Of a stretch of 64,000 nt of DNA, positions 1 through 64,000 are shown piece by piece. The DNA lies in NCBI RefSeq assembly GCF_037042905.1, contig NC_087261.1:13640001-13704000 (forward strand). The letters are read 5' to 3'. The notes under the pieces were generated by a model, which did not search any database, was not told the DNA's origin, and saw nothing but the letters and a program-made list of their open reading frames with translations. Numbering within the stretch: position 1 is the stretch's first letter; every line of letters begins with the position of its first letter. This DNA comes from Lytechinus pictus. Taxonomy: Eukaryota. The position numbers were made by a program, and so were the translations under genes.

Positions 1-830
1 TTTATAGTCTTCATATATTGTTTTGAATACCTTACCTTTATAAATATGCTATACACTGATGTCTTGGAATTGCATTCAACAATGGTTTTATTTCATATTT
101 TTTTCCCATGCCCCATTGATCAACTCATCTCCTCACTGGTAAGAATTGTGTGCAGAACTTGTATGATAAAACTGTGTTTAGAGTGAACGTTGTAATATTC
201 TGTTTTGAGCTTAATCAAAAGCAGTAATTTGATTGGATTCCTTTTGTTTCTTGCACACTCTTCATTAGAGATGAATTGCAGATAGATTTCTAAAATGCCT
301 CTACAAGATTATCTTCAATCTTTTTCCTATGCACTTTTTTGAAGCACATTTCAGCTGTTTTCAGTAATCCAGAAAATGAAACTATGGACGTACATGTACA
401 TGTACTGTATTCTGTATTCGGAGTGGATATACATGTGTTTTCTTTCCTCTTTGAAAAGTGCAGTGTCATTGGATCTCTGAAAGACTCATATATTTCTTGC
501 AGCTTTCATTCTCTGCACTCTTTGTAAATCATATTAAACTTTTCTCTCCTTCACTTTGTGGTAAAGTTACAGATTCTTTCCAAGAAATCTATTTCATGTC
601 GGCACTAAATGAGAGTCGCAAATCGTGTCTGTTTTTCTCTTATGCAAAGTACATGTAGATATGAAAATGTCATTTCTTTTTGACCAACTTATTGTACAGA
701 TTGGGGGCTGTACAGTCATATTGTTGCCCTGTATTTCATGGGAAATGATGCTTAAATTGGATCGTACAGAAAGGATGTGAAATTATTTGTTGTTTGGTTG
801 ATTACCTGTGCTTATTGTCTCCTGCTTTTT

Positions 831-1830
831 GTCTCACCTGCATAGCAGAGTGAGACTATAGGCGCCGCTTTTCCGACGGCGGCGGCGACGGCGGCGGCGG
901 CGGCGACGGCGACGGTGACGGCGGCGGCGACGGCGGCGGCGGCGTCAACACCAAATCTTAACCTGAGGTTAAGTTTTTGAAATGACAGCATAACTTAGAA
1001 AGTATATGGACCTAGTTCATGATACTTGGCCATAAGGTTAATCATGTATTACTGAATATCCTACCTGAGTTTCATGTCACATGACCAAGGTCAAAGGTCA
1101 TTTAGGGTCAATGAACTTAGACCATGTTGGGGGAATCAACATCAAAATCTTAACCTAAGGTTAAGTTTTTGAAATGTCATCATAACTTAGAAAATATATG
1201 GACCTAGTTCATGAAACTTATACATAAGGTTAATCAAGTATCACTGAACATCCTGCATAAGTTTTACATCACATGACCAAGGTCAAAGGTCATTTAGGGT
1301 CAATGAACTTTGGCCGAATTGGGGGTATCTGTTGAATTACAGCCATAAATTTGAAAGTGTGTTGGTCTAGTTCATAAAACTTGGACATAATAGTAATCAA
1401 GTATCACTGAACATCCTGTGCGAGTTTCAGGTCACATGATCAAGGTCAAAGGTCATTTAGGGTCAATGAACTTTGGCCAAATTGGGGTATTTGTTGAATT
1501 ACAGCCATAAATTTGAAAGTGTGTTGGTCTAGTTCATAAAACTTGGACATAATAGTAATCAAGTATCACTGAACATCCTGTGCGAGTTTCAGGTCACATG
1601 ATCAAGGTCAAAGGTCATGTAAGGTCAAAGAACTTTGGCCACGTTGGGGGTATTTGTTGAATTGCCATCATATCTCTAAAGTGTATTGGTCTAGTTCATA
1701 AAACGTGGAAATAAGAGTAACCAAGTATCACTGAACATCTTGTGCGAGTTATAGTAGTTTTAAAAATCAGCACTGCTGCTATATTGAATCGCGTGATGCA
1801 GGTGAGACGGGCAGAGGCATTCCACTTGTT
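831..1830 (+). mobile_element. Non-autonomous Helentron-associated (HINE/DINE-1/Tsp-like) element
   Basis: Subterminal inverted repeats GTCTCACCTGCA (831-842) / TGCAGGTGAGAC (1797-1808), 5' stem-loop (gtgagac), (GGC/GAC)n microsatellite, about 5 internal 175-190 bp tandem units, T-rich flanks, no TSD. Confidence 0.8.
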
Positions 1831-2050
1831 TACATGTAGTAGTCGGGCGAGATTAAAATCTTAGTAACTCTGTTTACTGTATGATTCATTTCATGGAACC
1901 TTCATGTGTCTCCCATTTAACAGCTTTGGGCTTTTATTAAAATAACTGGACAACACATCAGAGTGATCTTTCCCTTTATGCCAATGGGATTTCAGTATTA
2001 AAGCAACAAATAATGACCAACAACACGTATTCATCTCCCTTTTTTTTTAG

Positions 2051-2276
2051 GTTTGGTTCATGGTCTTCCCCACCCTTCCGCTGCTGCTGGCTCTTCCGTT
2101 GTCCCGCCCCTCTCTAATCTCAACTCTCCTCTGATGGAACGCTACCTGCTGCTCCAACAACAACAACAACAATTGCTGCAACAACAACAACAACTGGAAC
2201 ACCAATTACCGCCATCGCTGATAGGACCCAACCAGCTTAACCAGCAGTTGAATAACCCTGTGGTATCTAAACAAGC
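2051..2276 (+). CDS. CSPP1: CSPP1 exon, Gln-rich low-complexity segment
   Basis: Poly-T AG acceptor at 2050, GTGAGT donor at 2277, (CAA)n polyQ tracts; phase 2 joins exon 3167. Confidence 0.75.
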
Positions 2277-5200
2277 GTGAGTTTATTTTAGGTTTACGAT
2301 TTTGGTTCATTTGTAGGTTTGTTTATATTTGTTGCTTGTTTATATACAAGCAAACTGTTGCTGAGCTAGTGCCATGAGCCTCTTCGGCATCGTTTGTGTC
2401 CCAGAGCTGCCAAGTAGTACAGATTTTCTGTAATTAGCACTGAAAAATGAGAAGAATACTGATGGTTTCATGAAGAATACCTATCTAAACGTTTCAGTTG
2501 TAAGTGTTTTCCTTTGGCATTTCTTAGAAAATACTGATTTCCTCACCAAAATACTGATTTTCAGCTTTAAAAATTCTGAAATGATCCTGTTCAGGTTGGC
2601 AGCTCTGGTGCGCTCTTCAAATCTTCACTGTTATTATTGTTCATTGCAGTGTTTACAAGAAAAATATGTGTAATCTAATGTAGATGGGAACTTATTGAAC
2701 AATTGAATATACTCTTTTTTGCTGCAATAAAGTATGTTGAATTATTCAGTCTGTTCTGAACTTGTACCTTGAAAAGGGGTTGTATAAAATTAAAAACTGA
2801 AAGAAGAAAAGGTATCATAGTTTAGTAACCACATTGTCCTATTGATAAAGTTTATAATGTTATTTCAAAGCTATAAAGATATGACAACTTTTTCCCTTGA
2901 ATTATATTCGCTCAGTGAGTTAGAAGTTGTGAGAACATGCTAATAAGTGAATGGTGCTAGGTGGGAATGCATTATATGTTTTGGGGATGGGTTATGATAT
3001 GTCAAAAGAACAAATTTAACATACATGCATATCCATAACAAGACCAAATCAGCTTTGCAGTTAACCACTTTCCAATGGCATTCTTCCATAATATTTTTAA
3101 AACGGGAAATAACTAACAACAATTATTTGCATCATTCTCAAAACCACACAATCTCTTAACATACAGTGCAGCACAGTTTCGTGGAGAAAGTGCTATCAAG
3201 AACTTTGTTGGGGATAGCAACCTCAGCCCCCGGTCCCAGGCAAACACTTCAAGCTACAGAGAACAACTACTTCTCCAGGTAAAACAATGTTGACCTTTGA
3301 ATTTAGATTATCTGTCTCTATCCGCTGTACAGTAGTTAGAATCTGCACACAAATCAAATTGGTCGATTAGGGAAAGTGCTTTGCTCTTGATGACTACAGA
3401 TAGGAATCCTGTTTATTTGAGATTGCTTTACTACATGTATGTTAAATGTAAATAATGATAATATTCATCATGTCATCATTATTGTCTCTTTGTGCTTAAA
3501 ACAGACTTTGAAATTATTACCCTGGTTTTAGCCTAACAATCGTGGTTTTAGCCCAGTGTGCTTGGTTTTTAGCTTAGACCTGATTTCATTAATCATTCAT
3601 TTATCTTTAGATCTTTCTTTGTTGTTTCCAGTACTCCAGGCTTTAACATTCTTTATGGGTTAATGCGACAAAATTGTATATATTGAGTTATATCATTTCA
3701 ATTTTTTAGGTGATTGAATCATATCACATTTGCAATGTACAATGTAATCATCGTGTTTTTTTCATTCTTTGTTCCTTTTTTCTTTAACTTTCCTTTGTAG
3801 ATGAAAGAAAAAGAAGCCAAGAAGAACGCAGATATCGCAGCACGAGCCGCTTATGAAGCGAAACAAGAGAAGGAGATAGAAATCTATGACCCTTGGGGGA
3901 AAGGAGGGGGTGGAGCTCCGATGAGAGATAAGCAAGGCAAGATTGTTGGTAAGTTGATTTGCATTATTAATTTCCATTAAGAATAATGTTGACAAATTAT
4001 TGATACCTGACAAGTTTTGCACTTAACACTGAAGGGTTTACACATCGATGACAGATAAGCAAGGCAAGATTGTTGGTAAGTTGATTTGCATTATTCATTT
4101 CCATTAAGAATAATGTTGACAAATTATTGATACCTGACAAGTTTTGCGTTAACACTGAAGGGTTTACACATTGCAGTCAATTGTTTTTACAGACAGGAAA
4201 TTCTCATTTTTATTTCAAAGTTGACCACCACTTTGATATTTTCATATGATGAGGGGAGCGTTTCATCAATACTTTTTATCCAAGAATTTGTCAGATCAGA
4301 CAACTTTCCTTGATTTTCATTGGCTGAGAAGCACAGTTCTTATTGTAAATGTTGCGTAAAACATACTTTGTTGGATAAAATATCTGACAACTTCTCAAAT
4401 TAAATGCCCCCTTGTAAAGTAAATCACAACAATTATGCATTGTAAAAGTTCATCTTATTTCATAATTTAATAGCTCTGGTAATAACATCATTTGTTTTCT
4501 ATTTTGAATGACAGCTGACCTGAAACAGTTGCATAATCGAAATGAGACTATTCTGAATGACCCTAACCGCAAGGATCTTCAGCTGTATGCAGGATCAGCC
4601 AATGCCCCTCCCACTAATCCAGGTATGTGGATATGATTAATAAGGGGCAGAAAAGCATGGTGTCATGATGAGGAGGAGGAGGAGGGTGATGATGATAATG
4701 AAGTTGATGATGATGATGATGATGATAATGCTGATACTGAAGATGATGTTGATGTTCATANNNNNNNNNNNNNNNNNNNNNNNNNNNNNNNNNNNNNNNN
4801 NNNNNNNNNNNNNNNNNNNNNNNNNNNNNNNNNNNNNNNNNNNNNNNNNNNNNNNNNNNNNNNNNNNNNNNNNNNNNNNNNNNNNNNNNNNNNNNNNNNN
4901 NNNNNNNNNGATGCTAATGATGATGATTATGATATTGATGATGTTGATGCATATGATGATTATGAAGTTGATGATGATGATGATGATGATGATGAAAGTG
5001 ATGATGATGATGATGAAAGTGATGATGGTGATGATAATAATCATGATATTGATGCTAATGATGATGTCGATATGACTGCTGCTGATGATGATGACCATGA
5101 TAATGATTAAGAAGAGGGTGATGAGGAGAAGGAGGAGTAGGAAGGGGTGATGAGTAGGATGAAAAGGGGAAAAAGATGGCATTTTTTTATTATGCGAATA

Positions 5201-8200
5201 TGCTAACTTTGTTTGGTTCATACCATCCTTCTCTCTGATATTAGCTGCAGCTCAAGGCCCTGGTCAGGAGGTATCCCCACTCCTAGCAGCAGCTGCATCA
5301 GCTGGAGTAGGGTCAGGACCAGCTCCTGGACCTACATATGGTAAGATCAAAGGCTCGATCACAGGGCCAACTTCAGATCCAGTAGCAGATTCTAATAGGA
5401 ACGAATATCAGGACCAGTTGAGACAACAGGTAAAACTCACTTCATGCAAAATCATTTTTAAAACATTGATTCACCCAAGACACAAGTTGATGCGTAGGTA
5501 CTGTCGTAAGGTATCTGATTTCATTCTGGATGAATAAAAAAAATATATAATTCATACAAAGATTTGACAATCAAGATATGTAATCCCATTGAGAAAATAA
5601 GGTAATAAAGCATATCAGAGAATACAAAAAATATAATAACATGATAATTATTTAGCAACTTGTTGAACAAACTTGATATCAAATATATGCCCAATGATCA
5701 ACTTTAGCATCATTATTTGAAAGGAACTAGCATGTTTATGACTGGTATTTAATTTCTTTTTTCCACCCTGAAACATACATTAAAAAAAATGAATGAGTAT
5801 AAACTGCAAATGGAATTTTCTTTTTGAAGAATCATACAAGAAGAACTTCTTCGGAATAAGGGGAATTAAGAAAAAAAAATGTTGCTATCCTTTGTTCTGG
5901 AGATTAATAATTTGTCTTTCTTTTCCTATGTACATATTGTTTATGTATCTCTTGAATGTCTGCAGGTTGAAGAAAAGAAGAGGAGAGAGTTGGAAGAGAA
6001 GGAGAAGATAAGACTGGAAGAAGAAAAAGAAGAGAGAAGGCTCGCAGCACAGAGAGAGCGCATCCAGAGGGAATATGACGCAGAGTTAGAGAGAAAGAAA
6101 CAGAAAGAAGAAGTGGTTAGTGACTTCATTCTTCATTTCAAAACTTATATTTAGACTTATTGGGAATGCCCCATAAGTCTAAATATAAGAAACTTGCGAT
6201 CAATCGCAAGTCTATTTTTGGTCCCTAAATTGATCATACTGTACATCTTGCAATTACATGTAAATTTGGGCTTGATTACTGGGTCCCGTCTGACAAAGAG
6301 TTACGATCGATCCAAACAATCATAACTCTAAGGAAATCCATCAGTGTCATAATTTTTTATACAGGAAATTTGCAAAATGTCCTTTGTAAACAAAGGAGAA
6401 CACACCAAATTGTCAAGAAATCAATGAATTTATGGATATACAATGTACATTCATATCTAGATTTTTTTCTGAACAAATATGCATTTTATATGTTGACTTT
6501 GTTGGCTTTCCATAGTTGCGATTGATCAGATCAATGGCAACTCTTTGTAAGACGGGGCTCTGATCTGCTTCTTGCATTAAGGAGTGTTCTCTGATTGGCT
6601 GCAGCTAAAATTGATCTATCACTTGTAAAATTCCAACAGAATATTTGCAAATGATTGCTAATATTTTTTTTGCAACACCCCATACTGAAGTGGTACAGCA
6701 TAAATTTTCTTTTTGTGCATTTCAGTCTTTTAATGAAAGCACTCAGGATGAATAAGGTCCAGATACCGATTTTGACATGAATTGATTCATGGTGGTGAAC
6801 GTAGTTCTACTGTTGCTGTGGCAAAAGAATGAAACAAGGTTCCCATTAGATTGAGATCTGAAACTTCTCGTCATAGATTTAAGAAACAGTTGAAACTAAC
6901 TTGTATCCAGTATAGATGTACATGTAGCTTCTAAGTGTTGTAAATTGATCTACAGTGTAAACGCTATGATATAGTGTGCTATGTATAGCGTTCCTAAATG
7001 CCTTATTTATTATTATTATTACTATTATTATGGTGACCTAAAAGAGAATGCTAGTTCTACCTCACTATCCTTACGTTATTATTTTTCTATTTTTGCAGCA
7101 AAGAAAACAGAAGGAGGATTTGGAGAAACAGCTAGAGGATAAGAGAAAAGAATCAGAGGCAAAGAAGAAGGAAGCCAACGAGAAAAGAAGGAGAGAAGCG
7201 GAAGAGAAACTCAGACATAGAGATATAAATCATAATGTTAATAACCTTTCGGTGAGTTACACATTTTCAATGCTAAATGTATCTGTATTTTATGCTTGTT
7301 CAAGACAAATTACATGTTTAACAAGTTAACGTACTTACAAAAAAAAATTGTCCCGAACCGCAGGACAAACGTGTGGCACCATTGAACATTACCTGTGACT
7401 GTAGCATGCTATACATGTAATGGATAACATTTAGTGATGATATAAAAAGGTCTCTGGACTTTAACCGCAAGGTACAAGGTTCAAATCCCATTACAGCACT
7501 GGTGACCTTTGGTTAATTGTTTATCTACATTTGCCACTCTCCATCCAGGTTTAGTAAATCAGTGACCAGTAGGAACAAATTCTTAGAATGATAGAGCACC
7601 TTATCAATGTAGCTGTGTTGAAAGCAGGGTAACAGTATGCAGCACTTAGAAACACTGCATGAAGCACTATATAACTCTTGAACATTATTATTAATATTAT
7701 TACTATTGTTGTTGCTGTTTCTATTATTATTGTAATTATTATGTTATTATAAAACCATTACAATGCCGTGATTTGTCTGTGAAACTTTGGACCAAGTTTT
7801 CAGGCAGAAGGATATGATACATGTTAAAGGCACAAGTGGGGCTATTTGTTTCGCAGTATCTGAATACTGTTAGTAATGTTCATACACTCATTACATCGTA
7901 TCTAAAGGATGCTCATAGCAATTTTATTTTCACCTCTGTAACATACATGTTCTTGTTGCATTATTTTATATTCCTTAGTTACCAAGAGGATCATCCCCAC
8001 CAATCCCAGCACTTAGAACCAAGGAACCAGAGGTATGTAATAAAATTCCTTCAATTGTGTGGATTCACAATACGGTGCGCCATCTATTGGTTGCAGTGGA
8101 CAGGCCAAAACTCGCAATGCCTTTATTATGGGAAAAAATTCTACATCTGTTGCGTTGCGTGCTAGTGCATGTACATGTATGCAATTATGCTAGTCGACTT

Positions 8201-11200
8201 AGCTCAACCGGCTTGCATACAATGTTTGCTAGGATCCAGGAGAATGGAGAGAAATTCGTTGCGAATTTCTTTCCGAAATTAAGAACATTTTCGGTGAATT
8301 CTTCCTCCGCTTTTGCCAAATCGTTTTCATTTTTTAAGCATCTCGGTCACATTACATTACACTAGCACTGTGCACTGCCAGTGCCTGCGCGCCCGCTGTC
8401 GATCCCGAAGTTAGAAATTTGGCCTGTTGGCTGGAACCAATAGATGGCGCACCATATTGTGAATCCACCAAATTGAATTATAGATACCTGTACGTTCTCG
8501 ATTCATTCCATTCAATTAAATTTATTAATTTTGATGATATTTAAATGTGTCCATAATTTAGCACCTTCTTACCTTCAGGTAAACTTAACCAATCCAAATG
8601 ATGTACATAAACATCATACCAGACAGAGAGACAGTGGATATTTACGCGTGCCCAAGTTTCGCACTGATTGTTATAAGTGTAGTCCAATCGTATCTTCAAT
8701 ATTTAAATGGAATAAGCTTGATAATTCAATTAGAACAGCTCCTTCTGTCATTTCATTTAAGAGAATGTTTAAAAGAACTTGTAATTTATAAATAACTTGG
8801 GGAACATCCACTGTTGTGCTTATTTTGTGTTAGCATGACCTTGATGATTTGGTGTATATTATCAGTATTTTCAAGATGTCCTTCTTAATTAATTTGATTT
8901 ATTGATATTTTATTATACGTCAAACGAGTGCCCGTCTGCGTTTTGTTTGCTGCTAAGTTTGTTAATGTTTCGTTTTACATTCAAATCCTAATGTGAATCT
9001 TAATGATGTAACATTCTGTACATACGTTATGCATTTTGTAAATATGTTTATTGTTATTCAGGGCCTCATGGAAGACCACTACTTATTGGTGAATGGGCTA
9101 CCCTGTCAAAATATCAGAAATAAATAAATAAATGAATTAACATTCTCAATGAAAAAAAGTAAAGTATATTCAAGTATAAATTCTTTTACATTCTACAATT
9201 AGTGCAGTTCAATTCAATGTCTTTACAATCTCCATAAAAAGGGAAAAGTACGTACAAGTATGTACATTCTACAATGAATTGAATTTAATTCATTTACATC
9301 CTCAATAAAAAAAACAGGAAGATTTTGATGTACATGAAATAGAAAAACGGAGCTTTGTCACAGCATACAAAACGTGTTGATGATAATGATTTTTTGTAAA
9401 AAGGAGAGTAAAAAAACATGTTATCTTCTGCTTTTCATTATTTCAGCGCAGAGTGAGACTATGGCCTACATGTACATGTATAAAACATGTTTTTCTGTAT
9501 TTGCGTGATCCAAATAAACTGCCCATCTTAAACCTACAAGTATGATTCTGCATATAGGTGCCAGTGTCTTACTTAAATGCAATCAATATTTCCTGCTTTC
9601 CATTATTGTAGAGCAGAGTGAGACTATGGCTTATAATTTAAACTAGACTTCTGAATACGGCTACAGAGTTCAAGATTTCTTTGCAATATCCAAATAAACA
9701 CTGTGGCCCATATTCTGAAGTCGGGGTTCAACTCAGGATTAAAGTTGTGGTTTAAGTATGGATAGCCAATTGTTACATAAATCACTAACAGGAAGATATC
9801 ATATTTCAACTCATTTGGCTCTTAAATCATTCATAATTGTCTAGGAAGTATAAATAGATGAATGTCTTCACCATTGAAGAATCGGGAAAGAGCACAGTAA
9901 ATATAAGAAACATACAACTTAATAAAAATTTTGACACTCTTGGCTTCCCATAATTTTAGCACAGAGTTAGACCATGGTGTAAGTTAAACCTGACCTCAGA
10001 ATACGGGCCTGTATATCCAAACCTATACATATAGATGTTGAGGTTTTATTTTGATGTCATTAATATTCATTTCAGTTACAGAGAATATCGTCTCCACCCA
10101 TCCCAACTCATCAAAAGAAAGAAGACAGAGAAACGAAGAGGCAACCTCCAGAGCCAGCCAGAAGGGTAATTCAAACATTCTCCACACATTGTTAAATTCC
10201 ATTCCATTAATAAATGGGAGTTGACCCTGAGGTCAGTTGGTTTCAAAACAAGTGGGACAAAATGAGAGAAAATATAATTGGAAGCTTGACAACAAACCAT
10301 TAAAAGATAACAGAGTTATAAATATTTAATGTCTTCATTTTCTGATGCCAGATATGAGCAGCGCTCCCATGTGTCACACCGGACGTAGCTTGAAGATTCA
10401 TAACTGTTCGATTCTATATGGATTTTGGTCAACCCTCTTTAATTTGTCTGTTTTATTCAAACCAATTTGATGTCAGCGTTAGCATCCAATTAAATTTCAT
10501 TCCATATTTCATGGCAGTAGGAATATTGAGCATTTGATTGTGATCTTTTAGTACAATATCCCAACTCCTATCATGTCTATGCTATTTAATAAGTATATAC
10601 ATATACACTGTAATGCAACATGTCACCATGATGAATGTCCATAATCTTTTATGTACTGAAGCATTGGAATATATATAAAGAAAATGCAAATCACTCACAT
10701 TTCTTAGAACAAGAAGATGCTATTTTTTGTAATTTTATTTTATTTTTTGCATATTGCATACTGGAATGTTCTTAGGTTACATTTCATACTTCGCATGTTA
10801 ATTAAAAAAGCATGAGTTGCTGTTCCTTTCAATTTTTTATTTGAATTGCAATTTTCCAATGTTCATTTCATGGTTTAGTTTCATTTGAATGCTTGCAGTT
10901 TGTTACTGTTGATATTTTGAAACATACTACGTGCATGCTTACAAATATTCACAGCATCATTGTTTCGCTTGCTAACCTTCCTTTATAAATCAGAGTACAC
11001 AGTCCCCACCCGTTCCTACTCTACAAAAGAAAGAGAAAAAGGTTGTTGATCCAGACTCAAAGGTATGATTCTGTGGTGTGTACAGTGTAGAGCTTCCTCC
11101 TTCTATTTTTATCCTCTTCAGACTCACTACATATCTTTTGTCCCTCTGTTCTTCCTTTTATCAATCCCACTCTTCCTCCACTGACCCATCCCTCCTTCAT

Positions 11201-14200
11201 TCCTTATGTTCATCNNNNNNNNNNNNNNNNNNNNNNNNNNNNNNNNNNNNNNNNNNNNNNNNNNNNNNNNNNNNNNNNNNNNNNNNNNNNNNNNNNNNNN
11301 NNNNNNNNNNNNNNNNNNNNNNNNNNNNNNNNNNNNNNNNNNNNNNNNNNNNNNNNNNNNNNNNNNNNNNNNNNNNNNNNNNNNNNNNNNNNNNNNNNNN
11401 NNNNNNNNNNNNNNNNNNNNNNNNNNNNNNNNNNNNNNNNNNNNNNNNNNNNNNNNNNNNNNNNNNNNNNNNNNNNNNNNNNNNNNNNNNNNNNNNNNNN
11501 NNNNNNNNNNNNNNNNNNNNNNNNNNNNNNNNNNNNNNNNNNNNNNNNNNNNNNNNNNNNNNNNNNNNNNNNNNNNNNNNNNNNNNNNNNNNNNNNNNNN
11601 NNNNNNNNNNNNNNNNNNNNNNNNNNNNNNNNNNNNNNNNNNNNNNNNNNNNNNNNNNCATCTCATTGTCCATTTCATTATGTATTTTTTTATCTGTATA
11701 TGAATGCGTAAAGCTCCATGCAGCATTATACACAGTACATGTACATATTTATAGCTTTGTTATCAGTAACTTAATTTTACCGACATGTGGAGTACTTGTG
11801 AACTAATAAAATGCATGATAAATCAGTCCATTAGAATGAAATATTTACCACTCTGCTCTCCATTTATTCTTTTGAAATGAAATCCAATTTATATTTATCG
11901 TCATGCATCAATGTACGGCAACTACATGTATACATGTACATGTACACTGTTTGTAATTTGAATCGTACAGATCTTTCAGCTTATTCAACTTGCACATTTT
12001 ATATTTATTTTCATGAATGTCTACGAAGTACATGTAGATCTGAGTATACTTATCTTCTTTCCTCTTGTCCCTTTTAAATATTTATACGTATATAGTGTGG
12101 TTAATATTTGTGCAAAATGATGCATACACAAGTCTACTCGCATGATTCTAGAGATCTTCCTTATAGCCATGTTCCAGTCACAAAGTTTTGTTTAAGATAT
12201 CTTTGAATATTCAGACTGTAATACTCTGTATAATTACGTTACATAATTTATCTATGCGAAGCTAATTTTCATGTACCTTAGCCCTTGCGTTTTATTTTCC
12301 ACTATATGTGCACATTCCTCTTTCTGCTATGGCATGCTTACAATGTAAAAGGAGAACGGGGATAGGACTGATAGGTCTGAAAGGAGAGGCTCTCGCAGAC
12401 AGTCCCTTGCACCCGAACAGGGTGACGGTGATCTTCAGAAAACCCCTCGGAAGGGACCATCACGAAACGAAGAGGGGGAAAGAACGAAACGATCACGTAG
12501 ACCTCGTAAAGGACCGCCTCCCGAGGACGATGTTGATGAGAATGATGAGGGAGAGATATCCCCAGATAAGACCGGTCTGGAGGAAGAAGGAGCGCAAACA
12601 AAGAGGTCCCGCAGACCTCGTAAAGAACGCCCTCCTGGCGATGATGCTGATGATGGGGAAATTTCCCCAGCTAAAACAGACAGGACAAGACGATCACGCA
12701 GGCCTCGGAAAGAGCCGACACCCAATGACGATGAAGAACCGCAGCGAGACGAAGAAACCCCGCGGGATGAGGAAAGAATAGATGGAGTGGAAACATCGCG
12801 GAAACCTCGTAAAAGGCGCCCTCGTCCAAAACAAGGAGAAGATCCTTCAAGTGAGAAGCCTTCGGATCTTCGAAGGAAGTCTGTCCAGGAAAGGGCACGG
12901 ATCTTCCCACCAAAGGAAATCCCTCAGGAACATGCTGAACTTGATCCACTTGATAAGTTACGGAACCCCACCACTATACATGTACCTGTCAAGTCCAATC
13001 ACCCTAGGGTCATACCCGATGAGAATGCTAGACTCAGTCCTATGGACAAGCTAAGAACACACTATCCAGATGAACCACAAAAGCCAGTAAGATCTAGCTA
13101 GTCCTCCTGACTCCTAACCTGTATTCTAATACTAACAGCTTCCTTTCTTGGAAGTTCACACATGGAATAGCAACAAGGATCTACACACGCACACACAATT
13201 AAATTCTTACTAGAGAGTATTAACAGTGTTTTATTAATACACATACCAGTTGACGTGTTATGCAAGATTATATTGCAATACATAATATTAAACTTGCTTC
13301 CCCAGTAGTTCCCATGTCCTGCACATGTGCATGAACTGTTCAGGCATAAAACAGTCTACATGTAATAGGATTTTTTGAATATTACCCAAGTTTGAAACAG
13401 CGTCATCTTAGTGTAGATACTAACCATCGCACTTGCTGTGTGATCAAAGTAAAACGTTTCTTGTCTCATCAATACTTAACAAGCAGGGACGATGCTGCAA
13501 TATCTTGATAATGTAGGGCAAGACGATATACATTTTCTTGTAAAGGGGATATTATTTCCCAATTGAAACAGAGAAATATAGGGTTACATGTACATGTAGC
13601 TACATGACCCAGAAATCACTTTTTAATACTCTTCTTTCTTCCTTTTCTTCTAATTATATTTCACCGCTTGGTTATCATAGAGGGGTGTAGTCTCCCTCCC
13701 CACCCTATTGTGCAGCCCCAGTCGACACAGATCGGCTTCATACCTGACCCTCCCTATATAGAGTCATTATTCCCTCAATACACTGTATCTTAACCAGTTT
13801 GATTTTACTAATCATATTGCATCAACTAATGAACTTATTTGATTATCTTATTACTGAAACTAGGAAATGTTAGATAAATGATAGCAATGAATTAATTATC
13901 ATAGTGAATTGAACAATAAGAATTCTGCAGATCTATGTAAAAATGGTATCTAGAAAGAGAGAAAACAAAAACAGAACTTTGTAATGGCCTACAGTTGTAC
14001 ATCTCTGTCATATTGATTTTTTTGGGGGAAAATGCAACTTACATGTGTAGCCCTACAAATTAGGCTCTGATCGACCACTTCAGTAGTTTTCATATTCAAA
14101 TTATCAATATGCTGTGTCAATGCCCATTGAAGGATAATAGCAAGTGGATTATTTCCTTTGCAATTAGTTCTAGTGTTGTTTTTTTCACAATATTTGTTGT

Positions 14201-17200
14201 CATTGCCATATTAAATATGCTGTTTGGATGGCCATTCAATGTTAAATTTTAAGTGGAGCCATTTACAATAGTGTAGTTCCATTGGTACTTTTTGATACAT
14301 TATTTTTTTATCACTACCTACTTCATTATATTCCTCTTTCTGTCCCAGGACTCCTTTCTTGATTCTGGGCTATTCCCAGAAACTAAGGGCGGCTTTGAAG
14401 CCGCTTATAAAAAGCAACGCGTAAGTAGCGCCCTCTACATGTATGTCCCTCTTATTTGAAGGACAAACAATGTTTTAGAAGTGATCACCTGAGTGTTTTG
14501 AAAGTGATTTTGATTACACTGCACCCATGGAAAGTGTACTTGATATCAAGTTTGTACAATTTTGGTTAACCTGTTGACTACTTAATTCTGGTATTCCCAT
14601 TGACTTTGCACAGGGACCACCCAATTCCCATAGCCAATGTGTTAAGTTTCTTTTTTACTATTTTTTTTTACCAGAGACGGCATTGTTTTGGGGTTTTCCT
14701 TTGAGGCCAAGGATTACATTTGTCAACATCAAAATTATTTTCTGCTTGGTCTAATCTTAACCTTGCTTTATGTTTCATAACATGCTGTGAAGGTGCATAG
14801 TTGACTTCCGTGTGGTTAAAATGACTGATGTTTTCTAGAGTGTGTGCTGTACATGTATGTCGGTTTGCATAAAGCGGATGTAGACAAGCATACATTAAAT
14901 ACTTGGCCTTGTGGAACCTCCCTGTTGTTTTACTTACTGTTATTAGCACCAAATACCTGTCTTCATCCAAACTAAAATATACACTCTAGAAAACATCACA
15001 GTTTCTGGGAGCCATGATGGTGTTATTATTATTTTTTTTGGGGGGGTGGGGGGGGGAAGGTCACAGATGCAGTGTGATTTAATAATGATAATAATAATAC
15101 TCAATATTTATAACACGCTTTTCCCACATGGCCCAAAGTGCTCACAATTTCAGTTTTACTAATTTATACAAACAAAAAAATCAGAATGACATATCAACAC
15201 GTTTATTTAACACATTTATTGTAATCTAAAATGATATTGTTCTTTAAGCTCCAGAAGGTTACACATTATAAAAATTTTCATATATGTAGAACTAGTCTTG
15301 TAATTCCAAAACATTGTTATCTTTATTCTAGAATAGTCATGGTTATAACCATGATCAAAATCTTATCTTCTCTGTGATAGATATAGTATTACTGTATTTC
15401 ACAAATAAATCTGTATGGGGGGATTTTCTCCTTTTATTATAAACCTTTTGTTTGCATGAAGTACATGGTTATGGTTATGCTGTAAGTTTTTCATGGGTAC
15501 TTGTTAGTGTTTGGAGTTGTTTTATTCACTCTCAAAGCTTCCTTTATTTAATCTGATTTAGTTCATGTGGTACACCATCATTGTGTGTTTTAGTCACCCC
15601 TTGCTTATTACACAAACTGTACATGTAGTTGCTTGGAAAAATATTTTAATTGTTTTGGTTGTCTGATGGTTTGCTGCACTGCACTATTTTCTTGTTGATT
15701 GCACACAATTTAGTGAGTGGATTTGTTTTCCTATTAAGCACACTATCTTTTTAAACCCCTTTGTGTAACACTTCAAGTTTATTATTGAGTTCCCATTTTC
15801 TTTGTCTTTCATTTGACACTTTTCTAGTTCCTCAAGAATGTTGTTATTAGTAGTTTCTTTTGGAGTTTTCCTAAAGCACATTTCTGACACCCCTTTGTGT
15901 TTTATACACTTCAAGTTTTTTTATGAGTTCCCATTTTCCCACCTTTTATTTGTCCCTGTTCCACCAGTGTTGTTTTGAAGAGTTTCTTTTGGAGTTTGCA
16001 TTAAGCACTAATATATTCTGTTGATGGAATATAATCTTTGTATAACACTTTCTCTAATGAGTTCTGTCTCTCTTCATAGATTTGTCACTATTTCAGTTAC
16101 ACCAGTGTTGTTTTGAATCCTTTCTTTTGGAGTTTGCCTGATGCACAATTGTGTATTCATCATTGTAGTATAATCTTTTGATGACTAAACAAGACATTGC
16201 TCCTCATCCCATGCATTCTTCACTGAAGTACCTGGTCGACTGGCTCCGGGAATTAGACCCCGATCTTGTCGTCTATGCTGCCGCCCTTGCCGAGAATGGG
16301 TACAAGACGTGGAACACGATTCGTCGACTGAAGCGAGGCACGCTTCTCGAGCTCTGCCCGGACATTAAGCACGGTCACATCGAGGCAATCCTCCATGAGG
16401 TTAACCGTGGGCAAACTCCCCGTTCTAAGGTACTATCATAAAAGATAAACCTGTGTTTAAAGACCACATACATGTAAGCTCCCCATCCTAATTATGTTAA
16501 CCTGTCTATTATGACCCTTCATGAGGTAAATACTGATCAGACAACACTTTTCTGCAGTTCTATAATAGTTAAACCTACATGTATATGAGAGTTACATTTG
16601 ACAGGCTACCCATTCCAAGGCCATACAGTACTGACCATGTGCATGTAAATGTATATGTGGTCACATTGAATCTATCTGCTCTTTTGGGTCAGTAGATGTG
16701 ACAAAAATGAGTGGCAGATGAATTCAGGAGGTACATGTAGAAGATCATCTGTTCAGTCACCCCTCCTGCAACCCCTTGATGTGATACCCAGTCCCCTCTT
16801 TCTCCATGCAAGATGTACACTATAGAACGAGAGATTATCCGAACGAATCAAGACATGCATGTACATTGTACACGTTACGATGTGAATGTTTTAAAGCAAT
16901 TAGAAATGATGAGCAAATGCTTTTACTTTCCGTCAATTTCATGCAACCGTCAGAAGCCTCCGACAAGGCCTCAGGTGAGGTCTCCGGATAGTTTATCAGA
17001 GCAGGAATTAGACATCGCAGACATTGAATCAGTAAGCGTTCTTCATCTTTCATAATATTGCTAGAGATTAGACCCTCTACCTTGTGTCTCATCTTAACTA
17101 CATGTATTTATTTTTGTGCATGTATGTGTATATTCACGCTCAACAAGGCAAATTGCTCTTTGTTCTTTTATGTTATGTTATCACCTTTAATGCTATTTTC

Positions 17201-20200
17201 TATAACCATGTTACATGTATATGTCATCATTTTTTACTTGACTTATATGTACATGTATGTGTTTATGAAGAATGAAATAAAATCAATTCAGTTCATAAAA
17301 TCGATTCATTTACTGCCAGGGCTCACATGGCCCCAAGCTACTGTATGTACGTCGTACATGTATGCTTGTTAAAAGTAAATTAAATGCAATTTTTAAACAA
17401 CAAAAGCAATAACCTGTATAGGCAAGAACTACTATTGATCAAAAGTGTGGTTAAAAAAAGAGTGTGTTTCTCTTTTTACACTTCAGTGCTGCTTCAAATG
17501 TAATCTTGATATTCCATATTATTATCATTGTTGGGTTTAGACGTAGATGTAGATGGCACCGATGGTTGCAAAGCTATTAAAAAAATATGCCTACTTGAAT
17601 TGGAGTTGCATGGAAATATGTTGTTCTTTTTGTGTATAGCATAAATGCAAGTACATGACTGTCTATCTACATTTCTTTCCAAACAAATAATTGTACTTGA
17701 TTCCCATAGTCTAAAACCAGGCCAGCCCCTATTAGAAGGAGAGAGAAACAGAGAAGAGTAAGATTGTGTGTGATGACACGATTTGTAATTCATTAACACT
17801 CCCACCGGTATTTTGCACAGATTGAAGAGTCTCCCCCTTTTATTCATATCTTCACAAAGTGTTACTATGTGTTTGAACTGTCACTTGTTCCATTACCACT
17901 ATTGACTAACCCTAAAAGCGCCCCCCCCCCCACGACATTTTTCATGATAAATCAGCAGCGTGGATGTTTGCAGTGAGACGTTTCATAGCCTCTGTCTTTC
18001 AAGCCTCCTCAAACTTTTGTTGTCGCGATCAACAGCCAAGATTTTTTTTAAGCCACCCCCCCCCCCCCAGTCATTCCAGCCTCCTAATTTACATGTATTT
18101 CCCTAGTCTATCGACGGTTAAAGGTATTTGCTAACATTGATTTGACTTTTTAAAAATCTGAGCTGCGAGGTCCCACTTTTCACCTGCACCTGTGATATGT
18201 TACAAAAATGAAGCCCAGAAAAAATCGCGTCCGAAAATCATTATAAAGTGCTTCAAAAAAGTGAAATATAAAGTGACCGGAAATACCATCTTAATTTCAT
18301 CCATACACTTATGTGTTCTATTATTATCGGCACGATAGAAATTACACAAAACCATCAATTATAACGTATATCGAAAGAATTTCTTTCGATTTTTTTTGTT
18401 GTTTTAGAGTTTTTAGGTTGACAGAAAGGCATTCATGTACATATTTCATCTCTCCTTTGATATTTTTTAAATTACATGTCTACAACCTTAGCATATGCCT
18501 TAAATCTACAGTATGGTACTCTTGTCTTTTGATTGCCTCTTTGTCCACTTGTGCATGTAATACCCCTTGGTCCAATACCACATTACTCATGCCACCTTTT
18601 TTGTATTGAGTGCCTATTGAACTACACCCACTTCCAGTTTGCACCATTCTTTCAATTGATGCTAATTGGTCTAGTTCCAACTTAATAGTTCATTACCACT
18701 TATTCAAAGTCACTTTAGCAATCGGTCTATACCCGATTGGTCCAATACCACTTTGTTTATACCACCCTCACTCTTTCTATTGAATGTCACTTGGTCTAAA
18801 CCCACTTGGTCCACTGCCACTGTATCTTGGCCACTTTGTCTATTGGTCCCACTTGGTCCAAATCATTTTATCATCATCACTCAATATGTTGAATGCCATT
18901 GTGTAACAAGTTTTAAAACCACTTTCTGGACATGTATGTGTATCACAGACTTTTATTGATTATAGCATGTACATTATTTCATTTTACTCGGTCCATTCCA
19001 ACTGTTAAGATGTCATTTCGTCCATTGAGTGCACTTCACTCAATTGGCACTTGGTCCAATTCCACATTATCTGTACCCGTGGATGACTCCTGATATTATC
19101 CCTCATATATTCCAATGGTTTGATCTACAAGATTCCACCTGAAACAAAAGTTTTTTATTTTTTTCCCCCCGCATTTGTTAGATAATAAATGCACTTGTAC
19201 TACAATCTTTATAGAGAAGCACAAATAGTACAATATAGCTCTTTTGTTTGATACCAAATTTGTTAAGAGAGGATGAATATATTTTTTAATTGATAGATTT
19301 TAAAACGATTCTGGAAAATGGACAACTAATATGTAGAATTGCCAACTTGGTGTATGCAGTCTCATTACTGGAACTGTATCTTCCTGGTTAATTATCTATG
19401 ATGATGTAGTATTTTCCCTCGATTCATATTTGATGGAATTATTTTGTGTTCACAGCTCGAAGATATCAGTCCTAGGAATGGGAGATACTCAGTAAGTGAA
19501 GATTGTCTTGAAGTAAATTCTTCCAAAAGTCATACAAAAATCGTACGTGGAAGGTGATGATAATGTAACGATGATCCCTAATGTCGACAGTGATTTGGGA
19601 ATAAAATCAATGAAGAAAGGGTGGGGAAGTGACCGGGGCTTGTATCCTTGAATACTTTCTTGAATAAGCATGCAAGTACATGTACATGTACATGTATCTT
19701 TAGGGGCCCGTTGCAGAAAGAGTTGCGATCAAACGCAACTCAAAAAATCTTGCGCAACTTGATTTTCAGCCAATGAAGCACCCGTCTTCGGGACTTGCGT
19801 TGATATTTTGACTTGCGTTTAAACACAACTCTTTCTGCAACAGGTCCCTGAACTGATACTTATTGAGATGGAAAATGTAACAGGATTGCATTTACTGTCA
19901 GCAAATTGTTTCAATTATTTTTGCCACCCAAGTTACCAAAAGTTTGTGTAGTCTGTTTATGAATCCTCTGCTGTACAGGCTAAACTTTATATAGTAGGAT
20001 ATTTTAGGATGATAGGATCATTGAAATATGTTTGATTTAGAAGAAAAATTTGATTTGGAAGATATAGACAATGCCTGCCTAGCATACATTTCTAATCTAA
20101 AAAATGGCGTCCAGTTAGAATATAGTAATAGACAGAATTTCTTAATCAAGTTATCATTAATGTCCCTAATCTACCCATTGGATCTGATGTGGAATTACCT

Positions 20201-23200
20201 TAAGGTTTGATACAGTACTTGGAGGTGTAAAATCTACCGTTGTAACTCCAGAGAAGGATGATAGAGTGAGACACACACAGACAAAGACAGAGACACAATT
20301 TAGTACTATCGGAAAGGCAGCATTGGATAATTTCTCTCAAAGTGTCCAGTTGCAAGCGGCACCTTCATTGGAGTTAATACTCTATGAGGTTCTTTATGTT
20401 TCATCATGAATGAGTCCTCATTTAAAATATGTTCTCTAAGATTATTTTTTTTCATTGAACTTATTTAAACTTTATTTGTTCATCAAAGGAAAGCCCACCT
20501 GGAAACAGCTTTGTTGATTTCTTGGTCAATGTCTCTAAAGAAGTAAGAAAACAAAGATTTCCTTTCCTATTTTATTAACAGACAATCATTTGCTGATAGA
20601 TATTGAAGTAAAAATCCAACAAAATAAATGAATCTCAGACAGCTTTTAGGCATTAATTCTTTTTGTTATGTACAGTACACCTCACGTCCTGAACTTTCCA
20701 TCTAGTGCAGTCGGTTGTTTTTTTTCCACAGATTTGAATTAAAATAGTAAAATGGAGCAATCACAAGGAAATACAGATTCAAGCAACATACATGTATATG
20801 GCACTTTGGTAATTAGATTGAAAATTTAATTGAAATTATTGTAATAGTAAATTATTGAATATAGGTTACATGCAGTTCAGATTGATCATTGATAAGTGCC
20901 ATTACGTGTAGCTCGAATATATTTACATTTGCATTTACCTTTACATTGCTAGTAATATAACTGCGATGAAAGTACAACCGAATGCTTACTTTACGGGACA
21001 TATGTCAAATAATTGCTTCCATCCATTGTAATCTTCTGTTCAGTCTGAAATGTACAAGAAAGCTCAGCGGTTACAGAATAAGCTTCAGCGTGATGGGCAT
21101 ATGCAGGTACTTTGCTTTTAGTTAATGTTTATTTGATCATTATAATAATAATAACAATTTGCTGTGCCCTCACATCAGTAGTTCCAATTATGCCAGAGAG
21201 TATACAGGCCTAATGTATACCCTACATGTACATGTACAGGTATAAGGCAGAATGAAAAAAAAAATGTTGTTACTGGTATAAGATTTATTTTGTCAGGGAA
21301 TAGTGTTCATGAATATTCATGAGTATAAATTGTAGGGATATTAACTAATTGTACAGCACTGCTAACTCTCAGATCATCTTACTGCATCATGGCTAAACCC
21401 ACTTGGTCTACTCTCAATTTGATCTAATTACTGTTTGGTCCAACCGTCACTTAGTCTAATAACTTACTTAGTTTTGCACTTAAGCACTTAGTATTTAATA
21501 AAAAAAGTTTGGTTCATATCAGCTCATCTTGTCATCATATAGGCTACATGTTTTCAGACCTAGTACATGTAGATATTAGATGAATTTGTTAGGCCCTAAA
21601 TGGAAATTAGACAAAATTGCATAATGGCAATTAGACCAAATGGTTAGTAGACTGGGAATAGACCATGTTGGATGAAAGCAAACAGAAAGTACACAAAGTG
21701 GGTGTATAGACCAAGTGGCAATTTACATTCAAGTATACATGTATGTGAGTTGTTTTGGGCACTCGTAATAGAATGTTCTGGGTTCACTCTTCATGCAGTT
21801 CAGGCATCTCCACTCACGTTCCTTTTGCTGAATTAAAGAAAGTGAAACGTTGAAATATATTTAGACATGGAACCATGGCATTGTGCGAGACGTCATACGT
21901 TATGTATGAGATGCATGTACATTGTATTATGATAGACTGTTATGAGAGCATGTGGTATATTTGATGCAGGAATCACAAGTATGATGTATAAGACTAGCCA
22001 TGGCTACATAAGATAATTAACCAATAGGATGCAAGGATTTCAGTAGCTTGTAACATTTCCAAATGAAAATAACTGACAAACTGTATCATGAAATGCCCCG
22101 GAAGTATGATTTTACAGGCGTTAAGTAAATCCTATACATAAATTTTACACAAGTTGAACTTGCTAAATGTCTGTCTGCTTTTTGTCTACATGTATTATAC
22201 TTGCACAAATTTCATGGTACATGTGATTGCCCCTCTTTTTCTATTGATTGCTGTTGCACCTCATTAACCATTTCCATGCGTACTTCGCACCAATGCACAC
22301 TTGATGCCATGCGAATTTCGCATTTTACTCGCAAACAATTCATTGTTTCCCTCCCTGAAAATAATTCAGCACGGAGGGGTTCATGGCCCAGCGGTTGAAC
22401 CAGAGTTCAACCAGGATCCTCTTTCTTTCACAGTCCTTTTCATAATGTAAAGCTCATTCAGGCATGCTGACAGAAAGCTCAGCTCGTCATTTATTCCATG
22501 TAAATAGTTAGTGAGACAAAAAAGGTGGCATTCCCCCCAGATTATTTTCATAGATTATATACTGTACAGTGTCTGTGTCAGAACAATGTACACGAAATGT
22601 TGCTCAGCTCTGTCGCCTCATAGTTGAATGAGCCTTGAGCCAGTTTTCGCTTACCCTTAATATTCATGTACATGTATGCTAGATTTCCCAAGTGTAATTT
22701 GTCAATTTTGTGGAAGGACTTTGGATACTCGAGGATTTATTGGTTTGTTTCTGTATTTTTTTTGTTTAAAATACTGTAACTAAAAATCAGTTTATCACAT
22801 GGGATGAGGTGCAAATTATTACCTTTATGAATTGCATTGAAACAATTTAGTGTCAGTTTTAAGGGATTATTAGTACTTGTAGACAACAAACTGGAACAGG
22901 GGGCTGTTTCATAAAGCTGTTCGTAAGTTAAGAGTGACTTTAAGAACGACTGATGAACCTGTCTTACGCGCTAAACCTTCGCCAATGGTGTACCATTTAC
23001 CAAAAGAAATTATCACCAGTCGTTCTTAAAGTTGCTCTTATCTTACGAACAGCTTTATGAAACACCCACCAGGTGTGTTTTTACCCTCAGGCTGATATTA
23101 GACCCTCTCAAAAACAAACTTTTCAACTTATTATGATAGTGTATTGTTCATTTGTTAAAGTTTTTTTCATGTGGACACTTGTTATTTGATATATCACCCT

Positions 23201-26200
23201 TGTCTTTAAGATCATGACTTGTTACAACCCTTAACTTTGCGTTACCTGTATAACCAATCAACAATGGTGACCAGTGTTGTCACCGTGCTGTAGGCACCTA
23301 TGGGTACTTCGCTCTGTTCAAAATTTCTGACCGGCCCATACAGTATCCAAAATCAAAGCTTGGATCAGTATTGGCTCTTTCATCCTGTAATTCTTTGTAT
23401 CGAGCCAAAGCCGTAATCATACTGTACATGTATATCTGGGCCCGGTCTCCCAAAGAGTTTTTGTTGATCCGGTCAAGTACAGCTATGGAAAGCCAGCAAC
23501 GCTAACGTCTATTAAATGAATGTTCAAAATGTTTTCTAGATACCAGTATGATGTATATTCATTCATTTATTGTTGTCTTGACAATCTAGCGTGCTCCTCT
23601 TTGTTTTCAAATTGACATGGTGCAAAATTCATGTCAGAAAAATTGTGATATTGATGGCTTCCATTTGCATGTAGTTGATGTGAATAGAGGGGATCACAAC
23701 ATTTTGTAAGACTGGACCCTAAAATTCATAATAAGGATTAATATTTCTCTCTGTTTTATCTCTACAAGGATGATGCTGACTTTCCGAGCACGTCAGAGAG
23801 AAGTTCCTCGCCCCCAGTACCTGCCGTATCAACCAAGGAACGTGGTGGACCCAAGGATGATACCAACGTGATGGGGGCACTGTCCGCTATGAGGGTTCAA
23901 TTGGCTTACGAACAGCAAAGGGTACAGAGCCAACTAGACAAGCATAGAGATGTGAGTGATTGTCATTCTTGATTGATACAATTTATTTAGTGACAAATTT
24001 AAAATAAAGGCCTTTGTTGGGTGTGCCTCTAATATCTTCAAGAAATTGGTTATTTTGTTTGCCACCATCACATGCAGTATGATTCCTCCAATCTAATGCC
24101 ATAGGCTGTATGATTAATAATTAATAATAATAATTGGCATTTATATAGCGCTTTATCAATCTACGACTGTTCAAAGCGCTTCACAATTATTATTACCCGG
24201 TCACTGGATTCATAGCATTCCAAGCAGCCTGTTAGGCGCAAACTTGCTAAACCAACCACAATGACGGTTGTTTCCTACCGGTACCCAATTAGCACCTGGG
24301 TGAGAATGGCAAAGTGTGGATTGACGCCTTGCCAAAGGGCGCTAGGCCATGGTGGGATTCGAACACACGACCCTCTGATTACAAGGCGAGAGTCAGAACC
24401 GCTACACCACGGCGCTTGTACTTGAGAAGAGGGTGTCCACTGATTACAAGAAGCATTTTTTTTTCAATCCTATAATAAAGTCCCGTAACCCCCAAACTCA
24501 TAACTTAAAAGAATACTAAAGACCACTCTTGTCAGCCCTGAGTAAGATTCCTGGCAGAGGACTTCAGGAAAAACAACTACAAGATAGTACTGTAGTACTT
24601 ATGGACACAAAGAGATCTTTATAATCCACTGCCATAGGCTGCTCACAGGTCGCATAAAGCATATTTTTGATAATTTTAAGAAGGTTTTTATTGTGTTTTT
24701 CATCCTATAGTAGAGTATGGTCCACACAATCCGTTGCCAAAGGCTGCTCATGCACCATGTAAAGGGAGCCCATAATTCTCAAGAAACATTACATACAGTA
24801 AGATCCATACAATACTTTGCCAAATGCTGCTCATTTTCTTTGTAAAGGGTGGCCTTAATAATCTCATTATTTTTCACCTTCTAATATAGTATGACCCATA
24901 CAATCCGTTGCCAAAGGCAGCTCACGCTCCCCGTAGAGGGAGCCCTCAGGTTGATGTCTTTGAGTTGGCCAGACACAAGGGGAGTGTAGCCGTTATGAGA
25001 AACGCGACGCATCAAGCGGCAGAAGACTTTGATGGGCTGAAAAACAGAAGTAAGTTGAGAACATGCATGATGCGAAAGTAGTTTAAGCTTTGTTGAGGGA
25101 TTTATAAAAGGGGGGCTGTTGCAGTAGTCGCTGTTTGCTATTGCACATCCTACATGTACTGTACTTCACTAAATAGTATGATTATATGTGATTTTCAGCT
25201 TATTAGGTTTATGCCCTTTATGTAGATGTTATTATGACATACTCGGTAGATGTAACTTAAGTTTTGGTTGACCCAAAATCTACATGTAGCAGAATTCAAA
25301 ACATATACATGTAGCTTTAGATATATGATACTATTGTAACAATTAATCATGATATTGAAGACTTTCTTTTGTCTTGAATTAAGTTGTTAACTTCTAATCT
25401 GTATCCCGGAAGTGGTTTGTGGTACACCGTGTGGTGAGTCCTACAAGGACTAAGAAAAGTGTATAGAGGTAGAAGTGAAATGGAGAGGCAAGAAATTAGG
25501 AAGTTTTTATTTTGGAAATGAGTTTAATCCTTAAGAATAAAATGTATGTTTAGAAAAACAAGAACATCAGTCTTTTTTTACCCTGACAACCTTTCAAAAG
25601 GTGGCTCACGAACGAGACAAAAAGTGAAGGAGAGTTATCCTCACAAACCCAACTCGGATGTCACCCTTGAGGCTCAACAGAGGGCGCTGTTGAGAGCACA
25701 GCAAGAGAAATTAGAAGCAATGCGGAAAGGTTAGCCCCTTGCATGCATGCTTTTCAAAGCTATCCATTCTAGTTGAGCTTTGCTGGGACTGACTGGGCTT
25801 CTTTCTCTATTGTTTTTCTCATTTGTGGCTTTAATAGGAATTGTTAAAGAGAGGCATTCATTCTGTTTTACAGGGTGATGTGTTTATGGGCGGAAAGGTT
25901 TGCCCCTTGCATGCATGCTTTTCAAAGCTATCCATTCTAGTTGAGCTTTGCTGGGACCGACTGGGCTTCTTTCTCTATTGTTTTTCTCATTTGTGGCTTT
26001 AATAGGAATTGTTGAAGAGAGGCATTCATTCTGTTTTACAGGGTGATGTGTTCATGGGCAGGTTTCACAAATCTAAAAATTGACGGACCTCCAAGCGAAA
26101 TGTGTCAGATCATAACTCCTGTTTCAATGCAAGCATTAGGAAAAATGAATCCTCAAAATACCAATTATATGTTTTGGTGTGAGAAATTTGACTCTTTGGT

Positions 26201-27903
26201 GATGTGTAAAATACATATTACAATACAATTGTACATGTACATTTGCTGTAAAATTATTATTGAAATTCAGCCTTCTAATATAGGATGTGCACTGATAATC
26301 TATGCGAAATACTGTGAATAGGTTTATTCTTGTTTTCAGCTGACAGCACCATTAACAAAAATATATATTTTTAACTCTTAATTTTAACGTAACTTGAATT
26401 TGGGGCGCATGCCAAACTGCCCAATTAAAGAATGCCTCTCTTTAATAGAAAAAAATGCCTCTCTTATAATTCAACAATTCATTCATTACTACACTAAGAT
26501 ATAGTATATTCATCTTTTTATCACCCTTCTGCAATAAACCATACTATTCATTTATCTTCCTCCTTGTGCGTTCAGTCTATCATGCATATTTTCGTTCAGA
26601 GGATAATATGAATATCAACAATGAGTATAAAAGTCCTGAACTTACCGCTCGGCAACCTCAACGTAAGACCTGAATTCCATCAGATATTCCGCACCAATGA
26701 TTGTGTGTTTGCACCTTCTGAAAATCTGACCTTTGAGATACATGTATTTATCTGCAAATGTTCTAACTTTGACTTGTGTGTTTCATAATACATTTGCTCG
26801 GGTTGTATCCTTATTGAGACAACATTCATTTGTGTTAATCCTGGGAGATGTGTCGACGAAAGTGCAATTGACAGTCGACACCATGCATTAACAACGGTGC
26901 TTCTCTTCAAAGTGTTTACAAAATCCATTTAACCACTACAGTTTTTGTGGGATCTCTCTTTAGTTCTATTGATTTATTCTTATTCTATTGATTAATCTTT
27001 ATTCTTATCTGCATTTAATTTTTTCAATTCTCCCTCCCTGCCCATGCTATTTTGTATGTCTTTTGAAGTTGTTGACATACAAGCATCATGAAAATGAGCA
27101 TCACTGGGGCATGGACATGTACATACATGTATGTTCTTAAATGCATGCATGAATGGCATACATGTAATTTGAAAGGGTTCCTTTTCACACTGCTAGTAAT
27201 GTACATGCTTTAATTTCCACACATTAAATTCTATACATGTAGGGTGAATCAAAATTACTTTCTGCAAATCATATCTTTTAAAGCTTAAGATGTACATACC
27301 TCCTTTTTCAATTAATTTGCATATAATTTACAAATGCTGCCCTCTATTTCAGTACTGCAAACTGGATATTTAACCTCCTAAAAGCAGAACAGTAGATTTT
27401 AAGTACTTTGCCATGAAAAGTTTAATTTAATTTATTTATATGTCAATTTCAATGAATGTGGCACCATTCTCTCTGTTTATAGAGGCTGCTTGAATCAACA
27501 ACGCCAAACAAATCTACCATTTCAATTTTCTTTGACATCCGGTTTAACATTTTGTCTCCTTGTCTGCTGACATTAATTAATCATTAATGTTATTAAACAA
27601 ATTCAAATCATAAGAAGCCTAACTTAGTGATTCAGTGATATTTTTACTCATTCGTGTGCACTGGTTTTCTATACTAACTTCCATTTGATTGGTTTTATCT
27701 CTCTCTTTCTCCCCCTCCCTCCCCACTCTCTATCACTTATTTATTCTGCATCACTGGCTCTCTCCCTCTTTGTCTGTCTTTCACTTTTAACAGTCTATGG
27801 AAAAGGTAAACTTATATTTTCTCAATTGAAGTGTAATGTATAGTACTCAATGTAGTTACTCTACTCCACTGTATTCATCTTGTAATATTATGCTTTACCT
27901 AAC

Positions 27904-27937
<34 letters not shown>

Positions 27938-30900
27938 TTTATAGTGCATTATTCAATCCAGCCTTATTGTTATCCTCATAATTACTCTACCATGGTTATG
28001 GATGCATGTGCAATGTGTTTATAATGTAATGTACTAATAGCCAATACATATTTATTACATGTATATTGCTATAATTTTTGTTTTGTTGGGGGGGGGGGAG
28101 GATACGCACAATATTTGAGGGACAAAATACCCCTCATACAGTGTATCGTTGTACTTGAAATGTGAGCCAAAGAATTAAGGCTTGAAAATATCAATAAATT
28201 TAATAGAAATTGCCCACCCTATCATGTGTGAAGTGTAAAAAAGATATAGGCCTACATATGTATCATATACAATGATACTTGGAGGTGCCCCCCTCCCCTC
28301 TCCCTTGTAGGAATTAAAAATTTTATACAGCAACTAAAGGGTGATGGTGGTCTTGTTTCCATTCTCATTTTCATTTAAAAAAACAGAACAAATTTCCAAA
28401 CTAAAGCCCTCATTGAAAAAAAAAATCAAGGGCTTTGAACTGTATTTATAGGCGCTATGAATTAAACTATAGTGAGTTGCGTTTGAATACAACCAAAAAA
28501 AATCAAATGCAATGCAAAATTCACCACATTTATTAGTTGAAAATCAGAAGATATAGTTTCTTTAATTGCAAGTAATTTTTTTTTCTGTCAAGGTCCCTAG
28601 GAAACCTGTAAAGTTTATTGATAGCACAAGCCTCCACACTAACTTTTTTCCTGGTGGCCCAATCCACCAAAATCATTCATTTTCATATTTTTGGTGGCCG
28701 AAAGCAAATTTTGTGGCCCTAAAACAAAGAACATTACAATTTATCAAAACATTGGAACCCCAACTGGACCAACAAGTGTGAGCTTTTGCAGAAGTTTTGT
28801 GGGCCAAATCTAATGTTCAGTTGCCCCAGGCCACAGGGCAACTGATTATGTCGAGCCCTGGGTATCGTGACTCAATGTTATTCTTTTTCTAGAATTGTAT
28901 TTAATAGAAATACATACAGCATTTGAATGTTTAGGACCCAATTTCACAAAGCCTAGAAATTGACCATAGGGCTAATTTTTAAGATAATTGCATTGATCAT
29001 TATGTCGAATCAATCATACAACTCAACTGTAAGATCGTTTGCTTGGTTTTGTGTTATGATGCCCTACTGAATATGGTATTCTTTTGTATAGCTTGTATAT
29101 ACAATGTACATGTATATATATATATATATGGGTATTGCTTTTCTTTCATCTTGCATTTAGTTTAGGTTTCATTTCTAGTACTAGTACATGAAGAAGATTA
29201 GAATTACATATTCAGTAGCAATGTGCATTGAGTAGTTTATTTCCATGTTTCTTTGCATATACTAGTATTGTTTCTGTTATTGCATTACATATTAATGGAA
29301 TGGTTAGTTTTAGCTGCTGTAAATGATAAAATAAAAATGCTGCAAATTTTAGGAAGTACACTGTAGTTGATCCATATCCACCGAAATGTTCATGTAAGCT
29401 TGAATGCATTCATGTGTACATATCTCAATTATTGATCATTTGATAGACAGCCATATATGCAATCAAATAATAAATCTTTTTCCTCAACTGTATGCAAAAA
29501 TGACAACACAAAACCAGAAAAATTGATTCTGTGATGAGGAGGAAATGCCTCCGCATTATGTACATGTACATGTGATATGTCAAACTCACCATTTCATTCA
29601 ATTAATTTACAGGAAGAAAGGCAACCACTAAAGATATTCCAAGAATCTCAGATATTGGAAGAGTAAGTATTTCTATTTCATCTTCATTCATGTGAAGTGA
29701 GTGGCAATATAAAGTTTCGATAAACTCAATGTTAATACCTGGTGGGTGTTTCATAAAGCTGTTCGTAAGTTAAGAGCGACTTTAAGAAGGACTGGTGATC
29801 CTTTCTTATGAGCTAAAACCATCGCCAATGAACATTTTGGTATATACCATTTACCACTAGAAAAGATCATCAGTCGTTCTTAAAGTCACTCTTAACTTTT
29901 TAATACAAACAGCTTTATGAAACAGCCCCCTGGTAGTAGTAGTAGTTGTAGAAGTACATGGAGTTTTTTTTAAATCAATTTATCATTTATTGGCAAATCT
30001 GCACATTATTAAAAGGAAATGAAACAATACGCCCTGGACACTTCCCTTTTTAGGAGAAGATGCTATGCAATAAAATACATTTCAGAAACATAACTTTTTA
30101 GGATGTTATATATTAATAATTATATAAGAAGAGAACAAAATCTGTTAAAAGGGCGGTGCTAAAACAACACGAACAGTTGCCATAAGTGCTTATCACCGTT
30201 CAGATGCCAGCCTAACAGCCTTTGGTGCCCTTATTAACAGTTCTGTTTATATCAACACCATCTGGTGCTAAAATAACACCTGACAAGTCAACATCTTGCA
30301 TGGCACGCTCCCCTGCAGTACATAATGCCCACTGAGGCAGCCTCAGTGAATTTAATTGAATTCATAGGAGTAGAAGTAAAAAGAGTAGCTGTTTAGTAGT
30401 AATGATAGCAGTAGAAGTACTTAATGATAGAAGTAGAATTATACTACATGTAGTTTGTGAAAAGAGTGATAAAGTATTTGTTTTCCTTTATTGTGCATTT
30501 GCATATGAGTGGCATAGTAATTACTACCAGTTAAGTCAGGGTCTTTTTCCCCTATAATGAAATTGTTTTAAGTGATCCTCTTTTCTGTTTTCATTAAAGT
30601 ATCTACAAAATATATTACCTGATGATGATGTATTAAAGTAAATGTTTGTTTAAATTATGAATGTTTTTTTTTATCCAGGGATCCCCTGCCATCCCTCTTG
30701 ACTCGGATAGCGCTTTCATCGGTATAGACAGCGGAGAGGCTCAGATGCCCAAGACGGCATCTCGTCCTACACGCAGCAGTGCAGTGCCCTCGCCTGTTGA
30801 TAGGCAGCCCAGGAAGGTTGGTCAAGTTGGTGGAGGGGGGAGGGGGGAGGGTGAATTGCCATCTGGTCTACACCCACTTGGTCTACTTTTTGTTTGGCCC

Positions 30901-33900
30901 CATCCCACATGGTCTAATCCTCATTCAACTACAACAAGTTCATCTACTAACCATTGCCATTAAGGGCCCATTCCGAGTGGGGTGCACTCACATAATGTGG
31001 TACGGGGACCTGCCGCTTTGATGACCCCCTTTTTCAAACCTAATTTTCAGTTCTCTAGATACTCCAAAGTTCCATTCAGAAGCCGCCTGCTTGCCAGACC
31101 GCCAATATGAAACATCTCAGTTCCCTAGCCCTACCAAAATTAACCAGCGTGAGCACCTCATGCGAGAGCTGCTCGCATGGCTTCACCACTCCCTCTGCTA
31201 GCAGCTCCATGCACCGCTAGCGCCCACAAATACATGCACAGCGCTAGCGTGCACCGTACATACTTCACCGCGGCCCTGTTTTTCACACCACCAGGTAGTT
31301 CCCAAAACCCTGTATTTTACCCTTGTAGTCAGTTCCTTAGACTCCCGTTTTTTCAGGGTTTTGTGAGGCACATCCCCATTAAAAAGTAATTTGAGTGCCC
31401 CCCTGGGGGGCCTATTAACCAAGTCGTCTATTTCCTGTTAATAGGCTGTACTCTTTGTATGGTTCAATGAATGTTTATGAACCATATGACAAGTATACAA
31501 TATAAGTACACAAAGAAGAAATTAGGCTAACTGGGCATACATGATAGATCATATGAGAATTAGACTAATTGGCTATTAGACTAAATGTAGTGTTGATGGC
31601 AATTAGAATTTAGCCCTTGGGCAATTCCATGATAGAAATATCAACCATTTTGACATCACTTTTCAACCTGCTGTCCAAACAAGTGAGGAACTTCAATTTG
31701 TTTTGTGCTAATACTAAAGTAAGACTGGGTAGTCATGTACAAAAAAAATTACAACCAACACATATTATGTTTTAGGGGTGAAAATGTTGCGTGTCATATC
31801 GGACATTTCTGAGTCCTGTACGACAGGCAACATTTTCACCTTTAATTCACCCGTCCTCAAACATTGTTTGTTGATTATCAGTTTTTCTCATCACTACCTG
31901 TTTAAACTGTGTCATTAACAAAAAAGACAGTTTTATCGCTCAAGCATGCAGCTAAGAGGCTATAAATTGTTGTCAAAATGTCCCGTACGACACGTAATGG
32001 AATAGCCCCCATGTGGTTTTAGACTATCTGAAGAGCAGATCAAATGATATCATAGACCAAATTATATCATCTTGGCTTTGAAAGGGTACAAGAATGATCT
32101 CACTCTCTGTGGTTCATTTCATGTCAGCCTCCTGCCATATCTTAGCACTGTATCTGTAGGGATACCATCAATCCAAACTAAACTGTAACTCTTTAGTACA
32201 TGGTTTGTAGTACATGTAGATTGTTGTTATGACATTGATAATATGCTTTGTGTTACATGGAACTTGACACTGGAATGTTGCAGGATGTGTTGTCTGGGGT
32301 TATTTCATCCTAGAGCCAGCCTTTTAAAGTAAACATGTATAGCCCCATCATATTTACATCACTATAAATCTTATGACTGAATCTACATGTATCATTTATC
32401 TCCAGACCGGACGATCAGTGTCTCGCCTGGACAGCGATGATCTTGATAAAATCATAGCCAAGAGCCAGGCCAGAAGTGATGCCATAGAGACACTACATGG
32501 TATGTTCCCCCGCCATTCTTGTGCAGTACAGATCTGGACCACGTCTTACAAAGAGTTTCTATTGATCCAATCAATGTCAACTATATGGAAATCCAACAAT
32601 GTCATAATTTTTTCTTTAGAATATTTGCACAATGTACATTGTGAACAAGGAGAAGCACTCTGAATTGTCGAGAAAGCAATGAATGTATGAATATACATGT
32701 ACAGCCATCATATCTAGAAAATAATTTAAACAAACATTTTAGACGTTGACGTTGCCGACTTTCCATAGTTGTGCCTGGGGGCTTGGGGGGGTGGGGGCTC
32801 TTTCACAAAGAGTAACGTGTGACTTAATATCTTTTCTAGATTACTAGTTATGTACATATACACATTACGTCATTGGTCAGATCATGCCTGGGGAACGCTT
32901 TCTGCCGCATAATAAAGGAGGGTGTACATGTACATTAGTATGACTGCTGAAGCAGGACTTCAAGTTACACTTTTTGTGAGAAACTTCCCTTTGACAATGT
33001 ATGAACCACTCTTCTACTCTTGAATAAACTTTCTGAAATTCTACACTTTGATTCGTTGAGAATAAAAAAATATCAAAAGACAATGAAAGACAGAAAAGGA
33101 CAAACTAGGAAATAGTGACCAAACAAATAATATTAAGTAATAAAGATATATGTGGTACTTTTGATATTTTCTCTTTGTGCCATGCTGTCATTACTAATCT
33201 TAAGTTTCTGTGTGTCACCATTTCATTATTTAGATCATGACAGTGATCCAGATGATATTCTGAATAAATTCCTCTCAAAGAAATCCTATGACAGGTAAGG
33301 AGCTTATATTCCTTCGTTTCTGGACAATGACTTTCTTTAGATGGTCCATGAGTTTCATGAATCTAGCTCTACCAGCTATTCTTGATTACAACACTATTTT
33401 CTTCAATTTTCTATTTAAGCAGGGAAGCGCAATGGCTCAGTCGGTAGAGCAGGGGTTTGGGATTCCGGTAACCCGGGCTCGATTCCCACTTGGTGCGCTA
33501 GTGCCCTTTGGTAAGGCATTTATCCTCATTACCAGGTCCCTCGGAGAGGACCTTAAGCCGTCAGTCCTCTGGTTGCTTGTTTACAGGCATTCATGCTTTC
33601 TTAGCAATCAGGTAAAAACTCGCCAACACTAGCAAGGTGATCTCATTCCTCAACCAACCAAAAAAATAAAGGAAACTGTTATTGTCAGGGCCCATTGATT
33701 ATTTTCATGCAAACTGGTTTATACATGTATGCACACCTCTTCTGATATGAAATTTCAAGAGCTGATGATGCATACATTCAGCATTTCATTTACGATAAGT
33801 TCATGTAATGTTCATTTCATATATGTGAATTTGATTTGAATCCTGTTTAATATTATCAGAGGAAAAAATTGAATTTTTCATTCAGTATTTCATTCAATAA

Positions 33901-36900
33901 GATATGAAAGAGATATTTGTGTGTGATTTCATTTGCTTTCTTCTTGCATTATTAAAGTCACTGTTCTGTCGTAACTTTTGTGGAAATAAGTGAGCTATTC
34001 TAGCTTCCTTGTAATACATGTGATGTTGATGAAGCTTTCTGTGATAGGCCTATGCTTGAATTTTCTCTTTTTATGCAAATCAAATTGTTGTTGGGATAGG
34101 TATGGTTGTACATGGAAACTGTATTCAAAATACTAGTCTGTAAGCTTAGCGAAAAGAAAAAGTTTGGTTAAGAACACAACTACATTTGATGATTTCAAGT
34201 TCAGTGTTGACCTTTTGGTGTTGGTGTAAGGTCAATTTTTACACGAGTATAACACCAAACATAACACAAAGATGGTCCTGAAAAGTCACTCTCTAGTTTT
34301 TGAGATGTCAATAATGTGATCTGTATCAGTTTTACAAACTCCAAATAGATTTTGGAGCTAGGGGAATCAATCCAAATTTCAACACCAACACCGGACTTGA
34401 AATCACCTATTGTACTTTATTATGGCTCAGTGGATAAGTCTCTGAACTTTTGAACCACAAGGTAAGGGGTTCAAATCCCACTCCAGCACTCACGTCCTTT
34501 GGCAAGGTGTTGATCCACATTTGCCACTCTCCACCCAGGAGTAGTAATCGGGTACCCTTGAATACTTGAACACCTAGTCAGGGTAGCCATGCTAAAGCCA
34601 GGGTAATATAATGCAGTGCTTAGAAACATTGTATCGCAAAGTAATTAAAGGAGAATGAAACCCTTGAAACCAGCTGAATCCATATCAAAGAGAAAAATCA
34701 AAGAAACATATTGTTGAAAGTTTGAGGAAGATTGAATGAATAATAAGAAAGTTATGAGCATTTGAATATTGAGATCACTAATGCCATGTAGATCCTCCCA
34801 TTGGCTAGTCCTATTTTACTCAAACTTTTGTTGATCTTATTCTTTGATTTTTCTGCTTTCACAAAAGCTAACTTGCTCCAAGAGTTTCATTCTCCTTTAA
34901 TGTTTGTAACACTCTTGGGCAAGCAATTGGTTGCATCATCACCTTAATCATTTTATCTATGTTTATTACTGCGCAATGTGTCTTGTTTATTTTCCCAATT
35001 TATTGGCATTCATTGCATCATCAGTGGAGAGACTCGTTTTGCCGTTCTCCAGCATGAGAAGTCTTAGTATCAGCAATACAATGTAGGCATGGTTCGAATA
35101 GGCTTGTTATAGGCTGCCAGGTCGCTCTTATGTTTTGTGTTTCTTAACCATTGATTCACTGTTTATCTGATTTGATGGGGTAGGATGGACGATTGTGAAA
35201 GTCTGGAAAGACAAAAAAACAGGCACCATAAATTAACCTATATAATCCTTTCTTTTAGAATAGTTTTAATCCTTAACTATAGATGATTTGGAAGACCAAG
35301 TGTAGATAACAAGTTGATGACGATGATGATAAAGATAATAACTGCACAGTAACAATAACAATGAGAAGAAGAAGAAGGAAGAAGTTCTGCATTATTCTTA
35401 TGAAGCAGTGCTAAAAAATTATATACAAAATTATATACACTGCTATTTGATGGCATAAAATCTAATTGTTTGATAGACTAATTCAGTATTTTCGATAAGT
35501 CTCCTTTAAATTGATATTCTGCAGTATCTAGACAAAATAATCTCACCATAGAGAATGTCTTCTTTTGTGCACCGATTGATAATAACCTTTAATATGCATA
35601 CATGTCTAATTTGTTCACCTCCTCCTTATCCCTGTTTTCCTTATCTTTGCCTCCTCCTCCCCGTTAATCCTGCCCCCATCTTCCTTAATTTCCTTCTGTT
35701 TCTCCACCTCAACATCATCCGTCTTCTGTCCTCTTATTCTTTTTCTTCTTCCTTTTTCTCTTGCTCTTCTTCCTCTTACTTTTCCTCTCCCTCTTGCTAT
35801 CCATCTCTTCCTCTCTCTCTTCCTCTTCTTCCTCTTCCTTACTCTTCTGCTCCTTTCGTGTATCCATAACTTTATTTAGTACTGAAAGTCAAATGATACA
35901 ATATGCAATGCATGTGTGTACATGTCCAATTGTTATACATATACATGTACATGTACATGTACATCTGTCATATTTCTATCTCATTATAAGATTCAAGCCC
36001 CAAATTTTTATTGAAACTGCTTCATTGGCTCCATGCCATATTACTTACCATTGCTAAATTGTTCCCATGAAAATGATGTTCATGGAAAGTTTAAAACAAA
36101 GTTTATCATATGCATTTTATTGATGCAAAGTTTTTATGATTTAACATCGGGCAGCTTCATAAAAATGTGTGCATGTTAATTACTTTGTGCTATCTTTTAA
36201 ATAGTGAGAGTGCATTTCCTATGACCCTAATAAAACTTGAAATTTTTAATTTTCCAGTGATGCTTTTTAAAAGTGTTAAGTATGATCTGTTAAAGACCCT
36301 GACCGGTGTAAAAACAGTCATATATCAAAATAAAGGTAATGATTCATACAATACAAATATACCAAAAATATTACATATATATCCTTCCATTTCTGACAAA
36401 TATTAAATAAAAATCAAAGAAACTGCTCCTCCAAAGTACGCTTCGATTGAGCACCCCCACGTCGCCTGGAAATGATGACGTCACGTTGTGTCAGGAGGGT
36501 TGTGATTCCATAGGTTTGTGTACAAAAGCATTGGGTATTTTCTTCCATTTCCATGTTATGAATCCATATTTTTTTTTTCGTTTTCAGATGAAAATGGCAC
36601 TCAAAATTATTCACTGTTCAAATTGTTGTAAACCTACAACTATTCACTACCTTTTTTGTGATTTCTTTGTTTGGCTCTTATTGGGCCTAAATTGCTATGT
36701 CAGGAAAAGTTGTTATACATAATCTAAATGCAGATAGAATTGAAATCTGCGCCAAATAAGCAGGAAATAAAATATGGCAAAAACTAGTTCAAAACTGTAG
36801 ATTTCACAAATTCAAGCTTGTGGGTAAAAGTATATGTGATATCCCTCTGTGATAGAAGTGAAGAGAATGAAATGCGTTATCTGGAAAGCAAAAAAATCAC

Positions 36901-37393
36901 CCAGTTTTTCTGTGTACAAACCTATGGAATCACGACGCTTCTTACACAACGTGACGTCACGGTCTCGAGGCAGGTGAAAAGCACAATAAAGCTTATTTTC
37001 TAAGCGGGGTTCGAAGCCCGATAATTGGAATATTCACAAGCAAAATACTCAGCTGGGAAGCGGTGAAAATGCATAAAGCATACCTTGCTGTATTTAGTAG
37101 CTTATAAGCTTTCGATTGGTATATAATTTATCAATTTCATTTTCGGGTCCGGTCTGGATCTTCAAGATCGGATTTTAGCTGTAGCTGACAGGAATAGAAA
37201 TGATTGAGAATTTGATTTACTGAGCATGCAAGAAAGAGTAACTTTACGTAGGCAACTAAAGTCTTTGTTTTATTTTACAGTTAGTCATTTCAGGTATTAA
37301 TCTTTTCTCTTTTATTTCCTTTTCAGTCGGCCACCATCTGGTAAGAGCGAAGACCTGAGCTTGTGGTTAAAGCCTTCTCTTGGACAGACGTGA
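2051..37393 (+). CDS. CSPP1: Centrosome and spindle pole associated protein 1 orthologue, 5'-partial. Exons: 2051-2276, 3167-3278, 3801-3948, 4515-4622, 5245-5429, 5966-6115, 7099-7251, 7979-8032, 10076-10165, 10994-11062, 12352-13086, 14349-14420, 16169(or 16229)-16429, 16954-17031, 17710-17757, 19456-19491, 21044-21106, 23769-23951, 24890-25049, 25601-25729, 27794-27805, 29613-29662, 30679-30816, 32406-32499, 33234-33294, 37327-37393
   Basis: Every exon is bounded by AG/GT and the phases join into one open frame (3482 nt = 2 + 1160 codons, TGA at 37391-37393). CSPP1 motifs recognised in order: [15 protein letters not shown], coiled coil [25 protein letters not shown]...[49 protein letters not shown]...WLKP. 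Confidence 0.9.
3801..3948 (+). CDS. CSPP1: CSPP1 exon with signature [15 protein letters not shown] motif
   Basis: tttgtag acceptor, GTAAGT donor; translates [49 protein letters not shown]. Confidence 0.93.
4665..5150. repeat. (GAT)n microsatellite spanning assembly gap 4761-4909
   Basis: Directly visible. Confidence 0.95.
5966..7251 (+). CDS. CSPP1: CSPP1 coiled-coil exons (5966-6115 and 7099-7251)
   Basis: [37 protein letters not shown]... matches the recalled CSPP1/CCDC66-type charged helix; canonical splice sites, both exons phase 0-0. Confidence 0.92.
6282..6559. mobile_element. MITE family A (PIF/Harbinger-like)
   Basis: TIR ggNcccgtcttacaaagagttRcgat; CTG at both flanks. Other copies at about 23438-23720, 32534-32775 (partial), 51952-52203, 54157-54425, 62942-63187. 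Confidence 0.8.
7430..7750 (+). mobile_element. Degenerate tRNA-SINE related to family 1
   Basis: ggttcaaatccc B box, atttgccactctccatccagg core, ATT-rich tail. Confidence 0.65.
8058..8470. mobile_element. MITE with about 35-bp TIRs
   Basis: gtggattcacaatacggtgcgccatctattggtt / aaccaatagatggcgcaccatattgtgaatccac; CpG-rich interior. Confidence 0.75.
8520..9135 (+). mobile_element. 3' fragment of a CR1/L2-group LINE
   Basis: [12 protein letters not shown]...HHTRQ...WNKL...SFKR ORF2 C-terminus, 3' UTR and (AAAT)n tail. Confidence 0.75.
11215..11658. other. Assembly gap (N run)
   Basis: Directly visible. Confidence 1.
12352..13086 (+). CDS. CSPP1: Large (245-codon) charged, internally repetitive CSPP1 exon; may read through to TAG at 13099-13101 as a terminal exon
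   Basis: Stop-free frame from AAG acceptor (12351) to CCA|GTAAGA; GC- and purine-rich island in an AT-rich intron; repeats RSRRPRK, GEISPxKT, LxPxDKLR. Confidence 0.75.
15740..16180. repeat. Degenerate tandem repeat (about 130-140 bp, about 3 copies)
   Basis: Recurring acacttcaagttt...gagttccc...tttcttttggagttt. Confidence 0.7.
16169..16429 (+). CDS. CSPP1: In-frame exon encoding a SAM (sterile alpha motif)-like domain
   Basis: [57 protein letters not shown] fits the SAM pattern (V-x-W-L, Y-x3-F/L-x-E-N, L-x-E-L, G-H-x3-I-L). Acceptor at 16168 or 16228 (both phase 0); donor AAG|GTACTA. Confidence 0.7.
19704..19847. mobile_element. MITE family C (related termini gggcccgttgcagaaagagttgcg)
   Basis: Inverted termini ...caactctttctgcaacaggtccc. 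Confidence 0.7.
22900..23069. mobile_element. MITE family B (near-palindromic, Harbinger-like)
   Basis: About 55-bp TIR tttcataaagctgttcgtaagttaagag...; CAG TSD. Confidence 0.85.
23438..23720. mobile_element. MITE family A, diverged
   Basis: Similarity to 6282-6559 in reverse orientation. Confidence 0.65.
23769..25729 (+). CDS. CSPP1: Conserved CSPP1 C-terminal-region exons (23769-23951, 24890-25049, 25601-25729)
   Basis: SSPPVPAV...[21 protein letters not shown]; [10 protein letters not shown]...EDFDGLKNR; [26 protein letters not shown]; canonical splice sites with consistent phases. Confidence 0.92.
24115..24417 (-). mobile_element. tRNA-derived SINE, family 1
   Basis: Reverse complement of the head and core of 58127-58490, same aaagcgctatataaatgc(ATT)n tail. 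Confidence 0.85.
27794..27805 (+). CDS. CSPP1: 12-nt frame-preserving microexon (adds VYGK)
   Basis: TACTAAC branch consensus at 27672-27678, about 110-nt pyrimidine-rich tract, CAG acceptor, AAG|GTAAAC donor; phase 1-1 matches the host intron. Confidence 0.65.
29742..29929. mobile_element. MITE family B
   Basis: Same TIRs; CTG TSD. Confidence 0.85.
30977..31410. mobile_element. MITE-like element
   Basis: ggggtgcactca ... tgagtgcccccc inverted termini; CpG-richer than the host intron. Confidence 0.45.
32534..32775. mobile_element. MITE family A, partial
   Basis: cgtcttacaaagagtt start and shared internal sequence; right end lost. Confidence 0.65.
33422..33620 (+). mobile_element. tRNA-derived SINE, family 2
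   Basis: tggctcagtcggtagagc ... gctcgattccc head; body aggtccctcggagaggaccttaagc. Confidence 0.75.
34422..34630 (+). mobile_element. Degenerate tRNA-SINE related to family 1
   Basis: tggctcagtgg A box, ggttcaaatccc B box, same core; similar to 7430-7750. Confidence 0.7.
34649..34896. mobile_element. Kolobok-like MITE
   Basis: TTAA|AGGAGAATGAAAC ... GTTTCATTCTCCT|TTAA. Confidence 0.8.
35610..35860. repeat. CT-rich low-complexity tract
   Basis: Directly visible. Confidence 0.9.
36294..37161. mobile_element. Kolobok-like non-autonomous element with internal inverted repeat
   Basis: TTAA|agaccctgaccgg ... ccggtctggatct|tcaa; internal inverted pair at about 36476-36525 and 36912-36960. Confidence 0.55.
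37327..37393 (+). CDS. CSPP1: CSPP1 terminal coding exon
   Basis: Long pyrimidine tract + CAG; (S)[21 protein letters not shown]-stop. Confidence 0.85.
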
Positions 37394-38829
37394 TAACGAG
37401 ATTGAAGATGATATGCTTCTAGAGGGCTTCAGCGATGTAAAATCTCCTTATGTTCTTGTACGTACATAGGACTGTGCTACATACAGGTGCATACTCTCAA
37501 TCTGGTAAACTGATAAACCTGTTACCTACTGAAAGCAGGTGGCAGCTTTTTTAAAGCCTAATACGGCTTAGTCTAGTCACAACAAACCAACACCCTGAAA
37601 ACTGTCTTTTGCACAAAGTTCGGAACCTGTACCCAAAAGCAGGAATTCAAGAGATGAATGACAATTGTGTAGTCTTTGAATTTGGCTTTCTGATAGCCAA
37701 TTTAAAATTCATTAAAAAAATTGTAGTAATTTTTTTTTTTTTACTGGAAATGTCCTTCCTTGATTCATATGGAATATGTTGGCTAAATATTCAATGTTAA
37801 ATATTACCCAAAAATTATTGTACAGTATATAAGAAAATAAAGAATCACTGTTTATTTTCATACTGTGACTACATGTATTTCATACTAAATGTAAATCCAT
37901 GTATGTGTAACTTGAGAGATCGATAGCTTGAGAACAATGCATATTTGAGAATTTGAAAATTATGAGCATGTTATTCTTTGTCACTGTTTAAGGATGAAAT
38001 TCTAACCTTTAATCCCTTTTCCAGTAGACGGCACATTAAATTTTTCCAGGTCAACTGTATCAGCTTGATGTGTGCTTGTGAATACAATTTTCATGGAAAT
38101 GCAGCTTCTTTCATACATGCTTTGGATTAATTTTTGTCAGTCATCATGATCCATTACACTATAGAGTTCATATATCATGTCGGACAGTTGCTCGCTTGTG
38201 ATACGTCACAATATCATACCTTCATTACTCGGTATCCCTGAGATATTCGCTAATCTGTTTCTTTTATTATTACTCCGATTAAAACCAACTTAATGCCAGG
38301 GTGAATTTCCGATTTATGGTCGTTTGACTTTGATTTCACATATTGGTGCATGTTTGTTTTGCTCTTTTTGGTTTCAATTTTCACATCTCCTTTACTTTTA
38401 CTTTTTTTTTCTTTTTTTTTACTCTAGAGAATCTCAAATACTTGCCCTTTCATCTCTTTTGAAGAGATTCCAGGATGAATGATATTATTATTACTTTTCT
38501 AATATGGTGCCACAAAGCTCGCCGACAAATTTGTGTAAATCTCAAACGGGATATGGGGCACAAGAAAAAAATTGCAGAGGAAAGCCATTACATGAATTTT
38601 TAATCAGCATATCAACAATCTTCCCTAAAAAGAAAATCGACTCAAAATATTTTTTTCCAGAGTTGCTCATCATACTGTAATCATGATAATGTTGTGAGTT
38701 TGTTCACCATTGGTCACTTTAGGAGACTTGTAGCATATTATTACTAAAAGATGATAAAAACACACTTTTTTAAAGTGTGATTATAGATATAAGCATAAAT
38801 AATCCAATATGTCTCTTTGTTTGTGAGCA

Positions 38830-39030
38830 CTATTACTGAGTTCAGTAGAGCTGGGGTTTTGGATTCTGGAAACCCGGTTTTGATTCCCACTTGGTGAGCT
38901 AGTACATCTACCCTTTGCTGAGGCCAGTATTTATCCTTACTACAAGGTCCCTCAGAGAGGACCTTTAAGCTGTTGATCCTCAAGTCGCTTGCTTACAAAC
39001 ATTCATGCTGTCTTTAGCAATCAGGTAAAA
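38830..39030 (+). mobile_element. tRNA-derived SINE, family 2, diverged; lies in the putative CSPP1 3' UTR
   Basis: Collinear similarity to 33422-33620. Confidence 0.7.
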
Positions 39031-39102
39031 AATTACCACCAATATGGGAAGTGTTGCTGAGCTTTGCGGCACCATGTCAGAACAAAGTTTTTAATCATGG
39101 TC

Positions 39103-39137
<35 letters not shown>

Positions 39138-39975
39138 AAGTAGTAGTAGCAGCAACTGTAGGAGCTGCAATAGTAGCATGAATAGTATATTTATCTGATG
39201 GTAACTTGCTCCTGATATTATGTGTAAATAGAAGTAAACAAGTCTGTTTTCATATTGTATGTATCATGTCATATAGATGTGCTGGTATAGATGAATATTA
39301 TGTTCATATATTGTATAAAATGTATTATCATAGGCTATTTATCTTAAAACATGTATATACATGTAAATATGAATATAGGAGTCACAGTTCTGTTATACAA
39401 GCTTGTTTAGTGTGTGTACGTGGAAACATTTAATGTACATTATTTAGACAATGTAAACATACATTACGTGTACATGTGTACATCATTGTGATCAGTTTGA
39501 TGTGTGTGTATGGGATAGCAGATATTAGGTGATTTCAGGTTTGGTGTATTTATTCATGTTGGTGTTAGTAGGTGTTGGTGTTGAAAATTTAACTCAGACT
39601 GCCTAATCCAGTCCTAACACTGAATATGGGTGTACAAAATGATACCATGCACATCATTAACACCTCAATACCTCGCTAAGTCCTTCCTAGGTCCATGCTA
39701 ACACCAATATCATTTTAAGTCTAGTGCTGTGAATTGATTTAAACCTCAGTCTAATGCTTACATCTGTCAATACTGAACTTGAAATCTCCTATTGTGCTGT
39801 CAGAAACCTTTTATATTTGTTTGCTTAAGCATTCCAATCACCTTGAATTTATTGCCTAATTATGTCTTCATCCTTTAATTTTCCATTTCCATTCTATTTA
39901 CATGTACATGTATGTGTGTATTGATATGTATTTATTTAGATATGCAAATTCAGTGACTTTATTTAATTTTCAGTG

Positions 39976-39981
39976 AATAAA
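39976..39981 (+). terminator. Candidate distal polyadenylation signal of CSPP1
   Basis: AATAAA followed by a T/GT-rich tract (ttttattttctggtttgttc); a proximal AATAAA also occurs near 37835. Confidence 0.45.
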
Positions 39982-40109
39982 ATGCCGAGATACATTTTAT
40001 TTTCTGGTTTGTTCTTCCCTTTTTTCCAATGTTTGATAAGTGTGAGTTCTGCCTCGAGCAGTACACCAATATTTAAGATTGATTTGTTAATTTTCCATTA
40101 ATGTGTGAG

Positions 40110-40745
40110 AAAGAGTGTGTGTGTAAGTGTGTGGTGATGAGTGTGTATGCATGTCAGGATGCATTGAATGTGCGGTTGTGTGTGTGGATGTGGGGTAAGG
40201 ATTTGTGTGTATTCATGTTAGGATATGCGGTTGTGTGGGGGTAAGGATACATGTATGTGTGAATGTGTGTTGGGATGCATTGTGTGTGTGTGTGTGTGGA
40301 GGTAAGGGTGGGGGTGTGTGTGTGCAGGTTGGGATGCATTGTGTGTGTGTTGGATAAGGATGTGTGTGATGGTGGGTGTGGGAGTGTGTGGAGGTAAGGG
40401 TGGGGATGTGTGTGTGCAGGTTGGGATGCATTGTGCGTGTGTTGGATAAGGATGTGTGTGATGGTGGGTGTGGAGTGTGTGGAGGTAAGGGCGAGGAGGT
40501 GTGTGTGCATGTTGGGATGATTGGAATGTGTGAGGGTGTGTGTGTGGGGGGGGGGTAAGGATGTCCGTCTATGGATGTGTGTGTGTGGATGAAGGAGTTG
40601 AGTGTGCGTGTGCATGTAGGGGGAGTTGAAAGTGTGAGTACATGTGTGTGGGCTTGATTTTGGTGTATGCATGGGTTTTGGGGTGTGGGAGGGTATTTGT
40701 GTGCATGTATTCATGTGTGGGAACGTGCGTGTGCATGTGTGTTTC
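40110..40745. repeat. TG-rich repeat with about 90-bp higher-order units
   Basis: Recurring gttgggatgcattgtg...ggataaggatgtgtgtgatggtggg. Confidence 0.9.
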
Positions 40746-41441
40746 CTGATTGTTCCTGGAAACATAAGTGAAAAGTTGTACCCTGTAATATATATACATG
40801 TATATGTTTTTTCATTATATTAATTAATAAGATGCCAAAGCTTTATGTTAAAATGGTTGATTATTTTATCTGTCATGTTTCCCACAGACAACTTGGCCAA
40901 TGTGAGCATTTAACTTGACCTTTCTCTTCATTATGTCTTTGGTTATATGATATAAAAAATGAATAGATGGATGGATAGGTAGATGTTGAAGACTTTCGAG
41001 GGGTTGGGTGTGATTTTATTCATGGAGCTGGTTGTCATGGCGGATGATTTTTCGGGTGACAATTGTCCTTTGGGGTCGTCTTCGGGGGAAGGGGGGGGGG
41101 GTCAAAACAGTCCATCCAAAATAATAACTTTCTAATCGTATTTGCCGATATAAACACATCTCCCTTTGTGGAGGAGAATCCAGCTTTCGCAAATAACGAT
41201 CGCTCGCTAAAGCCGATTTTTTTTTCCGGCTTTTGGAGGGATAGCCCCAAGTATATTTTGAACTGCATATTTAAGTTTATCCTCACGAAAACAAGATCAA
41301 GTATCTCTAAGGACTGAATATAATAAATGCGAGCGCAATTAAAGCGCAGGATTAAACTTTTGGACATTACATGTATTTAGACTAGCGAATTTGGTGCGTA
41401 TATATTCTAAAAGTATTAATGCGCGAGCTGTAATTATTAAT

Positions 41442-42100
41442 ACAGTGCGTCCCACAAAAAACGAAACCGAGATTTATCGATGATTTATCATAACTTAATC
41501 ACAAATACAATAGACAAATGACATATCATTGTAAAGCTTATAATTTCTATTACTTAGATTATTTCTCATTCACGCATGAGTGAGCAAAAACAATTTGAAG
41601 AGGGGATACCAAAAAGTCATTTGGCGGGCTGTACCTGGGTTTTAGAAAGAAAACCACATTTTTAAAAACTTTAATATCTGCTCTTTAATTTGATACCTCA
41701 ATTACAGAAAATGGTCAAGAAATAACATTTGAAATAAGGCTTGAATTTCAATAATTTCATAAAATGAAGAGGTTCTACAGGCTAGCGTTCAAACTCACTT
41801 TACACTCCGTTTTGTTGACGATCAGCCATGCATTAAGTCTTTTGTTAACCATGCTATAGCTTCTGTGGGAAACCGGTTAAAACACGTTTCTATACTTTAC
41901 CCGAGCTATTATGCATTCGAGCATGACGGCGTAATACTAACTTTCCTTTATCGTGGATATCGCAAAATAAATTATCACGAACCAAGACAGCATTCACAGT
42001 TCCCTTCCTTTCCTTTAGCACAAGGAATTGAAAACAAAGTGCAACGAAAGGTTAATATATATATTCCTCTTTACCCGAAAAATTAAAAGGCCGCAAAGAA
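41442..42100. mobile_element. Tc1/mariner-like non-autonomous element; related remnant at about 44340-44870
   Basis: TA|CAGTGCGTCCCA terminus; shared blocks tcacgcatgagt and aaatgaagagg between the two loci. Right end not identified. Confidence 0.5.
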
Positions 42101-42915
42101 AGTTCTTGCCTTTTTTGCTTTATCAAAAAAATGAATAAATAAATACATTTATCAAGAATCATTTGAAACTTTAATATTGCATTCTACACATCGAATACGA
42201 GCACGAAGAGTTACTAGAATTGGCATTAATATCAGAATAACTTTAGTAGAGGTGGTTTCATACGTCGCCATCGCCGTGAAGGAGAGAGATGAGACCGTGT
42301 ACGAGGCCCTTGATCGAGCAAATGGAGCGATTGACACATGATGGATATTCGAATGATGTGTCGCAAGAGAAAAAAAAATGTTAAAACGTATAGCTTATCT
42401 CTGAGAATCCGGAAGAGTACTTTCATTTTCTATCGGGTAAAATGAGAGATATAGATTTTTCAGGCTATATTATGTAAATAAATTGAACGAAATCGGAGAA
42501 AAATTGAGGGAGTACAAAATTTAACGGATTATCGGGGGCGCCGCCGAAATTTACAACTCGATCCTTTCCTCCTTTTCCGCGACCTGACATCTTGATATAT
42601 GAGAGCTAGTTGTGTATGATACTGAAGACTGGATGTTACGCTGAGCGAATCCAACTATTTACAGGGATTAACCCTTGTACTACTCCGAAAGGAAAGATGA
42701 GGTTGAGGAAAACTTGGTACACTTGGAAGATGAACTCGCCCACTTGGGATACGTGTTAGTGGGAGTAGAGTCAGAGTGAAGTCGGAGAAGGAAGAGGAGG
42801 AGGAAGAAGAGTTCGTGGAGGAGGGGTCATGGGCGGAGTCAGGAATGGAGTGGCTTGGAGTGTGGATTGGAGTCGGATGAGGAGTCATTTTAAATGGGAT
42901 CGAAGGAGCAATTAA

Positions 42916-43078
42916 TACCTCGGTTACATTTTGATCTACGGCGGTCGTACGGCGAGTCGATCACAGCAGTTTTAACATTATTTGTAATAGCCGCATATAG
43001 GTGGTTTGAATAGAAATGAATAAAACGGCTGTTTTCGACTCGCCGTACGGCCGCCGTAGAGCAAATGTGACTAAGGTA
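42916..43078. mobile_element. Palindromic MITE with TAA TSD
   Basis: TAA|tacctcggttacattt ... aaatgtgactaaggta|TAA; about 65-bp arms. Confidence 0.75.
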
Positions 43079-43924
43079 TAAGCAACCGGTTTTTATATTG
43101 CAATAAAATATTTTCTCTATATTAAGCATCTTTCATAATGAGTGAGCTCTAAAATAGCGCTCAATTTGTCGGAAAATGCTGATTGAAATAATAGTTATTA
43201 AATTGTATGTGTCTTTTTCACGATTCTTTTACATTATGTTGGCATATTACAAGGGCTTCCCGGCTATTTTTGCCCGCAACTTATTTGAAATTTGTAACAG
43301 AAATTGATAAAAAAAAACAATGCTTCTGTAGAGACAAAACTAGTAAATACTGATATTTCGCTTCTGCAGAGGCTAGTTAACATCGACACACCACATGGAA
43401 TATGAAACCCCTCCGTAGAATGCTTTGTCAGTTGATTGGAATGCTTATTGTATTCATTTAGCTTTTCAAATGTAAGGTGCTTGAGTTCGTATCCTCCCTA
43501 ACACATAGTCCGTGATTTTTCACTGCTGGAAATCGTGGCATATTAACTCAAAGGAAATCACTGACATGAAAAACGCTCACCTGACATGATGAATGCAAAG
43601 TCCCATACGCCCTAAGTCCTATTATGCATGGTATCACAATGAGAAAGCTGTAAGCAAGGGGATAAACTCAATGAAATCATTTGTGGTCCACGATGAAACC
43701 ATTCGTGGTAACCAACCATGGGTGGAGCATTATGAATACGGACTCTGTGGGACGACGGTAAGTTCGTATTTACCAACATGTTACAGGATTCAAACCGCCA
43801 TTCGCGGTTCGGAAAGATCTAGTTTAAAATTTTACTGGAGAAGGAGAGCAGACATCAACCCGTCCAAGCAAGGGAAGAGAAGGACGATATTTTGATTTGA
43901 GATAGTGCCAGCTAGCTAGCCAAC

Positions 43925-46900
43925 ATGAGGCGCAATCGATTGTTTTGTGGAACATCCATTTTGGTCATTGGAGTGATAGCTGTAAACTTACTATTCGTGT
44001 TACAACTGTTCAAAATACAAGGCAAGTATAAGGATGCATTTTCATGAAGTTCAAAGTTTCTTTACAAGTATCATTACACTTAACAAGTATTTATATTGGG
44101 AGGACGATTATTATTAAATGGTTTAATATGAAGGAAATTGAGAGTCCAAGTCGGTCCTTCTTCTAGAGCAGTACAACCACTGCAGTGTTGTCGTACTGTT
44201 GTCGTACAACATCAACAAGTACTGGGTTCTCTTTTAAAAGAAAAATCATTTCCGTTATTGTACAAAATCCATCTGCAAACAAGAGGAGCTGTAAGTTTGA
44301 TCTAGAATTACCTATAGTAGGGGTCGGTTTTTTTTTTCCAAACCGTGTACAGAAACGTTAAAAAAAAATTAAAAAAAATATGATTCCCCTTTCACGCATG
44401 AGTGGACTAAACCAATTTGAGGAAAGGATGCAAAAAGTCACAGTTGGTTAGCACAGCATCTGAGTTTTTATAAAAAATCACTAGTAAAAAAAAATTCAAT
44501 ATTTGATACCACAGCCACTGAAATAGTCAAAAAATAAAGTTATATTTATTTAAAATATTGCTTAATTTCCAATGATTTCACTAAATGAAGAGGTTTTACT
44601 GGCTAGCTGTCAACTCCCCGTTTTGTAAGCGATAGCTAGTACGTTGCAAAATCTGTGAAAATACGTTTGTTTGAAGAAATTATGGAAATAAAAAATATGT
44701 ATTATCCATTACTTCCTTACCATTTTCCTATGAATGAGGTATCAAAATAATGAGAGATCGGATATTGAGGTTTTAATGATGTGATTTTCCGTTTGAAATT
44801 CAGATACCGCCGGCCAAGTGATGTTTTGATATCCTTCAAATTTGTTTTTGCTCACTCATACGATAATGATCACTGCAAAATTATTTATGTTGATGTGTGT
44901 TAAGTCTTTACATCATAACAATTGTTACTTAATTGCTAGATTCTAATGTGAATCAATTTTTCTGTCAGTTTTCTGCACCATGCTACGCCCCGCCTCCTTA
45001 AAATCCACTAGATCATTCTTGTTTTCTGTTGTGATGTCACATTGGACAAAATAAACGTAACAATACACAATACCATGCACTGGCACAACTAGGTGCCATT
45101 GCAAACAATTGCATCACAAGCTTTCATACAATAACAATAAATAACAATCCCACGTTTTCACTATTAAAAGGTGCCATAGTGACTGCCATGTCAAAAATGT
45201 TTTTTTACGGTTGCGAAATGGTAGGCCTATTGTGTGAAGGCATCTAGTTGTGGCAGGGTTCATGGTATATTGGTATTGTACTTGTTATACTTATTTTCCC
45301 CAATGTGACATCACAAGATCAAAAGAATTGACCGAGTGGATTAAAATGAGGCGGGGCTTAGCATGGTGCATAAAATTGATAGAAAAAATGATTACACTTT
45401 ATTCTATGAAGCACATATTATAATCTAGCAAGTTAACGATTTTGTGACTTAAAGATGTACAGTACGCATCAGCTTTTTGCCTTTCCACGCCAGGGACACT
45501 TTATGTTATACCACATGAGAAAGGAGACTCAGTCTAAGCCTTATAAAGACATGCCATTTTTGAACTGTTTTTCAATAAAAAAAATAATTATGACCGATAA
45601 TTCTCAGGTTTGTTTTTCTGCGAGCGCACTGTATAGATTCAGCATAGGCGGCGGAAGCGGGGGGGGGGGGGGGGACGGGGGGACCTGTCCCCCCCCTAAA
45701 TTTGAGGTGGGGGGACGGTCCCCCCCCCCTAAATTTTTTGTTGATAACCTTTTTTTTTTTTTTTTTTTTGCTTGTCAAAAAATTTTGCGATCCCCTCCTA
45801 AAATTTAGGTTTAGGTTTTCCCTGTGTCCATCAAAAAATTTCAGGTGCCCCCCCCTAAATCTTTTGGCTTCCGCCGCCAATGAGATTCAGAATAGAATAG
45901 TTACACATACTCCTGGTCTTGATTACTGCTTGTATACACATCTGCAACACAATGCCACCCAGACTCTTTGTCTCGTAGGAGGAAGCACTAGAATCCAAAC
46001 ATTCACAGAATTGAAGAAAAAAATCGGTGCCAATTAGGTAATCAAATTCTAGGATGTCTACAAAACGAAGTCCTAAGACCCAAGACCCCATATATACTAC
46101 AAAAAACTACAAAACTAAGACACATGCAACCAACTACAAAACTAAGACCCTGTGTAATACTGTTGTTGTTGTTGTTATCTTGGGTTTTAAGGCGCGTATC
46201 ATTCAGATATGAATATTTACTCACAGGATGCAGCCTAGTCTGTACTACAGACCCAGTTATTGAGAAACACTTCAAACATACCACCTATATCCTATGTATT
46301 TGATTCAAAATTACAAAACTAAGACCCTGTGTAATGTTCATTTGTATACAGCTTAGTCTGCGTCCCAGACCTAGATATTTTGAAAAAGTTCAAACCTACC
46401 ATTATTCTTATCTCTATTTATTCTTTGGTACTTGCCGCATCCGTACCATATACTGAATTTTATTTTTATATATCTTGGGTATGTGCGTTTTAACAAGCCT
46501 TTTTATGGCTTTTTTTGTGCATGCCCAATTCCATTCATTATTTTATTCATAGATATTTTTATAATTATGTGCCAACCATAATTTCATCATTACCACTATT
46601 TGTTTCAGTTTTGTTCTGTTGATACCTTTGCTTTGTTTTATGCTATTTATATTTTCTTTGTGTATATATTATTTTGTTCTTATTTTGTTCTTTTTAATGA
46701 ATTTGTTAATAAATACTGTATTGAAAAAAAAATGAAATTGAATCCTTCATCCTAGTCTGAACTTTAGAAAAAACTAGATAAGACCACATAAAAAAGGACA
46801 TTGTTACTCAGAGATATATTCTTGGTCTGCTTTACATCCACGACAATAATAATATGGCTATAAAGCAAGTTTATTTTTATTATTCATTTAAATTTGTTTG

Positions 46901-49900
46901 TTACAAGGGAATCTATATCGGCCGAAAAGCAGAAATGCATAACACTTAACAAAATATTATATAAAAATACATTCAACATCCAATCAAAAAGCTCAATTCT
47001 CACAAATTCTCTACATCATAAGAAACAGCAAAACACCTAGATATTGTTGTTTATCATGGTGAGGGCGCATGTGTTGAATTATGACAAGCATCTCCATCAC
47101 GAATAACTCAAATTTAAAATACATGCGGCCGATTTTGAATAATCAGAAAATAGCAGGGAAGGAAGGAAAAATAAGACTAGGCTGCATGCCAATGTGTATT
47201 ACACAGGGTATTAGTTTTATAGTTTTGTATCAAGTACATAGGATATAGGTTGTAGATTTGATATGTTTCTCAATAACTGGGTCTGGAGTACAGACTAGGC
47301 TGCATCCTATGAGTATTACACGGGGTCTTAGTTTTGTAGTTCGTTGGGTCTTAGTTTTGTAGTTTTGTATTACGTACATAGGATATAGGTTGTAGATTTG
47401 AAGTGTTTCTCAGTAACTGAGTCTGGAGTACAGACTAGGCTGCATACAAATGAATATTACACATGGTCTTAGTTTTTTGTAGTTGGTTGGGTCTTAGTTT
47501 TGTAGTTTTTTTTTGTAGTATATATATGAGATCTTGGGTCTTATGTCTTAGGTCTTCGTTTTGTAGACACCCCAAATTCTATTGTAAAAAAAAGGGAGTA
47601 TGGTCAACGGAATTCGTATCAGAGTATAGTGTCACGCCTGTTACTTAGTTTTGAAGTCGCCCCACCAATGAAAATATATGGGGGGGGGGGCAAACATATC
47701 GTTTTGCCCCCCCCCCCAATAATTCCGCATATGCAAAAAATAAAATAAGATTGTAATGTTACACAGAAATCAGCAAGCGAGATTGAGATATACAACTCGT
47801 TCTTTATTTAAAATCGTGCTCAAAATGTCCGCTTTTCAGATCGAAATATAAAAATTTTCAGCTCGCGCTTTGCGCTCGCTAATTTCTGTAGCGAAAACCC
47901 ATAATTTTCATGATTAAATAGGTAAATAGAATGTCCCGTTTTCAGTTCTAAACCTCAAAAGAACTCCCGCTTCGATTTGCAATAATCATTTGTTGGATAT
48001 ATATCTTGTTCTTTATTAAAAACGTCCATAAAATTCAACTTTTTCAGATCGAAATATCAAAAATTTTAAGCTAGCGCTTCGCGCTCGCATCTATTGTTTT
48101 TTAGATACCCATCTTAATCATTGGTACCAAAAATGCTTAGAATATCAAGCTTTAAGTTCAGAATATAAAGAAATTTCAGCTCGCTCTCGGCACTCGCATT
48201 ATCTTGCATTTTGGATCCCATGCCTACATGGCTGGTTAAGAAGCATTTGTCTGTTTTACTCCCAGTACTTTCACGTATCCTGAATCTGTCAATGTCTACT
48301 GGTGTTTTCCCAGAGAGTCTTAGATCGTCCATTATAACACCGGTTTTCAAGAAGTCTACTCTGGACAAAGATAGTTTAGGTAGTTATAGACCTGTTTCTA
48401 ACATGCAATTTGTAGACAAAGTGATTGAAAAGGCTGTTTCCAAACAGGTATCTACTTTTGTTACACAAAATAATTTACTGGATCCAATGCAGTCTGCATA
48501 TCGTGAGGCACATAGCACTGAAACTGCATTGATTAGTCTACAGAATGATATGAATTGTGCAATTGACAATAAGCAAGCTGTTTTCTTATTAATGCTTGAC
48601 CTCTCATCTGCCTTTGATACGGTAGATCACAATATCCTTTTGCAAAGGTTGGCTAATGACTTTGGCCTAGGTAACAATGCTCTTTCCTGGTTCAAGTCGT
48701 ATCTTAGTAACAGGTCTAGTCGAGTACACATAAAAGGGTCACTTTCTAGTGAGAAACCATTGAAATATGGTATACCGCAAGGGTCAATTATCGGGCCTCA
48801 GTTGTTTACATAATACATCAGTAATATTGGGAACATCATCAGTCGGCACTCAATTCAGTATCATGTTTATGCCGATGACATTCAGATGTTCACCACTTTT
48901 GATCCTACCAAGCCTGGAGATGCAGCCTGCGCGTATTTTCGGATTTTAAAATGTTTATCTGACATTCAATCGTGGCTTGTTGATAATAAATTGAAATTAA
49001 ATTCTTGTAAAACAGAGTTCTTTGTTGCTGCATCTCCTGCACACCTTAATCGGTTCCTTGACCTTTCTTTTTTCTTTTAATGACATAGATATTCCATTAT
49101 CTTCAACCATTAAGGATTTAGGAGTTGTTTTTGATAGTGAAATGAAAATGACCGAACATGTAACATACCTGTGTCGCACTCTCAACTGGCAAATATATAA
49201 TCTCAATCGCATTAGAAGTTTCCTGGATAAGGACACGTGTCATAATGTTGTTAGGGCTCTTGTGCTCTCCAGGCTCGACTATGGTGGTTGCTTGCTTGGG
49301 GTATTAGTAAACAGGATCTTGGAAGACTTCAAGGCCTTCAAAACAAATGTGCACGATTAATCTGTCAAAAACCAAAATGGTGTCATGCTACCCCTCTTCT
49401 AAATGAACTACATTGGCTACCTGTTTCTGATAGAATACATTATCGAATACTTGTTCAAACCTATAAATCTCTGTCAACCATACTACCTTCTTACATTTCT
49501 TCGTTATTTCAGCAACAAAGATCTACATACTCTCTTCGTTCTGCAGCTGCTCCTTCCTATGTCATTCCAAAATCCAGAAAACAGGCCGGTTTCAACTCTT
49601 TTCAATCTCTTGCCCCCCCCCCCCGTCTTTGGAACAAACTCCCTCCATCTCTTCGAAACCTCTCTTCTCTTGACCTCTTCAAAAAACATCTCAAAACACA
49701 CTTATATAACCATAAACCTTAACTTGTCTTATATGCAATCAACAGCGCTTTGTATCCTCTGGAAAAAGCGCTATATAAATCCAATTATTATTATTATTAT
49801 TATTATCTGTGTATAGTGAGATATGTATCCTCCTCCTGAGTTACTACATACAGTCCTAAACAGGCACCTTTTTCCTGTTATCAGGTCAGTATACTAAAAA

Positions 49901-52900
49901 ATTTCAGCTCGCGCTCGCATTAATTTGTTGGTGAGATATGTGTCTCTATCTCATGAGTCATATATATATATATATGTATATGTAAATGTGTGTGTGTGAG
50001 TTTGTTTGTTTTGTGTGATCGGGCGCCTTTGATTTTGCCCCCCCCCCATCTGAAAAATGGATCGACGCCCCTGCCCAGGCCCTACGTCTGTATGCGATTG
50101 GGAAGGGGGTGACCCTTATAAAACCTACGTTTAAAGTATAATGTTAGCTTTAATTATTTCTACAAGACTAAAGTTTTTCTTCAATACTAGACCAATAATG
50201 CGAGCGGGAAGCGCGAGCTGAAATTTTTGAAAATTTGACCTGAAACTGGCCATTTTGAGGACTCTTATCGGTTTTTCATAATTATTTTCCTTTTATACAC
50301 TCTTTTGAATATAAATTCTCATTTCTTTCGTATGTTCTCCACTAATATTGCTTCATGAACTTGAATAAAGAAAACTAACACAAGTTAAGTGATATCCAAA
50401 AGGGTGGTAAAATAAACGGGGGACACCCTATATGTACTGCGGTGCTATTGGAGTTCATTTTCCTAAAAATAGAGGTCAACCAGATAGAACATCCATTTTA
50501 TTTTACTATTTTACACTCTTGAGCTGATATTTGTATTCTTTGCTATTGTTATTGCTGATCGTAATTATTTCTGCTCATGATTTAACTGATTTTTATCCAT
50601 TGTATAATTATGTCAATGACTTCAATGTAAAACAGACCATGTGGTTATTGTTTTTATCGTGTTTAGATATATTTCAATGAATAACAAGTGGAATGCCTCT
50701 GGCGGTCTCACCTGCATCACGCGATTCAATATAGCAGCAGTGCTGACTTTGAAAACTACTATAACTCGCACAAGATGTTCAGCGATACTTGGTTACTCTT
50801 ATGTCCACGTTTTATGAACTAGACCAATACACTTACAGAGATATGATGGTAATTCAACAAATACCCCCAACATGGCCAAAGTTAATTGACCTTACATGAA
50901 CTTTGACCTTGAACATGTGACCTAAAACTCGCACAGGATGTTCAGTGATACTTGATTACTCTTATATCCAAGTTTCATGAGTCAGATTCATAAACTTTCA
51001 ACGTCATGATGGTAATTCAACAGATACCCCCATTATGGCCAAAGTTCATTGACCTTTGACCTTGGTCATGTGACCTGAAATGTGCACAGGATGTTCAGTG
51101 CAGGATACTTGATTACTTTTATGTCCAAGTTTTATGAACTTTTATGAACCTTCGGTTAAGATTTGGTGTTGACGTCGCCGCCGTCGGAAAAGCGGCGCCT
51201 ATAGTCTCACTCTGCTATGCAGGTGAGACGAAAATAAATAAAGAAATAATAACACAGGCCACCCCACCTGAAATTTTGGTGATATACCCCCCCCCCCCCG
51301 TCCGGCCGGATCCTCCGGGATCGACACACATGCCCCATAGTATTTATACCTGTCAACTTCCACGCTGTAAAAACTTAGGTGTTAAAAGTGACACCAAGTG
51401 TTGTCCCTATATGGAGGGCTACGCACTGCGGTGTTAAAATTACACCCCATAGATTGGACATATAGCACCAAATTACATATAAGAGTATCAACCGAATGTG
51501 TTAATACCCTATTTTGTCATTATGTTGAACTAACTCCCCCCAAAATAGCACCGGAGTATATACTGGTGTGGCCCTTTTATGTAGACTTATATCATATAGG
51601 CCCTCATCAATAAACACCAGTGTTTGCTGTGTATGGTGTTCAAGGTAGAATTAGACGGTCCGTCATCAAAATCACAATTCATATAATCATGTGTTTATAG
51701 ATTCCAGGATGGATATGATGGAAGCGACATTCATCCGGGAAAGGAATGCGAGGGATGAAACTTCCATGACCCAGCAACGCCCCGGAAGTGATCCGACTGT
51801 CAGGCATTCTACTGTCAGGGACACTACTGTGAAGGACCCTGCTGTCGGGGGCCCCACTGTCAACAATAATGATCGAAATAATAATGTGACAATTCCGACA
51901 AATCATGATGATGAGGTAAGAAAATTTTTTTATGAAAGGTTGTGTCCCCAGGGGCCCATCTTACAAAGAGTTGCGATTGATCCAATCAATCACAACTATG
52001 GACGACCAGCAACGTCAACATCTAAAATACATGTTTGTTCAAAAAATTTTCTCAAAATGACGTAAATTACATTGACAATTTGGTGTGTTGGCCTTTGTTT
52101 ACAAAGTACATTTTTGATATTTTATGTAGAAAAAATTACACTGATGGATATCCATAGAGTTACGATTGATCGGATAAATCGTAACTCTTTGTAAGACGGG
52201 GCCCTGTTTTTATTGTACTTGAAAGCAAATTCCATGTTCAAGATGTTCTGAAATTCAACTTCGGTATTCTTCAGTAAATATAATGAACAAAATATACGAA
52301 CTAGCTATTTCAAACAGCAGACTCTTTTTCATTTCGGCCTACTCTATACAAAATTGTACTCTGAGTTTGAGTCATAATTTCTGTCGATTGACGAATTTCT
52401 TTTATTGGATATTTGCATTTGTCAAAATGTTATTCATTTTAATGAAAATACTCTTCAAATGATTCGTGTTGGAATTAGTTCAAACGATTTTCCCCCCCGA
52501 TGTTGATAAAAAAAAATAAAAGCATTTAAAAGCGGCGATGTTTTTTTGTGTCAGATATCACGTGATATACATTTTCTATACCTGAGGGAGAAACTTAAGC
52601 TTTTTTTAACAAATTCGTATTTCCCTTACAATATTCCTAGTATTTTACCACTTCTATCGAACGTTAGCACAATAATCGTGTAGTTTACAACTGAATCATG
52701 CAGATCAATATGTTCATAGTGTTTATGAACAGTGAAAATAGGAAAATTTAACTTTTTTTAGAATAGTTATCAAGGCCTCGAATTTTTCGGATTTTTTAAT
52801 AGAACGGGCGTCAATACTGAATGCTCAAGTAAGCCTGAAAAGTTTATTTTTTAGTACTATTCGATAACAAAAAGGAAGGTGGAAGGCTCAATGGACCTTA

Positions 52901-55900
52901 ATCTAAATTCATCCATCTGTTGTTACTTTTCTTCGGGAATAGAATGGGAATCACTGATCTGGGAAATCTGGAGGACTGGAAAGCAATCTGATACGGGCGA
53001 GTAGCCCTAATCGTAGACCTACTTCTTGGTACATCCCATGTTACAGTCACAATTACACCAACTCCGAACCGGCGGTTAAAGGGGAAGTTCACCCTGAAGA
53101 AAAGTTTGATGTAAACATAGCAGAAATAATAATAGTAGTGGTGTAGGTTTGAGGAAAACCCATTAAAAATTAAGTAATTAATCGATAATCTTTGTGTCAC
53201 GTGACCCTTGAGTCGGTTTCGTTGGCTTGAACATCACGGTAGCATGATCGAGCAGGAATGACGAATTGCGTTTAAAATCCATATGTGAGACATCGTCATA
53301 CAAAGATTTCGTATTAAGAGGCCTAAAAGAAATGCATTTAGAAATACCTGGGGCAGTATTCTGAATAGTGTCTTTTTTCTCTCGATATTTAATCTTTTAT
53401 CAGAGATATAACAAACTTGATATTCTGGTTAATGGCCATTGTGTCATCAAAATTGTCACAAATTTTGTCTTTTCTCTGCAGCGCGCACAAAGAATACAAG
53501 ACAAAGATATGATAAAATTCATGATAGAGTCTAGCAGTCATATTTGTTTTTTGAATTACTTTAAAAACCATGATATTACTATACCATGTCAACTGATCAT
53601 CAAGCACACAATAATATCGTTTAGCTAGATTAGTTTGTTTCCACTTATCATCCATGACTATTAAACAAAATCATACCCCAAGACTTAATAGTTAGACTCT
53701 GAATACTAAACTCCTCTTTTTTCTATGTTTTTATTTTATTTTATTTTATTCTCCTCTAAAAATTCTTCTCAGCTTTTGTCTCTCTGTGTTATTATCTTTA
53801 GGCTTATGTTTAATGGTTTAATGTTTTGGTATTTTTTTTTTGGGGGGGGGGGGTGAGGTGGGAGTATCAGTTTATGATCTTGCATATCACCTAAATGCAA
53901 TCTAAAAGTAATTTGTGAATAAAGGTAGAAACCCTTAATAGGCACCGGGCCTTTTTTATCCCTCAACGTTTGAATATTTTTAACGTTACATCTTTTTAGA
54001 TTGCATTGTACAGCCCCCTTCTGGAGTTAAAGTATGTAAAATAAATATACACTGTTCACTCCAGAGGGAGCTATAGGCACTCTAAAATACGTAAATCCCA
54101 CTCCAAAACGACTGGTCCCTTGTCTCACTCTGAGAGGAGTGTCATTAGGGATGCAGGGCCCCGTCTTACAAAGAGTTACGATTGATCCAATCAATCGTAA
54201 CTATATGGAAATCCATCAGTGTCATACTTTTTTCTACAGGAAATTTGCAAAATGTCCTTTGTAAACAAAGGAGATCCCCCAAATTGTCAAGAAATCAATG
54301 ATTTTATGGATATACATTCATATCTAGAATTTTTTTTAACAAACATGCATTTTATATGTTGACTTTGCTGGCTTTTCACAGTTGCGATCGATCGGATCAA
54401 TCGCAACTCTTTGTTAGATTGGCCCCTGATTGTCTCTTGCATTTACACCATTAAGCGGTTTTCACGGTAATTTGATTATTCTTGGTCTTATATGATTCCG
54501 TTTGTGATGTTCCGGGGGGCCATTTCATAAAGCTGTTCGTAAGTTAAGAGCGACTTTAAGAACGACTGGTGAACCATTCTTACGCGCTAAACCATCGCCT
54601 ATTCAATATACCATTTACCACAAGAAAGGATCACCAGTCGTTCTTAAGGTCGCTCTTAACTTACGAACAGCTTTATGAAACACCCACCTGGTTCTAGTAA
54701 AGACCCACGATAACCTTTTATCTTCATTCTATTTTTCTTTAGAACCCGAACTTGTCACATAAAGTTAGAACAGCACAATCCTGGGCCAAACCTAGTGAGA
54801 AAGTATTGGAACAGTCTCTTGTCTTGGGTTCCAGGCGAAAGTCATCTGGTAAATATAAAACTATTTACAATGTAGATTCAAGCAGAGTTGGAATCACTGC
54901 AGTCAATACATGCTACTGGAAATTCTTTCATTGGATTGACTCAGAGCCAATCAGTCAGTGAAAACTATTTCGTGTCCCTTCAGATCGCAATGAATATCAA
55001 GTACTTTCATCATGAAATAATCTCCCTCCCCCCAAAAAAAATGCTTCTTTCGTCCTGGCTCGCTACGCTTGCTCATATACGATATCAATATTGAGTGTAT
55101 TTTAGAAAGGAAAGTAATCTAATAAACAATAGATCAAAATAGTACAGGCCTATATTGGTTTTACACTGGTTGATTAGATGTCAATAGATATGTATAACAT
55201 TATGTTCATGTTCATTGGATATAAGAAAAGTGCTCAATACTGAGATCGTGTGGAATAACGGACCATATAAGCTTCGCTACCCTCGGGTTTCACGCGTGGA
55301 TACGATCGCATCTATGCATGAAACCTCGTGTAGCAATAAGAAAGTTATAGCTGCTCTAAAATTGAGATCACTAATAGTATGTAGATTTCAAATTGGCAAC
55401 TAGGTAAGTAAATTATGACAAGGGGCAAGGACAACTTTCCCATAGGCCATGTACTTCATTATCAGAGATTTGTGGTTTTCTTTTAAGTACCCATTCCCCT
55501 GGGGCAGTAACCTAAATATAACCCAGGTAGTATATTGTTTCATGTCCTCATGAAAGAAAAATATAATTTGAAATAAAACTTTTGGGAAAAATGACATTTT
55601 AGCCAAAATATGTATTGGAGTACATGGAAGAGTAGTCCTTGCCTTACATCACTATGACATCCCATATGCGGCCAATTTGAAGTCTCCATGGGTATAGTGA
55701 TTACCAATATTTACAAATTTTAAAAATTCATAACTTTCTTGTTGTTTGTCCAATATTGTTCAAACTTTCACCTATCAACTTGTCTGATTTTTCTTTTTCT
55801 TATAAAAACAAGTTTTTATTTGGGTTGGATTCCCCTTTAATGCTGTGACCCGCCATCCCCAAACTAATAAGTCACTCGGATTGGTTTTCTGAAAATAGAA

Positions 55901-58900
55901 TCTATGATAACTTGTTCTTCAAAATGTAAAAAAATGGAAACAATCTTAATATCTAATAGAATCTTTCCTTTTCTTTTAGGGTACTGGGATGGATTTTTGA
56001 CAGGGTGGTGCTGGTTGAAAAGTAAAAAAAAAAAAAGTTTTCTCAACAAAATGTAGGTCAACTTTGGCTAAGAATAATTTGACAAGCAATCAAAAGATTG
56101 AAGTTGTAAAGTTTAATAATGTGTACAAAATTCTTTCACATCACTTTTTGGGACAACTTGGAAATGTTTGTAAGACTGCTCTCTAGTTAATCCAACTCCA
56201 AACCTTGTTTTCTCCTTATTTTGAGAAGCTTTAACTGCATGAATTTCCTCTACATAAAATCAAATACTTGAAGTGAGTTACTACTGTTTTTTTTTTCTCT
56301 CTCTCGCCAGCATGGCAAGGTGAGACTATGTGCGCCGCTTTTCCGATGGCGACGGCGACATCGTCAACATTAACCAAGGTTAACTTTTTGAAATGTCATC
56401 ATAAATTAGAAGTATATGATTTCTATTTCATGACACTAAGACATACGGGTAATCAATAATCACTGATAATGCTGCATGATATTCAGGTCATATGGGCAAA
56501 GTCAAAGGTCATTTAGGGTAAATAAACTTTGACCATGCATGCTGGGGGTAACCACATTGAAATACCAAGGTTAAATATTTTTAATGTCATAATCTTGCAA
56601 TTATAGGGATCCATTCCATGGAACTTTAACATAAGAGTAATCAGTTATCACTGATAGTCATGCATAAATTTCAGGTCATGTTATGAAGGTCAAAGTTCAT
56701 TTAGGGTCATTTGAATTTTGACCAGGTGTGGGGTATTTTTTTAAATGTCTTCATACGAAACGTGGACACAAAGGTGATACAGCAAAAAATAAGACATGTC
56801 GGCCCCGAATCCAACTATAAGGCGCCAAAATCGATCTTGATATTTTCTTTCATTTAGCTTTAAAACGCACATTCTAAGATCCAAAGTGATATATTACTTG
56901 TCAAAATGGATCAATAATAACCCACGCAAGTTTTGATGCAGAGAGAACTTCAAAGAAAAACGCGAAAACAGGGTTTGGAATTATGGATTTACTGAAGCAG
57001 GAGATATGCAAACTGTGGAATATGTGGAATGAAAGTTCCAAGCAATCCGGAAAAATGGTATCAACAAAGATCCTGCCCTGGAAATCCCGTATCTCGTTTT
57101 TCATTTCATTTTACAACTTCAAATTTTGTCAGTATGAAGAAGAAGATCCTTGAAATCGACTAAATCTTGTGGCCATGATGGTATCAGTGTATATTTACTA
57201 AAACAAATTATTAATTTTGTGGCTTCTCCCCTTGTACATATTTTCAATTTATCTCTCTTAAAGGGAATTTTCCCGGATCAACTCAAACTTGCAAAAATAG
57301 AAGACCCTTGCCAAATTGCTAACTACCGCCCTATTTCATTACTACCAAGCATATCCAAAATACTTGAAAAAATTGTTTATAAACGACTATATTCTTTTCT
57401 GGACACAAATCAATTATTAATTCCCAACCAATACGGCTTTAGGAAAAATCACTCAACTGACTATGCAATCTTACAATTATATGATAAAATAACAGATTCA
57501 CTTTCCAAAAAAGAGCACACCGTAGGGGTTTTCATGGATCTATCGAAGGCATTCGATACCATTAATCATCATATATTGTTGTGTAAATTAAAGACATATG
57601 GAATTAGAGGAATCGTACTTTCTTGGTTTAAAGACTATTTAAATAATAGACGTCAATTTGTTAATTTTAAATCCAAATCATCTAATACATGTCCCGTTAA
57701 ATGTGGAGTACCTCAGGGTTCAATCCTAGGCCCCTTATTATTTTTAATCAAATAAACTCTCCCTTAACATAAATAAAACAAACTTCATGTACTTTTAATA
57801 AGCATATTAATTCTAAACACGTGTTTCGCGATATCATTTATATCAATGATATGCCCATTAACGAAAAACAGGAAACAAAATTTTTAGGTGTATCGATCGA
57901 TTCTATTGTAACATGAAGTAGTTACATTCGTAATATTAGCATGATGATTGCAAGGGCCATGGGCATTTTGTACAAATTGAAATATTATTTATCTCAAGAT
58001 CATTACTAATGCTTTATAACTCCTTTATTCTGTCACACATTTCTTACTGTAACATAGCATGGGGAAATAGTAACAAAATAAAAATAGACTCGATATTACG
58101 CCTTCAAAAGAAAGCTCTTGGTATTTGAAGCGCCGGAAGCGCCGTGGTGTAGCGTTTCTGACTCTCGTCTTGTAATCAGAGGGTCGTGTGTTCAACTCCC
58201 ACCATGGTCTAGCGCCCTTTGGCAAGGCGTCAATCCACAATTTGCCACTCTCCACCCACGTGTTAAATGGGTACCCGGTAGGATGCGAAAGCCTATGTAG
58301 TATGCCTAGCAATTGAGTCTTGGAACTCTTGTTGGAATGCTCCCCAGGGAGTGGAGAAGGTGCATACATTGTATGCGGGCATGCAAGGATCCGATGACCG
58401 GGGTAATAATATATCTGTAAAGCGCTTAGGGACGTCGTCCCAATGTGTTAAGCGCTATATAAATGCGGATTATTATTTTTATTATTATTTGTTATCACTC
58501 TCATTATCTTGCCCATACTGATCCAATATTTCATTATTTTAAGACATTGAAAATTTACGATATTCACACTTATCAAACTGCCATTTTCATGTATAAATTT
58601 TCCAACAGCTCTATTCCAGCATCCTTCCGTAATATTTTTGTTTACAACAGAGACATTCATTCATACCCTACACGACAATCATCTGACTTTCACCTAACAA
58701 ATCCAAAAATAATAATTGCTCACAAAACAATACGTCATCACGGTCCTGAAGTTTGGAACACTTTACCTAATAACATCAAACAAGCTACATCTCTTTTTTT
58801 CCTTTAAAGCTTTGTTAAAGAGGTTTCTTGTATCAAAGTATTTGTAAAAATCTCACCTGCACGTGCACCCACATCTGCACCCACTTCACCTGACCCCTAT

Positions 58901-61137
58901 ACCCTCTACCCCTTTTTTTTCTTAACATTTCAAATAATTATGTGACTTCATTATTATAGACCCGTGAATTTTTCTCTACAATGGTTTTCATGTAGCTCCC
59001 TTCCTCTGGCTGCTATTCTCTCAAGCATTTTGCTTACGATAGTTGGCCACTGCATTTTATTTTATATATTATTGCTTACATGTATATTTATGTAAATTAA
59101 TCTTCTATTATGTAATCGTCACAATTTGTCATTCTTTCATTTATTTTTGTATTTCTTTATATTTATTATGATTATTGTGTTTCATATATTTTCAATAAAT
59201 GCAGAAACACCTGCAAAAAAAAGAAGGATTACTCTTTCAGAAGAGTATGAACATAGCATTATCTCTATCGTTTTTCTTTTGATATACAAACATTTGATCT
59301 ATTTTTAATGAATTATTTTGATCAATAAAGTCATGTGATCTTTACTTACGCCTGTCCGACATGCTTTGCGCGCAGATTAATTACTCTCGTGTGCCCTATA
59401 CTGAGGGTCAAATGACAAAAAGTAAAAAATTTTGGTCTCAAAGGAAAGAGTGGGTTCTCCTGAAGAGATTGATACCTTGCATTCAATACCTAATCTGAAT
59501 AAACGTGTTAAAAGAAAAGAAAACGTCTCATTAGACACCTCTCATTTTAATGAAAAAATGCAGTGTTCCATTCATATATTTTGTGCGCTTTCTATGGTAT
59601 TGCAACTACAAATTCTACTTGCTTGATGTCAATCAATGAGCTAAATATGAATTGTGTGGATTTAAAACTTCTTGTTTACATGTTTAATTTTGTTCGAGGT
59701 GATTTGTTACCTTTGTATTCGCATAAAAAATAAACAAAGTAAATAACAGAAAATTAATAACAAACAAAGAGTGAAAGCATTTCTTTTGCTCATTTCGCCT
59801 CTCTTCCTCATTATAACCGTTAATTTGGAGGAAGAAGGGGGGGGCAGGGTGCTATAGGCATCAACCCCGCCCTGCTTACAAGCCAGGAGGATGAGGTGTG
59901 TACCCCGACTCAGCTCCACCCCCCCTTCCTCCCGTAGCTTTCAACGAATTGAATAGTATTCAAGTGCACAGTCGATGATGTATAACATCTGACCGAGACA
60001 AGTTTATGTATTTTAATGTTTTGTTCATCTTTCTTTCTCTGCGTGCTCTAAATATTGAAAATAGGAATCCTGATGATAATTAGAAGTTATTTATCATTTT
60101 TAAATCCCTACTTATTTCATTTCACACTCTCAAACCAACCAGATCTGATCTCCTATTAGCAGTAGAGAAACTCGCATTTCTGCATCATAAATGATAACAA
60201 GCATTGAATATACATTTGAAAGCGTCATTTCAGCATTGTAAGCGATAAATGCACTAAATGCCGAGTTACATACTAATCAACTGTTGTCAAACATAACCTA
60301 TCACTTTGCATAAAACTGTTTGAGGCATTCTCACCACCGATTTCTAGCAGACGACGCCCAGCCATAGCAACGACAGTGTAGAAGTGTAGTTGCGCTATAG
60401 GCCAGGGCACACATGAGTATTACAGACCCCCATTCACTCACGTGTTATATCATAGCTCATCAAAAAATCATTAAAAGTCAATCCCTCGTTAGATTTTGCC
60501 TTAATTCACTGACATTAGTCACAATTAACAGTACATTAAGACTTGATATGTTAATCAGGTACTTGCCCAGCTCAATCAAAAGTTAAATGGCCTGAAATAA
60601 GACTAACCATAATTTCGGCCAGTTCATTGCCAGAAAAACCAGAACTGCATTGTGGGTAATAATAATTAAAATGAAATACAAAAATGCAGTCGAGCCTCCC
60701 CAAACGCCTTAATTATGAAAGAGTATGAACATAACATTATCTCTATCGTTTTTCTTTTGATATACAAACATTTGATCTATTTTTAATGAATTATTTTAAT
60801 CAATAAAGTCATGGGATCTTTACTTACGCCTGTCCGACATGCTTTGCGCGCAGATGAATTACTCTCGTGTGCCCAAAACGGACCACTCCCATGAAGGTAG
60901 TATATTATCAGACTATCTCAACAATTTATAGGAAAACCTCTTACTATAGGTTCCGAAGAAAGAAATATCTGGGAATTTCAGTTACCTTGCTGGACCAAAT
61001 TTGACCAATAATAGTCGATGTCATCTCAGAGGAATTTTTTAAGTACTTCATCAAGAAGTTGCCCTTAGCAGTTCCAAAACCAGCTAATAAACATTAATAT
61101 TCTTACTAAATTCTATATATCAGATACTTATGATGAA

Positions 61138-61169
<32 letters not shown>

Positions 61170-62371
61170 GTTATATTTTTGTTTTATGTTTGTTTTTGTT
61201 TTGTATAGGTTTCCTGACCATTGGCATTCCTACAGTCCAAAGAGAAACGGAACACTATCTCTCTCAGACACTTGATTCACTGATCAGCAAATCATCTCCA
61301 AAGGAACGATCTGATGTCGTCATTGTCATCCTCCTAGCCGACTTTGAGGAAAAGAAACGATCTAACTTGAAGAAAATGATACAAGAAAAATACTCGTCAT
61401 ATTTAGAAAATGGATTCATCCAAGTTATCCAGGTCCCGTTGTCATTCTACCCTCCCTTGGAGAATTTAAAGTCAAACTACAAAGATTCCAAGACAAGAGT
61501 TTACTGGAGATCTAAACAGTGTGTTGATTTTGCTTTCATGTTCTTTTATGGCAGTAGTCTTTCAGAATACTACCTCCAAATAGAAGACGACGTGTATACG
61601 GTCAATGGATATCTTGCAGCTATTCGTGCTTTTATTAAAGAGAAAAGCAATATCCAATGGGCCTCTCTGGAATTCTCTGCCATAGGATTTATTGGAAAGC
61701 TCTTCCACGCTTATGACTTGGATAAGCTTGCCACACTTGCAATGATATTCTACGAGGATCAACCTGTTGATTGGATCTTCAGATACTTCAAGGATTTAAA
61801 CGCTCAACACAAGAACCTCGTGAGGAATCCTTCAATATTTCAGCACAAAGGTTTTCAGTCGAGCCTAAAAGAGAAGGACTCTAAGAAGCTGGTTGATAAA
61901 TCCTTTGTTGACGATGACCAGGTCGAATTCGTAAGTGCGGACAATCCTTCAGGAACTGTGTACAGCAATATAGAAGCATTCGAGAAGTACCTTCCGCAAC
62001 TGAGCTACAAGAATACAACTGAGTTCTTCTGGGGGAAGAAACCCCAAAAAGACGATGATGTTGTTCTTGTATTTGATAAGCCAACCCAAATAACTCGCCT
62101 GGTCATAGCAACTGGATCCAGTCAGCACCCGGCTGATATACTACAGGATGCTGCTGTTGAAGTAAGTCCAGAACTCATCCATAGTGGCAACGCAGCTGTA
62201 CTTCCTAAATGCAGTACCTTTGTAGAAGTTGGTCAATTCTCCCACGGTCGTGTTGAGTTAGAGATGGAAAAAATCTTCACACCTCGGGTGGCGTGTCTCC
62301 GAATCCATGTTAAAGATTCTCAGAAACAGTGGGCAATCATTCGACAAATTGCTATATGGGTACCTCACTAG
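43925..62371 (+). CDS. MGAT4C: MGAT4C-like (GT54 family) alpha-mannoside beta-1,4-N-acetylglucosaminyltransferase, about 526 aa; exons 43925-44021, 51701-51915, 54743-54848, 61209-62371
   Basis: Last exon encodes FLTIGIPTVQR, WRSKQCVDFAF, YYLQIEDDV, LEFSAIGFIGKLF, PVDW, PSIFQHKG and a C-terminal lectin-like region (DNP...FWG...HPADIL). Exon 1 (caacATG) gives a type II membrane anchor MRRNRLFCGTSILVIGVIAVNLLFVLQLF. Exon sum 1581 nt = 527 codons. Confidence 0.88.
44903..45456. repeat. Long imperfect palindrome (old MITE-like hairpin)
   Basis: gcaccatgctacgccccgcctc / gaggcggggcttagcatggtgc and tgtgatgtcacattgg / ccaatgtgacatcaca arms. Confidence 0.75.
45643..45882. mobile_element. hAT-like MITE
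   Basis: TIR CATAGGCGGCGGAAGC / GCTTCCGCCGCCAATG; perfect 8-bp TSD AGATTCAG (45635-45642, 45883-45890). Confidence 0.88.
46052..47572. mobile_element. Foldback/MULE-like non-autonomous element with long modular TIRs
   Basis: GGATGTCTACAAAACGAAG / CTTCGTTTTGTAGACACCC; 350-400 bp arms built of tacaaaactaagac subrepeats; 9-bp TSD CAAATTCTA. Confidence 0.85.
47655..50073. mobile_element. Non-autonomous element with gctcgcgcttcgcgctcgc subrepeats and G/C-run hairpins, hosting the L2 LINE
   Basis: Repeated aaaattttcagctcgcgct unit on both sides of the LINE; right end gatcgacgcccctg. Left boundary approximate. Confidence 0.55.
48206..49801 (+). mobile_element. 5'-truncated L2-clade LINE; RT pseudogene
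   Basis: YRPVSN, QSAYR, LDLSSAFDTVDH, GIPQGSIIGP, HVYADD, LHWLPV; in-frame stop at 48811 plus frameshifts; (ATT)n tail; ATTATCT repeated at both ends. Confidence 0.92.
50683..51229 (-). mobile_element. Second copy of the same HINE-like family, with fewer internal units and a short microsatellite
   Basis: Reverse complement of both termini of 831-1830. Confidence 0.8.
51952..52203. mobile_element. MITE family A
   Basis: Both TIRs present. Confidence 0.8.
54157..54425. mobile_element. MITE family A
   Basis: Both TIRs present. Confidence 0.8.
54515..54687. mobile_element. MITE family B
   Basis: Same TIRs. Confidence 0.85.
55330..55836. mobile_element. Kolobok-like element remnant (related to 34649-34896)
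   Basis: aataagaaagttat...ttgagatcactaat shared with about 34740-34790; ends ggattcccct|TTAA. Confidence 0.5.
56301..56770 (+). mobile_element. Degenerate 3'-truncated HINE-like copy
   Basis: gtgagactatgtgcgccgcttttccgatggcgacggc followed by diverged internal units (caaaggtcatttaggg). Confidence 0.65.
57135..59200 (+). mobile_element. Degenerate CR1/L2-group (Crack/Daphne-like) LINE interrupted by a SINE
   Basis: NYRPISLLPSISKILEK, QYGFR, DLSKAFDTINH, CGVPQGSILGPLLF; YADD region absent; C-terminal part resumes at 58490 (HTDPIF...YPTRQ...WNTLP). Confidence 0.88.
58127..58490 (+). mobile_element. tRNA-derived SINE, family 1
   Basis: A box TGGTGTAGCG, B box GTTCAACTCC, core ccctttggcaaggc...gccactctccaccc...aatgggtacc, tail aagcgctatataaatg(ATT)n. 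Confidence 0.85.
59240..60874. repeat. About 155-bp direct repeat pair (59240-59396 and 60719-60874)
   Basis: aagagtatgaacata...ctcgtgtgccc present twice with only a few differences. Confidence 0.9.
61209..62371 (+). CDS. MGAT4C: MGAT4C-like catalytic plus lectin-domain exon
   Basis: Uninterrupted ORF with GT54 motifs; ttttgtatag acceptor at 61208. Confidence 0.95.
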
Positions 62372-62941
62372 TTCATTTGATAAAAGACTTTTGTGCAGTA
62401 TATAACAATTTTCCCTAAATACCTCTGTCACGGAAAAACAAAAGAGGACATACAGTGACGTCGACTTCCAATGAAGCATTTGTGTGCAATACATGCAACA
62501 GAAACTGTCGATGGATGGAATTTTCCCACCTCCACGCAGAACCAAGTCAAGAACTCAGTAAATGTATTGAAAGTGTCTGTCAAAAGAAAATGGACAGCTA
62601 GGAGGTCTTTGTGAAATATTCGTCCAAAGTTTCGAAACTGATGAAAAATTTAAAATGCATGTCTGTTCAGGGTCTGAGGACGGAACTGCTGTTTTTATTC
62701 ACTAATATTCAACTAAGATTTTTTTTGTGGCTGTCCATTGTCATGTAGGGTATTTGACACTACATTTTTTCTTTCCTTGAATCCGTCGTTCGTCATGGAG
62801 CAAAAACTCTTTACGAGGGAGATTTTGCAACCGTTACGCAGACGCTTTCTAGAACGAAGGACATGCATAATTGTCAAAAGCCCTTTATGACAAAGCAGTC
62901 TTTGTCGAAATTCCGTGAATCAAAACAGCAGAGTTGTCCAG

Positions 62942-63187
62942 GGGCCCGTCTTACAAAGACTTCCGATTGATCCGATTAATCGCATATGAAATGCATGTTT
63001 GCTCAATTTTTTTTCTAGATATGATTGTATATCCATAAGTTCATTGATTTTTTGACAATTTGGTGCGTTCTTTTTTGTTTACAAAGGACATTTTGCAAAT
63101 TTCCTGTAGAAAAAAATCATGACACTGATGGATTTCCATAGAATTACGATTGATTGGATCAATCGTAACTCTTTGTAAGACGGAGCC
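62942..63187. mobile_element. MITE family A
   Basis: Both TIRs; CAG direct repeat at both flanks. Confidence 0.8.
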
Positions 63188-63269
63188 CAGGACTCTGGAC
63201 AAACGACATGCCTTCGTTTTTCGTCAGCTCTGAATCTTAGGACGATCTGCTCTCCCGGTCCGCCAATTT

Positions 63270-63788
63270 TCGACAAATGGTAAAACGGTCTATCTCGAAA
63301 ATCGCTGTTCTGAGATAAATGACTTTAAATTTTAGAGGTTCAAGCTTTTTTATGAGACGGAAATAATGTATTTTTAGCAATGGGAAAAGAAGAAGCACAA
63401 TAAAGACTAATAACTTAAGAATTTCTAGCTATTTGGGGTTTTAATTATGAAATAAATGAGATTTTTGTGTAGATAAACTGTTTAACCACAGCACATGTAT
63501 ACACTCATACTACACATCATAAGATGGTAAAATGGTTTATCTTCTAGATGGACCATTTTACCATCTTACCCCAATGCACAACATACTCAAAGATAGACCA
63601 TTTTAGCATAAAATCTAAAGGAAAAATATGAAAAAGTACCAAGATAGCGGAAATTGTCTCTTAATTAAGACATGATGGGATTTTCTCGATAGCACCATTG
63701 GAAAGAGCGCCCTCACATTACAAGGAGAGTGAATTTACCTCAATAAGTCAAATTTTCGAGTTGGACCGTTTTACCATCTGACGGACGG
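63270..63788. mobile_element. TIR element with internal palindrome
   Basis: atggtaaaacggtctatctcgaaaat / attttcgagttggaccgttttaccat; central aagatggtaaaatggt...accattttaccatctt. Confidence 0.65.
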
Positions 63789-64000
63789 TTGTGATCTGAT
63801 GGGCATTTTCTACTGTGTTGTAGAATCTGTTCCCGTTCGTTGCAATAGCGAAAAGTTGGTAATGTCTCTCGAGACAGTGAACCAGCAAATTACATAATTT
63901 ATAGAAAAACACATTCAAAGCTGAGGAAAGTAAATTGATTATAAAAGGAATACATAATGACTGCAGAGTAAACTTGGTGTAGGTTGTCTGATGGGATAAT

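What the first reader, a model, noticed from the sequence alone, without database searches (positions are those of the whole stretch)
7979..21106. Array of ten frame-neutral (phase 0-0) exons inserted into CSPP1: a possible combinatorial splicing module
Seen: between the conserved coiled-coil exon (ends 7251) and the conserved SPPVPA/C-terminal exon (starts 23769) lie ten AG/GT-bounded, stop-free exons of 54, 90, 69, 735, 72, 261 (or 201), 78, 48, 36 and 63 nt. All are multiples of three and phase 0-0, totalling 502 codons. Knowledge (recalled): the equivalent linker in human CSPP1 is only a few dozen residues between two SPxVPA motifs. Inference: any subset could be included without frameshift, so this may be a lineage-specific tunable insert that yields many isoforms of a ciliary/spindle microtubule protein, e.g. 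in sperm versus embryo.
Basis: partly seen in the sequence, partly recalled or inferred. Interest (0 to 1): 0.8.

Follow-up and report, generated by a model that had tools for sequence, protein, structure and literature searches.

The report
Frame-neutral exon array in urchin CSPP1
A run of small exons in the sea urchin gene for the cilium and spindle protein CSPP1 is real, can be skipped without breaking the reading frame and is partly skipped in RNA, but it is an ancient, already annotated feature, not a new sea-urchin insert.

Summary
The window is Lytechinus pictus LOC129279908, annotated as CSPP1-like. The exons are real, with three corrections. The SAM-like exon is 201 nt (16229-16429), not 261. 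The total is 500 codons. The N gap at 11215-11658 lies inside the E3/E4 intron, and RNA contigs splice across it in frame.

All eleven exons belong to a run of 14 consecutive phase 0-0 exons (15 phase-0 introns).

RNA contigs show both E3->E4 (depth 15.3) and E3->E5 (depth 24.5), so the 735-nt exon is a true cassette. The 22 RefSeq isoforms I could examine give nine patterns in the array. Skipping occurs in two zones, E3-E5 and E8-E10. E1, E2, the SAM-like exon E6 and E7 are always kept.

The array is not lineage-specific. The same phase-0 array, large exon, SAM-like exon and ESPPG exon occur in four other echinoderm classes and in a hemichordate. They are absent from a crinoid.

Exons are under purifying selection (dN/dS 0.08-0.16).

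Verdict: a real, ordinary frame-preserving cassette array in a disordered linker, already annotated automatically. Free combinatorial use and tissue specificity were not shown. The scan's only earlier notes on this are three first-reader notes on this same window, none on other DNA.

The parts
5966..6115 (+). First exon of the phase 0-0 run (coiled-coil, EEKKRRE...), constitutive
   Evidence: Exact match to XP_063968706 residues 911-959; phase 0-0
7099..7251 (+). E0, coiled-coil exon, 153 nt, phase 0-0.
   Evidence: 95.4% identical to L. variegatus against 70.8% in the flanks
7979..8032 (+). E1, 54 nt, first SPPIP-motif mini-exon; present in all 22 isoforms examined
10076..10165 (+). E2, 90 nt, second SPPIP-motif exon; present in all current isoforms
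   Evidence: The loose end at 10993 in an RNA contig carries the end of E2, which shows the E2->E3 junction
10994..11062 (+). E3, 69 nt, SPPVP-motif exon; skipped together with E4 and E5 in RefSeq isoform X22
11215..11658 (.). Assembly gap (N), inside the E3/E4 intron
   Evidence: N run; RNA joint 11062->12352 across it; no extra residues between E3 and E4 in the L. variegatus or S. purpuratus proteins. Its letters were not looked up.
12352..13086 (+). E4, 735-nt cassette exon. The N-terminal part is charged, disordered and fast-evolving, with four RSRRPRK-type repeats. The last ~75 codons (12862-13086) hold a motif conserved as far as hemichordates
   Evidence: RNA joints E3->E4 (depth 15.3), E4->E5 (18.4) and the skipping joint E3->E5 (24.5); repeats; skipped in X20-X26; dN/dS 0.16 with in-frame indels; conserved motif; weakest acceptor of the array
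14349..14420 (+). E5, 72 nt; skipped together with E4 in X21, X22 and X25; conserved among echinoids only
16229..16429 (+). E6, 201 nt, SAM-fold domain exon; in every isoform examined
   Evidence: RNA joint 14420->16229 at depth 51.5. AF2 model has pLDDT 86-90 over the core. Foldseek PDB hits are almost all SAM domains, rmsd 1.2-1.5 A over 57-60 residues. The PDB profile search's top 20 hits, E 0.04-0.65 and none significant, are all SAM domains. 46-98% identical across Ambulacraria. No Pfam SAM hit
16954..17031 (+). E7, 78 nt, with a tandem (NAGNAG) acceptor at 16954/16957 that gives or removes one lysine
   Evidence: Loose ends at 16429 and 16952 prove the E6->E7 junction; X2 and X19 lack the K
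17710..17757 (+). E8, 48 nt; skipped with E9-E10 in L. pictus X25 and S. purpuratus X3
19456..19491 (+). E9, 36 nt; part of the E9-E9b-E10 block that is skipped as a unit
20489..20542 (+).
   Evidence: (100% identical to L. variegatus)
21044..21106 (+). E10, 63 nt, continues the helix; last exon of the skipped block
23769..23951 (+). E11, 183 nt, conserved SPPVPAV exon; the common acceptor for the E6, E7, E8 or E10 donors; last exon of the 0-0 run
16169..16228 (+). Rejected: the 60-nt upstream extension that would make the 261-nt exon
   Evidence: No RNA depth, and the contig starts at 16229; 2-nt indel and no AG in L. variegatus; in no RefSeq isoform
20758..20793 (+). Rejected: chance AG..GT stop-free 36-nt segment
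   Evidence: In no isoform; 61% identity with gaps and no AG/GT in L. variegatus

Best explanation
The region is the linker between the central coiled coil and the C-terminal part of the Lytechinus pictus CSPP1 orthologue. It is built from symmetric phase 0-0 exons, eleven of them inside a run of fourteen. The linker is mostly disordered. It carries three or four SPPxP mini-exon repeats that look like tandem exon duplicates. It also carries a large charged exon (E4) ending in a conserved peptide motif, a constitutive SAM-fold domain (E6) and a short conserved helix (E9b-E10).

Because every intron from 5429/5966 to 23951/24890 is phase 0, any exon skipping keeps the frame. Skipping is used in two zones on either side of the SAM-fold exon. 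In zone 1 the donors of E2 or E3 join the acceptors of E4, E5 or E6, which removes E4 alone, E4+E5 or E3-E5. In zone 2 the donors of E6, E7, E8 or E10 join the E11 acceptor, which removes E9-E10, E8-E10 or E7-E10.

Shown: the exon structure, the phases, the E4 cassette in RNA, purifying selection, and conservation of the architecture across Ambulacraria. Model-based (RefSeq Gnomon): the other skipping events and their combinations.

Inferred: each zone switches a deeply conserved peptide element on or off (the C-terminal motif of E4; the E9b-E10 helix). It also changes the length and charge of the spacer between the microtubule-acting part and the C-terminal targeting part of CSPP1. The SAM-fold domain stays constant.
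For: Identity: the window's exon translations match L. pictus XP_063968706 and its isoforms exactly, and the protein has a CSPP1_C Pfam domain with E=1e-18.

Phases: 15 consecutive phase-0 introns.

RNA: contigs of run X1 give GT..AG joints 11062->12352 (depth 15.3), 11062->14349 (24.5), 13086->14349 (18.4) and 14420->16229 (51.5). Loose ends prove E2->E3 and E6->E7. Intron depth is near zero.

Isoforms: 22 RefSeq isoforms give nine patterns in the array. S. purpuratus X1-X4 skip E9-10, E8-10 or E7-10. Acanthaster, Patiria and Antedon models also vary in the stretch before the E11 equivalent.

Conservation: exons are 91-100% identical to L. variegatus against 71-92% in the flanks, with AG/GT and length kept. 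dN/dS is 0.08 for the small exons and 0.16 for E4.

Architecture: the same 0-0 array with large exon, SAM-like exon and ESPPG exon is present in S. purpuratus, Patiria, Apostichopus and Ptychodera. The end of E4, E6 and E9b are conserved in all of them.

Fold: the AF2 model of residues 1000-1580 has 394 of 581 residues below pLDDT 50. The confident parts are the SAM core (85-93), an E9b-E10 helix (75-79) and the E11 helix. Foldseek confirms the SAM fold. E4 has the weakest acceptor, aaaag with 45% pyrimidines.
Against: Only one RNA data set (assembled Logan contigs of one run, tissue unknown) gave junctions. Its depths are assembler word depths, not read counts. The three raw-read runs had almost no reads on the gene.

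The zone 2 events, E3 and E5 skipping and every combination rest on Gnomon models, which enumerate combinations without long-read support. The E3->E6 joint was not seen in X1.

No functional data exist for the conserved motifs or the SAM-fold domain. Pfam's SAM models do not hit E6, and all sequence-level SAM matches are marginal (E 0.04 or worse).
Confidence: 0.7

Rival explanations
1. One reading: a lineage-specific, freely combinatorial insert in which any subset of exons is used to make many isoforms, for example in sperm versus embryo.
For: All exons are phase 0-0, so any subset is frame-preserving. RefSeq lists at least 26 isoforms of the gene, with nine patterns in the array. E4 skipping is seen in RNA.
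Against: The array is shared with four other echinoderm classes and a hemichordate. E1, E2, E6 and E7 are in every model, and skipping takes contiguous blocks only. Much of the isoform count comes from events outside the array. Tissue specificity was not tested.
Confidence: 0.08
2. The array is an essentially constitutive long linker. The skipped forms are splicing noise tolerated because symmetric exons do not break the frame, and they are multiplied by the annotation pipeline.
For: Gnomon enumerates combinations. Frame-preserving skipping escapes nonsense-mediated decay and so accumulates. Only one RNA data set was informative. L. variegatus has only two annotated isoforms, and they do not differ in the array.
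Against: In X1 the E4-skipping joint has more depth (24.5) than the inclusion joints (15.3 and 18.4). The same zone 2 block skipping is annotated independently in S. purpuratus, and similar variation in asteroids and a crinoid. The elements that are toggled are the most conserved parts of the linker.
Confidence: 0.2
3. The SAM-like exon and its neighbours belong to a separate gene nested in a CSPP1 intron and were wrongly strung into CSPP1.
For: SAM domains are not described in CSPP1 in the papers searched, and Pfam finds none.
Against: RNA contigs join E5->E6 and E6->E7. The domain sits at the same place in CSPP1 proteins of nine ambulacrarian species, within the same phase-0 array.
Confidence: 0.01

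Closest known systems
Mammalian CSPP1 isoforms CSPP-L and CSPP-S
   Same: Same gene family (CSPP1_C domain). Helical segments alternate with unstructured linkers. An in-frame internal deletion of 52 residues distinguishes the isoforms and changes microtubule binding and pausing (PMC9948759, read).
   Different: Here the alternative region lies between the coiled coil and the C-terminal part and spans up to about 340 residues in two zones. It includes a SAM-fold domain that is not described for the mammalian protein. No vertebrate sequence could be compared here.
Arrays of symmetric cassette exons that encode disordered linkers (for example the titin PEVK region, or tau and MAP4 repeat and projection-domain exons); recalled knowledge, not tested here
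   Same: Runs of same-phase exons, each a multiple of three, encode low-complexity or short-motif segments. Skipping tunes linker length and motif content without a frameshift. Repeated mini-exons arise by tandem duplication (here the SPPxP exons E1-E3).
   Different: This array is smaller. It holds a constitutive folded domain in the middle, and skipping is seen only as contiguous blocks.
SAM (sterile alpha motif) domains, for example Eph receptor and SARM1 SAM
   Same: The predicted five-helix bundle superposes on EphA5/SAMD5, EphB2 and SARM1 SAM at rmsd 1.2-1.5 A over 57-60 residues. The 20 best PDB profile hits, E 0.04-0.65 and none significant, are all SAM domains.
   Different: There is no Pfam SAM_1 or SAM_2 hit, and sequence matches are only marginal. 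Whether it oligomerises is unknown.
Mutually exclusive exon arrays of the Dscam type
   Same: Many isoforms from one locus through exon choice.
   Different: There are no clusters of paralogous alternative exons and no sign of mutual exclusion. The events here are cassette or block skipping.

Membership tests
CSPP1 orthologue | CSPP1 C-terminal domain (Pfam PF24578) downstream of long coiled coils | tested here: met
CSPP1 orthologue | Collinear similarity to CSPP1 of other phyla, including vertebrates | tested here: inconclusive
   Collinear with echinoderm and hemichordate CSPP1. No vertebrate or protostome sequence was retrieved: the exon-11 search gave 5 hits, and the four whose source was checked are echinoderm
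Frame-preserving cassette-exon array | Consecutive exons of the same phase, each a multiple of three | tested here: met
   14 consecutive 0-0 exons and 15 phase-0 introns; permutation p about 0.001
Frame-preserving cassette-exon array | Both inclusion and skipping junctions present in RNA | tested here: met
   For E4: E3->E4 at depth 15.3 and E3->E5 at 24.5 in the contigs of RNA run X1. For E3, E5 and E8-E10 the evidence is RefSeq models only
Frame-preserving cassette-exon array | Independent (combinatorial) choice among exons within single molecules | not testable with these tools
   This needs long reads. The models combine zone 1 and zone 2 choices (X23-X26), but Gnomon combinations are not observations
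SAM domain | Five-helix SAM fold | tested here: met
   AF2 pLDDT 86-90 over the core; nearly all of the top 50 Foldseek PDB hits are SAM domains, TM (target) 0.6-0.79 for single-domain entries
SAM domain | Match to the Pfam SAM_1 or SAM_2 profiles | tested here: not met
   No SAM family at E<=1. The profile search against PDB gives only marginal SAM hits, E 0.04-0.65
   The large exon, SAM-like exon and ESPPG exon are present in echinoids, a holothuroid, asteroids, an ophiuroid and Ptychodera. They are absent only from Antedon (tblastn blank)

The most novel reading that the evidence does not exclude
Ambulacrarian CSPP1 keeps an ancestral module that crinoids, and possibly vertebrates, have lost. 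The module is a SAM-fold domain flanked by two independently regulated cassette zones, each of which toggles a peptide element conserved for about 500 million years. On this reading, splice choice sets the oligomeric state, partner binding or localisation of this ciliary-tip and microtubule-lumen factor in a stage- or tissue-specific way.
Probability: 0.2. Interest if true: 0.5.

Novelty: new member of a known kind. Interest (0 to 1): 0.3.

Why it matters
CSPP1 is a Joubert-syndrome protein that stabilises microtubules from the lumen and acts at ciliary tips. Sea urchins are a classic system for cilia and spindles.

Knowing that the urchin protein carries a constitutive SAM-fold domain and two switchable conserved peptide elements gives concrete constructs to test: with and without E4, and with and without E9-E10. 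The gene is also a clean example of exon-phase blocks, a phase-1 run and a phase-0 run, conserved since the ambulacrarian ancestor.

It is not a new kind of mechanism. The exons and isoforms are already in RefSeq.

Tried and rejected
- The word-indexed homologue search with E4 alone gave one fragment from an unreadable ENA contig, and no DNA was held for it.
- The same search restricted to the SAM-like exon found only echinoids, so the range beyond Ambulacraria stays open.
- The exhaustive search with exon 11 gave five hits. The four whose source was checked are echinoderm, and no vertebrate CSPP1 came back.
- The raw-read RNA runs X20-X22 had almost no reads on the gene at the share that was read. 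Their reads fell on a repeat at about 15012-15155. No per-tissue inclusion could be computed.
- Pfam finds nothing in E4, E0 or E11 taken alone.
- No solved CSPP1 structure exists.
- Rfam finds no RNA family in 5000-26000.
- I searched the urchin loci for the RPIKP and DIYxRPxSK mini-exons of starfish, sea cucumber and hemichordate. None is present in readable sequence.
- Rejected: the 261-nt form of E6, the 20758-20793 candidate exon, and a nested SAM gene.
Full report
[quoted passage not shown] An exhaustive search with the exon at 23769 returned a 1816-residue protein. Cluster look-ups named it and listed isoforms X1-X26, of which 22 were available as sequences. The protein has a CSPP1_C Pfam domain with E=1e-18.

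**The observation.** Mapping isoform X1 onto the window gave the exact structure:
- E1 7979-8032 (54 nt)
- E2 10076-10165 (90)
- E3 10994-11062 (69)
- E4 12352-13086 (735)
- E5 14349-14420 (72)
- E6 16229-16429 (201)
- E7 16954-17031 (78)
- E8 17710-17757 (48)
- E9 19456-19491 (36)
- E9b 20489-20542 (54)
- E10 21044-21106 (63)

That makes eleven exons, 1500 nt and 500 codons. The 261-nt form is not used. The RNA contig starts at 16229 and there is no depth upstream of it. In L. variegatus the 60-nt extension has a 2-nt indel and no AG. One of these, 20758-20793, is not an exon.

**The gap.** The N run 11215-11658 lies in the E3/E4 intron. An RNA contig joins 11062 to 12352 with GT..AG ends. 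The L. variegatus and S. purpuratus proteins pass from E3 directly into E4. The coding sequence is therefore continuous and in frame across the gap.

**Phases.** All introns from 5429/5966 to 23951/24890 are phase 0. That is fifteen in a row, giving fourteen consecutive 0-0 exons: one coiled-coil exon, E0, the eleven array exons and E11. The other eleven introns in the window have phases 2,0,1,1 and 1,1,1,0,0,1,2. Shuffling phases within the gene gives p of about 0.001 for this window, and between less than 1e-5 and 2e-3 for the four orthologous genes.

- The three raw-read runs had almost no reads on the gene.
- The contigs of RNA run X1 gave joints 11062->12352 (E3->E4, depth 15.3), 11062->14349 (E3->E5, E4 skipped, depth 24.5), 13086->14349 (18.4) and 14420->16229 (51.5).
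- Loose ends carry the end of E2 before E3, and the start of E7 after E6.
- Intron bins were at or near zero, so this is RNA and not DNA.
- The short anchors of 23-25 nt at the E3 and E5 sides are what a de Bruijn assembler leaves at a splice branch.

By word depth, E4 is included in roughly 40% of molecules in that sample. This is an approximate figure from one sample of unknown tissue.

**Annotated isoforms.** Among 22 RefSeq isoforms the array shows nine patterns:
- full inclusion
- minus E9-E9b-E10
- minus E4
- minus E4+E5
- minus E3-E5
- minus E4 and minus E9-E10
- minus E4+E5 and minus E8-E10
- two further patterns that differ only by a one-codon NAGNAG choice at the E7 acceptor

E1, E2, E6 and E7 are in every model. 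Skipping is therefore block-wise, in two zones either side of E6. Much of the isoform count comes from other events elsewhere in the gene. These are Gnomon models: each intron normally has RNA-seq support, but the combinations do not.

**Conservation.**
- Against the L. variegatus locus, every exon keeps its AG/GT, its length and its frame. Identity is 91-100% in exons against 71-92% in the 200-nt flanks.
- dN/dS is 0.08 for the ten small exons pooled, 0.16 for E4 and 0.05 for the neighbouring conserved exons. E4 also has in-frame indels of 28 and 2 codons, one of them a repeat unit.
- Gene models mapped onto the loci of S. purpuratus, Patiria miniata, Apostichopus japonicus and Ptychodera flava show the same uninterrupted run of phase-0 exons. 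The order is the same: coiled-coil exons, SPPxP mini-exons, a large exon of 354-813 nt, a 201-210-nt SAM-like exon, several mini-exons including a 45-54-nt ESPPG...DFL...SKE exon, then the E11 equivalent.
- The crinoid Antedon has a shorter 0-0 run with four SPPxP-type exons. It has no large exon and no SAM-like exon, and tblastn of its locus is blank.
- Because a hemichordate has the module, the simplest reading is that it was present in the ambulacrarian ancestor and lost in the crinoid line.
- Per-exon identity across ten species shows that the last ~75 residues of E4, E6, E9b and E11 are conserved in all. The start of E4, E5, E7, E8, E9 and E10 are conserved only among echinoids.

**Alternative splicing in other species.**
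- S. purpuratus isoforms X1-X4 differ by E9-E10, E8-E10 or E7-E10.
- Acanthaster X1-X3 and several Patiria isoforms differ in the stretch between the SAM-like exon and the E11 equivalent.
- Patiria also varies just before and at the start of the large exon.
- Antedon varies in the 31 residues before E11.

These are independent annotations, but they are still models.

**What the parts are.**
- E6 folds with confidence (pLDDT 86-90) into five helices. Foldseek places it among Eph-receptor, SAMD5 and SARM1 SAM domains, with rmsd 1.2-1.5 A over 57-60 residues.
- A profile of nine orthologues gave no significant PDB match; the twenty best hits, at E 0.04-0.65, are all SAM domains. A language-model look-up also points to SAM clusters.
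- Pfam's SAM models do not hit, so I call it a SAM-fold domain and not a Pfam SAM member.
- A model of residues 1000-1580 is below pLDDT 50 for 394 of 581 residues. The confident parts are the SAM core, an E9b-E10 helix (75-79) and the E11 helix.
- E4 carries four RSRRPRK-type repeats and has the weakest acceptor of the array.

**Mechanism.**
- Shown: a phase-0 exon array in which skipping cannot break the frame, a real E4 cassette, and purifying selection on all the exons.
- Model-based: the other block skips.
- Inferred: the two zones toggle the two most conserved peptide elements of the linker and change spacer length and charge, around a constant SAM-fold domain.

In mammals an in-frame internal deletion of 52 residues between CSPP-L and CSPP-S already alters microtubule binding and pausing (PMC9948759). 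That makes such a role plausible, but it is not evidence for this region.

**Novelty.** The exons and isoforms are in RefSeq. No paper in the searchable library links CSPP1 to a SAM domain or treats the urchin gene. Symmetric cassette arrays in disordered linkers are a well-known kind. This is a new, well-conserved member of that kind, with a previously undescribed domain in it.

Noticed in passing
L001:22980-36177 (L. variegatus), with equivalents in L003 and L004; upstream of the window's start in L. pictus: The same gene has a second block of symmetric exons upstream: a run of 8-11 phase-1 introns (9 in Patiria, 11 in Ptychodera). In L. pictus the annotated 19-, 15- and 16-residue cassettes lie in the corresponding part of the protein.
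   Followed up: partly
window 25601-25729 and 26576-26662: Two further cassette exons downstream of the array (129 and 87 nt, both phase 1-1) are skipped in several RefSeq isoforms. An alternative C-terminal exon also changes the last ~20 residues.
   Followed up: partly
window 15012-15155 (intron E5/E6): A short segment has high RNA depth in all four runs. The reads run on into unlike sequence on both sides, so it is probably a piece of a repeat or of an abundant transcript from elsewhere. No Rfam family matches.
   Followed up: partly
window 61091-62368 (+): A 426-codon open frame has strong MGAT4 conserved-region and MGAT4 C-terminal domain matches (E=8e-70 and 5e-25). This is a neighbouring N-acetylglucosaminyltransferase IV-like gene or large exon.
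   Followed up: partly
window 48169-49719 and 57138-57752 (+): Two reverse-transcriptase (RVT_1) open-frame fragments lie between the CSPP1-like gene and the MGAT4-like gene. They are non-LTR retrotransposon remnants.
   Followed up: partly
window 13087-13101: If the E4 donor at 13086 is not used, the frame runs on for four codons to a stop. This is the sibling note's 'terminal exon' idea. RNA run X1 shows no depth beyond about 13190.
   Followed up: partly
P0040 (XP_054771947, earlier L. pictus model): An older RefSeq model of the same locus (1793 residues) lacks exact matches to E2, E4 and E8. It clusters with the L. variegatus protein and not with the current L. pictus isoforms.
   Followed up: no

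What the first reader, a model, noticed from the sequence alone, without database searches (positions are those of the whole stretch)
16169..16429. SAM-domain exon within CSPP1: an unexpected domain architecture
Seen: an in-frame exon encodes [58 protein letters not shown], a compact sequence with the SAM hallmark residues, and the exon boundaries fit the domain closely. It is CpG-dense compared with its flanking introns. Knowledge: SAM domains mediate polymerisation, protein binding or RNA binding; I do not know of one in vertebrate CSPP1. Inference: a shuffled or captured domain exon, possibly from another gene or a transposon, could give some CSPP1 isoforms a self-assembly module.
Basis: partly seen in the sequence, partly recalled or inferred. 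Interest (0 to 1): 0.8.

Follow-up and report, generated by a model that had tools for sequence, protein, structure and literature searches.

The report
Hidden SAM-domain exon in sea-urchin CSPP1
A real, transcribed 201-base exon in the sea-urchin version of the cilium and centrosome gene CSPP1 encodes a divergent SAM protein-interaction domain that acorn worms share, and that was not found in the one mammalian, one tunicate and five abalone CSPP1 proteins checked.

Summary
The exon is 16229-16429 (+), 201 nt, phase 0-0.

The window is the Lytechinus pictus CSPP1-like gene. All 18 RefSeq isoform models examined contain the exon, and an RNA contig splices it to the next exon.

The peptide has a SAM fold:
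- The AlphaFold2 model is a five-helix bundle.
- Nearly all top structural matches in two searches are SAM or SAM-like domains (Z up to 10.3).
- Pfam SAM_1 matches all six orthologues, but below threshold.
- A profile-profile comparison links it (E 2.4e-9) to a repeat protein, one repeat of which passes the SAM_2 cut-off.

The exon is old, and nothing found points to a transposon. An exon of the same size and phase lies at the same place in the hemichordates Ptychodera and Glandiceps. It belongs to a roughly 360-480-residue block that annotated Saccoglossus, Glandiceps, tunicate, lemur and abalone CSPP1 proteins lack. All 14 Glandiceps RefSeq models skip the intact exon, so it may be alternatively spliced there.

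It is among the best-conserved parts of the protein. Its CpG excess is real and unexplained.

The most likely role is self-association or partner binding; this is inferred, not shown.

The scan's earlier notes cover only this window, not other DNA.

The parts
16229..16429 (+). SAM-domain exon: 201 nt, 67 codons, phase 0-0. Corresponds to residues 1335-1401 of isoform X5 (P0001) and 1351-1417 of isoform X1 (P0011).
   Evidence: AG at 16227-8 and GT at 16430-1. Identical to the RefSeq isoform models. RNA contig covers 16229-16427 and joins on to 16952-17031. Five-helix AF2 model. SAM structural matches.
14349..14420 (+). Upstream 72-nt phase 0-0 exon (...[24 protein letters not shown]), joined to the SAM exon in the RefSeq models.
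   Evidence: tblastn of P0011 at 100% identity. Sequence with AG and GT ends. Its last residues complete the N-terminal context that allows a SAM_1 hit.
16954..17031 (+). Downstream 78-nt phase 0-0 exon ([12 protein letters not shown]...), with a NAGNAG alternative acceptor at 16957.
   Evidence: Joint 16429->16954 and joint 17031->17710 in the RNA contig. Isoforms read SKKPPT or SKPPT. Sequence.
12349..13086 (+). Large charged, repeat-rich exon of the same inserted block. Its end carries the AELDPLDK...RLSPMDKLR motifs shared with Ptychodera. Coordinates are the aligned coding span, not verified splice sites.
   Evidence: tblastn at 100% over residues 1081-1326 of P0011. Collinear with Ptychodera P0003. 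No Pfam family.
15768..16185 (.). Intronic direct repeats (families of 2-3 copies, start-to-start spacing 129-139 bp) that end just before the exon.
   Evidence: the repeat finder families D1-D3. TRF found nothing above its threshold.

Best explanation
Bases 16229-16429 are a genuine exon of the Lytechinus pictus orthologue of CSPP1. It is included in every isoform model examined. It encodes a complete, sequence-divergent SAM (sterile alpha motif) five-helix domain.

The domain is part of a block of roughly 360-480 residues. The block was inserted between the conserved central coiled-coil region and the C-terminal region that holds the CSPP1_C domain. By alignment to a lemur orthologue, the central region corresponds to the microtubule-organising and pausing helices of human CSPP1. 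Echinoids and enteropneust hemichordates share the exon with the same size (201 nt) and phase. It was therefore acquired, plausibly by exon shuffling, no later than the common ancestor of echinoderms and hemichordates, and it has stayed under strong purifying selection since.

Inferred mechanism: like most SAM domains, it acts as a protein-protein interaction module. The most likely mode is self-association, or pairing with another SAM protein. Either would raise the local valency of CSPP1 on microtubules of centrosomes and cilia.

Shown here: the exon, its splicing, the fold, its conservation and its distribution among species. Inferred: what it binds and any effect on microtubules.
For: Gene identity:
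- Pfam CSPP1_C scores 67 bits against a cut-off of 27.
- The protein is collinear with Ptychodera CSPP1.

Splicing:
- A spliced RNA contig covers 16229-16427, 16952-17031 and continues to 17710.
- The three variants seen in RNA reads are all synonymous.

Fold:
- AF2 models have pLDDT 77 and 79, each with five helices.
- The top 36 Foldseek PDB hits are all SAM domains, with rmsd 1.4-1.7 over 56-59 residues for several and about 30% identity to SARM1.
- VIA-align gives Z up to 10.3, and all 50 top entries are SAM domains.
- A Foldseek-independent scan of 48,161 chains gives SAM or SAM-like domains for about the top 42.

Sequence:
- SAM_1 matches 6 of 6 orthologues below threshold (best E 0.0025) and SAM_2 matches 3 of 6.
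- hhalign to the repeats of P0004 gives probability 96% and E 2.4e-9. The first P0004 repeat scores 21.2 bits on SAM_2, above the 20.5 cut-off.

Conservation:
- Identity to Diadema is 92% in the domain against 66% overall, the best of 176 windows of 60 residues. Identity to Ptychodera is 52% against 38%, ranking 10th of 176.
- Orthologous 201-nt phase 0-0 exons lie at L001:68387-68587 and L004:55577-55777.

Why oligomerisation is plausible: in human CSPP1, helix H5 appears to mediate di- or oligomerisation, and replacing it with a leucine zipper restores microtubule affinity (PMC9948759).
Against: - No member reaches the Pfam gathering score for SAM_1 or SAM_2 directly. The bare exon peptide gives no SAM hit at all.
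- Foldseek E-values are weak (0.01-0.5) because the domain is short.
- The VIA-align output warns that Z below about 13 in helical folds may reflect only a common arrangement.
- Nothing here tests self-association, partner binding or any effect on microtubules. Some SAM domains are monomeric, and some bind RNA or lipids.
- RNA coverage was thin: one contig plus a few reads, from about 6% of each raw run. Exon skipping in L. pictus is therefore not excluded.
Confidence: 0.65

Rival explanations
1. The domain is a SAM fold but works as an RNA-binding module of the Smaug/Vts1 type. It would tether specific mRNAs to centrosomes or cilia rather than mediate protein-protein assembly.
For: The Vts1p SAM domain is among the structural matches at Z 6.8. 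Conserved basic residues (K34, R41, R44, K55 of alignment A1) are invariant across six orthologues.
Against: Vts1p ranks about 42nd, well below the Eph, SARM1, SAMD5, BICC1 and ANKS3 SAM domains. No sequence similarity to Smaug-type SAM domains was detected.
Confidence: 0.07
2. The exon is an optional cassette. It is included in sea urchins but normally skipped elsewhere, so that only special (tissue- or stage-specific) CSPP1 isoforms carry the SAM module.
For: Glandiceps talaboti has an intact 201-nt orthologous exon with AG and GT ends. None of its 14 RefSeq isoforms (1151-1245 aa) contain it or the neighbouring block exons. Every exon mapped around it in L. pictus is phase 0-0, so skipping would keep the reading frame.
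Against: All 18 L. pictus isoform models examined include it, as does the single Ptychodera model. No skipping joint was seen, although read depth was very low. The Glandiceps gap could simply be incomplete annotation.
Confidence: 0.2
3. The segment is a recently captured or transposon-derived fragment, or an untranscribed pseudo-exon, that resembles a helical domain only by chance.
For: Its composition differs from the rest of the gene: CpG and GC3 are high and all Arg codons are CGN. Direct repeats lie immediately upstream.
Against: Orthologous exons of identical length and phase exist in two hemichordates. It is spliced into RNA. It is the best-conserved 60-residue window against Diadema. 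Only 7 hits were found among 1.84 billion representative proteins, none transposon-related by name or Pfam match. RNA depth is about 8, against hundreds to thousands on the nearby repeats at 18137-18333 and 19713-19900.
Confidence: 0.03

Closest known systems
SARM1 second SAM domain (PDB 6qwv, 6o0s, 9l2f)
   Same: Five-helix SAM fold. Z is 9.0-9.3 and rmsd 1.6-1.9 over about 62 residues, with the highest structure-based identity of any match (27-30%). A weak profile hit shares the DWL..LDP..Y motif (E 0.56).
   Different: SARM1 has tandem SAM domains that form an octameric ring next to ARM and TIR domains. Here a single SAM domain sits inside a long coiled-coil and disordered microtubule-associated protein. 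The sequence similarity is not significant on its own.
Eph-receptor, SAMD5 and SHIP2 SAM domains (PDB 1b0x, 5zrz, 5zrx)
   Same: These are the best structural matches, with Z 9.4-10.3 covering 63-70 of about 70 residues. They are heterotypic or homotypic head-to-tail SAM-SAM binders.
   Different: Identity is only 14-19%. Those domains are C-terminal in signalling proteins. No binding partner is known for the domain described here.
Vertebrate CSPP1 (human CSPP-L, PMC9948759)
   Same: The gene is an orthologue: it has the CSPP1_C domain and the N-terminal, central coiled-coil and C-terminal regions are collinear.
   Different: Human CSPP1 is described as helices H1-H8 separated by linkers, with no globular domain. 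The lemur orthologue has 79 unrelated residues where Ptychodera has about 430 residues including the SAM domain.
Multi-SAM repeat protein P0004 (unnamed ENA metagenome protein) and Antedon DED-Roc protein P0005
   Same: These are the nearest non-orthologous sequences. P0004 gives phmmer E 5.5e-10 and hhalign E 2.4e-9, sharing a DWL-R-ID...Y...NGY core. P0005 gives E 1.1e-6.
   Different: They carry the unit as 4-8 tandem copies in unrelated architectures. Identity is 24-34%. Neither is a demonstrable donor.

Membership tests
SAM domain superfamily (Pfam clan SAM; SAM_1 PF00536, SAM_2 PF07647) | Compact domain of about 65-70 residues made of five helices, with a long C-terminal helix | tested here: met
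   AF2 helices at 10-17, 19-30, 36-39, 44-50 and 56-70 of the 79-residue fragment. pLDDT is 79, and 85-89 across the core. The single-sequence model has the same topology.
SAM domain superfamily (Pfam clan SAM; SAM_1 PF00536, SAM_2 PF07647) | Superposes on solved SAM domains over the whole domain, ahead of other folds | tested here: met
   All top 50 VIA-align entries are SAM domains, with Z 8.5-10.3 and rmsd 1.3-2 for the short ones. In the Foldseek-independent scan of 48,161 chains, about the top 42 are SAM or SAM-like. Foldseek PDB and Swiss-Prot lists are dominated by SAM domains.
SAM domain superfamily (Pfam clan SAM; SAM_1 PF00536, SAM_2 PF07647) | Direct profile match at or above the Pfam gathering score | tested here: not met
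   SAM_1 scores 15.5 bits for L. pictus against a cut-off of 23. It hits 6 of 6 orthologues with best E 0.0025. SAM_2 scores at best 18.4 bits against 20.5. The exon peptide alone gives no hit. I therefore file it as a divergent member of the SAM fold superfamily, not as a Pfam SAM_1 or SAM_2 family member.
SAM domain superfamily (Pfam clan SAM; SAM_1 PF00536, SAM_2 PF07647) | Significant sequence homology to a domain that passes a SAM model (transitive) | tested here: met
   hhalign of A3 against A4 (P0004 repeats) gives probability 96.2% and E 2.4e-9 over 60 columns. P0004 repeat 1 scores 21.2 bits on SAM_2, at or above the 20.5 cut-off.
SAM domain superfamily (Pfam clan SAM; SAM_1 PF00536, SAM_2 PF07647) | Self-association or SAM-SAM binding through mid-loop and end-helix surfaces | not testable with these tools
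   No multimer prediction or biochemistry was available. The only observation is that charged surface positions are invariant.
[quoted passage not shown] | CSPP1_C domain (PF24578) plus collinear N-terminal, central coiled-coil and C-terminal regions | tested here: met
   CSPP1_C gives E 1e-18 and 67 bits. BLASTP shows collinearity with Ptychodera, Saccoglossus, Glandiceps, Styela, Microcebus and Haliotis CSPP1. The window holds residues of about 725-1832.
Transposon-derived or recently captured exon | Multiple dispersed copies, or similarity to transposon proteins | tested here: not met
   Seven hits in 1.84 billion representative proteins. Three are the CSPP1 orthologue groups (two full-length CSPP1 proteins and one unnamed ENA contig fragment). 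None has a transposon-related name or Pfam match. A whole-genome copy count was not possible.

The most novel reading that the evidence does not exclude
Echinoderms and hemichordates equipped the luminal microtubule stabiliser CSPP1 with a regulated, splice-selectable SAM polymerisation module. The module would turn CSPP1 into a self-assembling scaffold at ciliary tips or centrosomes. It would be included in all known sea-urchin isoforms, whose embryos are densely ciliated, and optional in acorn worms. This would be a natural experiment in how oligomeric state tunes the control of microtubule dynamics from the lumen.
Probability: 0.2. Interest if true: 0.55.

Novelty: new member of a known kind. 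Interest (0 to 1): 0.38.

Why it matters
CSPP1 is a Joubert-syndrome protein. It stabilises microtubules from the luminal side and is part of the ciliary tip module. In vertebrates it is described as helices and linkers only, and forced dimerisation alters its microtubule affinity (PMC9948759).

A conserved globular SAM domain in the sea-urchin and acorn-worm orthologues is not annotated in the precomputed Pfam domain lists returned with these proteins. It was also not found in the searched literature.

The domain offers a natural variant for testing how valency affects CSPP1 function, in an organism where cilia are easy to study. It is also a clean example of a single symmetric exon that equals one domain and has kept the same length for as long as the two phyla have been separate.

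The case carries a practical warning. Absence of the domain from annotated proteins was misleading, because Glandiceps has the exon in its genome but in none of its 14 gene models.

Tried and rejected
- hmmscan of the raw open frame, which includes intronic residues, gave no SAM hit. The hit appeared only in the spliced context.
- phmmer and profile searches against PDB sequences gave only a designed repeat protein and a weak SARM1 hit. These were treated as uninformative.
- Word-indexed searches with the SAM region and the CSPP1_C region of P0001 reached only sea urchins. A third search, with a conserved Ptychodera region, gave the wider set of orthologues.
- Genomic DNA could not be fetched for S. 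purpuratus, L. variegatus, Diadema (gene longer than 100 kb), Styela or the ENA contig. No dN/dS estimate or test of CpG conservation was therefore possible.
- TRF found no tandem array upstream of the exon at its threshold, although repeat finder shows direct repeats spaced about 130-140 bp.
- The idea that hemichordates other than Ptychodera lack the exon was rejected for Glandiceps after six-frame translation of its locus.
- The 16169 acceptor was rejected.
- Vertebrate CSPP1 loci were not searched in six frames. For vertebrates, absence rests on one lemur protein, on the published description of the human protein, and on no CSPP1 entry among the top Swiss-Prot fold hits.
Full report
**1. 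What is in the sequence**

Bases 16169-16438 form one open frame on the + strand that contains the quoted peptide.

An AG at 16227-16228 follows a pyrimidine-rich tract, and a GT follows base 16429. The exon is therefore 16229-16429: 201 nt, 67 codons, phase 0-0.

A search of 1.84 billion representative proteins gave seven hits at E 0.001 or better. [quoted passage not shown]

The 18 L. pictus isoform models retrieved all read ...KKQR|YLVDW...PRSK|K(K)PPT... across the two junctions. Mapping isoform X1 onto the window places residues of about 725-1832 on 20 exon-sized matches at about 92-100% identity. The window is therefore the 3' two-thirds of this gene. The neighbouring exons are 14349-14420 (72 nt) and 16954-17031 (78 nt, with a NAGNAG alternative acceptor at 16957). 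Both are phase 0-0.

**2. Transcription and splicing**

One call was available to lay reads on the window.
- A 316-nt contig from an RNA run of the same species covers 16229-16427. It joins 16429 to 16954 with GT..AG ends, then joins 17031 to 17710. It has 16 further letters upstream of 16229 that do not lie on the intron.
- Raw RNA-seq runs were sampled at only about 6% and gave a few reads on the exon in one run. Their three differences from the window (16348, 16372, 16396) are all third-position synonymous changes.
- No skipping joint was seen, but depth is too low to exclude one.
- A second contig (15995-16202) runs unspliced through 16169, so that acceptor has no support.

**3. Is it a SAM domain?**

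Sequence evidence taken alone is below threshold.
- The raw frame gives no SAM hit.
- With the correct upstream exon residues, the L. pictus fragment hits SAM_1 at E 0.022 (15.5 bits, cut-off 23) over profile positions 3-60 of 64.
- All six orthologous fragments hit SAM_1 (best E 0.0025), and three hit SAM_2.
- The Glandiceps exon hits SAM_2 at 18.4 bits against a cut-off of 20.5.

A transitive link is significant. The profile of the CSPP1 domain aligns to the profile of the repeats of P0004 with hhalign probability 96% and E 2.4e-9 over 60 columns. P0004 is an unnamed ENA protein. Its first repeat scores 21.2 bits on SAM_2, above the cut-off.

Structure evidence is clear.
- AlphaFold2 gives a five-helix bundle both without an alignment (pLDDT 77) and with six sequences (pLDDT 79).
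- The first 36 Foldseek hits in the PDB are all SAM domains: EphA7, SAMD5, SARM1, Scm, SLy1 and others. SARM1 aligns at rmsd 1.4 over 59 residues with 30% identity.
- Swiss-Prot models give SAMSN1, SAMD5, STE11 and Eph receptors.
- VIA-align gives Z up to 10.3, and all 50 listed entries are SAM domains.
- A scan of 48,161 representative chains that does not depend on Foldseek returns SAM or SAM-like domains for roughly the first 42 places.
- Language-model features also point to SAM clusters (49 of 100 hits).

I conclude that this is a divergent member of the SAM fold superfamily. It does not reach the Pfam SAM_1 or SAM_2 thresholds directly.

The exon fits the domain closely. The exon is residues 9-75 of the 79-residue model, and the helices span residues 10-70.

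**4. Age and distribution**

The domain occurs at the same place in CSPP1 of L. variegatus, Strongylocentrotus purpuratus and Diadema setosum. A fragment from an unidentified ENA contig carries it at 65% identity. The 1842-residue Ptychodera flava protein also has it and carries CSPP1_C. Urchin and Ptychodera proteins are collinear on both sides of the domain.

In the Ptychodera genome the domain is a single exon, L001:68387-68587. It is again exactly 201 nt, with AG and GT ends and phase 0-0.

Other CSPP1 orthologues were recovered from Saccoglossus, Glandiceps, Styela, Microcebus and Haliotis. None has a detectable domain. All of them lack the whole segment that corresponds to Ptychodera residues of about 1180-1540. 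The SAM exon is therefore one part of a larger lineage-restricted block, which also contains the large charged exon at 12349-13086.

Annotation turned out to be a poor guide. Six-frame translation of the Glandiceps locus found an intact orthologous exon, L004:55577-55777. It is 201 nt with AG and GT ends, scores E 2.4e-34 against the profile, and is 76% identical to the Ptychodera exon. Neighbouring block exons are also present. None of the 14 RefSeq isoforms, which are 1151-1245 residues long, include them.

The same six-frame test found nothing in two other loci:
- The Haliotis cracherodii locus, which has no gaps.
- The Saccoglossus locus, where two 50-N scaffold gaps lie inside the relevant interval 37860-46778. 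I did not try to fill those gaps.

The simplest reading is a gain no later than the common ancestor of echinoderms and hemichordates, with possible loss in Saccoglossus. An older origin with losses elsewhere is not excluded. Tunicate and vertebrate loci were not searched in six frames.

**5. Selection**

The 60-residue core is 92% identical between L. pictus and Diadema, against 66% for the whole protein. That ranks first of 176 windows. Against Ptychodera it is 52% versus 38%, ranking tenth of 176. Twenty-four positions are invariant across urchins, the ENA fragment and two hemichordates, and they include several charged residues. This rules out a neutral or decaying insertion.

**6. Composition**

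- The exon has 18 CpG, against 8.3 +/- 2.5 expected when the same peptide is re-coded with the gene's own codon usage (P about 2e-4).
- GC is 0.567, against an expected 0.471.
- All six arginines use CGN codons, against 39% CGN elsewhere in the gene.
- GC3 is 0.66, against 0.39 in the large exon.
- The Ptychodera exon is not CpG-rich, with a ratio of 0.56.

I have no tested explanation. Candidates are local hypomethylation, synonymous constraint such as splicing signals, or biased gene conversion. Given the age of the exon, the pattern cannot be a sign of recent capture.

**7. Origin**

No donor was identified. The nearest non-orthologous sequences are the ENA multi-SAM protein P0004 and P0005, a protein of the crinoid Antedon mediterranea that has Death-effector (DED) and Roc domains and four copies of a related unit. 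Both are 24-34% identical. Among solved structures, the second SAM domain of SARM1 is closest in sequence at 27-30%.

None of the 7 hits has a transposon-related name or Pfam match. RNA depth on the exon is about 8, against hundreds to thousands on the nearby repeats. A symmetric exon that equals one domain is the classic signature of exon shuffling, but that is an inference.

**8. How it probably works**

Human CSPP1 is described as helices H1-H8 separated by linkers. Helix H5 appears to mediate di- or oligomerisation, and swapping it for a leucine zipper restores microtubule affinity. The minimal active unit is the microtubule-binding region plus a dimeriser plus the pausing domain, H6 residues 706-796 (PMC9948759).

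By alignment through the lemur orthologue, the inserted block lies between lemur residues 798 and 877. That is just after the region matching H6 and before the C-terminal region. The numbering is approximate.

A SAM domain at that position most plausibly adds a second self-association or partner-binding site, which would raise the valency of CSPP1 on microtubules. This step is inferred and was not tested. Less likely alternatives are an RNA-binding SAM domain or a purely structural role.

**9. Comparison with what is known, and verdict**

No paper in the searched library links CSPP1 to a SAM domain. The precomputed Pfam domains for these proteins list only CSPP1_C.

The exon itself is already in RefSeq gene models. 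What is new is recognising the fold, its distribution among species, its one-exon architecture, and the unannotated Glandiceps copy.

This is a new, divergent member of a known domain kind in a new protein context. It is of moderate interest to cilia and microtubule biologists and to those studying domain evolution. It is not a new kind of system.

The earlier scan notes on this window describe the phase 0-0 exon array and the large repeat exon, and they fit the block described here. The scan had no record of this finding on other DNA.

Noticed in passing
L004:55577-55777 (Glandiceps talaboti CSPP1 locus); also L004:54520-54849 and 57265-57342: An intact orthologous SAM exon (201 nt, AG and GT ends) and neighbouring block exons are present in the genome, but absent from all 14 RefSeq isoforms (1151-1245 aa). 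Either the whole block is an alternatively spliced cassette or the annotation is incomplete.
   Followed up: partly
window 16229-16429: The exon's codon usage differs from the rest of the gene. It has 18 CpG against 8.3 +/- 2.5 expected (P about 2e-4), all six Arg codons are CGN, and GC3 is 0.66 against 0.39 in the large exon. The Ptychodera orthologous exon is not CpG-rich. This is unexplained.
   Followed up: partly
window 15768-16185: Families of direct repeats (2-3 copies, 73-91% identical, start-to-start spacing 129-139 bp) lie in the intron immediately upstream of the SAM exon. TRF did not report them.
   Followed up: partly
window 16954 / 16957: A NAGNAG tandem acceptor (cag|aag|) gives isoforms that differ by one lysine, SKKPPT versus SKPPT.
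   Followed up: yes
window 61130-62371 (+): A single 413-codon open frame with strong matches to MGAT4_cons (E 7e-70) and MGAT4A_C (E 5e-25). It looks like an intronless, or terminal-exon, MGAT4-like glycosyltransferase gene downstream of CSPP1.
   Followed up: partly
window 48211-49722 (+) and 57150-57755 (+): Two reverse-transcriptase (RVT_1) open frames, E 3e-22 and 2e-27. These are non-LTR retrotransposon fragments between CSPP1 and the MGAT4-like gene.
   Followed up: partly
window 18137-18530 and 19702-19900: RNA and contig depth here is hundreds to thousands of times that of the CSPP1 exons. There are many variants and loose ends, which suggests high-copy repeats in the introns rather than exons.
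   Followed up: no
P0005 (Antedon mediterranea XP_071952312.1): A crinoid protein with Death-effector and Roc GTPase domains carries four near-identical copies of a 70-residue unit distantly similar to the CSPP1 SAM domain. Pfam does not recognise the unit as SAM.
   Followed up: partly
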